Assembly: GCA_039621445.1 (NCBI GenBank) | Contig: CP154954.1 | Location: 47,285,847 to 47,349,846, forward strand | Length of the DNA: 64,000 nucleotides | From: Euglena gracilis | Taxonomy: Eukaryota | Reading direction: 5' to 3' | Shown: piece by piece, positions 1 through 64,000 of the stretch | Layout: every line of letters begins with the position of its first letter | Position numbering within the stretch: position 1 is the stretch's first letter | The notes under the pieces: generated by a model | What the model saw: only the letters and a program-made list of their open reading frames with translations | Databases searched by the model: none | Told to the model about the DNA's origin: nothing | Position numbers and translations under genes: made by a program

Positions 1-29
1 CTGAAGCTATCACAGCTTCTTGGTCAGAT
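1..29 (+). mobile_element. Family B gag fragment left of the element A insertion
   Basis: Exact reverse complement of 31156-31184 (LKLSQLLGQ). Continues at 16841. Confidence 0.9.
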
Positions 30-456
30 AGTGTACGTCCAAAGCTTTCCCTTTTCCCCTTTTTGGAACTTTCTGTAAAAGCCTTTCGCTTTCGCCTTGG
101 TGCGCAGCCTACTTATGGTAGGGAAAAGTCTTTGGAGTAACGAAAAGTGGTTTTCCCCTTTTCTTCCCAATTCCCCAAGAAGCAAAGCACAAAGCAAAGA
201 TTAAGAAGTTTCTTCTGAGATCAAAGTCGATTGTTCTGAGGGTTTTTCCCTCTGACAAAACCAATGGTGAAACTTGGAAGTGATGACAGTAAAGAATACC
301 AAGTGTGGGGGAAGGAGAGAAAAGTGCTGACGTGTACAGGGGCAGATCCCAGAAGGGTCTGCCACGATCTTACCAGCTGTGGGTTTCCACAGTGGTGCGA
401 CCGTCACAGAACTCACTCTGCAGATATCCTACAGAGCTGGGGCGTGCTGGTACACA
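30..456 (-). repeat. 3' LTR of element A
   Basis: Matches 16413-16840 with 6 substitutions and 1 indel by manual comparison. PPT is adjacent. Confidence 0.96.
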
Positions 457-466
457 TCCCCCTCCC
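457..466 (-). promoter_or_regulatory. Polypurine tract
   Basis: GGGAGGGGGA on the minus strand, abutting the 3' LTR. Confidence 0.85.
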
Positions 467-1344
467 AGGGCTACGCCCGATTTCTTTCATGGACCAGGGT
501 TTCCCAGTCCAGTCAGGATATCTGACGCCGCCCCAGGTGGGGTTCACTTCTCCATTCGGTGTCTCTCCTTTCCGCACAGTGGCATCCACCCAAAGCCCAA
601 AAACGCGCAAAAGGTTAGCCGCGTTTCGCGGTTACCTATTAGCCGTTTCGGCTTAGGTGGGGTATGAAAAAGCCCACTGTGGGAAACGGGGCTTGGCAGG
701 TTTCCTGACAAAGTGTCCCATCCACCCACTTTGGGTGTGCCAAAGGCATGCGGGGCTGGTCAAGCGATTCGCTGAAAACCCGAGGGGAGAGGTGTGGAAG
801 GGGGGGCAGGCTCTTATCCTGGTCATACCCGGATAAGGCTCCTAGGCGGTCATATCCGCACTAGGAAACAAAAGCCTACTTACAAAACCGACTGCCGGCG
901 ACAGCTTTGCGGGGGTGGGGGGAAAGTAGGGAGGAGAGGGGGGCTGGCTTAGGCCAGAACAGAATTTTTGCTGTCTGGCAGCCTTAAGGGCCTTAGGGCG
1001 GAAAAGTGACAAGTTGGCCTATTATTACGGCGTGCGCGCTGTGTGCTGTGCGTCACTTAGCGGTTTGCCAGGTTTCCCGGCTGCCAAGGTCTTCAAAGCA
1101 GTAGCTCCTTCACGACGCAATAAGAGGCGATTACCTCCCGCAGACGGTTTCCGTCCGCATGGTCACTGGTATAATGGGTTGACAGGGGGGGGGCTCTTGG
1201 ATGCTTCCATCCAGAGCGTTGAGGGACACAGACCCAGGTTCATCCCAGGGCTGTTTAGCGATTTCCGCTTCCAGTGTATATATATAGTGTATGAGCTCCA
1301 TGAAGGCGCTTACCTTACATGGGCTTGGTAATGCCGTTTCGGCA

Positions 1345-4300
1345 TTACATCCGCTCCAGCCGCCAATAGTCATGGCGGGAGTCCAAGGGATCTTCCACAA
1401 GGACCATCTGGAATTGTGGTGGCTGTGGCCTGTCGACGAGCCAGGTTTCTGGCGAGTCGTAGTCGAAATCAGGTGCGATCCAGTCCCGAACCCATCCTTC
1501 GGGTACTGTCTGCTTGGTGGCACTCGCTCTTTTCGCGAGAAACCACTGCAGCTTCTCCCAGAATTTCCTGGGCAAAGTCGCTGGCCAGATGAAGTAGTTT
1601 CTCCGAGGGTGATTGGCTGACACCTGCGGGGCATTCCCCGGGTGGAAGTCGATGGGAACGTGATAGGCGCATTCCGCCCGGACTGTATGGGGTCGCAATA
1701 CGGCCCCTAGCCAGTCCTTCCAGGTCATCCCGTGTTTTTCGGGTGGCCATTGTGGTAGGCACCAGCGACCGTTTCGGTCCTGGGTTGTGAATAGGCGGAA
1801 AAGTTTCTTTTCCCTGTCCGCTGTCTCCCAGAGGTAAGGTAATCTTACCCCTGCTTCCTCAGCAGCGAGGCGTATCGCCCCACTGTCGATCTGCCACCCA
1901 CGGGCCATTCCCGTGTGGCGGTAGTCGTCGAGCTTGAGGTTGGCATATTTGAAGAAGTCCTTGAACTTTTTGTTCAAGGAGGAGTATTCCTCCAGTGGCT
2001 TCTCGGCACTCGGCACGATTGTGCGAACTGCGCCTTCCGCAGTGTGCCAGAAGGTACCTCGCAGGCAATTGACGCAGAGTACTGGTACATTCGTACCATC
2101 TCGTTCCGTGTAGCAAAAATTGTGCTTGTGGGTCCAACTGTCCACGCACTTGGCGCATACCAAGGCGGCACAGTTGGGTATGTACATATCCTTGTGGAAC
2201 GATTTTCGCTCCACAGGGTTGCACACATGGACGAGGGGTAATCCCAAGTCAGGAGCACTGTTGTACATCCTGTGGCAAACAGTGCAGAGCCACACAAATC
2301 GGTTTTCCGATGTTCTGTCGACGAGGAATTCCTCGCCGAAGTATTGGGCCAAAACACGTGGTGATCTGGAATTGTAATAATTCCAGGTGACATTCTGGTC
2401 AAAGGACCATTTCCGTCCTTGACAGAACAGTGGTTCAATCCACCGATTGAGGCATTGGTCTGTTCGCAGCTTGTGTTCGATCATCATGTACCTGTTTTTC
2501 AGGTCATGAGTCTCAGGATCATCCTGAGTCATCGCATTGCAGTCGATGACAACTTCGCCTTCCGAAGGTGTCGTAATCGTAGAGGCGCGGGATTTTCCCT
2601 GCCCCTTCGTAGGTGGTTTCGGCTGTGAAGTTTTCCCATAGCCGGATGATGTGACCTGTGTGAATCCTCCTCCCGAGGCTAATCCTCGAGAAGAAGATGC
2701 ACCCTGGCCACCAGCACCACCACCGAGTTTCGGTGGGGGCTGATCACCTGTCTTAGGTGAGGGTTTGCAAGGCGCGGCACCAGGCTTTGATTTGGCCGGG
2801 GCCTTCGGACTTCCGCTTTCCGGAGCATCCGAGGGTCGCCGTTCGGCGTCACGCTTGCTTGACCAGGTGCGTGGTGACGGCTGGGCCGGGGGTCTTTTCC
2901 CCGACACCGAGCGTCGTTGACCTTCAGCAGGGGTTTCCCGAGCTGAGGGTCGCCCTACGCGTTCTTTTGCTGCGCTCGTGGGTTTCCCAGGAGCAGCCGT
3001 GGAGGATGGTGTGGGTGTGGGCGTCGCCGCTGCACTTCGCGTTGGCGGAGTCTGTGGTGGGGGCATGGATGTCCGTGCAGCCTGTTTTTCAGGTGCCGGT
3101 GTCCGTGTGCCCGCACGCTTCGGTGCAGTGACCGCTGTGTGTGGAGGTACGGGCTCATCCCGTGCCTCTGATCCCGCTACCGGTGCTAATGTAGGTTCAT
3201 CCTGCACTGGCACGGGTAGCGTTGTCACCACTGACATTGCCGTTGGTTCGCCCTCCGTCCGTGTCGTTTCCGACACCGGCGGTGGCGCGGCCATTGGGGA
3301 AGGTTCATCCTCCTCCATGGCTGCAGCTTCAGTTGTTTCGTCCGCTGGCTGGGCCGTTTCTGCCACAGCAGTGGAAGAACTGGCCGCAGTGCCACGTGGG
3401 GTGACAACGGCGATCAGTGATCGCAAACCGCCGAGTACACGTCCGCCCAGTGAGGGGCGCCGTTCAGGTCCTTCCCCTGAAGTGGGCTCCTCCACTGGCT
3501 CCTCTGTCGTCGGGATTTCCCCGGGGACAGGAAGCTTGAGGCGTAATACCTCAGGCGTAGGGGTTACCGTCTCCGGCGGGTTTTTCCGCGGAGGGGTCGG
3601 TCCACCTGGCGTACCCAGTGAGGATGGTGACAGTGGGATAGGCGTCATTTCACCTGTCGGTGATCCCGGGCGCTGGGCGGTTTCCGCCACAGTGTCCAGC
3701 ATCACAACCGACGGGCTACGGGTTTCCCGTGCCGGGGGTTCCGCAGGCTGAGGTTCATCCTCGGCCATTGGGACCGCTTCTCCTGTCTCCTCCGCTTCCG
3801 GAGGGGACTCCTCTGTGTGTAGTTGGGTTGCAGAACGCGGGTCTTCCCTGCTTCTGTAGCACCCTTGAGCATTTGACAGGCGGAAAAAGCTAATACGTTC
3901 ACTCCTGTCAGAGTTGGGGTATGGAGGTGGCCACGACGCTCGCACCCAGCTTCCGGGTGGAGGTTGAGGCTCATCCTCGTTGATCAGGCAGAGGTCTTCC
4001 CACTGCGATCGACGGGTCTCACCCATACCATACTCTCCCGTTTCTTCCAGGAAAGCTGGCAGTGGTACTGCGTAGCGAGGTTGGCTTAGCTCGCGGGGAG
4101 CGAAGAACACTTCGAACTCCTGCCAGTCCAGGATTTCCCCGAACTGGGTCTGCAGGTGTTCCCGGAGGCCGATTTCTGCCCCCGTCCAGTCCGGCCGCAG
4201 GTTTATCCTGCGTCGGTCTGGATCATACGGTCTGGCATCTACCTCGGTGTATCCCCGAGGTATCCACTTCCTGTGGATATCCACATCGGTGGTCATCTGT

Positions 4301-6788
4301 TCCAGGAAATATATATATACTTCCAGGACGTAGGTAATCCACGCCCTGTGCCAGTATTGTTGGAGCAGAAATATTTTCTGCCGGTGCTGTTTCAGCACCT
4401 TCCGGTCTTGCGTTCCGATCTGGGGTTTCCGGCACTGATGCAGGAGGAATCTCCTGGTCGGTGGGCTGCCGGCATTCTCGGCAGTCGGAGGCGGTTTTCC
4501 GCGCTCCCCGAAACCCCAGAAGTCAACAATGTGGACTTCCTTGCAAAACTGGCATTCCAGTTTGTATCGTTGAGGGTAGGCGAGGTCCACGTCCAGTACC
4601 TTGAACAGCATGCCGTACATGCTGTCCAAGAATACTTGGAGGTTGTTTGTGAACATTACCGCAGCCTGCGCCTGGAGTTTCTCCGGCAGGGGGTAATATT
4701 TCCACTGGATTCCCAGTGCGCTGACGGAATACATGTGGTTGAAGATTTCCTTCAACTGTGCTACGAACGTTTCATCGTCTTCACATGTGTTCAAACAATC
4801 GATGTATGTCAGACCGTTTCGGTCGGTGAAAATGCCAAAGTTCTGGCAGGGATATCCCAACCAGAACCAGAGTTCCCAGAAACCAGACATCTGGTCCAGG
4901 ACCATTTCATCCGAATGAGGGTATCCCTCAAACGCATGAAGTTCGGTACTGTAGATGAATCGTTTGCAGTGATCGTGCATACGATCCTGCACCAGTGCGA
5001 GCACCGCTTCCGGTGGTCGGTGGATCACGTTGCCAGCACGCGTGTACTTTTGGAGATCCTGGTCGATTTTCGGCCAGATTTCATCCAAGTAATCGAACAG
5101 CTGGTCAGCGTCGTAATCCTTCGTTTTCGAAGGTTCGGCGGCTTTTCCGCCTTTTCCTGCTGGGGGTCCGGCAGATTTTCCGCCTTTGCCTGGGGGTGGT
5201 CCAGCGGGTTTTCCGCCTTTTCCAGATGAGGCTTTCCCACCTTTCTCCTGGCCTTTACCTTTACCCTTACCCTTGCCTTTTCCTTTACCCTTGCCCTTCG
5301 TGTTGGACAGCCATTCTATTGTCGCCCGATATGGGTCCCAATATTCCCAGTATTCTGGGTCTTCTTCTGTATACACAGGATAAGTTACGGATTCCGTGCT
5401 TGGTGTTCGAGCAAATTCCTGCTCAGCATCACCACGATTCGAGTAAACCGGTGCGACTGGGGATGGTCGGGTTTCCCGACGTGCCCGTTCTGCCGTCACG
5501 TCGGGCGCTGGCGGAGCTTCCTCCTCAGCGTCGACGTGCATCGCCGCGGGCGGATTTTCCGACCTCGGCGAGCGGCGTTGTGGCTGCGGCGTCAGATTTT
5601 CCAGGCCGCGGTCACGTTTGCCGGCGGCAGAGCTTGTGGGTCGTGCTGGTGGCGCTTCCGCCACAGCCACGTCCCGCTGTCGCGCTGGTTGACTTAACCG
5701 TGATGGAGCTGGGACTCCTGTGAGAGCCGACACAGCAGCATCATACTGCTGGCGTTCTTCCCGTGTCATTTCCGCCCGGGCAGGGTATCCCTGGCCAGCG
5801 GAAACAGGGGGGCGACGTGCGATTTGTCGTTGGATCGTCACAGCATATTCATACTGTTGACGGTCCTCCTCAGTCTCGAACGGCCGACCAGTCCACGGGT
5901 TAACGGGTTCATCCCGTGCCGGGGGAACTGGTGCCGCACGAGGCGCTGCCGCGGCTTCCCGCGGACGAGCGCTTCGGGCAGAGTCAGACGTCGGGGGAGG
6001 ATTTCCCGCCGCAGGACGTCGTGGGATAGGGTCAGGTATAGTGGGGTGGGTGGATATGGATATATGTACTGATCCTGTGGCCTTGGCGCCTCCTGTGGGT
6101 ATTCCCCAGAGACGGTGTACTGAGACACATGCTCCTGCGCAGGATAATCCCGCCGGGGCGTGCGCTCAGGGGATCGAAAAATACTTTCTTTCACACGTGG
6201 GTGTTCACTCCGGACAGGTGCTTCCACTGTCTCTTCCTCGGGTAATCCGGGGGAGTGAGCACGAAAATGTGCAGTGTAAGTGCCAACGGGTGGTACCTGC
6301 CTTGCGACCTGTGGCGGGACTTCCACGCCCAGGTCACGCATGGTAATGTCTGCCGCGAATCCCGACGCGTCCGGGTCGGTGTAATACACCAGACCGGTCA
6401 TCGTCGCCTGGGCGCACATACACCACAGGGCTGGAGGGGTATTCGCGATGGTCAAAACTTTACGGCAGTGGTCATCCCACAATGCCTGTGTGAGTTGGTC
6501 TGGTGCCGGGTTTGCGCTCATACGCATAACCCGGTTCATCGTCTCCGCCGTGCGGTGGATCATCACACCCGCATACGGTGGGAGGCGACGAGAGCCTGAT
6601 GGCTGAGATGGCCGCGCTTCCGCGGGCATCTGGGTCATCCTGCTACTGCTGCTGGCTTCAGGGTTTCCCTGAGCCGCAGTCCGTGCAGGTGGCTGCGTAC
6701 CGTATCGGTATGCATACTGGTCAGGTTGAGGGTGAGTGGTGGGGTGGTAAGGCGGTCCTCCGCCTGAATCCCTTCCACCGGGCAGCAT
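1345..6788 (-). CDS. Extra ORF3 of element A, unknown function (~1,800 codons, one frameshift within about 5840-6070)
   Basis: ORFs 5838-6842 and 1345-5841 are both homologous to the single B ORF 23345-24952 and its downstream fragments. Both families start MLPG and share three conserved blocks separated by Pro/Glu-rich linkers. Confidence 0.85.
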
Positions 6789-6951
6789 GATACAGCCCGG
6801 GGTCGGTACGGTGGGATGTTTGGGTTGTTGGTTTGTTGTCAAGTGAAAGGGTAACTCCCTGGTGTTATTTGGTAAAAAGTCTGCGGAAAGAAAGAATGAT
6901 AAGAATCAATGATAAAAAGAAGAGAAAACAACATGGGTTTCCCATGCGTTC

Positions 6952-9900
6952 TCAAAAACTTGTCATGGAAACATCAATGTTATGTTTCTTGTTCCACAGC
7001 TTCCAATCTTGCTGGACATACCCAACAAAACTGGTTGCTGGCTCCCAAGTGTCCTCCTCGGGCCCATACCCTTTCCAGCGGACCTTCCAAAGGTGCATAC
7101 CTTTGTCGATTTTGTGATCGATAATTTTATCGACTACAAAGTCGTCCGTCTCAGGTAATCTGGAACGGGGTTTGAAGTGCAAACACGGGATGGGTTTCCC
7201 ATCCGGTGGCGACAGGTATGGTTTGAAGTCGTCCATATGAACGTCCTCAACACCATTCGGTAATGCAACCTTGTAACGCCCGCTGGTACCTAGTCTTTCT
7301 AGGATTTCACAGGGGCCGAGCCAGAGGGGGTCCAGCTTGGAAGACTGCATGCGAGTACGGCTATTCCGTACCCACACGCGGTCACCGGGACTGTAAACAG
7401 GTGACTTGAAATTCTGCAAAAACGATTTCCGTTTTGCTGCATGAATATCAGTCACGCGTTTCTGGACTGCAGAACGTAGATTTTCTACTTCCGCAAACCA
7501 GGTCTCGCAACTGACACTCGTTCGGGCGGGTCTCTCCGAAGGGACATCCCCTATGGCCGGAGGGTCCCGTCCGAAAACTAATTTATAGGGGGAGTGAGGT
7601 AAAACCAACCCTGGTAGGGTATTGATATAAAACAAAGACCATGGTAGAACTGATATCCAGTTGCTGCGCGAGTCAGCCAGTGAAAGGCGAAGCATATTCA
7701 CGACGGATTTCACGGCTGCCTCGGCTCTACCATTGCCTTTGGGTCGGTATATAATGGAAAAATGTTGCTCGATTCCGAGTAAACCGCACAAAGTGGTGAA
7801 AAACCTTGAAGAAATCAAATGGTCTTGATCACTCACGATTTCATTCGGTAAACCCATCAAGCAAATGCATTTCTCCAAAAATATAGTTGCCAAACTTTGG
7901 GCAGTCAACCCTGACTTCTGGCATGGAATGGCTACAATGTACCCACTCAGCCTGCAGACGACAACAAAAACGTAATCGTAAATTTTGTCGTCTGTTCCTT
8001 TGCACGGTTACAATTCCAAAAAATCCATGCAGAGGGATGTAAAAATGTCAGGGGGTACGGGGAAAAAGTCCATCGTACCAGGGGGGGTACCTCTGCGGGG
8101 TTTTACCGCTTGACAAATTTGACACCGTTGCGCTATTCGCAAACAGCGTGAGTAAAGCTCTTTCTCGCTCAGGGTTGTACAGTACCTGCGGCCCACCAAC
8201 GAAAGAAGTTTGGGGGCCCCAGGGTGACCATGGTTGTGATAACACAAAATCACATCATCAACCAGGTCCTGGGGGATACAATATTTGTAACCCGATTCAT
8301 TGCGAAAAACCAACCGTAAAGGTGAAAGAGTGTAATTGTCCAGCACTTCGCCATTACGAAGTCTGGTGACAATGGTGTCATACACCGGGTCACGACTATA
8401 ATCCCATTCGCGAAAGAACAGTGGGGAAGGGGACTCCGTGCGCGTAATACGCCGGGGCCCGGACGTGCTTCCACGTCGGCGCCTTCCTCGCACTGGTGCG
8501 ACCAGGAATAGTTGTGAAACGGGAAAAGAATCCAAAAGATTGTCCGCAGCGTCGGTTCGACGTGCGTATCCTGTGCGTATTCCTGACTTCCATGAAAAGT
8601 CGCGTCTCCCTCATCCGGGTTCCCAGGGTAATACCAAGGGGCCCGACTGAGCGGATCCGCTACTTTTTGTGTGTGTCCAGGGGTATAAATAACCACAAGG
8701 TTGAATTGACTCAAGAACTCATGCCATCTGCATCGCCTTCCGACCGATGACATGGCCTTGTTCAAATCCTCGGTGTACCAGTGTTGCAGACTCTCATGGT
8801 CGGTCTTGACGAGGATCTGGACGAGGGTGCTGGCTACCCAGCTTCGGAATTTCTGGAGTATAAGCACGATTGCGTAGGTTTCCTTCTCGCGTATACTCCA
8901 TTTGACTTGACCTTTTCCATCGTCGCCCTGTAACTTTCTGCTGAAGAAAGCCACAGGTCGGAGCTCATTCGCCGCATTATGCTGGCTAAGAACTCCGCCA
9001 ACAGCGTAATCGCTGCTGTCGACTTCCAACACGTATGGTTTGTACGGGTCCGCGATTTCGAGGACAACATTCTCCAAAAGCAAAGCCTTGATTTTCTCAA
9101 GGGCCTCGCGCATTTGGTCATCCCAAATGACTTTGGTGTTGTCAACAGCCCGGTTTTTGAGCTGTTTGGTGAGGGGCACCGCGATTTTCGCGAAGTCCTT
9201 CATATAAATCGCGTAGTATTGGGCTAATCCCAAAAATCCTTTGACGTGAGTAATCGTTTTGATTTCCTCAGGGGTCCATTTCTTAATAGCTTCGAGTTTA
9301 CTCGGAGCGGCTTTCCGCTGTCCATTGCTGAGGATGTGCCCGCAAAATTTTATACGTATCCGAAAAAAATTCATGTTCGCGCCTTTGGAGAAAGTCACAT
9401 GTTTTTGAAAAGCGGTTAATACCGCGCAAAAATGGTGGAAGTGTGTGACGAGGATATCCTGGCTCGATTTTGCGGACGGTGGTGGTGTTCCCACCAGCAC
9501 ATCATCAATGTACCCAATGGCAAACGGTAAATCGCGTTAAACCCATTGGATCATGCGTTGAAACATGGCTGGGCCATTCTCAACACCCACGGGGAGTACC
9601 GTCCATTGGTACACACCCTTGGATGTCACGAATGCCGTGTATGGTTGGGAGTCAGGGTGTAAGTGCATTTGGTGTGAAAACCGTCCTCCAGATCGAAAAT
9701 TGACCACACACGGTTTTCCGATTGTTTGGTGATCAAATCCTCGATCAGGGGGAGCGGAAAGGGATCATCCCTTGTTTGGGAGTTCAGGTACCGGTAATCC
9801 AGCACCAGCCTCCATTTCTTCTGACCTGAGGGGTCTGGGGGTTTAGGAACAAAACAAAATGCCTGGGATGTCCACTCGCTTTTCGAGGGACAAACCACTT

Positions 9901-12038
9901 GCGCTGAATAAGCTTCTCAATCATGTCATTGAGAGCTTGTTCGCGTTCTCCCGAACAACGATAAAATTTCCGTTGCATTGGTTGGGCGCCTTCCTGAAGC
10001 TGGATCTGACAAACACCAAACGGACCGCGTTTATTTTTTACCGGGGGTGGGGGGTGTCAGATAAGCCGAAATTGTCGTGCACACGGAGGTATACTGGATT
10101 TTCAAGCACAACGTGAAATCCGCGGGCATAACGCGAACAGAATTCGGCTGACTTAGGATGACCTGACTCTCGATGACTGCGGAAACACCAGGGTATATCT
10201 GGGGCTACCAAACTTCCTCAGCACCGCGAATTCGGACATTCCGAATGCATCGAAGAAACATACGCGAAAAATGATTTCTTGCACGGGTGGTAATATTTTA
10301 CCACAAAAATCCTCAAAAAATCGGTACATTAGTGGGTAAATCCCACCAATGAAAACACACATACGATAGTTGGGTGAACCATTCCGCTTCCGGAATGATG
10401 GGTATGAGAATAACTCCACGGGCTTCATCCCGCAGATTTTTCTCAACCGCACATTCGATAAGTTTTGGGGGAGGGTGCATCCATAACACCGTATCACCCC
10501 AAAATTTATCAAATGCGTTGGAGTGTTGTGACCAATGACGTGGCAAACGGGCATGTGCATTGGATGAGAAGGCATCGATTTCCAATGCCAAATCAAAAGA
10601 ATCAGCCAATGTCGCGATTTTGGAAAACCATCGTTCCAAAATGCGATATTGACCAAAATTGAAAGCATTCCATATGCGTTTCGCGTATTCATGCACCCGA
10701 TTTTCGGGTTGAAGGGTAGAAACACAATGAATGGATCCACAAACATGCGGGTTGTCTTCCACTACCACAAGGGTTAATCCCAAGGGAGTTTAGACAGGTT
10801 GGGGGTTTCCCCATTCCGCATCAAATCCGTACCAAGTGTGATCGCGATTGTAATTAGGAATGGCGCTTTTCGCGTTTCCAAACAACGAGGCTAATCCTCG
10901 TTGTTGGAGTACTCGGTGTATCTCCGCGCATTGCGGGCTACAACCAAGTGTATCATGGGGGGTGGATTCCGTTTTCGGAATTGCGATTAGTGTCGGATTT
11001 TGAACTAAACATCCACAATCGAAATCCGATTGGGTGGAAATTCTCCTGCAGTGCACACATTGGAAGGAAGTGTGATGGTGTGACGGGTGTGCGTGAAAGT
11101 GGGTGTCGATGGCATTAGCCGGGGAGTCTTGTACAGGTGTGCCTGGATTCGGCACAGCTGGTGGGAAACGGAGTGGTGGTGTGGCTGTGGCTCGACACCG
11201 TGATCACTGCAGGCCTTTGGGCTTTCGTCTTGTAACCCAGTGGAACGGCGGGGGTACCGCTACTCGCTTGCCCTGCCTCATGTGGAACGCATGTTGGTGT
11301 GTCATTGGGCAGGGGGGAGGCTTTCTCCGTACCCCGGGTGTGGAAAACGGTTGTTGGTGTGGTGGGTAACGGTGTTGCCATTGTGGGTAACGGTGTGGGC
11401 AAAGCGGTGGTCATCATAGTGGATGACAACGGTGATGGTGGTTTGGGTGTCAATGAAGTGGTGAGTGCTGTGCGCAAACCGTGGGAGTGGCAATCCACAA
11501 CCAATCGGTACTGGCGTAAAAATGGGTATCCCAAAATTACGTCAGACCCGTGAATTCCGGACTCGTAACCCCAAATATTGGTGAAATGTTGTAATTGTGG
11601 GGGTTGTGAGTGATGCTTCGGAATGATGGGCAAGAGTATCTCGAGCACACATCCCAAATCACCACCACACATGGGGGTGTTATCCGCGGTTGTAATTTTG
11701 ATCGGTTTCTTGGCGCTTACCAAGAGCGGGGTCGGTATCAACCCCAACCGAAAGAGCAGTGCAATGCGACAACCAGTGTCAATGAGAATTTTGACTTTGG
11801 TGGAGAAATTTTGAATGCGGATTTCCGCTTGGACGAGTAATTCCATTGGTGGTACGCAAAGTGAAGGGTCTGGCGGAAATACGTTTGCATGCCAGCTCTC
11901 CCATGAACCCTTTCCTACTTTGCTCAGCATTCCGAGCGGAAATGTGGAGTGGGGGGTAGGGGACCCGAAATAATTCCGGGTACTGACCGTGAAGGCGGAT
12001 GGGCAGGGGGGGTAAGGTTGATCAGGTCTTACCTCCAT
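6952..12038 (-). pseudogene. pol: Pol of element A (PR, Dam-like MTase, RT, RNase H, integrase, chromodomain), frameshifted
   Basis: Fragments: ILIDTG protease (11115-12038), IDAFSS...WMHPPP (10313-10783), RT KWRLVLDYRYLN, RH VLEVDSSDYAVGGVL, HHCC plus D-D-E integrase, and chromodomain WKVRWKGYGPEEDTWEP. Colinear with the near-intact B pol. Confidence 0.92.
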
Positions 12039-12083
12039 CTGTTCATCAGCCCAGAGGTCCGTGCCCTCGGACCTCGGGCTCCC

Positions 12084-15000
12084 CTACTCCAAGTCCGAAC
12101 CGGCCGCATAGCCGGCAACGGACTTTTGGTGGAATAGATGGAATTCAATGAGCGCACCGCCATTCGGGCCTCATTAAATTCCCCGTCCGAGGTCTCATCC
12201 CCCTCCCTGCCCGAAGCCGGGGTGTCCTCCTCCAAACAAGATATCTTGAAACCGACCTTTTGCCGGTTGGAGGAGTAACCACGGTCATCGCGGCGCTTAC
12301 CGCGATTTCCGTAGCCGGGCCGGGGGGAACGAGATCTGGGACATTTGGATGCGTGGTGATCTTTGGAACCGCAAAGTGAACAACGGGATTTGTGGCGGGA
12401 TTCCGCATAACGGGGGGAACGGTATTCCGTTTTTCCGTCAAACCGTCGTGGTGAACGGGTTTCCCGTCGACCATGACCGGTGTATCGGGACTTCCCCGTT
12501 GACTCGCGTGAAGAGGATGATCCACTTCGCGAACGAGATCGTGAAGAATCGCGATTGAAATCCCGTTTTCGTGCAGGAGGGCCAGGTGACCGACCGCGAG
12601 AAGGACGGGTTTCCCGACCATCACGCGATGGTGACTTGGGCCTACTACCGCTAAAGCGGTTCTCCGAAGACCGTGAAACTCCCGATTGACGTGAAAACGC
12701 CGAGGAACCCGATCCCCGTGAGGAGGTCGAGCCCCTTGGGCTTCCAATACGCTTTCGCGCATCGGGATTCGGGCATTCCCGAGACATGTGACCAGATTTG
12801 TTGCAAAAAAAGCACAGTTTATCCGTGCCCTGGTCCGAAGAACGCTGATTCCGCGTTTTCGGTCCCGTGGTGGGTGATCTTGGTGACATGGGTGATTTTT
12901 GCAACGCATTAACCGCACCCGCAGGGATTCCCGCGGTGGGATGCGTTTGGAAAGCGGACTGTATTTGTCCCAAAACTTGTGTGAGCTTGAGTTGCTTTGA
13001 CACATAATTCCAACGTTGGGCAAGAGTCATCTCATGCCCTGCCAACTCCTCGCGATGGATATCCTTCACGAGGGATGGTGTGAAATGCAACAAAACCGCA
13101 TCGAATTGTTCGCGCATTTGCTTCTCGCTAAGTTCATCAACTTCGGAAGCAAGTGCTAACCATTTGGCATACCAAAGGTCAATGGATTTCCATTTGCGAT
13201 CCGATGGCGCGCGTTGTCGCCACTTCTTCTCCAGGGTAATCCTGGTGACCAGACTTGAATTGGTTGAAGCGTATTGCTCAACCAGGTCATCGAATGATAC
13301 GCCATTACGTATCACCAAATTGCGTGCGCGTTCTCGCTCCTCCCTCGGTAGGCAATCGATGAATTCCATCTTGACTACCTCGGGATTCGGGTCTTGGGTG
13401 GGTCCCTTTAGTGCCCAATAGTACTCCCAGTCCCGAAAAAATTGTCTCCATGTGGTTGGATCCCCGTCCCATTGAGGCTTCACCTTGTTCGCGATTGCGA
13501 TGGTGCCCTTGAAGTCTCTCTGAGTAACCCGCTGACCCTCGGTGGTATTCCAGGGGTTTGGGTCAGGGTAATTCTTAACACCAAACGCGTTTCGCGGATT
13601 TTCCGCTCCATGTGTAACCCGTGCAGGATTTCCCGCACCAAGTGTAAGGTTGGCAGGATTTTCCTGCGGGAATTGCGAAAAATGTGGTGAAATCCTCTCA
13701 GTGGGGCGGGTTTCCCGCCGAAAACCCGATGGGTGGTCTGGCATTCCAGAACCCGTCGGTTGTTGGTATGATCGCGATTGCGACACATGACCAATACCAG
13801 GTGTGGGGTGTTGGCTCATTCCTCGCACAAGGTTGGAATGTTGAATTTCTTGGTGGAGACTCGAATTTTCGAGTGGGGGGTCAATTTCCTCATCGGAAAT
13901 GTCGTGCGAAGAGTGAGTTTGTGGTGTTGGCAAATGCAAAGGTGGTACAATTCGCGTTTTCGCGGGTGGTTGTACCAAATTCGCGGTGGATGTAGGGATT
14001 CCTACTCCGGAAAAGGTAATTTGAGAACGCGATTCCGGGACATTTGGAATACCAACCGCAGCGCTTACCGCGGTAGGTGGTGGCACAACCGGTACCGGAG
14101 GGTACATTTTATCCAAACTCGCGGACAAGTCATGCACCGTTTCTTCCAAATGTTCCACCAACTGGAGTTGGCCGCAAATACGGTCAACCTCAGTCTCCAA
14201 ATGCCTAATGCGTTTGCGGTAACGGGAAAAATCTTCCAAGTGTGGCAACTTTTCAGAAACCAAGTGTAATTCTTGGGCAAGATTTCCTTGGGACTCCTCC
14301 ACATTCCGGAGTTGACCCGCAAGCGCTTTTACCGCATTTGAGACGGTTTGCAATTGGTGGAGTGACTTGGTGGGGGTTTCCACGGTGGTGCGCGAATTTT
14401 CCGCGGTTGGTTTTTCCAACAACGCAGAAATTCGTCCATCCAACCGAGAAACCTCATCTTGCATGGATCGGGCATTCCGATTCACGCTTTCCTCAATTTG
14501 GAGCAAACTTGTACAAAATGCTTGCAAGGTTTCCTTGTTGTCACCAAGCACTTTGTCATAAAATGAGCGAAATTCCGGTGACTCGGATATCCGAGCACGC
14601 GAAATGGGGGGTAGTGAGCGGATTTCCGTCACTGTGGTGGACAACAAGGTGCAACGGGTTTGTAATTCCCCAATAGCGGCTTGAATACCACTAATGTCGG
14701 GAATTCGCTTGGAAAGTGCAGAAACATGCTCCTGCAAACCGACAACGGTGGCATTAATACCGCCAATGTCCGTTTGCATTTGTTGTTGCGTAAAATCCAA
14801 CCGTTGTGCGCAATCCGCGATTTTCGCGTTCAAGGTGGTTAATCCATCCTGATTTGCGGCACAATGGCAGGATTTTTGCTCCAAGTGTGAAATTCGTTCC
14901 TCCAAAAGCTGGATTTGCGTACGGGGAACAAAATTTTCTTGCACTTTCGCCTGAAATTGCTTCAAGTGCTCGATTTCCGAGCCAAGATGCAAAATCCGTT

Positions 15001-15976
15001 GTTGGGCTTCTTGGAAAGAAGTGGTAAGTGCGGCAAAATGCTCAACCGCGACAAAGTTACCGATTTCCGGCATTTTGGGGGTGGCATTTTGCGCTTGTAA
15101 CTGCTGCTGCAATTGCAGTAGCATGGTTGAACAGGATTCCAATTGGGCAAAAAGATGGCTCATACCATCCTGCACATGCAGAAACTTGGAATCATTCCGC
15201 GTTTCCGCTTCATGCAGCATTTCGCTGATTTGTTGGAAATTTTGTGGAAGTTGGATGCGCAAAATACTGTCAACACTTTCTCGAAAATGCTGAAGGTCTT
15301 TCCCCGCATTTTCAAAATTGTGTTGGCAATATTTGCCGATTTCCTGCAAATAATTCCAGCAACATTCCAGTTTGGTGTTGACAACCCTTTGATTGTCCTC
15401 ATCAAACTGCAAAACTTTGTTGAGCATGGTTGCGCATTCCGCAACGCATTGGTGGACATGCAAAATTTGCTTGCTAAGCGGGTGATCCGCTGGGAGTTGA
15501 CCGAGAATTCGGTAAACATCACCGGGGGTGAGGTTATCCCTCAAATCTTCCTCATAGTCCTCCACAATGGAAACGGCACCAGACACTTCCGCCCACCTCA
15601 GCCCCATCTCTGGGTTCCATGGCAATGCAGGGAAAACCGCAGCTTCCGCGGGTAATCCCGGCAAAGCGTGAAATGGTGTGGGGGGTGGTAATTGAGGGGG
15701 GGGTTGGAAAAAACACGGTGTTTCCACCGAGTTGCACTCCAAAAGGCCCACCGGTGCTTCCACCGGGGATCTTTTGGGTGTGAACAGAGCAAAGGGCAAA
15801 TACCCCTCACTTTGTTCATGGGTAACATGAGTAACCAAGTGTGAGGGTGCAAGGGGTTCATCCCCTCGCCGCATCAATGATGGGTGAATCGGGATGGAGG
15901 AAGGCATTTTGCCACCTACATCCCGCACAATCAATGACAATGATGATGAAGAGGGTTCATTACCCCCATGCAACAT
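12084..15976 (-). CDS. gag: Gag-like polyprotein of element A (~1,300 aa)
   Basis: Long coiled-coil-like N-terminal region, capsid-like PQWDGDPTTWRQFFRDWEYY, two CCHC knuckles (CFFCNKSGHMSREC, CSLCGSKDHHASKC) and an RS-rich region. A 1-nt deletion just before the conserved TAG (12084-12086) shifts the ORF-track end to 12029. Confidence 0.9.
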
Positions 15977-16402
15977 AAAGGCGTTTCGCCTTTTGACAAT
16001 GACAAATGAGTCAAATTGCCTTCTTCTTGCTTGGGGGGTCGGGAATTGGAACTTGTTTCATTCAAACCGTTCCAATCCCCGCAATCTTCATCACAATTGC
16101 TCAATGAACTCATCAACAAGTCATAATCAAATTTGGGGTTGGGGCTTGTGCTCTGCATCTTTTGAGATGGGTAAAAAGGCAAAAACCCAAAAATTCACAC
16201 AAATAAGCAGAGAAACAGGGACCAGAAAGGTTGTATCGGCGATTACCGAACAGAGCCTTCTGAGACCTGTATCCTTGCTTAAAGGTTGGCTAGGGGCCAG
16301 GAACAGTACTTTCACCGTGTTTCACGGCTCAGTACGATCCTCACCACCAGTCAACCACAGAGTTTCTCTGTGTGGAACGTCTGTGTAGGATCGTTGCCTA
16401 AA

Positions 16403-16412
16403 TCTGCTACCA
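16403..16412 (-). promoter_or_regulatory. Primer-binding site, initiator tRNA-Met type
   Basis: TGGTAGCAGA immediately 3' of the 5' LTR, complementary to the ...UCUGCUACCA 3' end of many eukaryotic initiator tRNAs. Confidence 0.8.
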
Positions 16413-16840
16413 AGTGTACGTCCAAAGCTTTCCCTTTTCCCCTTTTTGGAACTTTCTGTAAAAGCCTTTCGCTTTCGCCTTGGTGCGCAGCCTACTTATG
16501 GTAGGGAAAAGTCTTTGGAGTAACGAAAAGTGGTTTTCCCCTTTTCTTCCCAATTCCCCAAGAAGCAAAGCACAAAGCAAAGATTCAGAAGTTTCTTCTG
16601 AGATCAAAGTCGATTGTTCTGAGGGTTTTTCCCTCTGACAAAACCAATGGTGAAACTTGGAAGTGATGACAGTAAAGAATACCACCTGTGGGGGAAGGAG
16701 AGAAAAGTGCTGACGTGTCCAGGGGCAGATCCCAGAAGGGTCTGCCACGATCTTACCAGCTGTGGGTTTCCACAGTGGTGCGACCGTCACAGAACCCACT
16801 CTGCACATATCCTACAGAGCTGGGGCGTGCCTGGTACACA
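16413..16840 (-). repeat. 5' LTR of element A
   Basis: Begins TGTGTAC on the minus strand and ends GTACACT. Directly followed by the PBS. Confidence 0.96.
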
Positions 16841-17722
16841 CAGATTCAATCCGCGTATACCGCACACCCAACCGCTGGATTACCGGCTGGTTCGGTGAAC
16901 GCATTGCAAAAATCACCGGTTTCACCCGCTTCACCCACCACGGGATCGAAAACGCGATACCCGCGTTCTTCGGACCAAGCCACGGATAAAGTGTGCTTTT
17001 TGTGCAACAAATCCGGACATATGTCTCGGGAATGTCCTAATCCTGAAGCGCGTAAGCGTATTCAGAGTCCGCGAGGCTCGACGTCATCACGTGGTTCGGG
17101 TTCCTCCGCGTTTTCACGCCAATCGGGCAATTCAAGGTCGTCGGGTCCCCGTTCCGGTGGTATTAGCCCCCGGATCCCGTTCCGCGATGAGCGGAAACAC
17201 GGTACCCCTCGGGGTAGGTCACCCGGTGCCCCGGCCAAGAAGCGTGATTCTCATCGCGAGGCATCGCGATCGCGTTCGCGAAGCGGATCATCCTCTTCGC
17301 GATCCTCATCGGGAAAACCCCGATACACCGGTCATGGTCGACGGGATACCCGGTCACCACGACGGTTTGACGGGAAATCGGGAAACCGATCCCCCCATTA
17401 TCCAGATTCGCGACACAAATCTCGGTGTTCGCTTTGTGGATCGAGTGATCACCACTCATCCAAATGTCCGCGTTCTCGTTCTCCCCGCCCTGGCCAACGT
17501 CATCGCGGTATGAATCGCGGTGACAAGGGTCACTCCTCCAACCGCCATAAAGTCGGTTTCAAGATATCTTGTTTGGAGGATGACACCCCGGCTTCGGGCA
17601 GGGAGGGGGATGAGACCACGGATACCGATTTCGACGAGGCCCGCATGGCGGTGCGCACGTTGAAATCCGTTTACACCTCTAAAAGGCCCATAGCCGGCTA
17701 TTCGGCCGGTTCGGACCTGGAG

Positions 17723-17761
17723 TAGGGGAGCCCGAGGTCCGAGGGCACGGACCTCTGGGCT
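17723..17761 (+). promoter_or_regulatory. Putative gag-pol stop-codon readthrough signal (UAG plus stem-loop)
   Basis: TAG GGG AGCCC-GAGGTCCG-AGGGCA-CGGACCTC-T-GGGCT, with pol in frame. Identical on the minus strand at 12048-12086 and 30240-30278. Confidence 0.75.
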
Positions 17762-18265
17762 GATGAACAGATGGAGGTAGGACCTGATCAACCCTGCCCC
17801 CCCTGCCCATCTGCCTTCCTGGTCGGTACCCGGAAAATTTTCGGGTCCCCCACCCCCCACTCCAACTTTCCGCTCGGAATGTTGTGCAAAGTAGGAAAGG
17901 GTTCATGGGAAAGCTGGCAAGAAAACGTATTTTCGCCAGACCCTTCACTTTGCCTACCACCCATGGAACTTTTGGTCCAAGCGGAAATCAAAATGCAAAA
18001 TTTTTGTACAAAAGTCAAATTCTCATTGACACTGGTTGTCGCATTGCACTACTTTTTCGGTTTGGGTTGACGCCAACCCCCCTCTTGGTGAAAACCAAGA
18101 TGCCAATCAATACTACGACAGCTGACAACACCCCCATGTGTGGTGGTGACTTGGGATTTCGGGCATTGTCCTCCCCGTCATCCCAAACACCCACACAACC
18201 CCTCCAAACGCAAAATTTTCTGGATTCCTGGGGATTTGAATCCGGAATCCATGGTTCTGACGTAA

Positions 18266-18273
18266 TTTTTTTT

Positions 18274-18321
<48 letters not shown>

Positions 18322-18325
18322 TTTT

Positions 18326-18406
<81 letters not shown>
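18266..18406. repeat. ~140-nt poly-T tract
   Basis: Direct inspection. Absent from the minus-strand B copy. Confidence 0.95.
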
Positions 18407-18408
<2 letters not shown>

Positions 18409-19458
18409 GTCAGCACCGGCTGGTGGTGGAAGGCCACTCCCACGGTTTGCTCACATCACCCTCCTCCTCATTGCCCCCCAAACCCTCATCACCTGTGGCG
18501 TCAACCGCGATAGCCACCAATTTTTCCACACCGTTTTCGAAAACTTTTACCCCGTTACCAACCACACCAACCAACGTTTTCCACACCGGGTGTACCGAGA
18601 AAGTTCACCCCCTGCCCATTGACACACCAACTTCCGTTCCCCATGAGGCAGGGCAAGCGAGTAGCGGTACCCCCCTCGTTCCACTGGGTTACAAGACGAA
18701 AGCCCAAAGACCTGAAGTAATTACGGTGTCGAGTAGTCGTCCAGCTGCACTAATACCCCGTTTTCCACCAGATGTATCGCTTTCAGATACATCTGTACAC
18801 CCCCCAGCAGCTACAAAAGCGCATCCCAACTTTTACACACCCCCCCACCAGACCAACATGCGCGACCAGGACCACTACTCCGACACTTCCTTCCAATGTG
18901 TGCACTGTAGGAGAATTTCCGCCCAGCCAGATTTCGATTGTGGATGTTTAGTCCAAACACCAACACTAATCCCAATTTCGCGCACCCATACACTTGGTTG
19001 CGGATCGCAATGCGCGACCGTACATCAAGTCAAACCTGGGCAGGGCGCATGGCCAGTCAAACCTGACCACGCAAAAGGAAATCCTACTCTACAAAACCAA
19101 CTGCCGGCGACAGCATTTGACACGGGGGGAAAGTAGAGAGGCGTGGGTTGTTCGCTTAGGCCAGAAAAATGGTGCTGTCTGGCAGCCTTAAGGCCTCAAA
19201 CGGCCGAAAAGAAAAGAAAGGGAAAGGAAAAGAGGCCGTCGGCCCTGTGCGCTGCGTGTCGCACGCCCGCGAGAGGGGAGAGGGGTGTGCATGCATGCGC
19301 ACGGAATCCTGCACATGGCAGCATCCCGGTTGGAACTTACTAGCGGCGAATACCGCAAAGGACTTCAAAGGGGCTGTTCGGGCGAATACCCAAACAGGAT
19401 GTCAGGCGAATACCTGACGAGGGTGCTGAAAGACGCCGCATTGGCGCTGACAGACACC

Positions 19459-22400
19459 TTACCTGCCTTTATCGGCAGGACGTTCGCGGACCTCACGCCA
19501 GTAGTCGTGTTGGGGGTCCCCTAATGGGTCCTCAACCAACTCCAGTTGGCGTGGGGAACGCGGCGGAGCTGATTCACTCCGGATGGTGTTGAGCTCCGGA
19601 TCGTTGACATCAAAGGAAGGGGTCTCCCAGTCCTTGATCCAATTATCCGGCAGCTTCTCCCTGGTACGTTCAGCATGATGCTGAAGATACCGTCGGAGCT
19701 GCTCCCAGAAAATTCTGGGCAGCATCACCGGCCAGATGATGTAATTCATCCGGGGGTGATTCGCAGGCACCTGCGGGGGCATCCCCGGGGTCTGCTTGAA
19801 GTTGATGTCATACATCCACCTCGCTGTCCGAGCTCTTGCGGTATGGGGCCGTAATACAGCCGCCAACCAACCTCTGAAGTCCACCAAATCGTGTTCTTCA
19901 GGAGGCCACAGTGGTAAGGCGTATCCGCCATGTTGACGCTTGGAGAACAGGGGGTAAACCTGTGTCTCCCAGTCGCAATCAGTCCAGAGGTAAGGCATTC
20001 TTACCTTGGCATGTTCCTCAACGGCGAGGCGCATTGCCCCAGCGTCCATCTGGAACTCACGGGCCATTCCCGTGTGGCGGTAGCTTTCTACCTTTTTGAA
20101 GTCGGAGTGCTTCAGGCGTCCTTCCACCTGCTTGTACTCCTTCTTCCACTTCTCCAGTGTCTCCCAGTGCTGGGGGACAATGGTGGTGACTGCTCCATCA
20201 GCAGTCTGCACGAACGTGCCTCCTATACAGTTGATGCACAAGGCTGGGATATCCCTGTCGTGAGCATTCTCACTGTAGGAGTAGTTCAAGCTGTGCTTCC
20301 AGGCGTTCAGGCACTCGCCACATACGAGCGCCACACAGTTCGGCACATATGCCCTGTGATGGAACCACGAGGATTGCACCTGCCGCTTGCACACATGCAC
20401 AAGCGGTTGGTTATGCCGCACATGGTGGCATACGGTGCACGTCCAGGCAAAGGACGTGCCGTGCTGGAAATACAACACGCAGTCCTCGCCAAAGTACTGT
20501 GCCAGTACTCTGGGTGAGCGCCTGTTCCAGAATGTCCAGGTATGTTCCGGGGCATAGTGGAAAGGTTCTCCTCGGACGAAGAGGGGCTGAATCCATCGAT
20601 TCAGTGACCCTGTCTGGTGCCTAATAGCTGCCAGTTTCTTCGTCCTCTCTTCCACGGTGCCTAGTCTGGTCAGGATATCCTGGGTCCAGAGCTGGGCATC
20701 CGCAGACACAGGAGGTGAAGCAGGTTCATCCTGCTCCTCATCCGTCGATCCGGCGGAAGATTGGGCCTGTCGACCACGAGCCTTACCTTTCGGTTTGCTC
20801 TGGCCGTACCCGGACGATGCAACGGCCGAATAGTCGTGCATTGTCGTAGGGCCTTTCGGCTGTCCGCCAGTCTGACCTCCAGCGCCACCTTTCGGTGGTG
20901 GTTTCCCATCACCGCCTTTGGAAGGGGGCTTACAGGGTGCAGCACCCGGTTTGCCTCCTTTCGGCTTCGCACTCCCGGAATCAAGAGACGACGCCTGCGG
21001 CTTACTCCTGGTATCAGGAGCCGATGGTGCCGGAGAAGACGTTTGCCGTCTGGGCGAAGCGGGCATACTGACCGCTGGGTCGCGCATGACGCTCCGAGGG
21101 GTCGGCACTCGTTCCTGGGGTTGTTCAGCAGGCCGTCGCCGAGCAGGTTCATCCTGTCCGACGAGGCGTGGCACTGTGGTCGTCACCGGAATCGGTGCTT
21201 CCACAGGCGCTGGCACTCCCAGAAACTCTGCCATTGTCCTCGGGACGGCAGGGACCCTGCGCGGTGTCGGTGGTCGTGGGGGTATCTCCTCCATTTCCAT
21301 TTCGACATCCGGTCTAGGAAGTTGATCCTCCACAACCGCTGACGCAGGTGCTACGGGAGGTTGATCCTCCGGTGTAGCCGGTGCGACAGATGTCTCTGTT
21401 GGCTGGGGTTCATCCCCTGATGGTGGTTGCACTGCTGCCGGAGACGGGGGTGTGGGGACACCGACATCTGGTGTCTCCACGACCTCAGCGGCGGAGCTTG
21501 ACGCTACGCCTCCACCTCGTGGCGTTAGTGCAGCAGCCACGGCAGTAATGCCAGTGACCACGGCGCCGAGCACACGGCCTCCTAACGAGGTGCGTGCTGT
21601 GGGAGTGGCAGGTTCTTCGAGGATATCCTCGACGACCATACCAGTCACCTCGGCTGGAGGCTCAGCCGTTGGAACAGGCGTAGCATCCACAGGTATATCC
21701 CCTGCGGGTGCTGTGTCTGGCCTAGGCTGTGCCGGAGCATGCAGAGCAGCGTAGAGGATATCCTCCACGTTCTCACCTTCCTCCTCAGGAAGTTCCTGGT
21801 CTCCACCTACCGGTGGACAGACGTGAGCCGTCGCGGGGGCCGGGGAAACCGATCGTTCCCCTGCCGCTCGCGGGGCAGAGACGAATGATACAGCCGTTCC
21901 TGTCGGAGACGGCGGCGCTGCCTCCAGTATGGTGACGGAGGGGCTGCGGTCGCGTTCCTCCCGCCGCGGAATCGCAGTGGTGGAAGCGACTGACGCCTCA
22001 CGTCTCCTTCGCGCCAGAGGTTCATCCTCTGGGGCGATGAAGGCGCGCAGATCCTCGGGCGAACGAGGGTCGTCGGGGTGCCGCCAGCCTGTAAAAGGCC
22101 AGCGTACTGCTACTGGCGCTGTTGGGCCAGGGTGGCGGCCATGATGGCTGCACCCAGGCGATGGCAGGCCTGTTCGGGCCCAGGAAGCCGCGGTAACGCG
22201 TGTCCTCCCAGACCTCGAAAAAGCCCTCCTCGAACTCCTGAACGCATGCCAGAATCGGCATACGCTGGTCGAGGATGGCCTTCGGGTGAGACATCAGCGG
22301 AAGGAATACCTCCTGGTCGAGGGTACCGCCAAACTGTCGCCGCAAATGTTCCTCCAGGCTGATATCAGCCAGGTGCCAGTTGGGGCGCAGGTGGCCGAGA

Positions 22401-24952
22401 ATCCGACGACGAGGACCCTCGATGGCGTCACCGTATTCTGGTGGCAGGCTTTCCATACCAGGCATATCGTCCTGGGGGTCACGGAGATGTATATACACCT
22501 CCATGACATAGGTGGTCCAGGCTCGCCACCAGAACTGCTGCAGCATAAAAATACGCTGCTTGTGGACGCGGCGACTTTTGCCCTGGACATCCGGGGCGTC
22601 GCGGCACACATGCATAAGCATGCGGCGTCCCATCTCCAGGCCCGGGTTATCCCGAGGCGGTGGAGGACTTCCGCGCACGCCGAATCCCCAGAAGTCGACA
22701 GGAAATTCCTGCCGGCAGTACTTACAGCAGAGGTCATACCTCTGCGGGTAAGCCAGGGAAACACGCCTAACGCGGAAGGTGGAGCCGTAATGGCTCACCA
22801 GCCATTACGGCCTGAAGGTTGTTGCACCACAACACCTCGATTAGGCGTTCGATGTCGGGGTGTAGTGGGTAGAATTCCCACTGTACGCCGAGGGGTCCGA
22901 CTGTATGAATACAGTCGAAGATTGCCTTCAGCCTTCGGGCCAACACATGCTGGTCCCGAAATCCTAACTGGTGCAGGTAACTGCGGCCAGTGGAGTCGCT
23001 GAAGAGAGCCCAGCTCTGGCTGGGGTATCTCAGCCAAACCCAGAGTTCCCAGCACACCCGCTGGTCATCAAGCAAGGGTCTGCCCCCCTCACCTTCGAAG
23101 GCGTACAGGTCCATTCCGTACTGGAATTGTCTGACTCTGGTCTCGGTGTGGTGGAATACAACCTCGATGACTGCGTCCGGAGGGGTGACGGTGCGGTTTC
23201 CTCAAACATGGTAATCATGATGCATTCGCCCGCATTCGTCATCTAGCTCCTGCTTGAACATGAGCAATTTGCTCAAAGTCCGAGAGGACTTCTGCTGGTT
23301 CTTCCTCCTCCTCACGGGCTGTACCCTTACCCTTGCCCTCACCCTTACACGGCCTTTGCCTTCTCCCTTGCCTTTGCCCTCAGCCTTACCTTTGTCCTTC
23401 CCTGTCTGCGCGAATTACCAGAGGGTCGGGCGCTCGGTGCGGCAGGATTCGTTCGGTACCTTCCCTTCCATCTCTGGGGAGGGGACCTTGTCGTTCGCTG
23501 CACGTGGCGGGGACGGCGTGGCTGGGCGCTGGCTAGGAAGCATGGCTGGGCTTGGTTTCGGGCGTAGGGGGGGTCGCGGTCATTCCATACCGGAGGGATC
23601 GGCGGTGGCATTGCGGCAACAGGACGGCTCATCGCTGCCTGTGCCACTGCCGGTGGTTGCCCAGCCGGGGTATCCGGGCTGGCTTCCACCTGCATTGCCG
23701 CACCGCCTTCCGCGTCCCGTGGGCTGGGTCGCCTGGGCTGTGGGGTAAGGTTCTCCGTAACCCTATCGCGCTTCAGGGTGGCAGGTAATCCTGCCGCTCC
23801 TGCCGGGGGCTCACCGGGTAATACCGGGGTCGCCACCCGCAGCTGCGGTTGGTACGGATGGTAGGGGGTGTATCCACGACCCTGAAGGGCAGCCAGAGAG
23901 GCGTAATACCTCGTCCGGTGCTCTTCAGACACGAATACTGGCTCCTGCAGGAAGTGCTGAGCAAGCTCATCCTGCTCGGTTCCCGGAGGTGCCATATGAT
24001 AGTAGGGAGTCTCCTGCCGACGGGGGACATCCCCAGTCTGGACAGGGGCTGCACTCGGTGGTCGGGCTGCCTCCCGGTGGGGAGGCTCATCCTCCACCAC
24101 TATGGGCTCCGCCTGCCTCCGTGGCTCAACGCCAGGGAAAGGAGCGACCGGTGATGCTTGTGGCATCCAGTGCATGAACATGTGTTGGACGTAGGCCTCA
24201 GAGGGCACGTCCGACTGTCCGGCTGGGAGCACGCGTGCGCCGCGCGGGTAATCCGCGTGCGTCGCGTACCGCGAGACAAATTGCTCCGCTGGCGGCTCGC
24301 GCGGCGGCATTCGCTGCGGCGAGGGCGGGCGAGCAAAAATTCTCGTCATCCCAGGTGGGACATGCACAGCCTCACCTACCGGTGGGGGCGTGTGCTCACG
24401 CATATGCACGGTGTGGGATCCCACCGGCGTCTGCGTTTGCAGCATGGGCGGCACATACACGCCCAGGTCCATCATGGTCTCGCCGGGTTCGAAGCCGGAA
24501 TCGGCTGCGGACGAGAAATACCGTCTCCCTGTCATCAGGGCCTGACCACAAGGACACCACTGAGCCACAGGGGTGTTGGCTACCACCAACAACTGAGCAC
24601 AGTATGCATCCCAAAGGGCTTGCATAAAGGGCTCCGTTGGGGGGTGTGCGCACATACGCATCGCCCGCTCCAACGTCTCCGTAGTGCGGAAGATCATCTC
24701 TCCCGCATACGGGGGCAGGCGCGATCTGCGCTGCGCTGGTGGCTGAGGTGCCGGCTGCTGGACGGCAGATGGATCTGGTACCGCATATGCGGACCGGCTG
24801 CTGGTAGCCGCGGCGAATACCGGGGCTGAAACCCTCTCAGCATGTGGGGCACCCGGAATCGGGGCTTCAGCATACTGAGGGTACTGGGGGTATGGCGCGC
24901 CAGAAGGCTGCGGCCATGGTGGACCTGGTCCAGGTCCGCGCCCAGGTAGCAT
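19459..24952 (-). pseudogene. Extra ORF3 of family B, frameshifted
   Basis: Fragments 23345-24952, 22767-23114, 22022-22798 and 19459-21768 align in order with element A ORF3 (RLPPYAG, WELWxWLxYP, LAYPQRY, RSPRVLAQYFGE, YRHTGMAR, ANHPR). Confidence 0.85.
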
Positions 24953-25147
24953 GATGCTACCCGAACGACGACGACAACTAAGGGTAACCTTGTTGTCAGT
25001 CGCTTTGAGTGCGAGAGCACTGAAAAAGCAAGGCTTCTATCTTAATCAAAACTCTGCGAGAAAGATAGAGAAATAATGAAGTGCAGGGGGGGGTATAAAC
25101 GCGAAACATTCACATAAAACACACGCATTCTCCAAAACGAAATCGTT

Positions 25148-28100
25148 TTAGACAGTGTTTATGTTTATGTCTATGTTATTGCGCTTGTTGCACAGCTTCC
25201 AATCCTGTTGGACATATCCAACAAAACTGGATGCTGGCTCCCAAGTGTCCTCCTCTGGCCCATACCCATTCCAGCGAACTTTCCAGTAGTGCTCACCCCT
25301 GTCGACCTTGTGGTCTATTATCTTATCGCCCACAAAGTCGTCCGTTTCAGGTAATCTGGAACGGGGCTTGAAATATAGGCAGGGGATAGCTTTTCCGTCT
25401 GGGGGGCTTAGGTACGGTTTGAAGTCGTCCATATGGACGTCCTCAATCCCGTTGGGCAAGGCAACTTTATATCGCCCGCTACTACCTAACCTCTCCAAAA
25501 TTTCGCATGGGCCGAGCAAAAGAGGATCTAGCTTGGAAGATTGCATGCGGGTGCGGTTATTCCGTACCCACACGCGGTCACCTGGACTATACACAGGTGT
25601 GTTGAAGTTCTGCAAAAACGATGTCCGTTTGTTGGAATGAATTTCTGTGATACGTGATTGGACTGCAGAGCGGAGTGATTCCACGTCTGCAAACCACGTT
25701 TCACAGCTGACGCTACTTCGGGCGGATCTCTCCGAGGAGATATCCCCTATGGCCGGAGGGTCAGGTCCGAAAACAATTTTGTATGGTGAGTGTGGTAATA
25801 CCAACCCTGGCAAGGTATTGATGTAAAATAAACACCAATGAAGAACGGATAACCAATTCTTACCCGAGTCCGCCAGTGAAAGGCGAAGCATATTGACAAC
25901 GGATTTCACGGCTGCCTCGGCTCTACCATTGCCTTTCGGGCGGTATATAATGGAAAAATGCTGCTCAATGCCGAGTAAACCGCACAAAGTTGTGAAAAAC
26001 CGCGAAGAGATCAAGTGATCTTGATCACTCACGATTTCGTTCGGTAAACCCATTAAGCAGATGCATTTCTCCAGGAATATGGATGCCAAAATTTGGGCTG
26101 TCAACCCTGCTTTCCGGCATGGAATGGCTACTATGTACCCACTCAGCCGACAGACGACAACAAAAACGTAATCGTAAATTTGGTCATCTGATCCTTTGCA
26201 AGGTTCAAGTTCGAGAAAATCCATGCAGAGGGACGTAAAAATGTCTGGTGGTACGGGGAAAACGTCCATCGTACCAGGGGGGGTACCTCTGCGCGGTTTC
26301 ACAGCCTGACAAATTTGGCACCGTTGCGAAATTCGCAAACAGCGCGAATATAAATCTTTTTCACTCAGGGTTGTGCAATATCTGCGACCCACTAGTGAAA
26401 GAAGTTTGGGGGCCCCAGGGTGACCATGGTTGTGATAGCTCAAAATCACATCATCAACCAGGTCTTGGGGTATACAATATTTATAACCAGAATCATTCCG
26501 GAAAATAAGCCGCAATGGTGATAGAGAATAATTCTCTATGGATTCACCATTACGAAGTCTATTCACAATGGTACTATATACCGGGTCACGCGAATAATCC
26601 CATTCGCGGAAAAATAGGGGGGTAGGAGTTTCCGTACGCGTAATGCGACGGGGTCCGGCAGTGCGTCCACGCCGGCGCCTTCCACGCAATGGTGAAATGG
26701 CAATGCTGCGATACACCCGGCAAACGGGTAGTGAATCGAGCATGTTGTCCGCAGCGTCGGATCGACGTGCGAACTGGCCAGCCTCATGGCTGCCATGAAA
26801 AGTCGCATCACCCTCATCCGGGTTCCCAGGATAATACCAGGGGGCTCGGCTGAGAGGATCCGCAACTTTTTGCGTATGACCTGGGGTATAAACTACCACC
26901 AGGTTAAACTGGCTCAAGAACTCATGCCATCGGCATCTTCTGCCAACTGATGACATGGCCTTGTTCAGGTCCTCGGTATACCAGTGTTGAAGGCTTTCAT
27001 GATCCGTCAACACTAGTATCTGGACCAAGCTGCTGGCTATCCAGCTGCGGAACTTCTGGAGAATTAGCACAATGGCATATGTCTCCTTTTCGCGAATGCT
27101 CCATTTAACCTGTCCTTTCCCGCTGTCGCCCTGTAGCTTCCTGCTGAAGAAAGCCACAGGTCGGAGTTCATTCGCCGCATTATGCTGGCTAAGAACCCCG
27201 CCAACAGCGTAATCGCTGCTGTCGACCTCCAGGACATACGGTTTGTATGGATCCGCGATATCGAGAACCACGTTCTCGAGGAGCAAGTCCTTGATTTTAT
27301 TCAAGGCCTCGCACATTTGGTCATCCCAAATGACTTTTGCGTTATCGGGTGTCCGATTTTTGAGTTGTCGGGTTAGGGGTACCGCGATTTTCGCGAAATC
27401 TTTCATGTAAATCGCGTAATATTGGGCTAATCCCAAAAATCCTTTTAAATGCGTTAAGGTCTTAATGACCTCAGGAGTCCATTTCTTAATGGCCTCCATC
27501 TTACTGGGTGCGGCTTTACGCTGCCCGTTGCTCAGGATGTGTCCGCAAAACTTAATAATTTTGCGAAACAGGTGCATTTTGGAACCCTTCACAAAAAGCA
27601 CATGCTTTTGGAACGCGGATAATACCGCGCGCACATCGCGATAATGCGGGTCGAGGATATCCTCGCCCGATTTCGCGGATGGCGGTTGGGTTCCCACCAG
27701 TACATCATCGATGTACACCAGAGCAAACGGTAAATCGCGCAAAACCCACTGGATCATGCGTTGAAACATGGCTGGGCCATTCTTAACACCCATGGGGAGT
27801 ACCGTCCATTGGTACACACCCTTGGATGTCACGAATGCCGTGTACGGTTGCGAATCAGGATGCAAATGCATCTGATGGAAACCGTCTTCCAGATCAAAGA
27901 TTGACCACAACCGGTTATCCGATTGTTTTGTGATCAAATCCTCGATCAGCGGTAACGGGAAGGGGTCATCCTTCGTTTGGGAGTTCAGGTACCGGTAATC
28001 CAGCACCAGTCTCCACTTCTTCTGACCAGACTGGTCAGCGGGTTTGGGCACCACAAAAGCTTGTGATGTCCACTCGCTCTTGGAAGGGATAATCCACTTC

Positions 28101-30230
28101 CGCTGGATGAGCTTCTCAATCATCTCGTTGAGAGCCTGTTCGCGTTCACCCGAGCAACGGAAGAATTTCCGGTGCATAGGTTTAGCGCCATCCTTGAGCT
28201 CGATTTTGCAAACACCGAACGGACCGCGAATCGCGGGGTCGATGTCGCAGGCGTAAACTGGGTTATCCAGTACACCATGGAATTCGCGAGCAATTCGCGA
28301 ACAATAATCAGCAGACTTGGGATGTTGGTCCGCACTCTCAATGACCGCAGAAATCTGCGTTGAGGGTGTGGCATCCCCATCCGTACCAAGGTATCTTGGC
28401 ACACGCAAATCGGATATTCCGAATGCGTCGAAGAAACAAACGCGAAAAATGATTTCTTTGACAGGTGGTAATAATATACCACAAAAATCCTCAAATAGTG
28501 GTACATCAGCGGGTAAATCCCACCAATGAAAACACACATAGGATAGTTGGTGAAACCAATCCGCATTCGGATTGACCGGTATGAGGAGAGCTCCTCGCGC
28601 TTCATCGCGGAGGATTTTCTCCACCACATCCGGGATAAGTTTTGGGGGAGGGTGCATCCATAGCACCGTATCACCCCAAAATTTAAGGAATGCGTTGGTA
28701 TGTCGCGACCAATATCGCGACAAGCGCGCATGCGCTTTTGATGAGAACGCATCAATTTCCAACGGCAAATCGAAGGAATCAGCCAAAGCCGCGATTTTGG
28801 AGAACCATTCCTCCAAAATACGGTATTGACCAAAATTAAATGCGTTCCATACGCGCATCGCGTAGGTGTCGACCTGGTTCGCGGGTTGAAGAGCGGTAAC
28901 GCAATTCAGGGATCCGGAAACATAGGTCAAGGGTGTGTCATCCACACTCCCAAGGGGCATTCCCAAGGGTTGATGGGTTGGATGGGTGCATACCCAGTCC
29001 ATATCATGCCAGATGGAGGTGGGGGAGGTGTGTGACACGGATTTCGCGGTCCCAAACAACAAGGCAATACCTCGTTGTTGGAGCACTTGATGTACGGTCG
29101 CGCATTGCGATCCGCAACCAAGTGTATGGGTGCGCGAAATCGGGATTAGTGTTGGTGTTTGGACTAAACATCCACAATCGAAATCTGGCTGGGCGGAAAT
29201 TCTCCTACAGTGCACACATTGGAAGGAAGTGTCGGAGTAGTGGTCCTGGTCGCGCATGTTGGTCTGGTGGGGGTGTGTGTAAAAGTTGGGATGCGCTTTT
29301 GTAGCTGCTGGGGGGTGTACAGATGTATCTGAAAGCGATACATCTGGTGGAAAACGGGGTATTAGTGCAGCTGGGCGACTACTCGACACCGTAATTACTT
29401 CAGGCCTTTGGGCTTTCGTCTTGTAACCCAGTGGAACGAGGGGGGTACCGCTACTCGCTTGCCCTGCCTCATGGGGAACGGAAGTTGGTGTGTCAATGGG
29501 CAGGGGGTGAACTTTCTCGGTACACCCGGTGTGGAAAACGTTGGTTGGTGTGGTTGGTAACGGGGTAAAAGTTTTCGAAAACGGTGTGGAAAAATTGGTG
29601 GCTATCGCGGTTGACGCCACAGGTGATGAGGGTTTGGGGGGCAATGAGGAGAATGGTGATGTGCGCAAACCGTGGGAGTGGCAATCCACTACCAGCCGGT
29701 GCTGACGTAAAAAGGGGTATCCCAGAATTACGTCAGAACCATGGATTCCGGATTCATATCCCCAGGTATCCGGAAAATTTTGCGGTTGGGGGGGGGGTGT
29801 GAGTGGTGCTTGGGGATGAGGGGTAGGACAATGTCCAAAAAGCATCCCAAGTCACCACCGCACATGGGGTGTTGTCAGCCGTCGTAATTTTGATCGGCTT
29901 CTTGGCTTTCACCAAGAGGGGGGTTGGTATCAACCCGAACCGAAAAAGTAGTGCAATGCGACAACCAGTGTCAATGAGAATTTTGACTTTTGTACAAAAA
30001 TTTTGGATTTTGATTTCCGCTTGGACCAAAAGTTCCATGGGGGGTAAGCAAAGTGAAGGGTCTGGCGAAAATACGTTTTCTTGCCAGCTTTCCCATGAAC
30101 CCTTTCCTACTTTGCACAACATTCCGAGCGGAAAGTTGGAGTGGGGGGTGGGGGACCCGAAAATTTTCCGGGTATCGACCGGGAAGGCAGATGGGCAGGG
30201 GGAGCAGGGTTGATCAGGTCCTACCTCCAT
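25148..30230 (-). CDS. pol: Pol of family B: protease, Dam-like MTase, RT (YIDD), RNase H, integrase, chromodomain
   Basis: ORF 29754-30230 (DTG protease) plus 1565-aa ORF 25148-29845, separated by one frameshift. LPMGVKNGPAMFQ and YIDD in RT; integrase CMDF, VSDQ, GRAE; chromodomain at the C-terminus. Confidence 0.95.
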
Positions 30231-30275
30231 CTGTTCATCAGCCCAGAGGTCCGTGCCCTCGGACCTCGGGCTCCC

Positions 30276-31856
30276 CTACTCCAGGTCCGAACCGGCCGAA
30301 TAGCCGGCTATGGGCCTTTTAGAGGTGTAAACGGATTTCAACGTGCGCACCGCCATGCGGGCCTCGTCGAAATCGGTATCCGTGGTCTCATCCCCCTCCC
30401 TGCCCGAAGCCGGGGTGTCATCCTCCAAACAAGATATCTTGAAACCGACTTTATGGCGGTTGGAGGAGTGACCCTTGTCACCGCGATTCATACCGCGATG
30501 ACGTTGGCCAGGGCGGGGAGAACGAGAACGCGGACATTTGGATGAGTGGTGATCACTCGATCCACAAAGCGAACACCGAGATTTGTGTCGCGAATCTGGA
30601 TAACGGGGGGATCGGTTTCCCGATTTCCCGTCAAACCGTCGTGGTGACCGGGTATCCCGTCGACCATGACCGGTGTATCGGGGTTTTCCCGATGAGGATC
30701 GCGAAGAAGATGATCCGCTTCGCGAACGCGATCGCGATGTCTCGCGATGAGAATCACGCTTCTTGGCCGGGGCACCGGGTGACCTACCCCGAGGGGTACC
30801 GTGTTTCCGCTCATCGCGGAACGGGATCCGGGGGCTAATACCACCGGAACGGGGACCCGATGACCGTGAATTGCCCGATTGGCGTGAAAACGCGGAGGAA
30901 CCCGAACCTCGTGATGAGGTCGAGCCTCGCGGACTCTGAATACGCTTTCGCGCTTCAGGATTAGGACATTCCCGAGACATATGTCCCGATTTGTTGCACA
31001 AAAAGCACACTTTATCCGTGGCTTGGTCCGAAGAACGCGGGTATCGCGTTTTCGATCCCGTGGTGGGTGAAGCGGGTGAAACCGGTGATTTTTGCAATGC
31101 GTTCACCGAACCAGCCGGTAATCCAGCGGTTGGGTGTGCGGTATACGCGGATTGAATCTGACCAAGAAGCTGTGATAGCTTCAGTTGCTTGGAAACATAA
31201 TTCCAGCGTTGGTCAAGAGTCATTGCATTACCCGCCAACTCCTCACGATGGATATCCTTGATGAGGCTAGGCGTGAAATGCATGAGAACAGCGTCAAACT
31301 GTTCGCGCATTTGCTTTTCACTGAGTTCATCCACTTCAGCGGCAAGTCCTAACCATTTGGCATACCAAAGGTCAATGGACTTCCATTTGCGATCGGGTGG
31401 GGCGCATTGCCGCCACTTGGTCTCCAGGGTAATCCTAGCGACCAAACTTGAACTGGTGGAAGCGTATTGCTCCACCAGGTCATCAAAGGAAACGCGGTAG
31501 CGAATGACGAGTTGTCGCGCGCGCTCCTTCTCATCCCTAGGGAGGCAATCGATGAATTCCATCTTGATCACCTCCGGGTTTGTGTCCTGGGTTGGCCCTT
31601 TCAATGCCCAGTAGTACTCCCAGTCCCGGAAAAACTGTCTCCATGTGGTTGGATCACCATCCCATTGGGGTTTCACCTTATTCGCGATTGCGATGGTGCC
31701 CTTGAAGTCTTTCTGAAAAACCCGTTGGCCCTCGGTGGTATTCCGTGGATTCGGGCCCGGGTACGCTCGAGCACCAAGCGTATCCTTTCCGGATTCTTGT
31801 CGGAATCGCGAAATTTCTGGTGAAGGTGAATCCTGGTACCGGAAATCCGGTCGCAA
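30276..31856 (-). CDS. gag: Gag of family B (5'-truncated)
   Basis: 526-aa ORF closely similar to the C-terminal part of element A Gag, with two CCHC knuckles. Ends GSDLE-TAG. Confidence 0.9.
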   Translation of the reverse strand: MRPDFRYQDSPSPEISRFRQESGKDTLGARAYPGPNPRNTTEGQRVFQKDFKGTIAIANKVKPQWDGDPTTWRQFFRDWEYYWALKGPTQDTNPEVIKMEFIDCLPRDEKERARQLVIRYRVSFDDLVEQYASTSSSLVARITLETKWRQCAPPDRKWKSIDLWYAKWLGLAAEVDELSEKQMREQFDAVLMHFTPSLIKDIHREELAGNAMTLDQRWNYVSKQLKLSQLLGQIQSAYTAHPTAGLPAGSVNALQKSPVSPASPTTGSKTRYPRSSDQATDKVCFLCNKSGHMSRECPNPEARKRIQSPRGSTSSRGSGSSAFSRQSGNSRSSGPRSGGISPRIPFRDERKHGTPRGRSPGAPAKKRDSHRETSRSRSRSGSSSSRSSSGKPRYTGHGRRDTRSPRRFDGKSGNRSPRYPDSRHKSRCSLCGSSDHHSSKCPRSRSPRPGQRHRGMNRGDKGHSSNRHKVGFKISCLEDDTPASGREGDETTDTDFDEARMAVRTLKSVYTSKRPIAGYSAGSDLE

Positions 31857-31914
31857 ACCCTGTTGGTCACCGTTAATAGGATAAGGCTAAGGTTAAGTAT
31901 ATATAAGTATATGT

Positions 31915-32386
31915 ATATAACCCCCCCAAATAATTATTTTTTCGCCGAAGTCCCGGCCCGAGGGGGGGGAGCATTATTTTCCCAAAATTTTCGAAATTTT
32001 TCAAAGTCCCGTAAACCCCAAAAAAGCACCCAAAAACCCCCTTTGGGGTCACTTTTGCACTTTCTTGTGAAATTTACCATTTTTTGGAGGTCGGATGAGC
32101 CAGAAAAATTGATTTTTTTTCGTAATTTGTTGTCAGAGATTGTGATTTTTACCTACATTTTCAGGTAAAAATCCGGGCCTTCGGCCCGAAATTGGGGGGG
32201 GGGGTATTATTTTGGTGGCCGAAGTCGGACCCCAAGGAGGGGGGGTCCGAAGTCGGACCCCAAGGGGGGGGGGGGGTATTATTTCGGTGGCTGAAGTCGG
32301 ACCCCAAGGGGGGGGGGGGGGGATTATTTCGGTGGCCGAAGTCGGACCCCAAGGGGGGGGGGTATTATTTGGGGGGAGGGTTATAT
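31915..32386. mobile_element. MITE-like element with ATATAACCC(T)CCCCCCAAATAAT terminal inverted repeats and internal ~42-bp tandem repeats
   Basis: Inverted ends at ~31915 and ~32364-32386. GAAGTCGGACCCCAAG(G)n units at 32200-32370. Related ends at 35122-35303. Confidence 0.6.
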
Positions 32387-33050
32387 GTAAGTTTAAGGTA
32401 TGTCCGACCCCACCTCCCCCCCCCCCCCGGGGGGAGGGACTGACTGGTTCCAGACCCCTCCCCCCAGGGTGGGGTTGGCCAGAAATGGCCGAAAGTGACC
32501 ACCCGGCGCCGAAGGCGCTGGAAAATAGTTTGGATTTTTGACCAAAATCGGTTGATTTTTTTGACATTTTTGGCCAAGTGGCCAAAGCGATTGACCCCCC
32601 CCCCGAGCGTCGGTAAGCAATGGTTTGGTCATGGCGCCTTTTTCCAGCGTCAGATTCCCTTTCCTCCCCCCCCATCGACGAGTTTTATTTATTATTTTGC
32701 AACCACCCGAAAGAAGGCTGGGCGGTGGCATGTTTTGGTGCAAAAGTGGGCCAAAAATGGATCATAAAAGGGCTGGCCAGCTCAAATTTAGGGTCAAAAG
32801 TTCAAAATTTTTCCATAATTGGCATATTTTTTCCCACCTTTTTTGCATACGTATGCATATTTTGTCAAATCTTTTTTGTGTTAACCAAAATTTTATTGTA
32901 TTCATCGGTGTCCACCAACTTTTTTATGTTCGCCTGTGCTCACCAAAAAAAAATGTGTTCGCCAGCTTCTTTGTGAACACACTAAGTGCATGTCTGGTTG
33001 GCGCCCCGCGGGACTGACCCGGGGGTCCCAAAGACGAGGCCTCTGCCCCC

Positions 33051-34741
33051 GACCTGTACCTGGCGCCGGTGCAGGGCGCGATGTACCGCGCGATGGGGGC
33101 GGAGGAGCGGCGTGCGGGGCTGCAGCAGATCCACCGGCCGGGCCCTTGGGGGCAGCCCCATCCCCAAGCCCGGCCGGAACCGCATCGGCTGGAGCACTGC
33201 CGTTCTCCAGGTCGGAGTCCCCCCCCCTTTGGGGGTTGCCATGCTCCCCACAGGCGGCGGTCCGTCACACACGTCACGCGTGCATCACGCTGTCGCAACC
33301 CACACCGATCCCCATTTGGTGTGGAATGGTCACGCCGGTCACCCCCCCCCCCTCCACCGGCCCGGGGGCAGCAGCTGCGCGTCATCGAGGGCCGGGCCAG
33401 GGTGGCCCCGTACCTGGCCGGCTCCGAGCCCACCGCCGCGGACGCCGCCCTCTTCCCCACGGCGGTGTTCCTGAACTTCATCCTGCCGCGCCATTTCGGC
33501 TGGGCCTCGGCCTTCGACGGTGTGCGCGGTGCTGAGCCGCCCATCAAAAGGGAGGGGGTGTCTTGTGAGGAAGGCCTTCCTTGCCACCACCTCAGTGCAG
33601 CGGCAACCTTGACCCTGCAACGGCATGCGAACCAGCGTCTCAGGATGATTGTGATCAAGGCGTTTTCCTGAAATGAAAGAATTTGGCCAGGTGTTCATTA
33701 GAAAGCCTTCGGAGTATGCAAAGCTTTTAAAATTTCAGGGATGGCGTGCCAGATGTCTTATTTAGGATCTGCCTGACAGTGAAGAGATCTTTTATCAAGT
33801 GTCTTAAATCACGGAAGGGAGGTTACCGCATTGAGCATCTCACCTCCAACCAGATTAAGAGTGCATGGAATGCGAGGAAGGCAAAGGAAAGCAGAAATTG
33901 TTATGAGGCAGCCCCTTGCAAGACAACCTGAAGTATGTTCGGTGGACAAAGTTTAAGGCACTCCTCTGATAAAAAGAGGAATGCAGGACAGCAGCTCGCA
34001 GGGTTAACTTGTCACTGGCGTGGACATCCCAGCCCGCCAAGCTCTGAACCCCCTCCGCTGCAGGATGCCCGAAGTTGGCCCAGTGGTTCGACTTCCTGTC
34101 CAGAGACCCACACACAGGCTCCGGCACTGGAAGTTGGCCCCGTGCGCCAGGGGGGGATCCTCCCCCGTCGCTGGCGCAGAGTGCCGGGCCCAATTTGGCC
34201 CCATTTCCCAATTCAAGCCTCACAGTTCCTTCTTTCCTGTTTGGCCTCACCTCCATGGTAATGCATATGGATTGGCTCTCCATTTCGCCCTCCATTCCAG
34301 AGGTTTTTTCAAGTTTGGTGACTCCGTTGGAGCAAAGTGGGTCTCCCTGGTGTTCCCCAGGGAGTGGGTGGGTGGGGAACCCCTCCTCCCTCCCCCTGTT
34401 TTAAAACAGCCACATCTGCCCCATTCCTCCCTCATCATCATCCTCACCACTCATCACCACCCAAAACCCAACGCCCCACCCAATCCGATGGCGGACCGTC
34501 AGCGGCTCAGCACTCAGCGCCCAAGTTCAATGCGGCCCCGCGCCGGGGGGGGGGGGGGGGGAGGGGGGGGCGGCGCCCCCGGGGGCGGGCCGCCGCGGGG
34601 GCCTGCCCTCGGGGGGCCCGGGTTCGGGCGGAGGTGGAGGGGGGGCTCGGCGGGTGGGAGGCCAACCGGCGGTGGGACACGCTGGGCATCACGGAGCAGG
34701 TGCGGACCTCCGGCCTGAAGTTTGCTCCGCCGTTTGTGTAG
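33051..34741 (+). CDS. Glutathione S-transferase-like protein, 3' exons (33051-33135, 33370-33519, ~34600-34741)
   Basis: Spliced translation DLYLAPVQGAMYRAM...HQQLRVIEGRARVAPYLAGSEPTAADAALFPTAVFLNFILPRHFGW...ARVRAEVEGGLGGWEANRRWDTLGI. GST C-terminal YLAG-x-x-x-T-x-AD motif. The last acceptor lies in a G-run and is unresolved. Confidence 0.8.
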
Positions 34742-35121
34742 TAGAGACGGCCATTCAGGGTCCCCAGCAGGATTTCCAGGCTGCAGGGCTGCGGTGTGTG
34801 CAACGCTTTTGACTGGATCGTGGCATTTTAGTGCGGAGAGTGTATGTCCCCTGTCTTCAGTCCGGAGGAGCACGCTGAAAAATGATTTCATCCGAAGGTA
34901 GTGCCAATTTTTTCCAGAAAGAGTTAACGTCAAATTTGTCTTGTTTGTTTGTTTGTGGCTCACTTTCATCAAAGTCATGAATTTTGGTTTTCATAAATTT
35001 TTACGCTTAACTGTGTACGAAGAAAAAATATTCCTTTGTTTGTGAATATTGTTTTTGCTGGGGGGAAATTGAACATCTGTAAATTTCCTATTCTGACCCT
35101 TGCAGTGCGTTGCACATCAGC

Positions 35122-35139
35122 TAACCACCCCCAATATTT

Positions 35140-35171
<32 letters not shown>

Positions 35172-35303
35172 AATATATATATATATATATAATATATATA
35201 TATATATTTGTATATATATATAATATATGTATTATTATATATATATATATTTTTTCGTCGAATCCCGGCCCGGGGGGGGGGGGTATTATTTGGGGGGAGG
35301 GTT
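35122..35303. repeat. (TA)n-filled MITE-like element related to 31915-32386
   Basis: Ends in TATTATTTGGGGGGAGGGTT with an internal AT microsatellite. Confidence 0.55.
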
Positions 35304-38059
35304 TAGTTACAGCTTCAGCACACACCACTGAAGACATTGGAAAACTCATTTTGGCTCCATGCTTCGCAATTGAAGTTTGGTGGCCGTCGTTCCATCATTT
35401 GTCCTCTCGCCGCAATCCCACGTACAATCCATCGACCAGATGGCCAGTTTTTGGATCCCTCCGCTTGCCACCTCCAGGGAGCCTCCGGCCCCTGTGCTTG
35501 CCAGGTGCCAAGAAGAACCTTTTTTGCTCTCGCCGAAGAGGGGGACGGATGCCTGTGACCCTCGAGCCTGCAGTTTATGAGACGTGTGGCCCCACACATC
35601 TGCATTCTGGGTCGGGTCCTTTCAAGGGTTGCAGACCCTCCTGGGTTCCTTTTGTGTTGAATTACACTGGGGATAAAGATAGTTTGCATTTTGTGAACGC
35701 CCGGGAATCACATCGGAACCTCTGGTGCGTGTTTTGTGGTGTTCCCCGACAAACTTTTGGGAAAGATCACACCATTGGTACAGCCACAATTGCAGTCTTT
35801 CACCAATCCCACCCCACCCCACTCGCATGAGCTGAGGTGCTGTTGACGTTCCAACAATGGCTGGCTTTTGCACCGAACCTAATCTGCCCATCAATTAGGC
35901 GCCTGGGGTGTCTCTGGGGGTCTCTCAAAATGGGGCAGGGCACAAAGGTGTGTGGATGTGAGCCCAACCCATGCTGGTGCTGGTGGTGCCCCCCTCCTGG
36001 ATGGCGCAAATTTTTGGGCCCCATATTCATTTTTGTGGCTTTCACTGAAGAAGATTCTTTTTGTGAATTGTCATGGTTGGTTGGGACACTGACCTCCCCC
36101 ACCTCCCAGTTTTGGGGGGAGCACCAACCGTTTTTCCATACAGTTGTGCCCAGGGGAGGGTCGCCTCCATTTGGTATTGCTGCTCTGGTCCACCCCTGCA
36201 GCGGAACACAAAGGAATCCATCATTTATCTCTCCCCACCCAGTCCACCGTCATGCGTCTGTCTGTGTCAGCCCGTTTGTGTGTTGGGCCTCCTGCAATGA
36301 GATAACCTCCCCGTGTGGGTGACAGAGGTTGTGTTTTGTGGTCCACCCCTTCGGGGGGTCCTGGTGCCTTCATCACTACAGGGGCAGCTCTCTCCACACG
36401 CCCGTATGTCAGCCACTGCCTCCATCTATGCCACTGTGACCGCAGCGGTGGTGGTCATTCGGTTGCTTGACCCAGGTTTCGACCAGTTTGTTGGTGGTGT
36501 TGGGGGGGGGGGTGATTAACGTGTTGTGGTGTGGGATGAGTTCTTGGTTAACCTTGTTTTGGACACCCGCAGTGCTTTTGCCCCCTGTGGCTTGTGCGAC
36601 AGTCGTGCTCATCCCCCCCCCCCACTAACCCACGGGGCAACCACAAAATTAGGGGACCGTTGGCACTGATTCCCGATTCATGCAGCCAGTCAGCATCGTT
36701 TTCCCGGACCGGCTGGGTGGCTGCCTGATTGGATCTGTTTGGAAGACGCAGGCCCAGCCCCCCGCCTTGTCCCCACACACTGTGCCAGGCAGCAACGGGA
36801 TGCCGGGGATCGCTGTCAGGGCCCTCTGCCTCCTCCTGCCGGCCATCCCGTCCACCGGCCATTTCCTCCGGCCCAAGGGCCAGCCCATTTTCTATTTCTG
36901 GGCCGACTGGGACCAGGCCGTATTTTAGTCGGGTGCCGACTCCACCCCGGGGGGGGGGGGGGGGCCTGCCTGGCCAGCCACCCCAAGGCCCTCCCGCTCT
37001 GCCCCCGGGGGGGGGGGGGGGAGGCACACGGCCAAAAGTGCCCTGGCACAGACCCCGGCGCCTGGTGCTGGGGAGCCAAAAATGGCCTTTTTTCAAAGGA
37101 TTGTGCCTGGGCACAGGCCGAAATCCGACCCCCCCCCCGGGGGGGGGGGGGGTAGTGCCTGCCTGGGCAGGCACTCATAGACACCCCGGACCCCCCTCCC
37201 CCCGGGGTTGGGAAAAAAAACAGCCTGATTGGGACTCTTTGGGGCTACATGCAAGCGGGCATGAGAGAGGCCAACCGAAGTCCCCCCCCCCAGACACTCG
37301 TTTTTCCCCCTTGTCCCCCCAAGGTGCTTGAAGGAGGCACCAAGTTAGGAACCTTCCTTTCCTGCCTGTGTGTGTGTGTGTGTGTGCTTTGCCGTTTTTG
37401 GTGCTTTTTGCATCCTCTTCGACATTTAAGCACCGGCATTTACCTTTGAACAAACATGCCCAAATTAATTACGCTGTCCCTTGCCAGCGCCGTCCCACGT
37501 TGCCTCCCGCCCCGCCACTCCCGCCATTCCCGCCCCGTTTGTCGGGATCCTTGCTGCCGGCAGGGGAGGGCGTCTTTCCCATGCCGGTCGCCGGGGCACT
37601 GCGTTGCATTCGGCCCCCGCCAAGGTCCCCCCCAAAAAAATTCTCCTCCCTGCCGACTATCAGCGAAATTGCAAATAAAAGGGACCAGGCAAGACTCCCC
37701 CAGAGGAAAGGCCACAAACAACCCGACCCCCGGAACAAATATGGCCCCCTCCAATGGATTGGGAGCCACCGATTCAAAGGGTTGACCGGGGTCTTACACA
37801 GGGAGATGGCAGGGTGGGGCGTTACCCGGTCCACCTATGTTTGGGCCCGGCACTGGGGCCCCCATCCCCCGCCCTTGCTCCGGGCAAAGGAGGGTCATTA
37901 TTGACTGACGGACCAAGATTGGAGGTGATGGATCGACTTTTGTCCCACCGGAGGGCGCTGAAGGGCAGCATGGGGCCCATGGGGAAGTCCGGAGGGCGGG
38001 GGCCCCGGCCGCGGTCCGGACAGGCCCTACCTCGACGCAACAGGCGGTCTCAACGAGCG

Positions 38060-41000
38060 AGGGCCCTCTGGAGTCGTACCGCCGTGGCCGGACCGGCGGC
38101 GTTTCCGGCTGCTCGAGGCATGGTCTGGGCCCAGCCCCCTCCGGCGGCCTCCTCCACGCCCGCCCTTGCCGAACACCCGGCGGCCGCACCGCCCGCCTCC
38201 CGAACGCCGGCGGTCTCCCTGGCGGCGTTCCTGCTGACAGCGCTCACCACCGCCTTTCTCCGCCGCCGGCGACGAACCCGTCAGCCGGACCCAGTGGTGT
38301 GCCTCTCCCTGGCCGGCGACGCATCCCGGGCAGGAGAGGCTTTGGAGGTCCGATGCCCGTTCCCTCGCACTTTGCAGCGCCGCCTCTTTCCCATTTGTGG
38401 GCGTAGTATGCAGTAGTTGTATGTAGTGTGCCGCTCGGTGGTTGATGGTGGCTTGGTGTGGGTCGCCACCGCGCGCATTACCGTGAGCTGCTGGGGAAGT
38501 CGTGAAGACGTTCGCACGCAACGGCACCGGCAGAGCGCGCAACAGTTTTTTGTTTGGGTGCTTGCACCGTCCAACGAGGTTGCTTTTCCGCCATTTAGCC
38601 CCCTGCCCCCAGACAGTCAGCATAGCCGCGCGCCTATTGGATTGCACCTCCACCTCCTGCAGCTTCAGAATCGGCGAGGAGATGGGTAGGGGGGTGACTC
38701 TGCTGCCCAGGCCCTGAGTTCCCACCGCTCCCGCGTCGCGCCGCTGCGGGCGAGCCTCTTCGACCTCTTCAAGCCGCCACGGTACGAGGAGGAGCCGGAG
38801 GGCGGGGTGGCGGTGGCAGTGCCGGAGGACGACGCGGAGACAGCGGCGCTGCGGCGCACGGTGCTGCCCAGACTTGCATTTAATGCGCCGCTGGAAATTT
38901 TTTCTGCGCCGCGTGCGCCATGGAAAAGATTTTTGTGCGGCGGCAAACTTCGCCGCGGCACACTAAATGAAAGTCTGGTGATGCCCGGCACGCGGCTCGA
39001 GTCCCTGCCCCTCGCCCTCGCGTACGACGCGACCCGTGATGGCTGGTCCGCCGCCGCCTTCCGCCCAGACCTCCCCGCAGTTTGCCAGCCCTCTCATCTG
39101 TGTGGCTTTCATTACTGTGGCCCCAGCCTCCCACAAGGTCAGGTGGCATGGGATGCGGCCATTCCTAACCCCCACCGGCACCTGACGGCGGCGGGGGGCT
39201 CTGATGCCACCGGTTGGTCGACAACCGCGGCCCCGCTATCCTTGTGGGGAAGACCACCACCGGAGTGCTGTGCGGCGGCCTTAGCCCCAATCAGACAATT
39301 TTTTAAGCACTGTCCCACCCCCTGGGGGGGTGACTGACTGGTTTTTTCAGAGTGACTGACTGGTTTTGGGCCCGGACCAAAACCAGGTCCGGGCCCGGAC
39401 CCCCTCCCCCCCTGGGGGGGGGTCGGCCAGGGGTGGGCAAAAGTGGCTTGAGTGACCCCGGCGCCGAAGGCGCCGGGAAAATTTTTTTGGCCTAAAATGG
39501 CCTAAAGTGAATGGAAAGTGGCTGGTTTTCCTGAGTGGCCGACCCCCCCCAGGGGGGGTAGTGACTGACTGGCTTCCCAAAGAAAAGTGACTGACTGGTT
39601 TTTCAAAAGTGGAGTGACCCCCCCCCCCCCCTCCCCCCCCCCCCGGGGGTCGGTAAAAAATTGTATGGCCCCAATACCCCCCTTGGGCGGGGGGGGGGGG
39701 GAGGTCCAGGAGAGCGGGGGGCACCACCCAACCACCAGAGGGGGACAGCCGCCGGGGCCGTTCGGGGCATACAACGGCATCGGGTGGGCGTCGACGGGCG
39801 ACCTGCTGGAGACGCGCAACGCGTTCCTCTTCCACAGCCCCACCTGCGCCCTCGACGACAGCGTGGAGGTGTTGGCCCGCATCCCGGGCCTGCCCTCCGT
39901 GTACGACCTCGGCGGGCAGGGCCCCCCCCAGGGGACGGCGATCGGTGATGTGCAACGACATATTTCTCTCGGTGAAGATAATCCAGCCTCGGGAAAATTA
40001 TTTTTTTCCAGGCCGAAAAGATGTTCAGGTGGGTGTGGGCAGAGAAACTTCATTTTGTCCATCAGACCTCCCCCTCTCTTGACCGCTGGGGAGGTGCGTG
40101 GTGGGGGGAGTCCAACGCCCCCTGTGCCCGGCTTTTGGGGCGGATGGGCTGCGGATCCCCCTCGTCAAGCAGGTGTACACACAGCCACGCCTCAGCATTG
40201 TCGCCGGCAGATCTCGAGGACTCCGAAACAGTTTCAAGGTTGAGAAACACAAAGGGACCATCCATTTCTCAAGTGGAACCCAATTTCCAAAGGATTTAGA
40301 ACCAAATTTGGTTGGGGATGGGTTGTCGTTTCCATTGATGGCAGACGATCACCCGCCCTGAAATCTTCGTTTGGTTGAGCTTCAGCTCTTCCCATATTGA
40401 GAAGCTGTCATCAGATTTGATGTGCTGCTCAAGCTTCGACACGTTGGAGGTTGCTTTGTCCAGGTGTGGCTCACCGCACCTTCCAAGTCAGCCGCCGCCA
40501 ACCAGAAGAAGGGCAACCAACAATCCCATTCCTCTGGGCCTCCCCGGGGGGGGGGGGGGGCAGCAACCTCCCGGCACATTGCGGAACGGTGTCCTGAACC
40601 GTGTTTCGAACCATGTCCTGAACGGTGTCCCGAACTGTGTGTGGAACGGTGTCTGGAACGGTGTCCGCGTCGCCCCGTCGCCTCTCCCCCACCCCCCGTT
40701 CCGCAGAGGTGGCCGGGGGTGTGCCGGGAGGTTGCTGCCCCCCGGCGGCCCGCGCTGGGGCGTGGGGCCGGTCCAAGCTGCGGGCCCGCGAAATGGGTCT
40801 CCTGGACGACGACGGGGACTTCGCCCTCGACCGCAGCCACCGCAGGTCCTCCGCCCTCGGCACGTACTACGAGGCCCGCGCCGACGGGCTGCCGTCCCTC
40901 TTCGGCCCCACCACCGGGCAGGGGCCGGCCGCCGGGGTCGTCCGTCGTCGGACGGATGGAGCTGTGGAGTTGGTCGGGGTGGCCAAGCGGGGAACAGAAC

Positions 41001-41446
41001 AAACTTTCGTGGGGGGGGGGGTCTGGGTTGCCTATTTGTTGTAGGGTGTTTGCATGTGTGTTTCTACCACCTTTGTGCGTCCGTCAGCCTTGCTGTGTGA
41101 CGCCACAGCTTGAAGGCAAATAATTCAGCCTCTCGTCTGGTGGCAAACCCCAAATGGAAGCCAACAAGGCTGAGCCCTGCAAGACCAGAGTTTGGTTTGA
41201 CATCCCACGACGAAACCTAGCAAAAGAAGAAGTAGAAAAGCCCACGGAAAACAAGCCAACGGGGTATTTTCATTTGCCGGCCTGTTTTGGAGTTTTCTTC
41301 CGCCTTGAAGGCCGCTGAGCAATGTGGCTTGGCCGGATGGAACTTTGCAAACAATACAGTCACCCAGATCGCCCATTTGCCCACCGGCACCTGCCTCTGT
41401 GGCCAGGGCTGACCTGGAGGAGCTGCGGGTGTACGTGGCCAAGTGA
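38060..41446 (+). CDS. TLDc-domain protein with euglenid plastid-type presequence (5' start unresolved)
   Basis: Exons ...-38347, 38711-38865, 38983-39062, 39209-39269, 39760-~39925, 40130-40172, ~40709-40915, 41399-41446. Translation: LAYDATRDGWSAAAFHRLVDNRGP...FGAYNGIGW...AFLF...GP.FGADGL...LGTYY...SLFG...LEELRVY. Upstream hydrophobic stretch followed by RRRRR. Confidence 0.85.
40582..40667. repeat. 12-bp minisatellite (GAACGGTGTCCN-like, ~7 copies)
   Basis: Direct inspection. Confidence 0.8.
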
Positions 41447-41548
41447 TCCCCCTCCCCCACTCCACCACCCCCGCTTTGATGTCCTGAGTCTGTATATCCG
41501 AGGTTTGCAGGTGGCCAGGTTTCCTTTTTTTTTTGCACACTGGCACAC

Positions 41549-41583
<35 letters not shown>

Positions 41584-42652
41584 CATACACACATGCGCAC
41601 TGCCCCCTCCAAGGCAAGGGCATCGGCAGGTGCCGGCTATTCCCTGAGGAACACTGCCTACACCTCGGGAGAATTTGCATTTTTTTCATGTGATCCAAAA
41701 CCTTGGAAAATTTCTTCTGATTTTTCTCGGGGAATAACAGTAGTTGTAATGAAACATAAGTGAATGCAACTGGGCAAACCAAGCATGCCATTTGGAAGTG
41801 GTTGGTGTGGCTTTTTTCGTTGTTTTTTATTATTATTATTTTTGGCCTTTTTTCATATATTATCCAAGACACAATTCTGTTTATGCTTTTATGTGTCCTG
41901 TTAGAAAAAAAAAATGCAAATATTTGTCCAAAACATGCGCCACCCTGCATAGGAAACCTTGCAAAGTGGGGAAAAAATCCGGAGGAGGTAAATATTTATC
42001 TAAGTCCTCTCCAGCAGAAAAAAATAATCCTGAAGGAAGTTACATGCAATTTTGCATTTTTGACATTCTTTGCATTTTTTTGTGTTGCATATTTTGGCGT
42101 GCTTTGTTGGATGCCCCCCCCCACATAGCATAAATCAGCGCAGCTGAATAGGGGTGTAAATAGGGGGGGAGAATAGGGTGTGTTTTGGGCCGAGGAAGGA
42201 GGCCTGCCAATGGGTCGCCTGTCCTCCCGTCTTTGCCGAGGGGGTCATACCGTCCGGTGGTTGCCTGTCCCCAGGGAGCGTCCTGCCCCTGGGGCTTATG
42301 CTACAACGCAGCCCGAAGCCATCCTGCCCCAAAGCGTTCCCCGTAGGGTTCAAGCCCTGCTCAACAAGCAAATGAAGTAATGACGTTTCACTCGGTGGGC
42401 CGAAACCTGCAGGGGGGGCATCCATTTATTTCTTCTATTTTCCCTTTGTTTTCCTGTACGACGGAAGCGGTGCTTTCGTGGTGGCAAGTGAGCGTTTTCA
42501 ATGCACTTGGGCAGGTTAGCTGCCACAGGCAGATGAACATGGGAGACCTTGGGGATCCCATCGGGATGGTCTCGCCGCCTACCGCATCGTCCTCCCCCCC
42601 CCCCCCCCCCAGCACATCCGCCCACCCTCACACCCCCGGCCAAGCACCTAGC

Positions 42653-42777
42653 AAAAATGGCCTAAAATGGCCAAAATGGCCCAAAATGACTTTTTGACCC
42701 TCTACAGGTGGGGGTCCCTAAAATGGCCTAAAATGGCCTAAAATGGCCTAAAATGGCCTAAAATGGCCTAAAATGGG
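42653..42777. repeat. AAAATGGCCT tandem repeat (second block at 44329-44387)
   Basis: Direct inspection. Confidence 0.85.
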
Positions 42778-43084
42778 AAAAATTCAGTTGCATGATTCTG
42801 TTGCAATTTTTTTTGTGAACAATTGAAGCCACTCAGGTTATGACTTTCGGTGTCTTTTGTTAATGAGGACGGTGAACAGTGGATTTGGTGGAGGAGGAAC
42901 GGGTGGATTTTGTGCAAAAAGACAAGGATGGCAACAAAAAAAACATAACTAAAGTTCTTTTTGTTGGTTTTTTTTGAGAGTTTCCGATGTTTTGAAGGCA
43001 ATTAAACGTTTTAAACAACCTCCTTGGATTTCCAAATTATGATGAACAAAAAAGTGTTATCGACTCGCCACACTTGATTTCTAA

Positions 43085-43925
43085 CAGGGTTTCCCACAAA
43101 TTCGTGCCACAAATCATCACGAATAATCACGAACCAGCACGAATTTGGGGATTTTCCAAAATCACGAATAATCACGAATAATCATGAATAAGCACAAATT
43201 TCCACAAACGACCTGGAACAGTTTTTGTTCTCACTGCAGAATGTCTTCTTCTGAGAATGACGCCTCAATCAAGGAGCAATTCTCTTTAAAAGGGAAACGA
43301 ACACGGAAATGGGGTGGAAATATGCCGACGGCCCAGAAGCGTGCTGCTCAGTGCCATCCCCAACTCTATTGTTTCATCTCTTTGCTTCATTTCACCTCAT
43401 AGTTCCGCGACGTTATGGAAACCAGAGGCATGGAGATGTGGTGCATTTTGTTTCATTTTTGACTTTTGGGGGTTGGGCAATGTTCCAAGCTTTCAAACCG
43501 AAGTGGGTGGAAGACATTGCATCAAGCCGCTGTCATGATGCTCTGCAATGGTGATGTTGAGCAGCACTTCTTTGTTCGACATGTCATCTGACCCTTTCTG
43601 CCCATGGACAGCACACCGTGCAACAAACACTGCACAATGCAACACCACACGCGTCAGCAACAACGTCATTTTCACTTGTTATTTTCATTGTCACTTTCTG
43701 TCTGCAGCTTTGTTTTATGTTCAATATTGTTGTCCAATTTCGGTGGTCATAGAGTTTTTCGTTTTTATATTTCTGGTTGGAGGTGATACACATTGGATGA
43801 GGAGTGCATTGGTTTTCTGGGCAGGTTAAGTTAAAAAAAAAAACGGGCGATTTTTGGGTACAGCAATCACGAATAATCACGAATCAGAATTGAGGGTCCC
43901 TAGCACGAATTTGTGGGAAACCCTG
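43085..43925. mobile_element. Non-autonomous DNA transposon (P- or hAT-like ends)
   Basis: 23-bp perfect TIR CAGGGTTTCCCACAAATTCGTGC. Subterminal AATCACGAAT repeats. Flanks TTTCTAA and CTTCTAA. Confidence 0.85.
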
Positions 43926-44639
43926 CTTCTAAACAAATCAAATATCATTGAAGAAATGGAGGTGTGATTGTCATTACGCTGAAATTAGACGGTGTGAGTT
44001 GTCTTCTTCTGATGAACCAAACTGAACAAGGTTGTTTCCACGTTACTTTGCTTTTGCAAACAAAGTAAAGCGTCCAGATTAGTGAAGCGTGGGATTACAC
44101 TTTGAACACAATACAAGGTTTGAGGATTTCCTCAGTTTCCATGTGCTTATTTCTTTCTGAGTTTCAATAATTTTGTCCAAAAGTTTCAGCAATTCTGTCC
44201 AAATGGTGTCAATAACCCTGTCCGCTCACTGTATTACTGAACCAGAGAAGGTTTGCGCACGTTATGATGCAGTTTTCGGGACAAAAATGACGCAAAATTT
44301 ATTATTTTCAGAACCCCCACCTATACTTTAAAATGGCCTAAAATGGCCAAGAATGGCCATAAATGGCCTAAAATGGCCTAAAATGGGGAAAGTTTTGGGC
44401 TGAATGATAGGTGCTTGCCCCGGCCCCCCCTCTCCTTTCCCCGTGGCTGTCTGCGGGCTGGGCACTCAGCCCCGCACGACGCCCCCCTCTCCCCTCTGTT
44501 GTGCGGGTCACCTTGGGTGGCCCCGGGGCCCGACGGCCGTCGGCCCCGCCTCGCGACGTCCTCGCCAGCGCCTTCGTCTTCGAGCTCTTGCCTGCGTCCA
44601 CCAGTGATGAGATGGGGCAGGGAAGCCTCCGTTGGGCAG

Positions 44640-44693
44640 GCTGGCAGACATCAACAGGCGGCAGCACGCCCAAGGAGCCCTCGAGGTGACACC
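44640..44693 (+). CDS. Possible upstream exon of the LOG-family gene
   Basis: GC-rich stretch ending in a GTGAGT donor at 44694. Its phase is compatible with the AG acceptor at 48282. Start not resolved. Confidence 0.35.
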
Positions 44694-45232
44694 GTGAGTA
44701 TTTTGAAGCGCAAGTCCAAAGAGAACCTACAGGGCAGACCACCCGGGTTTAGTATATGTATTTGGGCGTGATTTCAAGACCCTCAGGGTGGTTTTAGAGG
44801 GCAACGTTGTTTTTGAGAAACACGTTTTGTTTTAGGTCCCAGAAGTTTCATTTGCCCACCCGAAGTCAATCCCCCAAAATTCCCACATTTTGAAGCGATA
44901 ATTCCAGCATGTTTTACAGCATTTATCCTTTTGTAATGCCCAACAAAAACAAAGTCTAGGGCCGAGCAAATAAGTGCAGATCGTGGTGTTAAAGTGCAGG
45001 GCCTAGCGATGAAGGACAGGGCCTGGCACCCAGCGTCCAGGCACCAACGGCAGACCAGAGCTGACCAGGGCCGACCGGGAGCGACCAAGGCCGATTATGG
45101 ATTATGGTTTTCAGGACCCTCATAGGTGGGTGGGGGTTCCACCAGGGCCGACCAGGGCCGACCAGGGCTGACTTTGCTTTTGTCAGCCGATAATGCTCAT
45201 GGCAAATGATGGACAAGGTTTTCCCTGGCCGG

Positions 45233-45964
45233 CAGTTTGGCCATTTTTGCCACCATTGCCCATTCCCCCTCTTTTGACCACTTTTGCCCACTTTTGACTA
45301 CTTTTTGGCAATTTTTGCCCATTTTTGTCCACTTCCACAGGCTGAGGAGAAAGAAGTAACCAAAAATGACCAAAAAAAGCAGTCAAAGGTGACAAAAAGC
45401 AGTCGAAAGTTACCAAAGGTTAGCAACAGTCGTCAGACCAGCCTCGAGTGGTCAATAGTGACCAAAAGGTGGCCATAAAGCAACAGAAGCAGCTTGAAGT
45501 GGGCAAAAGGTGGCCAGAGGTGGCCAAAAGCAGCAGAAGAAGCCTCAAGTGGGCAAAAAGCAGCAGAAGTATCCTCAAGTGGGCAAAAGTGGCCAAAGAG
45601 CAGCAGAAGCAGCCTCAAGTGGGTAAAAAGTGGGTAAAAGTGACCAAAAAGCCAAAGCCAAAAGTGGCCAAAAGCAATCAATGGTGACCAAAAGTGACCA
45701 TGAAGCAGTAGAAGCGACCTAAAATGGCCAAAAGTGGGCAAAGAAAGCCAAATTTTACCAAAAGTGGCCAAAGGCAATCAAGAGAAGTCAGAAGCCGACA
45801 AACAAAACCAGGAGCACTCAAAGGTATTTCAAAGCAACCAAACACGGCTTATGGCAGCCTAAAGTGGGGAAAATGCCAAAAGCGGCCAAAAGCAGGCAAA
45901 AGTGACCAGAAGCCGCCCAAATGTGTCCAAGTGTGACCAAAGTTGGCAAAAATGGCCAAAACTG
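45233..45964. repeat. AAAAGTGGCC-type degenerate minisatellite with inverted ends
   Basis: CAGTTTGGCCATTTTTGCCA at 45233 is nearly complementary to TGGCAAAAATGGCCAAAACTG at 45944. Confidence 0.6.
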
Positions 45965-47500
45965 GGTGAAAGTTCATAAAAGAGCATTGCATGGTTGTGT
46001 GTTGTGTATGTGCCTATTTTTTTGATTGGCATAACCCCCCTCCTATGGCCGACTATTTGCCAACCGGAGCCGACCAGGGCCAGAGAACCCAAATGGGAAG
46101 TGACCATGGGTGCCTGAGCGTCTTGAACAGCCGCAAATTACTGGAGGGCCGATTCAGGCGAATGCGCGCGAATTTGCAACATTCAGTTTGCCAGGTTTGA
46201 AACTCCGACCATCCGCAACCTACGGACGTGCAACCCAAGCATGGCTTGAATGTCTCCGGGTTTGAACCTCGAGAAGTGGGGTCCGAACACATTGTTTTGA
46301 CACGTTGAAAAGGTTTTCATGTCTTGGTTTTTTTTTTTTTGAAACGTCGGCCAGCGAAAATGAAATTGGAAAATCATTTGTGGCTCAGCTTTGAAACCCC
46401 GGTGGCTGAGGGCCATGCATTGACCACAGAAGAGGGGTCTTCAGCAGCCGGGGTCGTGCGCATGTGCGCCTGATTGGGGGTCTCTGAGGGAAAGCTTTCG
46501 TTTCCAAAAACGGGCCGGTTTTCGTCTCGCTGCACCAGTGCAAGACGTGGGGTGTGCTGTGCAAGGTCCCGTTGGGTTGGAGCATGGGAGCCTTGGGGCC
46601 TCAGAGGAGAGGGTGTACGGATGGCTGGGAAGGGCTATTTTGGACATGCGTGCGGTAGTGGGGCTGGTGGTGTGCTACAGCACTGGGAGATGCCGTGTGC
46701 ACCTGATTGCGGGAGGAGATGCGTGATCCCTAATGTGGTACAGGCGCTGGCACGTGCTGACAGGTGTATCTGCGCATGGTTGCGAAGACAGATGAGGAAA
46801 CCCCCAGCCGCTGGTTTGAAGTGGGATATGCCGAGTGTGCCCCTCCAGCCAATCCCTCGATCCAATCCAGAATCCACACGCGCACATTTTCCTGTTTGAA
46901 CACAACGGGCATGCGGATTTGCACACGATCTGGGGCTGTTGCCAGAGAGGATTGCAGCCTCCGGCCCTGTGGGCATGGCCAGGGTGAGGAGATGGTTGCG
47001 GTGCGTTGTGCAAGCCGTCCCGTGGTGTCTCCAGGCCCCGATGATGAACGTCAGTGCAAAACGCTGGGACATGAGGCGCGCGCATATGCGCCTGTGGACC
47101 AGGGGGTGTTGGATTTAGAAAGTGATGGGTGAGGCCCCCATTTAGCTTGCCGGTGTGATTGGCAAGGGCGGTTCTCGCATGTGTGCACCTCCACTGGGAC
47201 CCACACCTGTATGCAAATGCGCATATCTACATTTCAGGTGAAAAGGGTGATCATCACACGTGTGCAAAAAAAAAAATGGAAAAGCTCAAAAATTTTCTCG
47301 AATGGCCGAAAAACACATGTTTTGGGTGGGTGGGCGATGGTCAAGGATGCCAGATACAATTTTTTTCCCGAAGTCCACCTGCTTTCGGCAAATATTTCGA
47401 GTTTTCTCTCAATTTTTGGCTTATTTGAATTTTGGTGGGATACCCGATGGGGGGGAGGGGGGCTTCTATTTGGGGGATGCTTGTTACGTTACATTTATAT

Positions 47501-47731
47501 GGCGGGGGTGAACTTGTGGGCCCCCCCCCTACACCCCCCTTATTTGAAGGAGTAGGGTTAGGTGCGCACATGCTAATTTGCGCTACCTGGCTACGTTGCG
47601 CAACGTAGCCATGTTGCGCAACATAGCCAATTAGCGCAACATAGCCAATTAGCGCAAATTAGCATGTGCGCACCTAACCCTACTCCTTCAAATAAGGGGG
47701 GTGTAGGGGGGGCCACAAGTTCACCCCCGCC
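47501..47731. mobile_element. Fold-back MITE with 8-bp TSD
   Basis: Near-perfect inverted arms of ~90 bp starting GGCGGGGGTGAACTTGTGG. TSD ATTTATAT at 47493-47500 and 47732-47739. Confidence 0.88.
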
Positions 47732-48282
47732 ATTTATATATTTATATTATTAATATATTTGTACATATATTGTATTTTTGGTGTTATATTTCATTGATTG
47801 CCCTCCGTGGCTCAACGTGGCAGATAAAGGCAGATGAAGCAGAACAATAATTGTAAACCTCCCCAAAATGGAAAGACCCAGGCTTCTTTTTGGGTCTGTT
47901 CTGGTCATATTACTCGGGATTCTCGTTCTCAAACTTGAACTCAATCTCGAACTTGCGCAACGAAAAGAAGCATCGTTTGAGGGGTGCACATGCAGAGATT
48001 TGCACTTTGCCCATGGCCTGCCCCTTGGTCTGGTTGACCACAGCCCACAGACATGTCTGACCCAAAGCGGCAGAAGACGGACCACTGCCCATACGATGCC
48101 AAGGTGTTTGGGTGTGGGGGTGGGTTGGGGGGTGGGTGGTTGGTTGGGTGGGGGGGTGGTGGTTGGGGGGGGGGGGACTGAGTGGGTGGATGGGTTTGGG
48201 TGGGTGATTGGGTGGACGGTTTGTGGTTGTGGGTGGTTGGGTATCCCGACACTGCCCTTCGTCCACAACCCCCCCCCCTGAG

Positions 48283-51200
48283 CCACCCTGTGGCCAAGCA
48301 CTCCTCCGTGACCTCCAACCGATTTGCCACCTGGCTCCCCCAGGAGGAGACAAAGTTCACGCCCACCATCAAGGCGTACAAGAACCTCGACTTCCTCAGC
48401 AGCCGGCATGCCCGGTCCATCCGCATCATGTGCGAGTTCGAGGAGCCCCGCCGCCGCCTCCGGGAGCACTGCATCCAAGTGTGGCCATGTTGTTGTGTGC
48501 ATCCGTGCGAAGTGTAAGTGGGAAGTGCCGCACGTTTGGATGATTTGTGCCCGAACTGATTTTGGCCAAACTTGACAGGTGTTTGGCCGCTCATTGACCA
48601 CCAGGTTGTTGTTTGGATTCCCATTTAGCTTGTCGTTGGCAATCGGGCCTCATACCGATCCCACATCTTCCAAACAAATCTATAATGGTGCTCAAAAAAT
48701 TAAAGAAGATAAACCTCATGGCTTTTTCTTCCAATGCCGATACCATGTTTGTTTTTCGCAAATCACCTTTTTCAAAAATCAGCATGGGGAATCTTCTCGA
48801 ATTTTTTCCTCCTATTTGAATTCATTCTCAAGATTTTAGATTCTTCTATTGCTTGTTTCATTATAGTACTTTGTTTTTGAAAGGCCCCCCCCCTACCCTT
48901 CCGCATAGGGTTACAACACATGCTAATTTGCGTACCTGTACCGTTGCGCAAACCGAGTAGCCAGCGCAACATACCCCAATTAGCGCAACAGCCAATTAAC
49001 CAAGTAACCCCTCTCATTCCGGGGGGTGTGGGCCACCCCCCCCTTCACCGCCATTTATATTCTATTAGATTTACAATATGTATTTTGGTGTTTATTGTAC
49101 TGCTTTGCCCCGTGGCTCGCAGTAGAAGATGAAAAACTTGTAAACCTCCCCAAACCCAGGCTCCGTTCTGTTTGGTCACCTTAACCATTTCGTTCTCAAC
49201 TTGAACTCAAACCTTCGAACTTGACAAAAGAAGCTTCCCCGCACCTCCCCACAGACCTTGCCCTGCCACACCCCCCCTGCTGGACCCAGCCCCATACAGT
49301 CATGACCCCAAGCGGCAGAACACTTGATGTGTGAAGTGTGTGGTAGGGGTTGGTGGGTGGCTAGCTGGGTCACACCATGGACTGGAGTGGATTGGTGGGT
49401 GATTGGTGGACACTTCCCTTGTACCGCATCCGACCACCCTTCCACCCCCACCCACTCACCCCCCCACTCCCCCCCTCAACCGAGCCAACCTGGCTCCCAC
49501 CACAACTCACCCACACATCACAAGAACCTGACTCCCTCGCCACCACGCCGCATTCCGTGCTCATGTGCCGCCCCCCCGCCGCCCTCCAAACTCATTTTAC
49601 CACAGTACAGTAAGTGTAAGTGGACTGCCCACGTTTTTGTGAACCCTTTTCTGCATACCGGCGCAACGCGCCCGCTGCGCTTTAAAGTTCACCTGTTTTG
49701 TTGATTTGAAATCTCCCTACATATGTGTTTTAATTTTTGAACCATCTGCACATCCCCCCCCTGAAATCCTCCTCCTGATTTACAACGAACCTTGGTCTGG
49801 ATAAGGGATTTTGGTGAGAAATAATGAGAGCAAGGTGGCTTGGTTTCTTGCCAATCGTCTAGGCGTGCATTCCCACCGGCTCCTTCTTAATTTGCCCATA
49901 CATATATCACCCATGTAGCTAGTGCAGCAGATTTGCAGATACAAAGCCAATCTGGGCTTCAATTCTGTTACCATTGTGTTCCCCTTCATTTTTGGGCGCA
50001 AATTTCGCCCATATCCCTATTATTAATGAGTATGAGCTTTTGCTCGCTGTTGCGGGCCTTGTAGGTTTGCGTTGGTGATCCTGGATTGGCGGAAAGACAG
50101 AAACGTTGCCCCCCCCCACACCAACAACCCAGACGCCACCCAAGAACTCCTCCGTGTGCTTGTTGGCGTTGGAGTTGCGCCTGGGGTTTGCAGGGAACCC
50201 TGCTCATCTTTGGCTCCGCCCGATCGCTCTCCCATGAGGACCATGCGAAGGCGGTGAAGAACTGTGAGGAGGTCAATCCCTCCGTTGCCACTGCCTTGCA
50301 TTGCCTCCGGCCACCCAGCGCTGTGTTCATGAAAATCAAGAAAAATGCCAACACCAAAAAAGGCATCTCTGCCACCGATATCAGATCAGGAACTACTAAG
50401 ATCACAAGGCCACCATCACATGGTGTTTGTAAACCTTGTACCTGGGAGGGAGGAATTGAAGAATTTATCCGTTGGCATGCACAACAAGGGACCTTTTTTA
50501 ACAAAATAAACGCATTTATTTTTCGTTCACATTAGGTTTAATTGTTATTCATTTATGTGTTGATCCTTGTGCATTATCTAATACAGTTATGCATCACATC
50601 ATACAGTTGTGCATCACATAATACAGTAATAATTTTGTTCTCTTAATCTTATCATTGTGCTGACCTCCCGCTCATCCCATTGATCCCGTTGCGTTGGCGG
50701 CCATGCATGTTATTTTTTTTGGCTATTAATGTCCCACAAGGACAGAAGTTTCATGATTTACATTTCTGAAGTTGGCAAATTTTCAGGAAAACTTTTCACC
50801 GTTTTTTTTGAACCGAATTCACCTGAAGGTGATGTGTTCGGGAGCATTTGTCATTTTCGGAGACAGCCAACAGCTTCACATTAAATGATATGGTCAATGA
50901 AGGCACACAATCAATAATTTTCAAATCGCAAACGGCAAAAGCCAATCGCCCTCCTCTCATGGGCGGCTCGCAGGAGATTGCAGCAACTGCAGACCAGGCA
51001 CAATTGGCGCGGCTGCAGGCGAAGCTGAGCCGCCTGCGGCGGTCGGTCTGGATGTGCGACTACTGCACCAAGGCAAGGGAGCTTGCGAAGCGGCTGACGG
51101 AGTGGACCATGTCAGAGGTGTGTGGAATCACCGCCATGAGCCCAAACCCATCAAAGCCACGCCACAAGTTTGTTTGTGAGGGTGTTCATTGCCTTTGAAG

Positions 51201-54200
51201 TTGACTGGTTATATGGGGTAAGCCGCCCAGAAAAGTGAGCACTTGGGTGACGAGATTTGATTCATAAATACAGCAATCTGTTTCTCTCTCGTAGGACGTC
51301 CGGAAGGGGCTGTGCGTCCAGGGGCTGAACCATGACAGCGGCTCGATGCAGCACTACACGCGGTACCTCACCGAGGACCTTCCCAGGGGGAACGGGAAAG
51401 GTATATCCCCCTGTCTGCCTCCACCAGCGATCGTCAGGCAGGAATCATCTTCGTATTTGAGCGTTGGGTGGGAAAAAAAGTCTTGTGTCGTGTGTACTCC
51501 TGCAATTCAACACACACACCACATCGCGTCACATTGCATTGCATCGCATCGCATCGTATCGCATCGCACATGTATCCCCCAGCCCACACCGCAGATGCCA
51601 CGGCAGAGCCGGCGTACCCACAGCACATCGTGGTGTGTACAGGAGGCGGCCCAGGCGTCATGGAGGCGGCCAACCAAGGAGCGGCGTCGGTATGGGATTC
51701 GATGACGATCTTGCACACAGCGGGGGATATGCAACTTGCATAATTTGCATTTTTTGCATAATCAGGGTTTCCGAATTTTTTTTGCTTTTTTTTTTGCATT
51801 TTTTGCATAAAATATTTTGCCCTGAAAATTTTTTTTGTAGTTGGTCGCCATATGTTTGCATTTTTTTGCATTTTTTTGCATAAAATGTTTTGCCCTGGAA
51901 AAAAATTTTGTAGTTGGTCGCCATATGTCATGTTTTGTCTCTGGTCTCTCTGCAGTTGCCTGGGGTCTTTTGGGTCTCAGTGCTTGCCATTGCTTTCCAG
52001 GAGGTCTTCCTTGTGAATCATTGACCCTTTCGGATTCATTTTCACATGTTTTTTTTAGGCAGCAGCAAAAAACTCTGTTTTATTTTCTTTTTTGTTTTTT
52101 TTTTATTTTTTTTTTTTTGCTTTTTTTTCATTTTTTTTCCTTTTTTTTCCTTTTTTTTTGACTTGCATAATTTGAAGGGCCAAGTTGCATTTCCCCCCCC
52201 ACCTGCACACAGGCAGAATAAAGGGCCCTCTTTTTAAAATACCATTCTTTGACATTGATCCCAAACTTCCTGAATGGACGAGGCTCACTGTCCCCCAGAC
52301 ATTTCCTCAGGCATCCACCCACATCCACGGCACCATTTCAGGTAATTTTAAGAACTTTTTTAAAGGAATTTGGCCAAAGTGCTTTAAAGCATTAAAGAAA
52401 TTTTAGTAAGACCTTAGAAAACAGGACTTTAAAGAAATTTAAAAGGTTTTAAAGAATTTAAAAGGAAAAAAAAGTATTTTAAACATCTTTTAAAGAGTTT
52501 GACATTTTTCTCCTTGAAATAATATTCCTTGGCTTCCACCCCTGGCCTCTGATTATCATTTACTGAACCCCCGGAGGCCGGGTTGGACTGCAGCAAGTTC
52601 GAAACAAAATTATAAAAATAATGTTTGATAAAGCTCCCTTTTTTGACTTGCATCAGAAAAAAAAATTCCACTCCCCCCCATGAGAGGGTGTCTTTCCAGA
52701 GGATTTTCTGCAGCTGGTCCCAGTTCCTGGCCAGCAGACCCCTCCCCGGGTCCTCGAGCAACGGCCTGGTCCAACGCCCCCCCCCCCGGCATGGCTTCCT
52801 CTCCCGCCACCATCTCGGGGCACAGGTGCCCGGGGCCAAGACGATGGGGATGGGCATCTCGCTGCCCTTCGAGAAGGGCTCCCCCCAGGGCCAGCCTGGG
52901 CAGCCCCAGCACTGTCCTGCTGGGCCCCAACGTATCTAGTCGCTGAAGCCAAACATCAGTTGAGGGCCAGGCGGGACGCAGTCAAACCATACGTCCGCGT
53001 TGTAAAGGTTGGGGCAACGACTCAAAGGGAAGCACAGGTGGTATCAAGTATTGGAAGTGTTTTATTGACAAGAGGCAGGTTTTTTGGAAGTCATAAAATC
53101 AGAAACCCTGGCATTCATCAAACATATTCACCGGACATGTTTCTGTCAGTCAGTCATGATTTTGGATTGATTGATGAGGAAATTTGTGGGAAAATGAATT
53201 TTCATATCTGTAATTTTGGACAGGAACCCTCCCATCAGTTGAACCCTGCCAACGGTCGCCCCACCTCCCGTGAAGGACCACCCGCTGACCCGCTGTAACA
53301 GACCAGGAATTTGTGCTTATCTTGAAATGGATAAGTACAGATAGCTTAAGAATGAGTTTGGACCCCAAGACAAGACATGGACAACCAAGGGGAACCATGG
53401 TTACCGGATTACCAGGTCACCAGGTTACCAGGTGGCTGGTGAGGATTTTGACTCGGGGGAGGGTAGGGGGTCTCATACAACGTACACCAGCAAGCATTCG
53501 AAGCGCATCGTATGAGTTTTGGGTTGTAGAATTTGGTGAGTTTCTGGCAATCGGTTTTTCTTTATTGTACCACCACATTTTTGGATGGTTGCCCAGTTGC
53601 CCAGTTCCCCTGTCGGCCAAGCCCCCCCACCCCCCCTCCGGCAGTGGACAGGGCGGACGAACCCTGGCCGCCCCTGCCCCCAACCAGTACGTCACCCCCG
53701 AGCTGGCCTTCGAGTTCCACTACTTCTTCACGCGCAAGTTCTGGATGGTGTACCAGGCCCACTGTATCGTGGTCTTCCCGGGCGGCTTCGGCACCTTCGA
53801 CGAGCTCTTCGAGGTGTGCAGGGGTGGCCGGCAATGCAAAGCTACCCTGCCGGGGGTGCCTGTGACATTTCGACGAATGCATCTGATTGACAATGCTACC
53901 ATAGTTGGACTGAACAGTGCATTTCTGCTCTGCAGGTGCTTTTCTGTTCATTTGTATGCAGTTTTTTTTGAAGAAGAAGAAGAAGAAAAGAAGAAAATTA
54001 TGGCAATTCGGGGGGGGGGGGGGCAATCAGGATAGTGGTGATTGTTAAGTATTGTCAGCGGGGCCCGCTCACCGCGTCGTCATGGTGCCAAAAGGCAATC
54101 GCAAGCGCGAACCCGTTGTGCATCAAGTCGGTCTAAAGGCCTTCCAGATGCCGTTCTCGTTCCCCCCCCCGGCCTGTCTATGGCCGTCGCGATTCCAATC

Positions 54201-54710
54201 CGGAAGACAGGAATCGCAGTTCTGCCAAAAGGCAGCGGGTTGGGTTCAAGGTTTCCTGGGCGGATATTCCCCTCGGTGTGGTTGCACTTGGGCGGGCCTT
54301 GGGCTGCAGGCCGTCACCCTGAAGCAGACCGGCAAGCTGCGGCCGGACCTCCCCATCGTCCTGTTCGGCCGACAGTACTGGGAGAAGGTGGGCCGCATGC
54401 ACGCATGGGACGGCGTTTTGGCTGGACCAGCCTCCCCCCCCCCGGTTCGAGACAGGTGGCGTATGGAAGCCGTGGCCTGGCGGGGGGAGCGGGGTGGCGA
54501 ATCCTCTTCCCGGCGCAGGTCATCAACTGGCAGGCGATGGTGGACCTTGGCACCATCTCCCAGAAGGACGTGGACGACCTGCTCTTCACGGACGACGTGG
54601 CCGAGGCGTACGACTTCATCACATCGTCCCTCGCCCCCAACAAGCTCGCCATGTCGCCGCTCTTCCTGCCCGCCAAGGCCTCCCCTGCGGCCAGCAAGTT
54701 CCAGCTGTAA
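48283..54710 (+). CDS. LOG-family nucleotide phosphoribohydrolase (often annotated lysine decarboxylase-like)
   Basis: Exons 48283-48478, 50194-50271, 50974-51117, 51295-51400, 51595-51689, 52826-52882, 53682-53813, 54310-54387, 54519-54710 splice in frame. Motifs FGSAR, CTGGGPGVMEAAN, GISLPFE, FHYFFTRK and PGGFGTFDE. Confidence 0.92.
51720..52200. mobile_element. MITE-like element with GGGGGATATGCAACTTG / CAAGTTGCATTTCCCCC ends and TTTTGCA repeats
   Basis: Inverted ends. Similar TTTGCATTTT-rich sequence at ~41660-42125. Confidence 0.55.
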
Positions 54711-55078
54711 GCCGGCGCCGCCGCCGTTGGCGGAATATTTTTTATGGGATGCGCCGCATGGGCTTCGAGGGCTCAAAAGGGTGTGGGGGGGGGAAGCTTC
54801 GCGCAGCGATCAGCGTTTTTATTTTTTTTGTTCTGCAAGTTTTTCTGGGTTATTTTGCATTCGCTCTGCCCCTGGTTTTTTTGGCAATGTTTGTTCTCTG
54901 TTCAATTTTGAACATCCGGAACGCCTTGAACTAAGAACAAAAAAAAGTTTGGATTTTTTGTTGAAATCTCAGAAATTTCCAAAGTCTGGAGGTTATGCAG
55001 CAGATAAATTATTTTTCAGTTGTTGAATGTAAGTGAATCCCACCAGTGGCACGAAAGGTGCATTCCCCGGACCTCAGA

Positions 55079-55080
<2 letters not shown>

Positions 55081-55158
<78 letters not shown>

Positions 55159-55234
55159 GATATATATATATATATATACACATATATATACACATATATA
55201 TACATATATATATATGTATGTGTATATATGTGTA

Positions 55235-55317
<83 letters not shown>

Positions 55318-55323
55318 GTATAT

Positions 55324-55358
<35 letters not shown>
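55081..55358. repeat. Compound (TA)n/(TG)n microsatellite
   Basis: Direct inspection. Confidence 0.97.
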
Positions 55359-55361
<3 letters not shown>

Positions 55362-55939
55362 GAATGATCAGCATGCGCTTTTTGGGTGATGCCGTTGTGA
55401 TCCACATCACACCTCACAATCTTTGCCCATGCCACGGATGGATTTCGTTTTTATCAGCACTGACCCATGGACCCATGGAATATGTTGACGCTTGCGACGG
55501 TCATTTTCTCTCTCCTCTGCCTGATTTGTGGTATAGTTCACAACATTGCATGTCACCCCCCCACATACCATTCAAATGCTTTATCTGGCCATGTACCCAT
55601 TCCCACCAAACCCACACGCTGCAAACAGAGAAATACCCCAACTGCCCAAAATGTGTAGGAAATACGTGGGGGAAAATCAAATTGCACGGATTTCTTGGGC
55701 CTCGAAAGATTTTGAGTTGGGTTGGGTGTCATTTTTTTCCGCAGTCTCCTGACTCCCAAGTCAAAGCAATGAGTGGCGAGCAGCTTCGTGGTTAATTTTT
55801 GAATTTGCAACATTTGCGAAACTATCCATTTTCTGCGCCACAAAGTGCATGCCCACTCCTTGGGGGGAAAAACCGGCAAGGGAGTCGGAAACCAAGGGTG
55901 GACGGGACACCGAGGGGCAAATGGGAAAATTTAAAAAAC

Positions 55940-58696
55940 ATTAGGGGTGGTGAGGACTACCTCTGACCTTTTCTGCTTCTCGGTGGGCTAACGAGGTAGG
56001 GAGTTTTTTCTCATCTTCGAAACCCGCCATCTTACTCCTGCGGCTTGAGGGCCCATTTAAACGGACAGCTCCAAGCCACAAGACCCCAGTGAGGTCCTGC
56101 TCTTCTTTCCGGCTGTTGTCTTTGTGTTTTGGTGTTGGTTTGGTGTGTATTACTGCTGCTCTTTGCCGGAGTAGGCGGATCATAATCGTCCTTTTTGCAC
56201 GGAGCTGCAACCAATTGTTCAAGCCGATCATGCAATTTACACAACTGCAAGACGAGACCGACAGAGAGGCCTTCGAAGCGGCGCGGAGCAGCCTTTTCTT
56301 ACAAGAATCGCTAACAGCAGCCCTCTTACGAGATGCGGACGCTACCACCGTGATGGCCACGATTGGGTCCGGTCAGAAGTGAACTGGGGCCGGTTGGGGT
56401 ACAACCCGCTGTGCCCTTGCAGTACGGAAGCTCACTGGAGTGGCTATGCGGAGTCTACACTGCAACCTTACTTAGCGGCATCCCTTTACAGCTTGGCCCT
56501 TACGAAGAACGTTTCGATACTTTCACTGGAGCTGGGCGAGAAGGCGTCGGACGCGGCCTTCAAGCTGTCCGAGAAGTGGACAACGGCGACGACGACAACG
56601 ACGGAGATGGATCGCGACGAGGAGGCAGCGCGCGCGGCAGAGGAAGCCCAGGACTTCCCCTGGCAAACGGCCGAGGAGGCACCGCCGGGGGACATGGAGA
56701 GGATATGGGCACAGGTACAGTCTGGGGACTTACGTATGGAAGTTCGAAGTTTACTGGAACAGATACCAGCCTGGCAGGCGGAAGAAAATAACCACCGTCA
56801 AGATGGTAAGAGTGGGTATGACCGCACTCTGCGCACAGTACAGCAGAAGCTCTTGAATATCTTACGTATCTTGGCAGCGCTGCACTGCACCTTTCAAGGA
56901 CCCCCTGAGGATGTATTGGGTTTGAGCCAACAGCTGTTTGCATATGTGGCTGCCTGTGAGGGGGACATTGTCAAGGAGAGGAAGAGGAGGAGCATCCCTC
57001 AACTATACAACCAGGAAATGGCCTATTCACCCCTGAAGACATCAAAATGGCCAAAGCTCAAGTTGGCATCAACAAAGAGGGTATCAGCCCCCCTTCATGG
57101 GTGAGTTCCCCAAGTGGCATTTTCCCACCCCCACAGGTGGAAAAGGGTGGAAATTCAAGCAATGGCCAACAGTTTGGCAAGCGAGACCATGGAGGTCTAA
57201 CCCCAAAGGGAAAGGCAAGTCCAAAGTAGGAAAATGGTTCGCCCACCACCTTGCCAGGAAGTATTGCTCCTTCCTTTTCAGATCAGAACTCCTCAAGTTC
57301 CAAAAGGACATTGTGTCCTCCAGAGTTGGGCATTGTGCCAGAAACTCAACCATCCCTGAGGGGCAAAAGCCAAGACATTTGCAGGCTGTGGGAAGCTGCA
57401 TGCTTGAGATCTGTGGAGCAGATCGCAGAGGTGCTGCTGCTGACAGAGGAGCACTTTTTGGGGTTGCCTTTGTTTCAGAGACTTCAGACCCAGTTGCCAT
57501 GGTGGCAGAAAGTTGCCCCCCCAAGGTGTTTCAACTCATTACACAGGGGGTAACCCCCCCTTGGGAGACACCCCCCTCCCTCAGCACATTTTCTATACCA
57601 AAATCAGAGGTGGAAATTCAAAAGGCAAAAAATATTTTACAAGACAATTTCCGAGCAGGAGCCATAAAACCAGTCCCCTCGGAGGGTACCCAACACATCA
57701 TCCCTTGGTTTGTAATCTCCAAAAAGGAGCCTCAGGGAGAAAAACATCGTTTAATAAGCGACTGTCGCCAACTAAACCAGCACTTTTCCGCCCTCCCTTT
57801 CAAACTGGACAACATCCAGGTCATCTTCAGGCACCTAAAGAAAGGACAGTGGGGAGCTAAAGTAGACTTAAAGGACGCCGACTTTCATTTAATGTTGAAT
57901 CCAACCCTGAGGCCCTACATGAGGATGACTCTGGAGAAACATGCTTGGAATTCCAGGCAGCTTGTTTTGGTTTAAATGTGCTGCCAGAAAAATTCATAGC
58001 CTCATCAAGTGCCTGGAAAAACGTTGGAAGGCCAAAGGCCTTTTATGCTTTGTGTACCTGGACGACATCTTCTGCTGGGGGACAGCCAGAAGCAAGTCAG
58101 CAATCACTTGGCCATCATGCTGGCAGATTTACTGCAGGGGGGTTTAAAAATCAACAGCAAGAAATCGATCTTTCAACCCACCCAAAATCTCCCACATTTG
58201 GGATTCCACCTCAACCTGGCACATGGAAAGATACAGTTGGGGGCAGAAAAACTAAATCTGGTCCGGAGGGAACTTGGAAAATTGGTCACACACCAGTCCC
58301 TCAGTTGCAGAAATATGGCCTCAATTTTGGGGTGCATAAGAAGCTTCCTGGTGGGGCTGCCCTTCCTCAGGGCATTTACAGACACTTTGGTAGGTTTTGT
58401 CAAACTACAAGAAAATTTTAGCTGGGATCATTAAGTTCCAATCTCAGAGGAGGTGAAATCTCAACTGACAGATGTACGAGAAATTCTGCCGACCTGGGGG
58501 GGGGGGGACCCTTCCCAAGCCCAGCAAACAGACACCTGGAGTCAGACAGTTCAAATTTTGGTTGGGGGGGCCTAGACCTACAAGCTTGCACCCAGTTGCA
58601 GGAATTTTTGCGAAAAGATTCTCACTTACATATAAATGTAAAAGAATTGAACGCAGCCATCTCCACTGTAAGGTCTTTGGCCAGAAAAGGGGTGTC
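55940..58696 (+). mobile_element. Decayed DIRS-type retrotransposon (ORF1, RT, partial RNase H), 3'-truncated
   Basis: RT motifs HRLISDCRQLN, FKLDN, KVDLKDADFH, ACFGL and VYLDDI. RNase H motifs SDSSNFGWGG and HINVKEL are characteristic of DIRS. Multiple frameshifts; 5' boundary approximate; no tyrosine recombinase in the window. Confidence 0.8.
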
Positions 58697-59050
58697 GACT
58701 GTCGGGGGCGTCCGACAGTCAAAAATGGTAAGGCGGAAGCTTTTGAAAACACGGAATTTTCATTCCGCGCAAGGACGCACATTCAATAGGAAAAGCCTAA
58801 TTTGAGGTTCTAATTTAACACAATTTGCTTCCGCAGACCTTTGTGGGTTTTTTTCCCTTTGGCTGTCAATCAAATATTGAATTGGAGAATTGAATTCAAG
58901 ACAAGGTGCATTGTTTGGAAGAATTGTCAATTTCAGGTCCTTCTTCCCACTTTCACGGTGTGTGCGTGTTTCTGTTGCCTTTTACCACCATCCATTGCAC
59001 CAAAACACCCACCCTGACCATTTCCAGTGTTTTTGCATACTTAAGAAAGG

Positions 59051-62000
59051 GTGGGTGAAATGGCTTCGTGGGGACTGAAATTTGGGATTACATTTTTAAA
59101 GGAACGGAATTTTGACTTTGTGCAAGTTTTCAGGGAAAAAGCAAATTCGATCCTACGCACACCCCTCTGGTCGGGGGGTACACCAGCGGGCGAAACGGGG
59201 GGTGGCCTGAGCCCTCCACCACCCGGAAAAACACTGGCCCCGGGCCAGGGAACGGCAGCCCCAGGGGTGGGTGTCGGGGACGAGGCAGCCGGCTGGGGGG
59301 CTGGGGTCTCGGGTCCGACGCTCGCAGGGGGGGCGCCGGGTGTGAACATGGTTAGCAGAGGTGGCTTCACTGACCCTGTCAGTGAAGAGTTTTCAGAACC
59401 CCTGAACATGGTACGCAGAGGTTGCTTCACTGACTCTGTCAGTGAAGAGTTTTTTGATTCGGTTGATGACAAACCTGAACATGATTGGCAGAGGTGGATT
59501 CACTGACTTCGTCAGTGAAAAGTTTTCGAATTCCCTGAACATGACAAGCAGAGAATTTTTTGCCAACCCTGTCGACAAAACTTTTTTCAGCCCAGAAAAC
59601 ACGGACGAATTTGCTGGCACAGCCAGCAGAAATCTTGCTGAAAAGTTTGACATGGTCACAGAGGTTTCAGAGTCCAAAAAGTTTGCTGAGTCTGTGAATG
59701 TGGAATCACAGAATTTTTCAGGTCAGCCACCAGATTTTTCGGAGAGCAGCCCCCGAAATCAAAATGTCAGAACTGCAGAATCTGTGGAATCTGAGGGGTT
59801 GCTTCGAACAATTGGCTGGTTGGCTGATTGGAATCATTCAGGTTTTTCTGCAGGGTCTGCCAATCAATCTTCAATCTCAAATCAATCAATTCCCAGATCC
59901 CTGCCATTTTTCATTCACAGGTTTTACACAATCACAGGTTGCCTCAGGTGATAATTCAGAGTTTTCGTCTGAAAAATCAGGGGATAGCCCTGTAAACTGT
60001 TTCCCCGTAAGGATGATAACTGCAAAGGGGGAAATTTCACAGCCAGAAGGGGAAAATCAGCTGGTTCAGTGGGCAGAATCCCCCCCGTCGTATCAAAGTG
60101 ACTGTGAAACGGAGGGGGAGGGTGCGCAAAACCCAGATCGGTTGAGAGAAATGGAGAATTTTTTGATTGCTGCAGGTTGGGTACCACCCAGAAATCAGGG
60201 TTTGGAACAAAATCTGCCAGATTTTTCTGCGAATTTCAGTTTTCTGATGCAAACCCCCCAGCTGGACAGCCAGTTTGGAAATCAGTGTCCTGATTCTGGG
60301 ACACAAATTCCACAGATCGAGGGGGGTGAACCTGTGCTTTTGTTGGAGGACAGATTTTCAGTGGACCGTAGATTAACAGCCAACAAGGGGATGGTAATTT
60401 TGACAGAGCCAGACCCTGAAAATTTAACATCAACAATTTTAACAGCTGAATCTTCCAATCTGGCCATAGGTGGGCCAGCCGGGCTGTTAAATCATGCAGG
60501 GTCTAACATGGAAATGAGGGGGGATGAGGAAATGGAACCAGAATTGCCTGTTTTTCAGCCCCCTATTTTTGGACCACAGCCCCCCGAATCAAATTGTCAG
60601 ATGGGGGGTGATGATTTTGACTCATGGGACCAATGGGCATATGGGGTGGATTGTTATTTACAGGAATTGAGCCGAAGCATAACTAACTGGGAGAGCATAA
60701 TTCCCCCCCAGGTTGTGATTGAGAATCGGCTGGAAATTTTTGAGAAGAATTTGGCTGAAAAAAATGCTCGAGCACAGACAGAACTTTTGCATTTCATCCA
60801 TGAAAATTTGGAGAAACAAACTGCTGAAATGTGCAGCCAGTTTGAGCACGAAAAGCAAAAAAGTCAGGAGCGAATTCAGCAATCAGTCAGCCAATTTATT
60901 TTACGATGTCAGGAAGGGGGGAGTGCTGTGGAAAACATTGCAAACTGCCACAAACAACTTTTGGGGATTGAAGTTCAAAGGCAGATCGAAGGGAAATTTC
61001 ATGATTTTGAGAAAAAATTACGGGATTTTCTGGGTGGTGAGCTGGCACAACTTGAGAGCCGTGGAAACAATGTCCAAAACAAATTGTTTGCACCAGGTGG
61101 GTTGGTCGAGCAAGTTGGAATTTGTTTACATTCTGTCGAGGGAATAAAGTCAGATTTTCAGAAAGAAATTTTGGCAGTTCGGCTAGGAAATCGTGAGCTA
61201 TGCTCTGGGGTGGACAGAAAATTTGCTGAAATCGCTGCTGGGCTGAAAATGGTGGGGGAGGAATCAAAATCAAGTTTTGGGACATTGGCCCAGGAAATTC
61301 AGCAGCGATTTGAAGCAATTAAAAACGAGAGCAAAGCTCTGGGGGGCAGGATCGCAGCAGTTGAGAAATTTCTGGGAAGCCAGGAGGTGCCTTGGGATAA
61401 GGTGGTTGAAATGCTGGGAAAATCAGAAGCAACAATTCAATTGGAAGTTCGGAGGGAAATGGCAGCCCAGGTCAGAAAAATGATGGAAATTATGATGGTG
61501 CAAATGATGGATGAAAAGCTGAGGCAAACCCAAAAGGAAGAACATTTTGAAAAATTGCAAACTGACATTGAAAATCGAGTGAAACAGCAATTTTTCACAG
61601 TTTTGATGAACATGCAGACAGATTTTCAGCGTGAAAAGAGTCAACGGGAGGGTTTGCAAAAACTGTGTCAAACTTTGCAGACTCGTTTGGATTTCATGGA
61701 GGGGAGGGTTCAGGAAATTTCAGCCGAAAAAACACACAGCAAATTGACCCCAAGGCACCTGAAGTGGCCCAGCCCAAGACAATAAATCAGCCGAATTCTG
61801 GGATTTTTGGCATTAAGGGGGTGTCACCGGCTCAATCATCTGGGATTTTTGGGATTAAGGGGGTGACCCCAATGATGCCATGTGAAATCTGGGATGTAGA
61901 CCTGGGCGGGTGTAGACCATCAAATAGTTCACAGGGGGGTGCAATTGCAATAAATCAGGTCAGTGGCATTTGTGCCATTGGGGGGGCACCCCAGCGACCC

Positions 62001-63393
62001 CCAGTCATAAGCGTTGGAAACCCAGCATTGCAGCATGTGATGAGAAATTTGATTGCACCCAAATTTTCAGGGAAATCACAGGATTGGCAGCAATTTTCAG
62101 AGGATTGGGAAGCATTTTTACGGAAACTGACTTCTGGAGGGGGGGAGGTCAGTGATGATTTGAAAGTTGCTCTGTTGGAGGATTGTCTTGACGAAACGAG
62201 CAAAAAAATTCTGAAGCTCCATCTCAAGGAAGGGGGGATCAATTTTAATGCCGGGTGGGGTCACCTGGAAATGACATTTTCGCAGAATCAGGAATCTGGG
62301 GCAAGGCAAAATTGGCAGCAGGTGAGCCTTTTTAATATGGGCAAAGTAGCCCTTGAGCACTGGCTTGAATTTCAGGCAAATTTCAAGATGGCCAAGTGCA
62401 AGGTTAAGGATGCCGGGGAGGGGGAAGCAAAACGGCTTTTGTTGCAGAAACTTCCCTCATTCATCCTAAAATGGGTTTTAGATGAGGAGGAAAGGAGGCT
62501 GAATAATCAGCCAACTTTACGCCTAAAGGTGCCAGGGAATAGGAATTCAGAAATGGTTTCGGAAAGCTTGGGGAGAATACTTGGGAAAAGACCCACAAAA
62601 GTGTCGGAAATTCACGAGGAGGAATTTGAAATCATTTTCCCTGACATTTCTACCTATGAAAAAGTCAAAAGTTTTCATGGCAAAGAGTTTGACGATTCAA
62701 ACGTTTTGTTTCAGGTTCAGGAAATTGAACCGATTTTGACCACCGAGGACATTTTCAACCTCGTGAAAACAAAATTGGCACTCAGAAACAAACATGACGC
62801 CTTACAAAGTTCTGTTTCATCCCCAGGCTATCAAGGGGTTTAGGCGTTCAAGGTCGGTGGGTGCTGAAAATCGAGGGGGGAGGCAATCGGGGAGTCGGAA
62901 GAGTTCACCTGGGTCAACCCCAGGTAGGGCAACGACACCTCCCCCAGCCAGAAGCAAATCACAAATCAGCGAAACAGCAAAACCTGATCAATATGTTGCG
63001 GTTTCATCTTCAAATGTGCAGCCATCAAGCAATTCTTTAAGGCTTTCAAGGGTGGCGAACCCACCCAATGTGCAAAGACCGGTGGTGTGGGGGGCACAAT
63101 GGAACCCACCCCCCTCACAACCAACAATGCCGTATGTTGCTAGACAAGCCCCGTGGAACAGAAACAATTTTCAGCCGTATGGCAAGGGCAGCCAATGGAA
63201 AGGTGGGAATAATTCCCAGGGACATGGGGCAAATAACTCCCAATGGTATGGGGGTAACCAACAGGGATACAAGGGGAAGGGTGGTAAGGGAAGGGGGAGA
63301 GGCAAAGGATTTGACCAGAATTTCGGTGCCAAAGGGGGGAAGGGCAATAACAATAACCCAACGCCAACGCTGGCCCACCCTATTCGTCATTAG
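59051..63393 (+). pseudogene. Gag-like polyprotein of element D, frameshifted
   Basis: Overlapping ORFs 59051-59506, 59442-59951, 59698-61785, 61665-62843 and 62794-63393. Confidence 0.65.
59343..59560. repeat. ~60-bp tandem repeat with internal palindrome TTCACTGAC-N3-GTCAGTGAA (3 full copies, 1 partial)
   Basis: Direct inspection. Confidence 0.85.
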
Positions 63394-64000
63394 GGACGCC
63401 GGGGTCATGTTTTTGAGGGGTTTACATCCTCGGGCATCGAAAACCCCCAAAGTATTTTGCATAACCCAACCACATCTTCACATGGAGAATATTACCGTGG
63501 TGGAGAATGTGTATCTTTGTCTTCCAATCCCTTCACCTCAGGTTCAAAATCAGGCAATGAAGAGTGTGCAATATCGAAGACGAGCAATGGTGCCAATTCA
63601 ATGATTTCAATGAATTCATCCTCGACAACCAACTCGAGAAGACAAGTGGCCTTGAGCCTTGAGGCCTTGAGTGGCCAATGGCAGCCCGTGTCGAGGAAGG
63701 GCAAACCGTGGACCAGGTGTGCAAGCCAGGAGAGTGCACGGCCCAGGTTCAACAATTATTATGGTTGTTTGAGCAAAAGACCATCCATCAAAGGTGTGGG
63801 AAGTTGGAAAGTTCCCAAGGCGTTGGATTTGTTTTCGGGAAAAGGGTCTGTTGGGAGGTGTTTGGGGGAAAACGGGTACCAGGTGGTATCCTTGGATGTG
63901 AACCCAAAATTTCACCCAACCCACGTTACGGATATTCTGGAGTGGAATTATCGAAAATACCCCCGTGGATATTTTCAAGTCATAACGGCAAGTGTGCCTT
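63394..64000 (+). CDS. C5-cytosine DNA methyltransferase domain, N-terminal part (open to window end)
   Basis: Frame open from 63394. From 63817 it reads KALDLFSGKGSVGRCLGENGYQVVSLDVNPKFHPTHVTDILEWNYRKYPRGYFQVITASVP: motif I FxGxG, motif II D, motif III DI and the start of motif IV. The next codon begins with T, which is compatible with the catalytic Cys. Confidence 0.82.

Follow-up and report, generated by a model that had tools for sequence, protein, structure and literature searches.

Results

Two related LTR retrotransposons share a third gene

The window, that is, the whole 64,000-nucleotide stretch of Euglena gracilis DNA that was analysed, holds two LTR retrotransposons, A and B, whose features are collected in Table 1. 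Element A is complete: besides the terminal features in the table, a PBS was read in it, its LTRs are 98.4% identical to each other, and the joint expected of the empty site (24 to 16841) is present in 11 DNA contigs from public runs, with 5 letters common to both sides. Between the integrase/chromodomain end of pol and the 3′ LTR, element A contains a further gene on its sense strand, hereafter ORF3.

Table 1. Features of elements A and B, in positions of the window
Feature	Position	Strand	Basis or remark
Element A, Ty3/gypsy chromovirus-like LTR retrotransposon, complete, 16.8 kb	30..16840	-	LTR pair, TSD, PBS, PPT
3′ LTR of A	30..456	-	427 bp
5′ LTR of A	16414-16840	-	427 bp
TSD ATCTG, 5 bp	25..29; second copy 16841-16845	.	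read from sequence
PPT of A, adjoining the 3′ LTR upstream	457..466	-	read from sequence
End of A pol, integrase C-terminus and chromodomain	6952..8007	-	homology to B; stop 6952-6954
Pyrimidine tract ending CGCAG, 93 nt upstream of the ORF3 ATG of A	6881..6925	-	candidate 3′ splice acceptor
ORF3 of A, ~1,814 codons	1345..6788	-	ATG 6788, stop 1345-1347; two frames: 6905-5841, then 6165-1348
N-terminal block, motifs RLPPYAG, QALWD, WCxC	6087..6788	-	42% identity to B over 252 aa (blastp)
C-run, site of the frame change in ORF3 of A	6038..6050	-	bracketed by frame comparison; B open here
(Lys-Gly)n repeat in first disordered linker	5250..5298	-	sequence; B changes frame within the equivalent repeat
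Middle block, motifs WELWxW, YPQRY, CxxC, VDFWGFGxRG, HxC	3874..5034	-	blastp; metagenome relatives
Cys/His motif of middle block	4432-4554	-	kept in metagenome relatives P0017 and P0020
Conserved, mildly hydrophobic short patch SLGGRVLG... in second linker	3390..3453	-	Kyte-Doolittle maximum 1.60 in B
C-terminal block	1348..2451	-	48% identity to B; 12 database relatives aligned
C-block Cys/His cluster CxxCH..HxC..C-x4-CxxC..CxxC	2065-2286	-	followed by PGxPPQxxANHPRxNxxIWP motif
ORF3 of B, ~1,830 codons	19459..24952	-	ATG 24952, stop 19459-19461; homology to A
Five open pieces of ORF3 of B	25036-23348, 23414-23205, 23201-22770, 22804-22025, 22293-19462	-	
B pol, open 1,567-codon frame: weak Dam-like, RT, RNase H, integrase, chromodomain	25148..29851	-	Pfam

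Pfam matches in the pol frame of B include RVT_1 (1e-26), RT_RNaseH_2 (1e-23), Integrase_H2C2 (9e-7) and Chromo (2.4e-8), together with an rve match (1.6e-7) whose 31.9 bits lie slightly below the 32.6 cut-off. Residues 354-434, between the protease and RT, give a PF05869 Dam match at E = 2.4e-4 and 21.2 bits, under the Pfam cut-off of 28.1 bits. The pol domains of A were assigned by homology to B, and no DNMT domain was found in the carrier elements. With RT, RNase H, integrase (H2C2 and core), a C-terminal chromodomain and LTRs, the carriers are Ty3/gypsy chromoviruses. A previous sequence-only reading had placed A and B in two divergent gypsy families; they are rather close relatives, with integrases 86% identical at the protein level and pol 82-83% identical at the DNA level over 3 kb.

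Architecture of ORF3

In both elements pol is followed by a huge coding region on the same, minus strand, as that reading had reported, and all three motif blocks that it described are found in ORF3. Homology is not limited to these blocks: in blastp, ORF3 of A and of B are collinear over their whole length, at 35-42% identity in the middle block and 36.6% over 910 aa in the remainder (N and C blocks, Table 1). The claim that DNA divergence is far above that of pol agrees with our alignments, in which ORF3 and its 3′ flank align only as short stretches of 84-124 bp, compared with the 3 kb of pol. The predicted ORF3 protein, of ~1,815 residues, consists of three ordered blocks with conserved Cys/His motifs of the zinc type, joined by long linkers that are rich in Pro, Glu, Ala and Thr, contain a Lys-Gly repeat and are probably disordered. 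Its basic stretches are of two kinds, Lys-Gly and Lys/Pro-rich. The idea that the middle and C blocks are duplicates of each other was rejected (hhalign probability 0.1), and the rest of the 64-kb window yielded no other sequence like ORF3.

The pyrimidine tract with CGCAG upstream of the ORF3 start codon of A recurs in B, where it ends at 25054, 102 nt before the ATG. Conserved as it is upstream of both start codons, this tract plus CAG may serve as a 3′ splice acceptor in the making of a subgenomic mRNA for ORF3. ORF3 would then be translated from a subgenomic RNA, either cis-spliced or spliced-leader trans-spliced, via a site 93-102 nt upstream. Among the 15 joints listed of 229 in the contigs, none lies at the candidate acceptor, and contigs cannot show transcription, RNA ends or splicing.

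Both copies in the window are broken

Each copy had been read as one open frame; neither is intact. ORF3 of A requires one frame change, whereas that of B requires three and has an in-frame stop at 23202-23204 as well. We rejected a programmed -1 frameshift in A as unlikely, the corresponding region of B being open. Element B thus carries four disabling lesions in ORF3, yet its gag and pol frames are open. The ORF3 copies of both A and B are dead, and a broken ORF3 beside an open gag-pol in B would fit a gene that is dispensable in cis. When A was compared with other copies in public runs, none of the 12 indels listed, of 67, was inside ORF3.

ORF3 is under coding constraint and may have a partly separate history from pol

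Over four conserved ORF3 blocks (949 codons), pS between A and B is 0.70, which is near saturation, and pN is 0.37, so that divergence is given as pN/pS (0.53), dN/dS not being quotable as a number. When the identical aligned bases are read in the shifted frames, pN/pS is 1.08 and 1.26, a comparison that is biased towards low pN in the ORF3 frame, since that frame was used for the protein alignment. The N block on its own gives pN 0.365 and pS 0.667, and the integrase, as a control, dN 0.08 and dS 0.87. Within the family, copy A was compared with other copies in public runs; of the 20 best-supported ORF3 substitutions listed, 12 are synonymous, as against an expected share of 0.24 when all changes are counted and 0.33 when transitions alone are (binomial p = 0.0007 and 0.012).

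Near-neutral divergence between A and B, which the sequence-only reading had named as evidence against its proposal of a selected accessory protein, is not what we find. Between A and B, differences are concentrated at synonymous sites in no frame but that of ORF3, substitutions within the family point the same way, and distant relatives keep the motifs (see below). Judging from these observations, ORF3 is kept by selection as a protein.

The silent sites of ORF3 and pol differ as well. At identical residues, 149/217 four-fold sites (0.69) differ between A and B in the ORF3 blocks, compared with 108/251 (0.43) in pol (Fisher p = 3e-8), and GC3 is 0.60-0.70 in the former and 0.52-0.58 in the latter. 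The higher silent-site divergence and higher GC3 together suggest that the history of ORF3 is partly separate from that of pol. Either recombination between lineages or capture long ago may account for such a partly separate history of the ORF3 module and gag-pol.

Relatives of ORF3

A protein search among 1.84 billion representatives returned 23 fragmentary relatives at E≤1e-3. Two of these, P0001 and P0012, come from E. gracilis transcripts: P0001 is identical to ORF3 of B at 226/230 residues (98%), while P0012, at 38% identity to it, is a third E. gracilis ORF3 lineage. Among the other relatives are ENA and JGI metagenome fragments of 23-38% identity, in which motifs of the C block (CTxCH, HxC, NCxAxxCxxC, CxNC, PGxPPQxxANHP and IWP) and of the middle block (YPQxY, CxxC, DFWG and HxC) are kept; in several, a Pro/Ala-rich stretch precedes the C block and the protein stops beyond it, an architecture like that of ORF3. 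Given the E. gracilis transcripts and the motif-keeping metagenome fragments among these 23 relatives, we conclude that the ORF3 family is real, transcribed and old. As far as sequence comparison reaches, it is without recognisable relatives outside euglenid-like sequences.

Word-index searches, which are weak evidence, gave no match for the C-block region among proteins of 883-2811 aa, none for the C-block profile among longer proteins of 756-2155 aa, and P0023 only for that profile at near lengths. Metagenome scans for contigs encoding relatives (alignment A5; P0023) gave no match, and neither did a viral-contig scan for ORF3 relatives. The public DNA runs cover the A and B families very deeply, and DNA contigs extend over all ORF3 bins with a summed word depth of 0.35-0.88 million (pol, ~0.65-1.6 million), a measure that does not give copy number. 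ORF3 is also matched by contigs of one RNA library (X17) and of two presumed RNA runs; these may include DNA and are not evidence of expression.

No support for RING or PHD fingers in the Cys/His clusters

Conserved Cys/His in the C block number eight to ten; four pairs among them are of the CxxC or HxC type, and these lie within ~75 residues. RING fingers follow the consensus C-x2-C-x(9-39)-C-x(1-3)-H-x(2-3)-C-x2-C-x(4-48)-C-x2-C, with a gap of 2-3 residues after the second pair, and PHD fingers are of the C4HC3 type, with 4-5 residues separating ligand 4 from ligand 5. The spacing in ORF3 is C-x2-C-x15-H-x-C-x16-C-x4-C-x2-C-x23-C-x2-C, and its gap of 16-21 residues after the second pair lies outside the RING consensus; for the PHD finger, neither the C4HC3 spacing nor a profile match was found. 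RING or PHD Pfam families at E≤1 were matched by 0/14 C-block and 0/8 middle-block sequences, PDB sequence searches with the three blocks and two profiles gave no hit below E = 0.1, and the modelled blocks had no PDB fold match.

The AF2 model of the C block is moderate (mean pLDDT 64.6, with ~80 across the Cys/His region); in it a CxxC opens a helix that follows a strand (DSSP), a predicted arrangement that is treble-clef-like; the model of the middle block is poor (mean pLDDT 47.5). Weak leads came from the RNF141 RING (E = 0.13, PDB sequence search), from baculovirus PE38/IE-2 (Foldseek E = 0.2-0.9), and from language-model neighbours in the ESM Atlas (best 0.81 and 0.85), among which RING-type names at 0.78-0.85 are leads only. 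Taken together, these results do not bear out the description of the clusters as RING/PHD-like. The C block resembles such fingers in its several CxxC/HxC pairs; its spacing differs, and no profile or fold match was found.

Discussion

What ORF3 may do

We think it rather likely that four statements hold jointly: ORF3 is a real accessory gene under selection, its product is an intracellular adaptor working in trans, it is expressed from a subgenomic RNA, and its history is partly separate from that of gag-pol. The protein would act inside the cell as a multivalent scaffold or adaptor and not as an envelope, and its zinc modules would bind components of the element or of the host, aiding replication or escape from host control. 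An envelope-like gene for particle exit from or entry into cells is very improbable, despite the env position of ORF3 and the env-like spliced message that it may have. No Pfam family, envelope families included, matches ORF3; its long Pro/Glu-rich linkers are unlike glycoprotein ectodomains; and no 19-residue window over its ~1,800 residues is above 1.6 in a Kyte-Doolittle scan, a simple scale and not a dedicated membrane predictor (maximum 1.60). With its N-terminus Pro/Gly-rich, this upholds the earlier remark that ORF3 has no signal peptide or transmembrane segment and is not a typical Env. A transduced host gene, carried as a passenger without a role in transposition, would account for the GC3 above that of gag-pol, the silent-site divergence deeper than in pol and the broken state of both copies in the window. 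We nevertheless consider it quite unlikely, given that the same position and three-block architecture recur in two lineages and in the third E. gracilis lineage (P0012), that coding constraint is seen within and between families and that, as weak evidence, the word-index searches revealed no longer or host-like form.

ORF3 might instead be a structural or nucleic-acid-binding part of the virus-like particle or pre-integration complex, such as a chaperone or tether, and not be directed at the host. Basic Lys-Gly and Lys/Pro-rich stretches combined with Cys/His knuckles, of which ORF3 has several, are common in nucleic-acid binders, and ORF3 is co-inherited with gag-pol in high-copy families. 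This role is unlikely, however, as ORF3 resembles neither gag nor nucleocapsid nor any family that binds nucleic acids, diverges far faster than gag-pol, which is unusual for a core structural part, and is broken in B beside an open gag-pol. We also find it improbable that the C block is a RING/PHD-type zinc finger and ORF3 an E3 ligase or chromatin reader countering host silencing: the spacing, profile and fold results above stand against the number and pairing of its Cys/His, the treble-clef-like CxxC of the model and the weak leads to RNF141, language-model neighbours and PE38/IE-2. A counter-silencing factor would be useful to an element in E. gracilis, whose DNA is heavily 5mC-methylated (bioRxiv 10.64898/2026.05.21.726589).

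Relation to known systems

The adaptor reading that we prefer has a parallel in the accessory proteins of complex retroviruses (Vif/Vpx/Vpr), whose extra genes lie after pol, are expressed from spliced RNA, evolve fast and act in trans on host factors. The likeness would be an analogy of working only, those proteins being ~100-200 aa long and unrelated in sequence. Extra genes are known in LTR retrotransposons, and to our knowledge almost none has an assigned function; in the literature searched, none is described for euglenid LTR retrotransposons.

Plant LTR retrotransposons have sense additional ORFs between pol and the 3′ LTR ('aORF-3S', env-like), and for barley Bagy2 expression of the additional ORF by splicing is reported (PMC7264820). 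ORF3 likewise follows pol on the gag-pol strand, ahead of the 3′ LTR. It shares with the plant aORF-3S, as passages of that source describe them, its lack of clear database similarity, and like them it may occur across a family and not in one copy alone. Unlike the env-like plant ORFs, it has no transmembrane segment, carries three Cys/His blocks, resides in a euglenid and, at ~1,815 codons, is longer than its element's own pol (1,567 codons). No sequence relation between ORF3 and the plant aORF-3S was found.

Closer to the carriers are the DAM-LTR or 'EpiLTR' retrotransposons of E. gracilis, described as Ty3/gypsy elements with a chromodomain and a Dam domain in the polyprotein (bioRxiv 10.64898/2026.05.21.726589). 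The carriers share the Ty3/gypsy layout, the chromodomain and, as a match below the cut-off, a Dam-like stretch between protease and RT; no DNMT domain was found in them, and main-text passages of the DAM-LTR description make no mention of a third ORF. In bdelloid rotifers, captured extra ORFs are reported to be common to different lineages of LTR retrotransposons (PMC5408684), which parallels the partly separate history suggested for ORF3 and pol; hosts and proteins differ.

Significance

A bolder combination would make ORF3 a euglenid-wide, retrotransposon-borne family with zinc folds not seen before, a module that passes on its own between element lineages and serves as a weapon against host defence, for example as an adaptor that eliminates or inhibits a factor of host silencing, 5mC being the default state of the genome. 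We hold this to be doubtful as a whole. If it is true, ORF3 would represent a class of transposon accessory factor not known before and may rank among the most abundant protein-coding sequences in the 2.4-Gb genome. ORF3 copies that are left unmasked would inflate the counts of 'orphan genes' in euglenid gene sets. ORF3 is a source of possibly new zinc-binding folds, and a concrete candidate for studying the success of transposons in a genome as large and as heavily methylated as that of Euglena.

Two related retrotransposons and their surroundings

Two related LTR retrotransposons, elements A and B, take up the window's first 32 kb, both on the minus strand. In B, pol is open (1,567 codons) and matches Pfam families for reverse transcriptase (RT), RNase H, the integrase zinc and core domains, an SH3-like domain and a chromodomain; a weak Dam-methyltransferase-like stretch lies between protease and RT. 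This arrangement appears to fit the 'DAM-LTR' elements of Euglena gracilis, which a preprint on adenine-methyltransferase-carrying retrotransposons describes as having chromodomains (bioRxiv 10.64898/2026.05.21.726589). Element A is complete: it has paired LTRs, its target site is duplicated over 5 bp (ATCTG), a polypurine tract adjoins the 3' LTR and a primer-binding site (TGG...) lies just past the 5' LTR. Its empty site is present in eleven contigs from a public DNA run, with position 24 joined straight to 16841 and five letters that fit either side. The sequence around A is an inverted, B-like gag-protease fragment, and this joint thus places the insertion of A within that fragment. B lacks a 3' LTR in the window and its end abuts the same fragment, pointing to either a rearrangement or a join made in assembly.

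The gag frame of A has an N-terminal extension of ~830 residues with weak coiled-coil-type Pfam matches (NPV_P10, Laminin_II); no counterpart was found elsewhere in the window, the region upstream of B gag included. In B, the protease ORF continues the gag frame beyond the gag stop, suggesting readthrough, while the gag and protease frames of A overlap. Behind 12123 of A, contigs from all four runs contain an extra T (~43% of depth in the DNA run). Small indels also set copy A apart from many or most family contigs in pol and gag, and account for the break-up of its pol into several frames. Further along the window, one open frame with a partial LOG-like match is possibly a host-gene exon, and a run of long frames, of which the 695- and 402-codon ones show no similarity to A or B, may be another unclassified element.

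Coordinates of features in the window
Feature	Position	Strand	Remarks
LTRs of A	30-456 and 16414-16840		427 bp, 98.4% identical
ORF3 of A	6788 (ATG) to 1345 (stop)	-	
Frame change in ORF3 of A	near 6038-6050		C-run, Pro-rich stretch
ORF3 of B	24952 (ATG) to 19459 (stop)	-	
In-frame stop in ORF3 of B	23202-23204		
Antisense open frames inside ORF3	2921-3751, 4090-5229, 22145-23002	+	
Small indels of copy A	9672, 9853-9856, 9889, 10315, 15974		pol and gag
Dam-type adenine methyltransferase-like stretch	28550-28792		B pol residues 354-434; A equivalent ~10313-10789; PF05869, E = 2.4e-4, below cut-off
Gag-protease frame overlap of A	12029-12123		
Gag N-terminal extension of A	13574-16057	-	
Inverted B-type gag-protease copy	16841-19030 and 1-24	+	96.7-98.4% identical to B 29085-31160
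Long T-rich simple repeat	18266-18406		breaks up the inverted copy
Gag stop of B	30276-30278		
Related short tandem or inverted simple repeats	35133-35250 and 55081-55360		two distant sites
Partial 'Lysine_decarbox' (LOG-like) frame	53289-54035	+	Pfam E = 9e-12
Run of long open frames	59698-63999	+	695, 402, 208, 202+ codons; without Pfam match

A giant gene downstream of pol

Both elements carry a giant sense-strand gene, ORF3, which starts ~165 nt (A) and ~195 nt (B) past the pol stop; in A, the 3' LTR lies beyond it. The position and strand noted in the sequence-only reading, which had described a huge sense ORF after pol in A and B, are hence correct, but neither copy is a single open frame. 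ORF3 of A has one frame change; that of B has three, one of them within a Lys-Gly repeat, and an in-frame stop. Both copies in the window are defective. Given that B is open where A is frame-shifted, the ancestral ORF3 was one ORF of roughly 1,815-1,830 codons. The long antisense frames inside ORF3 most likely arise as a side effect of its GC-rich codon usage.

The N-terminal, middle and C-terminal motif blocks claimed for ORF3 were all found in A and B, and blastp aligns the two proteins collinearly over their whole length, beyond these blocks. Identity is 42% in the N block (252 aa), 29% in the first linker, 35% and 42% in the middle block, and 36.6% over the rest (910 aa). DNA divergence is, as had been stated, far above that of pol: matches shrink to pieces of 84-124 bp (ORF3 and 3' flank), versus 82-83% over 3 kb.

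Coding constraint and history of ORF3

Between A and B, amino-acid identity is 36-48% in the conserved ORF3 blocks, as against 86% for the integrase control. The Nei-Gojobori method gives pN of 0.34-0.41 and pS of 0.67-0.75 for the blocks (integrase: dN 0.08, dS 0.87); since pS is near saturation, no dN/dS figure is given for ORF3. Over the same aligned bases (949 codons), pN/pS is 0.53 in the ORF3 frame and 1.08 and 1.26 in the shifted frames, a comparison that favours the former in that the alignment was built at the protein level in this frame. Independent support for coding constraint comes from within family A: among the 20 best-supported ORF3 substitutions listed between this copy and public-run contigs, a selected sample of >1,100 rows over the 16.9-kb stretch of the element, 12 are synonymous and 8 non-synonymous, where chance predicts a synonymous share of 24% for all changes (p = 0.0007) or 33% for transitions (p = 0.012). 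The proposal that ORF3 is a selected protein is supported by both comparisons.

At four-fold sites in identical residues, A and B differ at 149/217 positions in the ORF3 blocks (0.69) and at 108/251 in pol (0.43; Fisher p = 3e-8). The explanation we favour is that A and B diverged earlier in their ORF3 modules than in their pol genes, whether by recombination between lineages or by an old capture. The deeper silent divergence could also reflect faster silent-site mutation in ORF3, a reading we regard as the weaker of the two; GC3 is 0.60-0.70 in the ordered ORF3 blocks and 0.52-0.58 in pol, and the CpG observed/expected ratio is only slightly lower in the blocks than in pol.

Protein features and relatives

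ORF3 lacks a signal peptide, and its Kyte-Doolittle values stay at or below 1.6 in every 19-residue window, in line with the earlier impression. Between its ordered blocks (~230, ~390 and ~370 residues, in order) lie linkers of ~300 and ~470 residues, in which Pro, Glu, Ala, Thr, Ser, Gly and Lys are abundant and a (Lys-Gly)8 run occurs. The potential ligands are C-x2-C-H, H-x-C, C-x4-C-x2-C and C-x2-C in the C block, all kept in distant relatives, and C-x2-C and H-x-C in the middle block; the two Cys/His blocks are unrelated to each other. The AlphaFold2 model of the C block (14 sequences) has a mean pLDDT of 64.6, rising to ~80 over the Cys/His region, in which a helix that begins at CxxC comes after short strands; that of the middle block (8 sequences) averages 47.5.

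These Cys/His clusters had been taken for RING/PHD-like zinc clusters of an anti-silencing or chromatin factor. Pfam searches gave no match for any ORF3 piece at E<=0.01 and, at E<=1, RING, PHD or another recurrent family in 0/14 and 0/8 members of the two block alignments; PDB sequence and profile searches with the blocks, and Foldseek searches of the models against PDB and BFVD, likewise gave no match. The RING-type leads (sequence E = 0.13; Atlas scores 0.78-0.85; baculovirus PE38/IE-2, E = 0.2-0.9) are all within the chance range, and the Cys/His spacing departs from the ligand spacing typical of RING and PHD fingers. Neither a RING/PHD identity nor an anti-silencing role is established.

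With 1,200 residues of A ORF3 as query, HMMER was run exhaustively over 1.84 billion representatives and gave 23 matches at E<=1e-3, each a fragment (39-470 aa). Two are transcript-derived E. gracilis proteins from EukProt: EG_transcript_25142 is identical to B ORF3 at 226/230 residues, which shows that B-type ORF3 is transcribed and assigns the window to E. gracilis or a very close relative; EG_transcript_43227, only 38% identical to B, represents a third lineage. Of the 20 matches examined for origin, Logan assemblies account for 7 and metagenome contigs (ENA or JGI, 1-3.7 kb) for 11. The metagenome relatives are 23-38% identical to A and keep the motifs of the C block (CTxCH, HxC, NCxAxxCxxC, CxNC, PGxPPQxxANHPxxNxxIWP and the VEDP tail) and of the middle block (YPQxY, CxxC, DFWG, HxC); the longer ones have a Pro/Ala-rich stretch ahead of the C block and end after it. 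Such divergence with motifs kept indicates that the ORF3 family is old and wider than one species.

Proposed expression, role and significance

Genes in the env position are usually expressed from spliced or trans-spliced subgenomic RNA. In both elements a pyrimidine tract with CGCAG at its end precedes the ORF3 ATG, by 93 nt in A and 102 nt in B, and looks like a candidate 3' splice site through which ORF3 could be expressed from an RNA of this kind. For barley Bagy2, spliced expression of the env-position gene is reported in the text of PMC7264820. Several small putative zinc modules on long flexible linkers, together with the lack of a membrane anchor, suggest that the protein may act in trans inside the cell, as a multivalent scaffold or adaptor, and its fast evolution relative to pol would fit an interface with host factors. 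In B, gag and pol are open despite four lesions in ORF3, which argues against an essential role in cis.

Passages of the DAM-LTR preprint (bioRxiv 10.64898/2026.05.21.726589) on these elements make no mention of a third ORF, and a search of the literature on Euglena retrotransposon, LTR or gypsy elements yielded no other relevant paper. Among described categories, the closest are the sense additional ORFs that plant elements carry between pol and the 3' LTR, likewise without an assigned role (PMC7264820). ORF3 is a real feature: a new protein family within a known category, the accessory ORFs of LTR retrotransposons, and unusual there in its size, conservation and abundance.

Follow-up and report, generated by a model that had tools for sequence, protein, structure and literature searches.

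The window, a 64,000-nucleotide stretch of a Euglena gracilis contig, holds exactly three related copies of one retroelement, here called A, B and C, which were delimited by self-comparison and tblastn (Table 1). An earlier note had described three copies sharing the same stop codon and hairpin at the gag-pol junction. That identity holds for all three, but the copies represent only two lineages, C being 97-98% identical to B and A about 80%. Element A is complete, and its PBS-like word, which would fit the 3′ end of initiator tRNA-Met, is accompanied by a purine tract preceding the 3′ LTR and by a 5-bp repeat (ATCTG) at the flanks. For copy B, no LTR pair was found. Because element A is inserted inside the Gag of copy C, and copy B abuts the Pol of copy C, the region is best described as a nest of insertions. 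Copy C also carries a T-rich repeat expansion at 18266-18406.

Table 1. Retroelement copies, reading frames, stop codons and predicted RNA hairpins in the window.
Feature	Position	Strand	Basis or remark
Element A, complete 16.8-kb LTR retrotransposon	30..16840	-	order Gag, TAG, Pol, third ORF
Element A LTRs, 428 bp	30-456, 16413-16840		98.4% identical
Element A PBS-like word TGGTAGCAGA	16403-16412		adjoins 5′ LTR
Copy A, region homologous to B	6988-13570	-	80.2% identity, 6,689 aligned columns
Copy B, whole	~25148-31886	-	self-comparison, tblastn
Copy C, whole, truncated	16841-19030	+	self-comparison, tblastn
Copy B Gag frame, 536 aa stop-to-stop	30279..31886	-	two CCHC knuckles
Copy B Pol	25151..30275	-	linker, protease, DAM-like, RT, RNase H, integrase, chromodomain
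Copy C Gag fragment, C-terminal 294 aa	16841..17722	+	severed at 16841 by element A insertion
Copy C post-stop Pol fragment, linker and protease region	17726..19030	+	several frame breaks
Gag stop TAG, copy C	17723..17725	+	followed by G (UAG-G); sequence, 39-mer search
Gag stop TAG, copy B	30276..30278	-	sequence, 39-mer search
TAG, copy A	12084..12086	-	in frame with downstream 322-aa protease ORF, out of frame with Gag of A as sequenced
HP1, copy C	17729..17761	+	5′ arm 17729-17741, loop 17742-17747, 3′ arm 17748-17761, bulged T 17756
HP1, copy B	30240-30272	-	within HP1+HP2, 30190..30272
HP1, copy A	12048-12080	-	within HP1+HP2, 11998..12080
HP2, copy C	17762..17811	+	predicted fold, ~15 bp with internal loops, contains both TGCCC words
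HP2, copy B	30190-30239	-	predicted fold
HP2, copy A	11998-12047	-	predicted fold
62-nt block identical in lineages A and B/C (TGGAG TAG ... GGAGGTA)	17718..17779	+	copy C coordinates

All three copies carry frame breaks, so none of them can be shown to be active. In copy A, a 1-nt length difference lies in an A-run 38 nt before the TAG, and the Gag frame as sequenced misses that stop and closes at a TAA at 12029-12031; the Pol of this copy carries further breaks. The Pol of copy B continues in the Gag frame for 173 codons up to a 1-nt break in a C-run near 29870, in the protease, where copy C has a longer run, and the remaining 1567-aa frame ends in TAA-A. These breaks in homopolymer runs of A and B could be real mutations or assembly errors.

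The Pol frame matches the Pfam models RVT_1, RT_RNaseH, Integrase_H2C2, rve, SH3-like and Chromo, with the rve core at 31.9 bits, just under the cut-off of 32.6 bits, and the SH3-like match at 27.9 against a cut-off of 30. Between the protease and the RT lies a DAM-like match (PF05869, E 2.4e-4) with a score of 21.2 bits, below the 28.1-bit cut-off; PF05869 is also precomputed on many close relatives. In a profile comparison, Gag resembles retroviral nucleocapsid knuckles (E 1.5e-6), with weak matches to Copia and Ty3 Gag as well. The protease was recognised neither by Pfam nor by a PDB sequence profile. The AlphaFold model of the ORF following the stop has a confident core at residues ~80-205 (pLDDT about 80-97), for which Foldseek returned the HTLV-1, RSV and HIV proteases as best PDB matches (TM 0.60-0.65, prob 1.00), together with Ddi1 retropepsin domains. 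By this fold match, the ORF right after the TAG holds a retropepsin-fold protease, preceded by an unstructured linker of ~75 aa. The layout, in one frame, is Gag (two CCHC), UAG, linker, PR, (DAM-like), RT, RNase H, IN and chromodomain. The three loci are copies of an LTR retrotransposon of the Ty3/gypsy chromovirus type with a weak DAM-like match. They match the DAM-LTR elements as portrayed in a recent preprint (10.64898/2026.05.21.726589), both bearing a chromodomain, with the DAM score here remaining below the cut-off. The closest RT relatives are metagenome ORFs, and named matches (plants, Chara, Nannochloris) reach at most about 33% identity.

The claim that Gag is closed by a TAG, with the same frame running on into the protease, is borne out by the sequence. 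The junction of copy C reads ...GAC CTG GAG TAG GGG AGC CCG AGG TCC GAG GGC ACG GAC CTC TGG GCT GAT..., and past the TAG the frame translates as GSPRSEGTDLWADEQMEV... In copies B and C, translation is continuous from gag into pol through this single TAG. In copy A, only pol is in frame with the stop, Gag being shifted by the private 1-nt length difference. The stop is followed by GGG, and so directly by a G, in 3/3 copies, and each copy has GAG as the sixth codon after it. The 39-mer from TAG to the GGGCT that closes the hairpin occurs three times in the window with 0 mismatches, at 17723-17761 (+), 12048-12086 (-) and 30240-30278 (-), where none is expected by chance; the neighbouring codons differ between A and B, as had been pointed out before. 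Pol and the third ORF end in TAA, Gag in TAG-G, and some of the other long frames in the window also end in TAG. No in-frame TAG was found elsewhere in the long frames (>3,700 codons), which speaks against general use of TAG as a sense codon, and no tRNA gene, including any for a suppressor tRNA, within the window.

Downstream of the stop, the ViennaRNA fold of 17729-17762 reproduced the bulged 13-bp stem with loop AGGGCA that had been noticed in the sequence, beginning 3 nt past the stop. In this hairpin (HP1), AGCCC followed by GAGGUCCG pairs with CGGACCUC, a bulged U and GGGCU, giving a lower helix of 5 bp, the bulged U and an upper helix of 8 bp. The predicted energy is -24.7 kcal/mol (z -4.61), which was equalled by 0/200 dinucleotide shuffles of the same segment; the upper 8-bp helix alone, which starts 8 nt after the stop, contributes -15.0 kcal/mol. 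Windows of 34 nt at -24.7 kcal/mol or better number 36 of 63,968 on both strands and cluster at the three junction copies and about four other loci per strand. Because such windows are this rare, a hairpin of this stability so near to a stop is not a matter of chance in a sequence of 52.7% G+C.

All three copies are predicted to fold a second hairpin, HP2, directly abutting HP1. From the stop to the end of HP2 (alignment columns 7-95) there are 4 variable columns, all in the top 6-bp helix of HP2, and they retain pairing (G-C to A-U, U.G to U-A and G-C to G.U), with one compensatory and two one-sided changes. These pairing-preserving changes are suggestive of a kept structure. The check for covariation proposed in the earlier note, made on three copies from two lineages, did not yield significance: the 13/13 pairs of HP1 are invariant, which makes no covariation available, and the result for HP2 was matched by 163/500 shuffles. 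By exhaustive enumeration, 39% of triple transitions preserve all HP2 pairs, and ~4% do so with all three changes in paired positions.

It had further been suggested that the HP1 loop could pair with a downstream TGCCC to form a pseudoknot. The partner at 17795-17799 is not kept: copy B has TGCTC there and copy A has TTACC. A second TGCCC, at 17804-17808, is kept in 3/3 copies and is part of the HP2 3′ strand. Rfam gave no readthrough element, its only matches near the junction being six sub-threshold chance matches to miRNA and snoRNA models, and nothing at gathering score over the whole window. With its named partner variable in two of three copies, the conserved TGCCC inside HP2 and Rfam blank, a 'gammaretrovirus-style' pseudoknot is unsupported.

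To place the stop in a wider set of sequences, we searched proteins exhaustively with HMMER, using as query Gag, an X and the following 173 aa; 186 proteins were retrieved, 150 of which are listed. Word-index protein searches with the junction (residues 440-680), near and at longer lengths, gave no match. Among the matches listed, at least 7 Gag-like proteins align to query residue 534-536 at their own C-terminus. Among 13 Gag-like sequences inspected, nine, at 34-79% identity (P0007-P0010, P0012, P0013, P0028, P0049 and P0104), end in a shared motif, ...(A)DYxxx[ST]D[LFHN][ED], the other four end nearby with different tails, and none runs on into the protease. On the other side of the junction, 17 Pol-like ORFs begin exactly 6 codons past the stop (12/15, 1/4 and 4/20 in three sets), their first residue being M, V or L and GTD[LP]WA[DE] coming next, and 2 further ones begin 8 codons past it. 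Among RT relatives at 50% identity or more, a Gag or CCHC domain is listed for 0/30.

Since an ORF caller opens a frame at the first start-type codon that follows a stop, these boundaries indicate a stop at or just before the junction in many diverged relatives. The stop position is crossed by only 2 of the 150 matches listed. One, P0031, is a short, degenerate-looking ORF with W at the stop position followed by a Gly (G) codon, where the W could be TGG, or TGA under table 4. The other, P0083, is an A-like copy in a shifted frame, with residues compatible with the hairpin bases of the window. The earlier note had named a sense codon in most copies as evidence against its reading; among the matches listed, one protein only has a sense residue (W) there. 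Conservation of the stop position in distant metagenome relatives excludes a private nonsense mutation, and in these protein alignments the position is a family-wide trait. At the DNA level, genome contigs searched with the Pol N-terminal alignment yielded 168 pattern matches and 0 relatives, and a degenerate junction pattern was matched nowhere.

The stop and its 3′ flank are the most conserved DNA between two lineages that have diverged by ~20%. The 62-nt block, with 5 nt ahead of the TAG and 54 nt behind it, is the longest exact run between A and B in their whole alignment; next in length come one run of 51 nt, located in the RT core, and a pair of 41 nt each. In codons, the 20 identical consecutive codons at the junction are the longest run among 2,182, the next being 17 (RT core) and 13 (protease active site). 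For the 18 degenerate codons without a synonymous change, P is about 6.5e-4, given that a fraction of 0.665 of all degenerate codons with the same amino acid is unchanged overall, two lineages being compared. The peptide encoded by the identical block has a pLDDT below 50, so that no folded domain explains its conservation. The motif GTD[LP]WA[DE][DE] is also conserved as protein in the relatives, and part of the nucleotide conservation may accordingly be at the protein level. Another block, 'DTPASGREGDET' in Gag, has 59/60 identical bases.

Taken together, the anatomy and the conservation of the junction lead us to infer that Gag-Pol is probably made by programmed readthrough of the UAG-G stop, stimulated by the 3′ RNA structure. 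Readthrough is the best reading because the stop is a trait of the family, seen in 9/13 Gag ends and 17 Pol starts. The original proposal is supported by the in-frame UAG-G, by the conserved stop and flank and by a position shared across the family; its pseudoknot is not supported. According to this model, most ribosomes would terminate at the UAG to give Gag, and a small fraction would decode it with a near-cognate tRNA to give a Gag-Pol fusion, which would set the Gag:Pol ratio, as in murine leukaemia virus. Once the UAG has reached the A site, the ribosome should have opened the lower 5-bp helix (AGCCC/GGGCU), and the upper, G+C-rich helix of 8 bp would then be placed where the mRNA channel begins, at a distance of 8 nt from the stop. 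In the account of readthrough signals given in PMC3159437, UAG-G is the type III context, a spacer of 8 nt is the geometry of MuLV at the entrance to the mRNA channel, and readthrough can be stimulated by plain stem-loops too. If the present signal is a single or tandem stem-loop with no pseudoknot, it would come nearer to the 'extended 3′ structure' class (Firth et al. 2011).

Readthrough might also depend on the UAG-G context or on trans factors only, with the hairpins serving another RNA function (in packaging or dimerisation, in stability, or in a pause that lets Gag fold) or reflecting constraint on the linker peptide, which we consider unlikely. HP1 offers no covariation, the junction peptide is conserved in relatives, and the protein-constrained block in Gag is nearly as conserved as the junction. 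The hairpin also starts atypically close to the stop, at 3 nt compared with 8 nt in MuLV and 6 nt in SEPN1 as given in PMC3159437. On the other hand, the element has no longer identical block than this one, which is centred on the stop, its peptide lies in a predicted disordered stretch, the stability of the hairpin is far beyond that of shuffled sequences, and the upper helix lies at the 8-nt spacing that works for MuLV (PMC3159437).

Alternatively, Pol could be made unfused, by re-initiation after the UAG, by internal initiation downstream or from a subgenomic transcript that starts at a junction promoter; we hold this to be improbable. The M, V or L at codon 6 past the stop in many relatives (17 ORFs) leaves room for independent initiation there, and the ATG at 17771, from which the earlier note had considered that pol might start, lies inside the invariant block. 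That ATG is nevertheless unconserved, the relatives having T, C, H, S, R or W at this codon, the sixth codon in the window is GAG, not a near-cognate start, and no start codon for Pol is conserved in these alignments. The starts of database ORFs, in turn, are what ORF callers report after a stop. In retroelements, Pol usually enters particles fused to Gag, which also counts against separate synthesis. Experience with other elements points both ways: the Tca2 junction held a minor promoter (PMC2194720), whereas the stop arrangement of Tj1 is described as working as in type C retroviruses (PMC4600332).

As an alternative to the tandem hairpins, RNAalifold proposed a fold in which the stop (UGG.GUAGGGG) is paired with a conserved CCCCUGCCCA ~80 nt downstream, with HP1 enclosed. 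It is conceivable, although we would give it little credence, that the signal is a ribosome-actuated RNA switch, in which an MuLV-like pseudoknot would exist transiently, only while the stop is in the A site. The free RNA would sequester the stop, a ribosome at the UAG would have to open the helix between the stop and CCCCUGCCCA, and the released UGCCC could then pair with GGGCA of the HP1 loop. If so, a stimulator of the gammaretrovirus type would have arisen independently, and in a conditional form, in a protist/algal chromovirus family.

Removal or skipping of the stop at the RNA level, by splicing or editing, is very hard to credit. The invariant block does end in GAG/GTA(A/G)GA, a GTAAGA/GTAGGA word at its 3′ edge that resembles a 5′ splice site, and the Gag:Pol ratio of copia is set by splicing (PMC2194720), but a donor that lies 3′ of the stop cannot remove it, and no conserved donor-like word lies just upstream, where conservation begins only 5 nt before the TAG. 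Close to refuted, finally, is the view that the TAG is an inactivating mutation of dead copies, or a sense or suppressed codon in the host: the damage in all three copies and the W of P0031 agree with it, but the stop position is common to relatives of 34-79% identity (9 Gag ends and 19 Pol starts), TAG ends other long frames and is found in frame nowhere else in them, and the window has no suppressor tRNA gene.

MuLV, Tca2 and SIRE1 are known to have an in-frame stop that separates gag from pol. The earlier note is right that gypsy elements usually rely on a frameshift or on a single ORF, but in-frame stops have already been described in chromoviruses (PMC10085805, PMC4600332). Readthrough of the UAG-G in the present element would have much in common with that of MuLV, where gag and pol likewise share one frame split by UAG-G and followed by a stable 3′ RNA structure, and where the presumed purpose is a low ratio of Gag-Pol to Gag (PMC3159437, PMC2194720); the upper 8-bp helix, once the lower helix is open, would also lie 8 nt past the stop, as in MuLV (PMC3159437). 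In contrast to MuLV, which is a retrovirus and is reported to need a compact H-type pseudoknot, the element here is a Ty3/gypsy chromovirus for which hairpins only are supported, and its full stem begins 3 nt, not 8 nt, past the stop.

Tj1, Tosmo1-3 and Tcry1, fission-yeast Ty3/gypsy chromoviruses of the Tf1/sushi branch, also have one in-frame gag-pol stop and no Pol ATG. They share the 8-nt word GAA-TGA-CT (PMC10085805, PMC4600332), and removal of the stop in Tj1 abolished transposition (PMC4600332, PMC10085805). Their stop is UGA in a short linear context, and the accounts in PMC4600332 and PMC10085805 describe no 3′ structure, whereas here GAG-TAG-GG is followed by hairpins. Since the GAA-TGA-CT octamer is absent and GAG-TAG-GG is found in its place, the signal differs from the type of Tj1, Tosmo and Tcry1.

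Tca2 of Candida albicans resembles the present junction in its in-frame stop, 8-nt purine-rich spacer and potential structured element, and was described by its authors as very like MuLV (PMC2194720); it differs in having UGA and a pseudoknot, and in being a Ty1/copia element (PMC2194720). As reported there, the Tca2 junction alone gave no readthrough in S. cerevisiae reporters, a failure that cautions that anatomy alone does not prove a mechanism (PMC2194720). Plain stem-loops with raised synonymous-site conservation 3′ of the stop are reported for readthrough in alphaviruses, coltiviruses, several plant viruses and Drosophila kelch, and the stem of SEPN1 (16 bp with one bulge, a 5-nt loop and a 6-nt spacer) resembles HP1 in size (PMC3159437). 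Those stem-loop signals are mostly at UGA-C, with stems spanning 100-200 nt (PMC3159437), unlike the UAG-G found here, where a compact hairpin of 33 nt begins only 3 nt past the stop and a second one of 50 nt follows.

No earlier description of the signal was found in the literature on retrotransposon and chromovirus readthrough and on DAM retrotransposons, a scope outside which the recoding survey of Gao et al. 2003 falls. The main text of the DAM-LTR preprint makes no mention of stop codon, readthrough, frameshift, gag or in-frame. If confirmed, the UAG-G and hairpin signal would add to the small group of LTR retrotransposons in which readthrough of a stop codon is known or suspected, in a lineage, the chromoviruses with a DAM-like region, whose gag-pol expression is left undiscussed in that main text, and MuLV-like readthrough geometry would not be confined to vertebrate retroviruses. 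The natural cassette of ~90 nt also lends itself to testing the effect of a plain bulged hairpin near a stop on termination. For annotation, a practical rule follows from the relatives: ORF callers split such elements at the stop, and public protein sets show this split at 9 Gag ends and 19 Pol starts.

The three Ty3/gypsy chromovirus copies in the window (A, B and C) are nested within each other, since the copy C Gag carries the element A insertion and copy B adjoins the copy C Pol near 19040-19080. Element A is flanked by a 5-bp repeat, ATCTG, and is bounded by 428-bp LTRs with 98.4% identity, with a PBS-like word at 16403-16412 and a purine tract. Short low-complexity repeat arrays, tandem or inverted, were observed at 18266-18406, 35133-35250, 52076-52160 and 55080-55360 and are common to distant sites in the window; the first of these interrupts the protease region of copy C.

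Coordinates of the retroelement features and other features in the window
Feature	Position	Strand	Details
Element A, complete LTR retrotransposon	30-16840	-	16.8 kb; LTRs, PBS-like word, purine tract, flanking repeat
Third large ORF, A	1345-6165	-	3′ of pol
Third large ORF, B	19459-22293 and 23345-25036	-	3′ of pol
N-terminal extension of the A Gag frame	13570-16057	-	~830 aa
DNA adenine methyltransferase (PF05869) match, weak	~28550-28790	-	P0001 (copy B Pol) residues 354-434
Frame break nearest the junction, A	12124		1-nt length difference, A-run
Frame break nearest the junction, B	29870		1-nt length difference, C-run
34-nt windows folding above junction-hairpin stability	34579-34612, 36991-37024, 37121-37154, 39365-39398
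Frame with LOG/"possible lysine decarboxylase" match	53289-54035	+	PF03641, E 9e-12

Downstream of pol, the third ORF of A encodes 1606 aa that matched no Pfam family, and its overall identity to that of B is only 37%. The Cys-rich C-terminal region of approximately 400 aa is better conserved than the remainder, which is of low complexity and has diverged much faster than gag and pol. The N-terminal extension of the A Gag is rich in coiled-coil-like sequence and is absent from the B Gag, with comparably long N-terminal parts found in the relatives P0007, P0010 and P0014 (1077-1199 aa). The PF05869 match is situated between the protease and RT and falls under the cut-off (E 2.4e-4); precomputed PF05869 domains occur in many close relatives, some of which also possess a C5 methylase or dUTPase domain. 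Both the weak match and the domains in relatives agree with the DAM-LTR/EpiLTR elements described in a preprint (10.64898/2026.05.21.726589).

In the RNAalifold consensus for the gag-pol junction (17718-17811 (+)), the region of the stop codon, UGG.GUAGGGG, and CCCCUGCCCA, located ~80 nt downstream, form a predicted helix that encloses HP1, the junction hairpin 3′ of the TAG. This modeled pairing could form in place of the lower part of HP2, the second predicted hairpin. Four other 34-nt windows, at -26 to -31 kcal/mol, exceed the junction hairpin in folding stability. The homopolymer frame breaks of A and B could be either real mutations or long-read assembly errors. Elsewhere in the window, the frame with the PF03641 match, which covers the domain only in part, is possibly a host-gene exon.

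Follow-up and report, generated by a model that had tools for sequence, protein, structure and literature searches.

What does a Dam-like methyltransferase domain do inside the Pol protein of a chromodomain-bearing Ty3/gypsy retrotransposon of Euglena gracilis when its motif IV reads His-Pro-Pro-Pro? Retrotransposons equipped with both a chromatin reader and a DNA- or RNA-marking enzyme of their own bear on the adaptation of mobile elements to host epigenomes. The window, by which we mean the whole 64,000-nucleotide stretch analyzed here, holds two copies of such an element (A and B) and a partial copy (fragment C). An earlier note on this DNA had proposed that the domain is either an altered enzyme or a catalytically dead nucleic acid binder kept under selection.

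Position of the Dam-like domain in two element copies

In copy B, one open frame unites the Dam-like domain (Pfam match at residues 354-434) with RVT_1, RNase H, integrase H2C2 and rve, SH3, and Chromo domains, and the order along this frame is protease end, linker, Dam-like domain, reverse transcriptase, RNase H, integrase, SH3, and chromodomain. The features of copy B are as follows.

25148..29851, minus strand: Pol open frame, stop to stop, 1567 codons (1567 aa)
25229..25327, minus strand: chromodomain, residues 1509-1541 (Pfam, 34.2 bits versus a threshold of 25.1)
25937..26473, minus strand: integrase, H2C2 zinc domain and rve core, residues 1127-1305 (Pfam; H2C2 29.3 bits, rve 31.9 bits, slightly below the 32.6 cut-off)
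26906..27328, minus strand: RNase H, residues 842-982 (Pfam)
27533..28048, minus strand: reverse transcriptase RVT_1, residues 602-773 (Pfam E 1e-26)
28391..28906, minus strand: Dam-like domain of predicted methyltransferase fold, Pol residues 316-487
28643..28654, minus strand: motif IV HPPP, residues 400-403, His codon CAC
28739..28753, minus strand: motif I-like DAFSS, residues 367-371
29168..29218, minus strand: Cys motif C-x2-C-x9-C-x-C (CVHCRRISAQPDFDCGC), residues 212-228, in the interval between protease and Dam-like domain
29754..30275, minus strand: upstream frame with the protease active site LIDTGC (at 29972)
30276..31886, minus strand: part of Gag with a CCHC zinc knuckle

The earlier note had placed the domain between protease and reverse transcriptase of a chromodomain gypsy Pol, and this is the arrangement found, with LIDTGC upstream and the reverse transcriptase, RNase H, integrase, SH3, and chromodomain downstream. 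The span that it gave, 28420-28845, falls inside the domain as delimited here, and the peptide that it quoted (LEIDAFSS..HARLSRYWS..NAF..FWG..VLWMHPPPKLI..VVEKI..LLIP..WF) occurs in the minus-strand frame 25148-29851. The LIDTGC frame and the Pol ORF are out of phase, which means that a frame break splits the protease of copy B; its C-terminal stretch (...DVILGYPFL) lies at 29734, 5' of the Dam-like domain. The Cys motif belongs to a small separate unit, predicted with moderate confidence to fold and followed by a disordered linker. Copies A and B and the relatives P0005 and P0008 all keep the motif; of 31 homologues whose upstream part is 150 aa or longer, 6 have it. A search of copy B for LTRs found none. 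Neither a WW domain nor PF12237 was matched by Pfam in Pol at E ≤ 1, and tyrosine recombinase is absent from the Pfam matches of Pol.

Copy A is a whole LTR element, and its features, together with those of the fragment that it entered, are listed below.

30..16840, minus strand: copy A, whole LTR element, 16,811 bp (16.8 kb), inserted in a B-like fragment
30..456, minus strand: 3' LTR, 98.4% identical to 16413-16840
1345-6905, minus strand: extra 3' ORFs
6952-12083, minus strand: pol, in pieces
10213..10729, minus strand: Dam-like domain with motif HPPP, ends approximate, placed by offset from copy B
12029-16057, minus strand: gag
16413..16840, minus strand: 5' LTR
16841..19030, plus strand: fragment C, a partial B-like copy in inverted orientation, with 97-98% identity to 29085-31160 of copy B

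The purine tract GGGAGGGGGA adjoins the 3' LTR, and the primer-binding-like TGGTAGCAG comes after the 5' LTR on the minus strand. A 5-bp target-site duplication, CAGAT, at 25-29 and 16841-16845 flanks copy A in an otherwise continuous target, which is fragment C; the latter ends before the Dam-like domain and so has no Dam-like region. The in-frame part of the copy A domain is the ORF at 10313-10789, which carries the same motifs, MHPPPKLI included; a 1-base insertion near 10313 (codon 451 of copy B) disrupts the frame of the domain. The domain is therefore present in both of what the earlier note called families; across 6.7 kb, copies A and B are 79.6% identical in DNA, which makes them two diverged lineages of one family.

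In 18 further long reading frames of the window, Pfam matched only CCHC knuckles, a coiled-coil-type match in Gag, and one LOG-family exon, and Rfam and tRNA scans of the window found nothing. Part of copy B Pol occurs in 20 of 24 sequencing runs among the matches listed; one of these runs is an RNA record, a leaf-litter metatranscriptome, at 0.43 of the sampled words.

Family and predicted fold

PF05869 (Dam) was the top Pfam match of both copies (25.8 bits for B, 23.8 bits for A), neither of which reached the gathering score of 28.1. No other Pfam family matched the B domain, and the one other match of the copy A domain was NAD_binding_8 (E 0.074). PHROG 111 "DNA methyltransferase" was matched by both copies (E 4e-6 and 7e-6), and a phmmer search of 1.84 billion representatives returned 441 homologues at E ≤ 1e-3, 91 of them at E ≤ 1e-10. 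A chance occurrence of the motifs was rejected on the basis of these two profile matches and the 441 homologues. PF05869 was matched at E ≤ 0.01 by 42 of 54 aligned homologue rows (best 2.6e-12), and PF12237 was matched weakly by two of the 54 and by P0132. Relatives above the PF05869 gathering score include P0022 (37.9 bits), P0027 (39.7), P0023 (31.6), and P0035 (29.5), and the relatives that pass it tie to the window domain at phmmer E values of 1e-20 to 1e-25 (P0022 8e-25, P0027 1e-22, P0035 1.5e-20). P0157 and P0158 have the same order as the window element, Dam-RT-RNase H-integrase-chromodomain, and P0132 has the DIRS order RT-RNase H-Dam-like; the presence of the PF05869 family in DIRS-type Pol agrees with the kinship to DIRS methyltransferase domains put forward in the earlier note. 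A 74%-identical relative from another source has an open domain with the motif HPPL. Searched by sequence against the PDB, the single domain gave a best E of 1 and the family profile gave no match at E ≤ 1. A word-index protein search in the length band of the whole Pol recovered 1 relative among 112 candidates, and exhaustive phmmer was needed; two scans of metagenome contigs for related DNA loci produced no confirmed relative. The ESM Atlas returned unnamed eukaryotic clusters only, in one of which 11% of the members carry PF05869, a lead and nothing firm.

Dam domains in Ty3/gypsy elements, chromodomain-bearing ones included, have already been described as "DAM-LTR" (Fernandez-Moreno et al., bioRxiv 10.64898/2026.05.21.726589, May 2026), so that the caution on novelty voiced in the earlier note was well placed. 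We consider it very probable that the window domain belongs to this transposon-borne eukaryotic Dam family, as a DAM-LTR Dam-like domain.

The earlier note had named a Rossmann methyltransferase fold as the check on its proposal. The AF2 (AlphaFold) model of the domain (pLDDT 91.7, pTM 0.85) predicts a compact class I (Rossmann) SAM-methyltransferase fold with motif I ahead of motif IV. BFVD gave 20 structural matches at E ≤ 1e-3, headed by phage "DNA N-6-adenine-methyltransferase" proteins (E 3.7e-10 to 1e-6 and TMq 0.60-0.68, with TMq 0.66 for the first, and 10-20% identity to the domain), after which came giant-virus PCIF1-like proteins at E 5e-5 and weaker. Against the PDB, VIA-align, in which rows within 1 Z unit count as tied, gave PCIF1 (6irw, 6irx) as the best solved structure among the matches listed (Z 10.8, rmsd 2.6 over 127 residues), then METTL5 (8.9), KsgA (8.8), EcoDam (8.7), T4 Dam (8.7), and M.TaqI (8.2). 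Its best 50 rows are, save one or two, SAM-dependent methyltransferases or methyltransferase-fold proteins by title.

These matches bear on a reading that we regard as doubtful, in which the domain would act on or bind RNA rather than DNA in the manner of PCIF1, holding the transcript or mimicking PCIF1 at RNA polymerase II. It concerns the substrate and overlaps with the binding-module explanation given below. PCIF1 is the top solved structure by Foldseek (E 5e-4, TMq 0.62) as well as by VIA-align, two of 54 relatives and P0132 match PF12237 weakly, and DIRS1 methyltransferase domains have been placed in the PCIF1 clade, argued to be inactive binders, and suggested to mimic PCIF1 at RNA polymerase II (Iyer et al. 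2016, PMC4738411). On the other hand, in BFVD the phage DNA Dam proteins are far ahead of the PCIF1-like ones (E 4e-10 versus 5e-5 and weaker), and the small phage Dam proteins may have no solved structure to compete in the PDB ranking with its tied rows. By sequence the family is PF05869 and not PF12237 (42 versus 2 of 54), and Pol has no WW domain.

Motif IV, selection, and the probable role of the domain

Motif IV is HPPP in both copies, as opposed to NPPF in the family, and falls outside the (D/N)PP(Y/F/W) pattern; the replacement of NPPF/Y reported in the earlier note is thereby confirmed, with identical codons in A and B and synonymous changes close by. The motif could be aligned in 137 homologues, a sample skewed toward relatives of a query that itself bears His. 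Its first position holds Asn in 91, Cys in 11, Asp in 0, and His, the commonest non-Asn state, in 29; an F, Y, or W occupies the fourth in 89. The window domain retains all positions whose conservation in the family reaches 85%, namely D52, F54, W66, A72, F73, W77, L82, W83, P86, P87, K97, P110, W117, R155, F159, and A161; its departures from the family are N85 to H, F88 to P, D71 to N, and N59 to H. The motif I-like DAFSS compares with a consensus of DAFAS, whose D and F are shared by 95% and 96% of homologues, respectively. Placement of all His-type rows in one single clade was rejected (AU p 6e-4), and a separate His clade of eight rows (SH-aLRT 97) spans 33-86% pairwise identity; His forms of motif IV have had more than one origin. 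This long-lasting His variant is the sole feature of the element that we did not find described in print.

The dN/dS of the domain between A and B, estimated by Nei-Gojobori from this one pair of copies, of which A is frame-broken, is 0.199 (bootstrap 0.126-0.320; dS 0.58-0.70, dN 0.11-0.14, ratio 0.19-0.20), compared with 0.74 in the upstream linker, 0.10 in the reverse transcriptase, 0.10 in the integrase, and 0.03 in RNase H. A value of 0.20 with an interval of 0.13-0.32 is not neutral, and it bears out the earlier note's supposition that the domain is kept under selection: purifying selection has acted on it since the A/B split. It is accordingly very improbable that the domain has lost all function and is a relic in decay, its motifs surviving only because the copies are young. 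The broken frame within the copy A domain, the non-canonical motif IV, and the split protease of copy B would all suit a relic, but a domain ratio of 0.19-0.20, bounded above by 0.32 and set against 0.74 in the adjoining linker, does not, and nor do the intact scaffold residues or the open HPPL-bearing domain of the 74%-identical relative.

In (D/N)PP(Y/F/W) enzymes such as M.TaqI, the Asn forms a hydrogen bond with the amino group to be methylated, and the flipped adenine is stacked upon by the aromatic residue. With HPPP, both the amino-bonding Asn and the base-stacking aromatic would be lost, and ordinary N6-adenine methyl transfer is for that reason most likely gone. On balance, we consider the Dam-like domain (PF05869-type, PCIF1-like in predicted fold) of this Ty3/gypsy chromovirus Pol to be probably a non-catalytic or altered binding module. 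Catalytic impairment combined with a binding role is somewhat favored by the residues at motif IV. Such a putative module would hold SAM and/or the element's RNA, cDNA, or RNA:DNA hybrid; alternatively, its partner might be a host methylation or transcription factor.

It is unlikely, though deserving of serious weight, that the domain is instead still an active methyltransferase in which His takes the hydrogen-bond role of Asn and which marks the element's cDNA, RNA:DNA hybrid, or RNA. Purifying selection has the strength expected of a working domain, all scaffold residues and motif I are retained, and His is recurrent and persistent where Asp never occurs, which resembles a chosen chemistry and not decay; the same pattern would fit equally well with a His that sustains some catalysis. 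Yet both key positions of the tetrapeptide are altered, the fourth being a Pro incapable of base stacking, D71 of the DAF motif is Asn, and we know of no characterized methyltransferase with an HPP motif. In the preprint, DAM-LTRs are tied to raised 6mA in three hosts with 6mA enrichment on DAM-LTR copies, which favors activity for the family at large, but heterologous transposon Dam domains, NPPF-type included, yielded no 6mA in E. coli (bioRxiv 10.64898/2026.05.21.726589).

A more speculative extension, to which we give a low probability, is that the His motif IV (HPP-x) reflects not decay but a change of function that is recurrent and long-lived; the switch could be, for example, from a writer to a reader or holder of adenine or 6mA, or to another kind of catalysis. 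It draws on the 29 His against no Asp in 137 homologues, the rejected single clade, the 33-86% identity within the eight-row clade, and the purifying selection. If such a switch is real, the picture of a near-universal Asn-Pro-Pro pocket in the preprint text would miss a second functional class. If His-type domains are inactive yet selected, as a binding module would be, they would support the binding view of Iyer et al. 2016 (PMC4738411) and temper the preprint's model of 6mA writing by transposon Dam domains.

Comparison with DAM-LTRs and other known systems

To these questions the window contributes a nested insertion of 16.8 kb, complete with its LTRs and target duplication, a direct measurement of selection on a Dam-like domain, and the change of the catalytic Asn to His, here and repeatedly elsewhere. 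The Dam/Ty3-gypsy fusion itself is not new, and, set against the published description of DAM-LTRs, the window element is a further example: the defining features are found as Dam, reverse transcriptase, and integrase in one ORF of copy B and as LTRs and a target-site duplication in copy A. [quoted passage not shown] The proposed DAM-LTR role is the marking of cDNA, RNA:DNA hybrid, or RNA (bioRxiv 10.64898/2026.05.21.726589). The differences lie in motif IV, where nearly every Dam domain sampled in the preprint, prokaryotic or eukaryotic, retains Asn-Pro-Pro, in contrast to His-Pro-Pro-Pro here, and in the size of the window element (16.8 kb), with its long Gag and extra 3' ORFs. The order protease-Dam-RT is seen in the window element, and the main text of the preprint does not give the order for the chromovirus-like clade (bioRxiv 10.64898/2026.05.21.726589).

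DIRS1-type elements share the domain family, but their Pol is arranged as RT/RNase H/MT, they use a tyrosine recombinase, and they lack a protease, a DDE integrase, and true LTRs (PMC2685390, PMC4738411). In the window element the domain precedes the reverse transcriptase, and a protease, a DDE integrase, and LTRs are all present, as is a target duplication of 5 bp. Identification as a DIRS element was rejected on account of the integrase (H2C2 and rve), the absence of a tyrosine recombinase, the position of the domain before the reverse transcriptase, and the upstream protease DTG.

Among enzymes, the small phage PF05869/PHROG 111 N6-adenine methyltransferases give the best profile and BFVD matches and have the same size and motif order, but they are free-standing, whereas the window domain is part of Pol. 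PCIF1/CAPAM, the cap-specific adenosine N6-methyltransferase, is the closest solved structure; its motif is NPPF, and it differs in having a WW domain, a large helical domain, and a capped-RNA substrate, and in showing no sequence match to the family profile. METTL14, the non-catalytic partner of METTL3, has a degenerate motif IV in which the (D/N)PP(Y/F/W) chemistry is lost and a conserved nucleic acid-binding scaffold is kept. Although it is a cellular protein of the MT-A70 family and works in a heterodimer, METTL14 shows that a methyltransferase fold can be conserved as a binding scaffold after this chemistry is gone.

Pol organization and nested copies

The minus strand of the window carries related and nested LTR retrotransposon copies. 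Along the open Pol frame of copy B, Pfam domains follow the order Dam (sub-threshold), RVT_1, RNase H, H2C2, rve, SH3, and chromodomain, and the protease active site LIDTGC lies directly upstream, at 29972. The methyltransferase-like peptide singled out in the earlier note (about residues 344-478 of the frame) was thus correctly placed, after the protease and before the RT in a chromodomain gypsy Pol. In copy B, LIDTGC is in another frame, and the protease is therefore split; in copy A, LIDTGC and the downstream ...DVILGYPFL share one frame. No copy B LTRs were found within the window.

Features of copy B (numbers after the first line are Pol residues)
25148-29851 (window), minus, Pol open frame, 1567 codons
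316-487 (window 28391-28906), minus, Dam-like domain, limits as set in this analysis
354-434, minus, Dam match in the whole-Pol Pfam scan, 21.2 bits, sub-threshold
602-773, minus, RVT_1 (Pfam, E 1e-26)
842-982, minus, RNase H (Pfam)
1127-1187, minus, integrase H2C2 (Pfam)
1208-1305, minus, rve, 31.9 bits, slightly below the 32.6 cut-off
1424-1475, minus, Tf2-type SH3 domain (Pfam)
1509-1541, minus, chromodomain (Pfam, 34.2 bits versus 25.1)

Self-comparison of the window aligned A 6974-13570 with B 25170-31763 at 79.6% identity, so that what had been read as two families are two diverged lineages within one family; copy B upstream of 31763 has no similarity to copy A. Copy A is a complete LTR-element insertion, with a primer-binding-like TGGTAGCAG after the 5′ LTR, a purine tract before the 3′ LTR, and the 5-bp duplication CAGAT on both sides. 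Because of this duplication, and because window 1-29 and 16841 onward rejoin seamlessly when set against copy B sequence, we conclude that the target of the copy A insertion was fragment C, a partial B-like copy in inverted orientation. The insertion point is in the gag region of fragment C, which adjoins the truncated 3′ part of copy B at 19030/19031. Relative to the B open frame, the Pol of copy A (6952-12083, minus) has nine indels that are not a multiple of three and three in-frame stops, one break being a 1-base insertion within the Dam-like domain, at B codon 451. Pol is broken although the LTRs are nearly identical, and the breaks either came from a master that was itself defective or are assembly indel errors.

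Copy A, fragment C, and other features of the window
30-456 and 16413-16840, minus, copy A LTRs, 98.4% identical to each other
1345-6165, minus, copy A 3′ frame, 1606 aa
5838-6905, minus, copy A 3′ frame, 355 aa
12029-16057, minus, copy A Gag frame, 1342 aa
16841-19030, fragment C, inverted partial B-like copy, ending short of the Dam-like region
29168-29218 (B) and within 10790-11203 (A), minus, Cys motif C-x2-C-x-R-[IV]-[ST]-x-Q-x-[DN]-[FY]-D-C-G-C
53289-54035, plus, LOG-family frame ("possible lysine decarboxylase," PF03641), E 9e-12 over residues 132-178
55081-55401, tandem and inverted repeat block of short period (8-14 bp)

Both 3′ frames of copy A lie between the end of the Pol chromodomain and the 3′ LTR, are rich in Pro, Ala, and Lys with a Cys-rich C-terminal part, and gave no Pfam match; copy B 19079-24721 is colinear with this region and weakly similar (69-83% identity in short patches). 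The 1345-6905 region is a putative accessory 3′ ORF within a gypsy element 16.8 kb long. In copy A Gag, the CCHC knuckles are preceded by a long, coiled-coil-like N-terminal extension with weak matches to NPV_P10 and Laminin_II. The LOG-family frame, the sole match to a non-transposon family found in the window, is probably a host gene exon. Part of copy B Pol (25148-29851) occurs in 20 of 24 public runs among the matches listed; one of these runs, a leaf-litter metatranscriptome on record as RNA, contains 0.43 of the sampled words, which is not in itself evidence of expression.

Homology and fold of the Dam-like domain

Searched alone, the domain matched PF05869 at 25.8 bits (B) and 23.8 bits (A), both below the gathering score of 28.1, and PHROG 111, "DNA methyltransferase," at E 3.8e-6 and 6.8e-6 for the two copies. 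Exhaustive phmmer against 1.84 billion representatives detected 441 homologs at E<=1e-3, of which 91 reach E<=1e-10 and 11 reach E<=1e-30, and several relatives linked to the window domain at E 1e-20 to 1e-25 clear the PF05869 threshold themselves. In an alignment of the two window copies with 52 shorter matches among the 150 listed, 42 of the 54 rows match PF05869 at E<=0.01 (best 2.6e-12).

With this 54-row alignment as input, AlphaFold2 predicted alternating strands and helices (pLDDT 91.7, pTM 0.85). Foldseek found 20 BFVD matches at E<=1e-3, headed by phage "DNA N-6-adenine-methyltransferase" proteins (3.7e-10 to 1e-6, TMq 0.60-0.68) and then giant-virus PCIF1-like proteins; against the PDB, PCIF1 (5.2e-4, TMq 0.62) was the sole match at E<=1e-3, with KsgA and DIMT1 next. 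PCIF1 also ranked first among the 48,161 chains compared by VIA-align (Z 10.8, rmsd 2.6, 127 residues), before METTL5 (Z 8.9), KsgA (8.8), EcoDam (8.7), T4 Dam (8.7), and M.TaqI (8.2), and all but one or two of the best 50 rows are, judged by titles, SAM-dependent methyltransferases or methyltransferase-fold proteins. PDB searches by sequence gave no match. The predicted structure contains a Rossmann methyltransferase fold, the absence of which, according to the earlier note, would have refuted its reading.

The Cys motif lies 100-170 residues upstream of the domain and is kept in A, B, P0005, P0007, P0008, P0010, P0011, P0013/P0157, and P0040, all close relatives. The model shows it as a small unit on its own (pLDDT 58-80), with ~50 disordered linker residues after it, and a role as zinc-binding partner to the domain is possible.

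Selection and the variant motif IV

Selection was estimated by the Nei-Gojobori method, with the B frame projected on the A/B nucleotide alignment, gapped codons skipped, and no sequence repaired.

dN/dS between copies A and B (bootstrap range in parentheses)
Dam-like domain, 171 codons, dN 0.139, dS 0.697: 0.199 (2.5-97.5%, 0.126-0.320)
Dam-like domain core: 0.188 (0.108-0.339)
Protease-to-domain linker: 0.74 (0.491-1.098)
RT: 0.10 (0.063-0.143)
Integrase: 0.10 (0.062-0.148)
SH3 and chromodomain: 0.06 (0.025-0.104)
RNase H: 0.03 (0.011-0.060)
Whole Pol frame: 0.16 (0.139-0.194)

The domain ratio refutes neutral divergence and agrees with the suggestion that the domain is kept under selection; it is also conservative, because any neutral decay in copy A since its insertion would raise it. 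Constraint on the domain is real, yet looser than on the replication enzymes, and the reading of the domain as a relic is highly improbable. A folded, conserved, and selected Dam/PCIF1-like domain is translated within the Pol of an integrase-type chromovirus.

A phmmer-anchored alignment of 151 homologs gave the consensus DAFAS ... W ... DAF..xW ... LWxNPPF ... K ... P ... W. All positions conserved at >=85% are retained in the window domain (D52, F54, W66, A72, F73, W77, L82, W83, P86, P87, K97, P110, W117, R155, F159, and A161, domain numbering), and the catalytic tetrapeptide is changed at N85 (to H) and F88 (to P), with further departures at D71 (to N) and N59 (to H). The HPPP reported for both copies was borne out; its codons are the same in A and B (CAC for His), and synonymous differences occur close by. 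P0005, the nearest relative outside the window at 74% identity, has HPPL. The motif is aligned in 137 rows. At its first position these have N (91), H (29), C (11), F (3), or Y, A, or L (1 each), and at its fourth F (73), L (10), Y (8), W (8), I (7), P (6), or another residue (25).

A maximum-likelihood tree was built without the motif columns from the 62 rows with >=110 filled columns and the motif present, the other 89 being too short or gapped. The window domain pairs with P0005 (SH-aLRT 99) within a 13-row clade (SH-aLRT 94) whose motif is mostly NPP[ILV], indicating that the aromatic residue was lost earlier than Asn. A second, separate clade of eight rows (SH-aLRT 97; pairwise identity 33-86%) has HPP[ND], HPSP, or HPTI. 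The first-residue state requires at least eight changes on this quick tree, which has a weak backbone and draws on a match list biased toward relatives of a His-bearing query. A single grouping of all 14 His rows, named only after the tree was seen, was rejected (AU p 6e-4).

In M.TaqI-type enzymes, the motif Asn hydrogen-bonds the target amino group and an aromatic residue stacks on the flipped adenine. The HPPP pocket is non-canonical and would lack both, so that ordinary N6-adenine methyl transfer is unlikely. We lean somewhat toward the domain being a binding module that takes up SAM, nucleic acid of the element (RNA, cDNA, or hybrid), or both, or being one that recruits host factors, rather than an ordinary N6-adenine methyltransferase. 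That it is instead an active enzyme using His is the main rival, favored by the recurrence and persistence of His among the homologs and by the complete absence of Asp from the motif variants (0 of 137 rows at the first position), and we regard it as rather unlikely. The earlier note's observation and its interpretation, of either an altered enzyme or a catalytically dead nucleic-acid binder, both stand.

Relation to described Dam-bearing retrotransposons

Among the relatives, P0157 and P0158 have the order Dam-RT-RNase H-integrase-chromodomain, and P0021 and P0035 the same without a chromodomain match; the window is therefore not alone in its protease-Dam-RT layout, which is widespread in environmental sequence. 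P0132 has the DIRS order, RT-RNase H-Dam-like. The environmental protein P0122 (1114 aa) is copia-like in order, with Dam between integrase core and RVT_2, and may match the "Chloro-Ochrophyta" arrangement of a May 2026 preprint (bioRxiv 10.64898/2026.05.21.726589).

The main text of that preprint, the only relevant work found in the literature on adenine methyltransferases in gypsy or LTR elements, describes 10,030 eukaryotic Dam-containing proteins, 53.9% of them tied to retrotransposons, with chromodomain-containing LTR elements making up 30.9% of the latter. Its authors claim the first report of Dam domains in non-DIRS LTR elements and define five DAM-LTR lineages: chlorophyte chromovirus-like, chloro-ochrophyte, ichthyosporean, Pyropia, and Euglena. 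The caution that similar fusions may exist was thus warranted: the Dam-gypsy Pol fusion is already described in general, and the window element is a further DAM-LTR. The preprint also reports that Asn-Pro-Pro is retained in almost all Dam domains, that E. coli expressing these domains gained no 6mA, and that 6mA is enriched on DAM-LTR copies in two ichthyosporeans and Euglena. Its main text holds nothing relevant on inactive domains or a His variant, on both of which its supplements may bear; the durable His-type motif IV under purifying selection is the only feature that we did not find in print.

Previously, Dam-like domains had been mentioned for DIRS only (PMC5890265), where Pol has the order RT/RNase H/MT (PMC2685390). 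The DIRS1 methyltransferase domain has been assigned to the PCIF1 clade of the M.EcoKI/M.TaqI group by Iyer, Zhang and Aravind (PMC4738411), who judge DIRS1 copies likely inactive and suggest that they bind the transcript of the element or act as PCIF1 mimics. The predicted fold of the window domain, with PCIF1 first in the PDB and phage Dam first in BFVD, fits both published views of the family's affinities.

What the first reader, a model, noticed from the sequence alone, without database searches (positions are those of the whole stretch)
63394..64000. Retroelement carrying a C5-cytosine DNA methyltransferase right after gag (absent from the ORF track)
Seen: the frame after the gag-like TAG stays open to the window end and encodes DLFSGKGSVG...SLD...TDILEW...VITASVP. 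Established: this matches C5-MTase motifs I-IV, and DNMT-carrying retrotransposons are reported in Symbiodiniaceae dinoflagellates and charophytes. Inference: this may be an independent euglenid case; I know of no description of one. The short domain resembles viral or bacterial-type MTases rather than DNMT1/3, and the element may methylate its own cDNA.
Basis: partly seen in the sequence, partly recalled or inferred. Interest (0 to 1): 0.85.

Follow-up and report, generated by a model that had tools for sequence, protein, structure and literature searches.

The report
Retrotransposon pol starting with cytosine methyltransferase
The window ends inside the first 60 residues of a cytosine-5 DNA methyltransferase that opens the pol gene of a repeated gypsy-type jumping gene, a kind of element already reported for Euglena in a 2026 preprint.

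Summary
After the TAG at 63391-63393 the same frame stays open for 202 codons to the window end and closes with LDLFSGKGSVG...SLD...TDILEW...VITASVP. On its own the fragment is not diagnostic, because Pfam gives no PF00145 hit.

A database protein (P0003) is identical over the last 39 residues and continues ASVP-C-TEYS...WIENP...QKPTRIWG. It passes PF00145 at 30.1 bits against a cut-off of 22. A model of its cluster mate P0004 (pLDDT 91) matches DNMT3A/B, M.HhaI and DNMT1 at Z 14-15.

All five closest long relatives read DNMT-DAM-protease-RT-RNase H-integrase-chromodomain. Public runs hold many diverged copies. In most of these copies, 59698-63393 is one 1230-codon ORF ending at that TAG.

So the identification is right, but the novelty is not. 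A May 2026 bioRxiv preprint already describes Euglena gracilis LTR elements with DNMT, DAM and chromodomain ("EpiLTRs"). Neither the organism nor the downstream pol could be checked in the window itself. The closest viral structure is a 218-aa giant-virus methyltransferase.

The parts
59698..61785 (+). First part of the element's ORF1: a 695-codon frame rich in predicted coiled coil, with no Pfam family at curated level.
   Evidence: It fuses in frame with the next ORF when the 2 nt at 61732 that many laid contigs lack are left out.
61732..61733 (+). Two bases that this copy has and many other copies lack. They cause a frameshift within ORF1 of this copy.
   Evidence: table 4. 'Left out 2' at 61732 carries depth 11873 of 34794 in X1, 303 of 969 in X2, 194 of 194 in X7 and 11.8 of 11.8 in X15. 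Frame check.
61635..62843 (+). Gag-like middle part of ORF1.
   Evidence: Its position is directly upstream of pol. A language-model lead points to PNMA, Retrotrans_gag and Ty3_capsid clusters at scores 0.82-0.87, which is a lead only. There is no Pfam hit.
62835..62835 (+). One extra G in a GGGG run relative to most copies. It is the second frameshift within ORF1 of this copy.
   Evidence: table 4. 'Left out 1' at 62835 carries depth 11195 of 26854 in X1, 478 of 555 in X2, 164 of 164 in X7 and 22 of 38 in X15. Frame check.
62767..63393 (+). Gly/Lys/Arg/Asn-rich C-terminal part of ORF1, ending in TAG.
   Evidence: No zinc knuckle and no Pfam family.
63391..63393 (+). In-frame TAG between ORF1 (gag) and the pol frame.
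   Evidence: With the two indels removed it is the only stop in 1433 codons from 59698 to the window end. An X15 contig bridges 63275-63570 with 3 differences (record 14).
63394..63822 (+). 143-codon linker at the start of the pol frame. It is Ser/Thr/Asn-rich and has no detectable family.
   Evidence: The closest relatives also have 12-165 residues ahead of the methyltransferase in the same ORF.
63823..63999 (+). N-terminal 59 residues of the C5 cytosine methyltransferase domain: motif I DLFSGKGS, motif II SLD, motif III TDILEW and the start of motif IV (ASVP). It is cut by the window end just before the catalytic Cys.
   Evidence: 51% identity to P0002 residues 1-59, BLASTP E 3e-15. P0003 is identical over 39 aa and continues with C-TEYS and IENP. 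PF00145 at 30.1 bits in P0003.

Best explanation
The open frame is the start of the pol gene of a Ty3/gypsy-type (chromovirus-like) LTR retrotransposon. The first enzymatic module of that pol is a short C5 cytosine methyltransferase of about 200 residues.

In the intact family form, one ORF1 of 1230 codons (coiled-coil region, gag-like region, basic tail) ends at a TAG, and pol follows in the same frame. Pol would therefore be made by occasional read-through of that stop (inferred).

Beyond the window end the methyltransferase should continue with the catalytic Pro-Cys and Glu-Asn-Pro motifs. It should be followed by a Dam-like adenine methyltransferase, protease, reverse transcriptase, RNase H, integrase and chromodomain. 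This is inferred from an identical-overlap protein and from the closest long relatives. It is the 'EpiLTR' layout reported for Euglena gracilis.

The enzyme most likely puts 5-methylcytosine on DNA, either the element's own cDNA or chromatin around insertions. It would act alongside the element's 6mA module and chromodomain, so that the element engages with a host genome that uses both marks (inferred, not tested).

This particular copy carries two frameshifts in ORF1 relative to most copies, so it is probably not autonomous.
For: Shown by tools:
- The frame and motifs are present.
- P0003 is identical over the last 39 residues, continues ASVP-CTEYS...WWIENP...YQKPTRIWG, and passes PF00145 at 30.1 bits against a cut-off of 22, E 4e-7.
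- Its cluster mate P0004 also passes, at 31.3 bits.
- An AlphaFold model of P0004 built with 85 sequences has pLDDT 91 and pTM 0.85.
- All Foldseek PDB rows shown are DNMT3A/B/C, with E about 1e-9 to 5e-8.
- VIA-align gives Z 15.1 for DNMT3A, 14.3 for M.HhaI and 14.0 for DNMT1. Of the 50 entries listed, 49 are named DNMT3, DNMT1 or M.HhaI structures and one is a prophage 'putative DNA modification methyltransferase'.
- A profile of the family against PDB sequences gives 31 of 35 hits named cytosine-5 methyltransferases, the best being DNMT1 at E 1e-4.
- Catalytic residues are kept across 85 family members: Cys78 in 82 of 83, Glu117 in 85 of 85, Asn118 in 77 of 85, Pro119 in 83 of 85 and Arg153 in 75 of 84.

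Retroelement context:
- Of 96 longer relatives at E<=1e-10, the precomputed Pfam column shows RT in 33, Dam in 21 and chromo in 8 (counted by eye from the table).
- All 5 of the 5 closest long relatives (59-63% identity) read DNMT, Dam, protease, RT, RNase H, then integrase parts. Four of them also have the integrase core and a chromodomain; P0155 is cut after RT and P0160 after the integrase zinc domain.
- In a tree of 106 domains, P0003 and P0004 fall in a 12-row clade (SH-aLRT 90). Eight of its rows carry Dam; the other two besides P0003 and P0004 are short or unannotated.
- Metagenome locus L005 reads DNMT-PR-RT-RNase H followed by IN-chromo.

Copy number:
- 935, 316, 138 and 35 contig pieces of four runs lie on 61600-64000. 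In X1 they fall at 99+/95-99/90-95% identity as 400/347/188.

ORF1 and the stop:
- With the two indels that many copies show, there is a single stop (the TAG) in 1433 codons.
- 3 of 4 metagenome relatives with upstream sequence also have one in-frame stop ahead of the DNMT frame.
- The window's other chromovirus also has gag, then TAG, then an open frame in the same phase.

Published:
- E. gracilis LTR elements with chromodomain, DAM and DNMT are described in bioRxiv 10.64898/2026.05.21.726589, section 8.
Against: - The window stops before the catalytic Cys. No base of DAM, PR, RT or IN of this element was seen, and no whole genome is held.
- The continuation rests on one 141-aa protein from another contig, identical only at the protein level over 39 residues.
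- The fragment alone fails PF00145.
- The gag label rests on position and a sub-threshold language-model lead. ORFs A-C match none of the 247 proteins stored at that point.
- Contigs of three runs diverge from the window just upstream of the TAG, with loose ends at 63385 and 63390. The gag part and the pol part are therefore not always joined as they are here.
- No read-through-promoting RNA structure was found (z -0.83; pseudoknots were not assessed).
- No LTR could be defined, because the 3' end lies outside the window.
- Enzymatic activity, substrate and expression are untested.
Confidence: 0.8

Rival explanations
1. Chimeric junction. The gag-like ORF1 and the DNMT-pol frame belong to two different elements brought together at the TAG by nested insertion or recombination, so 'DNMT right after gag' is not the native layout.
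For: In one search, table 7, contigs of X1, X2 and X7 match the window from 63385 or 63390 onward but carry unrelated sequence before it. The preprint itself warns of nested insertions and chimeric elements in E. gracilis (section 7).
Against: An X15 contig bridges 63275-63570 with 3 differences (record 14). Both frames are in phase, and the alternative upstream sequences can also be read into the same ...RH-TAG junction (my reading of the loose-end letters). Of 4 relatives with upstream sequence, 3 show the same plan of one in-frame stop. Depth is similar on both sides of the junction (table 2).
Confidence: 0.1
2. It is a methyltransferase of another class: an N6-adenine or N4-cytosine DNA enzyme, or an RNA m5C enzyme of the DNMT2 kind. 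It is not a DNA cytosine-5 enzyme.
For: The only Pfam match of the fragment itself is the D12 N6-adenine family at E 0.034. P0002 alone finds DNMT2 and a tRNA methyltransferase as its only PDB sequence hits, at E 0.32. Substrate was never tested.
Against: P0003 and P0004 have Pro-Cys and Glu-Asn-Pro rather than a DPPY-type motif, and they pass PF00145. The fold matches DNA enzymes bound to DNA at Z 14-15. The D12 match covers only the generic SAM loop.
Confidence: 0.06
3. It is a host gene, or an endogenised giant-virus methyltransferase gene, that happens to lie next to transposon debris.
For: The best viral structural match is a Tetraselmis virus 1 protein at 36% identity. A set of 30 more distant relatives lacks RT and carries DUF5872, DUF5824, DUF5754 or Ulp1 domains.
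Against: The window fragment is 56-69% identical to retroelement-borne members, against the 29-37% that P0004 shows to the RT-less set. It is in phase with ORF1. It is as repeated as the gag part. P0003 and P0004 sit inside the retroelement clade, which is split from the RT-less set by a branch with support 100.
Confidence: 0.04

Closest known systems
Euglena gracilis 'EpiLTR' / DAM-LTR retrotransposons (bioRxiv 10.64898/2026.05.21.726589, May 2026; abstract, sections 7 and 8 and passages read)
   Same: These are LTR retrotransposons that combine a cytosine DNMT, a Dam-like adenine methyltransferase and a chromodomain. All five closest long relatives of the window's domain have DNMT and Dam, and the four that reach the C-terminus also have a chromodomain. 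The window also holds a Dam-chromovirus at 25148-31886(-).
   Different: Neither the window's organism nor sequence identity with the preprint's elements could be checked, because supplements are closed. The passages I read give no domain order, no in-frame TAG, and no mention of the short 200-aa form or of a giant-virus look-alike.
Cymbomonas tetramitiformis EpiLTR (same preprint)
   Same: A chromovirus-like element with DAM and DNMT. The preprint places its DNMT in one clade with the Euglena one.
   Different: There the DNMT is appended at the 3' end of pol. Here it opens pol. A stored relative, P0217, has the domain at residues 1393-1594 of 1600 and branches outside all the other retroelement-borne domains. 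Its organism is unknown.
KnitGypsy-Dnmt3 of Klebsormidium nitens (PMC5890265, section 9 read)
   Same: A DNMT inside the pol ORF of a gypsy-type LTR retrotransposon, with conserved catalytic residues.
   Different: That DNMT is a Dnmt3 derivative of eukaryotic origin. The preprint states that the Euglena DNMT acquisition is distinct from it. It has no Dam module.
SymbioLINE-Dnmt and SymbioDIRS-Dnmt3 of Symbiodinium (PMC5890265, section 6 read)
   Same: Retrotransposon-encoded C5 DNMTs in hundreds of copies. Self-methylation of cDNA was proposed, and de novo CG methylation was shown for retrotransposon DNMTs (abstract).
   Different: The carriers are LINE and DIRS elements rather than Ty3/gypsy, and the DNMT lineages differ.
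Putative cytosine DNA methyltransferase of Tetraselmis virus 1 (UniProt A0A2P0VN45, BFVD model)
   Same: It has the same size (218 aa) and fold. Foldseek gives E 5.8e-21, TM 0.75/0.82, rmsd 2.7 and 36% identity over 220 columns.
   Different: It is a free-standing giant-virus gene and not part of a retroelement. No common descent was tested by a tree.
DNMT3A/B catalytic domain, M.HhaI and DNMT1 (solved structures)
   Same: The catalytic core fold is shared (Z 15.1, 14.3 and 14.0 over about 200 aligned residues), and motifs I, IV, VI and VIII are present.
   Different: Sequence identity is 14-18%. The domain is about 200 aa against 270-330. Where the target-recognition domain would be, there is only a short stretch with conserved Cys141, Cys168, Cys173 and His186.

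Membership tests
C5 cytosine methyltransferase (Pfam PF00145, DNMT fold) | Motif I SAM-binding loop (F-x-G-x-G) | tested here: met
   DLFSGKGS lies at 63826-63849. In the family alignment Gly24 is kept in 60 of 60 and Phe22 in 56 of 58.
C5 cytosine methyltransferase (Pfam PF00145, DNMT fold) | Motif IV Pro-Cys with the catalytic cysteine | tested here: inconclusive
   It is not in the window, which ends at ...ASVP. It is present as ASVP-C-TEYS in P0003, which is identical over the 39-residue overlap. Cys is kept in 82 of 83 family rows.
C5 cytosine methyltransferase (Pfam PF00145, DNMT fold) | Motif VI Glu-Asn-Val/Pro and the motif VIII arginine | tested here: inconclusive
   These lie beyond the window. 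P0003 and P0004 have WIENP and QKPTRIWG. Glu is kept in 85 of 85 rows and Arg153 in 75 of 84.
C5 cytosine methyltransferase (Pfam PF00145, DNMT fold) | Score above Pfam's gathering threshold for PF00145 (22 bits) | tested here: inconclusive
   The window fragment has no PF00145 hit at E<=1. P0003 scores 30.1 bits, P0004 31.3 bits and P0002 24 bits.
C5 cytosine methyltransferase (Pfam PF00145, DNMT fold) | DNMT catalytic fold | tested here: met
   The test was on the model of P0004 (pLDDT 91), not on the window fragment. Z is 15.1 for DNMT3A, 14.3 for M.HhaI and 14.0 for DNMT1.
C5 cytosine methyltransferase (Pfam PF00145, DNMT fold) | Transfers methyl to C5 of cytosine in DNA | not testable with these tools
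   This needs expression and methylation sequencing.
Ty3/gypsy chromovirus-type LTR retrotransposon of the EpiLTR kind (DNMT + DAM + chromodomain) | PR-RT-RNase H-IN pol in that order, in the same element | not testable with these tools
   This lies beyond the window, and no genome is held. It is present in all 5 of the 5 closest long relatives as far as each reaches and in L005.
Ty3/gypsy chromovirus-type LTR retrotransposon of the EpiLTR kind (DNMT + DAM + chromodomain) | Dam-like adenine methyltransferase and a chromodomain in the same polyprotein | not testable with these tools
   This lies beyond the window. Dam follows the DNMT in P0005 and in P0155-P0158 and P0160. A chromodomain is present in P0156-P0158. 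The clade around P0003 and P0004 has 8 Dam-bearing rows of 12.
Ty3/gypsy chromovirus-type LTR retrotransposon of the EpiLTR kind (DNMT + DAM + chromodomain) | Gag upstream of pol | tested here: inconclusive
   A 1230-codon ORF1 ends at the TAG. There is no Pfam gag or zinc-knuckle hit. Atlas gives leads to PNMA, Retrotrans_gag and Ty3_capsid at 0.82-0.87.
Ty3/gypsy chromovirus-type LTR retrotransposon of the EpiLTR kind (DNMT + DAM + chromodomain) | Long terminal repeats and target-site duplication | not testable with these tools
   The 3' end lies outside the window. Self-BLAST of 56000-64000 against the window found only a local tandem repeat at 59343-59553.
Ty3/gypsy chromovirus-type LTR retrotransposon of the EpiLTR kind (DNMT + DAM + chromodomain) | Many dispersed, diverged copies | tested here: met
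   laid 935, 316, 138 and 35 contig pieces from four runs on 61600-64000, spread over the 99+, 95-99 and 90-95% identity classes. The DNMT bins are covered like the gag bins. Within this window the element is single.
Ty3/gypsy chromovirus-type LTR retrotransposon of the EpiLTR kind (DNMT + DAM + chromodomain) | Host is Euglena gracilis, as in the published family | not tested
   Organism names of runs are coded, and I did not try to decode them. Rfam found nothing in the window.

The most novel reading that the evidence does not exclude
The short methyltransferase of about 200 residues, which lacks a target-recognition domain and keeps a conserved Cys-Cys-Cys-His cluster, may be a giant-virus-like module. 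It would have been captured once and then shuffled to at least five positions in gypsy-type pol genes:
- before PR;
- before DAM and PR;
- after DAM;
- between RNase H and IN;
- at the C-terminus.

If so, it forms a retroelement-borne DNMT family far larger and more widespread than the two species reported so far. The representative search found 1105 protein clusters at E<=1e-10.
Probability: 0.3. Interest if true: 0.55.

Novelty: already known. Interest (0 to 1): 0.3.

Why it matters
Retrotransposons that carry their own DNA-modifying enzymes show that mobile elements can write the host's epigenetic marks as well as suffer them. An element with a 5mC writer, a 6mA writer and a chromatin reader in one polyprotein is an extreme case. 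This copy adds anatomical detail to a family reported only in a 2026 preprint:

- The methyltransferase is the first pol module.
- It lies behind a single in-frame TAG that ends a very long ORF1.
- It is a minimal 200-residue enzyme with catalytic residues conserved across relatives.
- Its nearest viral look-alike is a giant-virus protein.

It does not open a new kind of system.

Tried and rejected
- No whole genome is held for this window, so the contig could not be extended.
- Pfam, NCBIfam and PDB sequence searches with the fragment alone gave only generic SAM-loop matches.
- tblastn of the fragment, of ORFs A-C and of P0004/P0005 against the window found no second copy of this DNMT or this ORF1 in the 64 kb.
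- ORFs A-C matched none of the 247 proteins stored at that point.
- The metagenome scan with P0004 returned only 5 loci at 46-51% identity. It did not return the contigs of P0003 or P0004, so no DNA-level extension was obtained.
- Read laying shows that 8, 5, 3 and 2 contigs run over the ends of the laid stretch, but it prints no letters past the window end.
- No RNA holder is listed among the sequencing runs, and the rows marked 'RNA?' are guesses. I draw nothing on expression from this.
- The RNA fold of 63385-63484 after the TAG gave z -0.83, with 39 of 200 shuffles folding as well. This gives no support for a read-through structure, and pseudoknots were not assessed.
- Rfam found no family in the window.
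- Self-BLAST for an LTR found only a local tandem repeat.
- Earlier findings of this scan gave nothing for this sequence or genome.
- A phylogeny against reference DNMT1-6 classes was not possible, because no reference sequences were available from a tool. I cannot confirm or contest the preprint's 'sister to DNMT4'.
- VIA-align cannot separate DNMT3, M.HhaI and DNMT1, which are within 1.1 Z of each other.
- The Atlas search with a far, RT-less relative (P0220) gave only leads at 0.79 to 212-aa phage methylase clusters.
- The preprint's supplements, which hold its DNMT tree and element sequences, are closed. They may already show the domain order and the points listed under the novel case.
- Paper searches found no other paper on euglenid retrotransposon DNMTs. 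I ran no search specific to the in-frame TAG or the Cys/His cluster.

Full report
**What is in the window.** The stop TAG at 63391-63393 ends ORF 62767-63393. The same reading frame then runs open for 202 codons to base 63999. The 143 codons before them are Ser/Thr/Asn-rich and match no family.

Taken alone the fragment is not diagnostic:
- Pfam gives no PF00145 hit at E<=1. The only match is the D12 adenine methylase family at E 0.034, 14.3 bits against a cut-off of 22.
- PDB sequences and NCBIfam give only generic SAM-loop matches.
- No whole genome is held, so the contig could not be extended directly.

**Extension through relatives.**
- A search with the last 76 residues found P0003 (141 aa, E 2.4e-17). 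It is identical to the window over its first 39 residues and goes on ASVP-CTEYSRAK...KLWWIENPRTG...YQKPTRIWG.
- So a Cys does follow SVP and Glu-Asn-Pro is present. P0003 passes PF00145 at 30.1 bits against a cut-off of 22.
- Its cluster mate P0004 (239 aa) holds a whole domain and scores 31.3 bits.
- An exhaustive HMMER search with P0003 found 2119 cluster representatives at E<=1e-3, 1105 at <=1e-10 and 136 at <=1e-30.
- In an 85-sequence alignment the catalytic residues are kept: Cys78 in 82 of 83, Glu117 in 85 of 85, Asn118 in 77 of 85, Pro119 in 83 of 85 and Arg153 in 75 of 84. Cys141 (85 of 85), Cys168 (76 of 80), Cys173 (76 of 78) and His186 (73 of 79) are also kept. They lie where a target-recognition domain would be and may form a metal site.

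**Fold.**
- The AlphaFold model of P0004 has pLDDT 91 and pTM 0.85.
- All Foldseek rows shown against solved structures are DNMT3A/B/C (E about 1e-9 to 5e-8, TM 0.34-0.60 on the query).
- VIA-align gives Z 15.1 for DNMT3A, 14.3 for M.HhaI and 14.0 for DNMT1, which are tied. Of the 50 listed entries, 49 are named DNMT3, DNMT1 or M.HhaI structures and one is a prophage 'putative DNA modification methyltransferase'.
- A family profile against PDB sequences hits 35 chains. Of these, 31 are named cytosine-5 methyltransferases, the best being DNMT1 at E 1e-4.
- In the viral structure library the best match is much closer. It is a 218-aa putative cytosine DNA methyltransferase of Tetraselmis virus 1, with E 5.8e-21, TM 0.75/0.82, rmsd 2.7 and 36% identity.

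**Retroelement context.**
- The first long hit, P0002 (1598 aa, 51% identity over 59 residues, BLASTP E 3e-15), reads methyltransferase-protease-RT-RNase H-integrase-chromodomain.
- Among 96 longer relatives of P0004 at E<=1e-10, the precomputed Pfam column shows RT in 33, Dam (PF05869) in 21 and chromo in 8 (my count from the table).
- All five closest long relatives (59-63% identity to P0004) read DNMT, Dam, protease, RT, RNase H, then integrase parts. P0156, P0157 and P0158 also end in a chromodomain. P0155 is cut after RT and P0160 after the integrase zinc domain.
- The closest representative, P0005 (66% identity to P0003), also has Dam right after the DNMT.
- I built a quick maximum-likelihood tree of 106 domains. 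One partial row, P0208, was dropped, and two further rows shorter than 120 residues had been dropped at extraction. P0003 and P0004 sit in a 12-row clade (SH-aLRT 90, not starred) in which 8 rows carry Dam. The 76 retroelement-type rows are split from 30 RT-less rows by a branch with support 100. The tree is unrooted, and the tool warned that the long branch of P0217 joins that split.
- Other family members show other layouts: Dam-PR-DNMT (P0021), Dam-DNMT-PR (P0037), DNMT between RNase H and integrase (P0010, P0126, P0210), and DNMT at the C-terminus of pol (P0217).

**ORF1, the stop and copy number.**
- Contigs of four public runs were laid on 61600-64000. They gave 935, 316, 138 and 35 pieces; in X1 these fall at 99+/95-99/90-95% identity as 400/347/188. 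This is a repeated family with many variants, and the DNMT bins are covered like the gag bins.
- Many copies lack 2 nt at 61732 and 1 nt at 62835. With those omissions the frame from 59698 is open for 1230 codons to the TAG and then to the window end, giving a single stop in 1433 codons.
- The native plan is therefore one long ORF1 (coiled-coil part, gag-like part, basic tail), then TAG, then pol in phase. This copy has two frameshifts in ORF1.
- The gag label is weak. There is no Pfam hit, and the Atlas gives only leads to PNMA, Retrotrans_gag and Ty3_capsid at 0.82-0.87.
- Of 4 metagenome relatives with upstream sequence, 3 also show a single in-frame stop ahead of the DNMT frame. The fourth has an overlapping upstream ORF in another frame.
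- The window's other chromovirus has gag (zinc knuckle), then TAG, then an open frame in phase.
- Read-through of the stop is my inference. A simple RNA fold after the TAG is unremarkable (z -0.83).
- Against a simple picture, contigs of X1, X2 and X7 diverge from the window just before 63385 and 63390. Some copies therefore carry a different ORF1 end. One X15 contig bridges the junction as in the window.

**What is known.**
- de Mendoza et al. 2018 (PMC5890265; abstract and sections 6 and 9 read) described SymbioLINE-Dnmt, SymbioDIRS-Dnmt3 and KnitGypsy-Dnmt3.
- A May 2026 preprint from the same group is bioRxiv 10.64898/2026.05.21.726589 (abstract, sections 7 and 8 and passages read). [quoted passage not shown] It says their DNMT groups with that of Cymbomonas elements, sister to DNMT4. 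It also says this acquisition is distinct from the dinoflagellate and streptophyte cases.
- The layout of the window's closest relatives is that layout, and the window also holds a Dam-bearing chromovirus at 25148-31886(-).
- I could not name the organism. Run labels are coded, and I did not try to decode them. I also could not compare sequences with the preprint, because its supplements are closed.
- PMC12344493 was seen only as passages. It mentions Euglena DNMT1 and DNMT5 but no retrotransposon DNMT there.

**Verdict.**
This is the N-terminus of a C5 cytosine methyltransferase that opens the pol of a repeated gypsy-type retrotransposon, directly after gag.
- The claim of a first euglenid case does not stand against the 2026 preprint, so I rate the finding already known and of modest interest.
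- These points go beyond the text I could read and need the preprint's supplements or new work to judge: the in-phase TAG, the minimal 200-residue form with a Cys/His cluster, the giant-virus look-alike, and the size and layout diversity of the family in metagenomes.

Noticed in passing
window 25148-31886 (-): A second, largely intact chromovirus-type element. Its gag with a zinc knuckle (30276-31886) ends in TAG and is followed in phase by ORF 29754-30275. Its pol (25148-29851) has RT, RNase H, integrase and a chromodomain, plus a sub-threshold Dam-like stretch (PF05869, E 2.4e-4, residues 354-434) ahead of RT. It has no DNMT.
   Followed up: partly
window 6952-16057 (-): A third gypsy-type element. 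It has a 1342-codon ORF1 with coiled-coil matches and a zinc knuckle (12029-16057), and a broken pol with RT/RNase H at 8250-10047 and integrase, SH3 and chromodomain at 6952-8007. Its long coiled-coil ORF1 resembles the plan of the element under study.
   Followed up: partly
window 59343-59553 (+): About three and a half copies of a 60-nt tandem unit (77-82% alike) lie just upstream of the ORF1 start at 59698. They may be part of the 5' untranslated region or the LTR.
   Followed up: no
window 57941-58147 (+), within 56175-58434: An ORF piece with a YLDD-type reverse-transcriptase motif (FVYLDDIFCWG). It has no Pfam hit at E<=0.1 and no similarity to the gypsy pols. It may be a remnant of a different retroelement class next to the element.
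   Followed up: partly
window 1345-6165 (-) and 19459-22293 (-): Two very long open frames of 1606 and 944 codons have no Pfam family at E<=0.01.
   Followed up: no
P0004 residues 141, 168, 173, 186 (family alignment A1): Cys141, Cys168, Cys173 and His186 are nearly invariant in the short methyltransferase family. They lie where a target-recognition domain would be and may form a zinc site. Their positions in the model were not examined.
   Followed up: no
P0217 (1600 aa); P0010, P0126, P0210: The same methyltransferase module sits at other places in gypsy-type pols. It is at the very C-terminus in P0217 (residues 1393-1594). It lies after the RNase H region or ahead of integrase in P0010, P0126 and P0210.
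   Followed up: partly
P0218-P0247 (30 proteins): This is a tight group of RT-less proteins of 424-1145 aa, 29-37% identical to P0004. They have the methyltransferase near the N-terminus and C-terminal DUF5872, DUF5824, DUF5754 or Ulp1-protease domains. They form the sister side of the tree. Their biological source is unknown; an Atlas lead points to phage methylases.
   Followed up: partly
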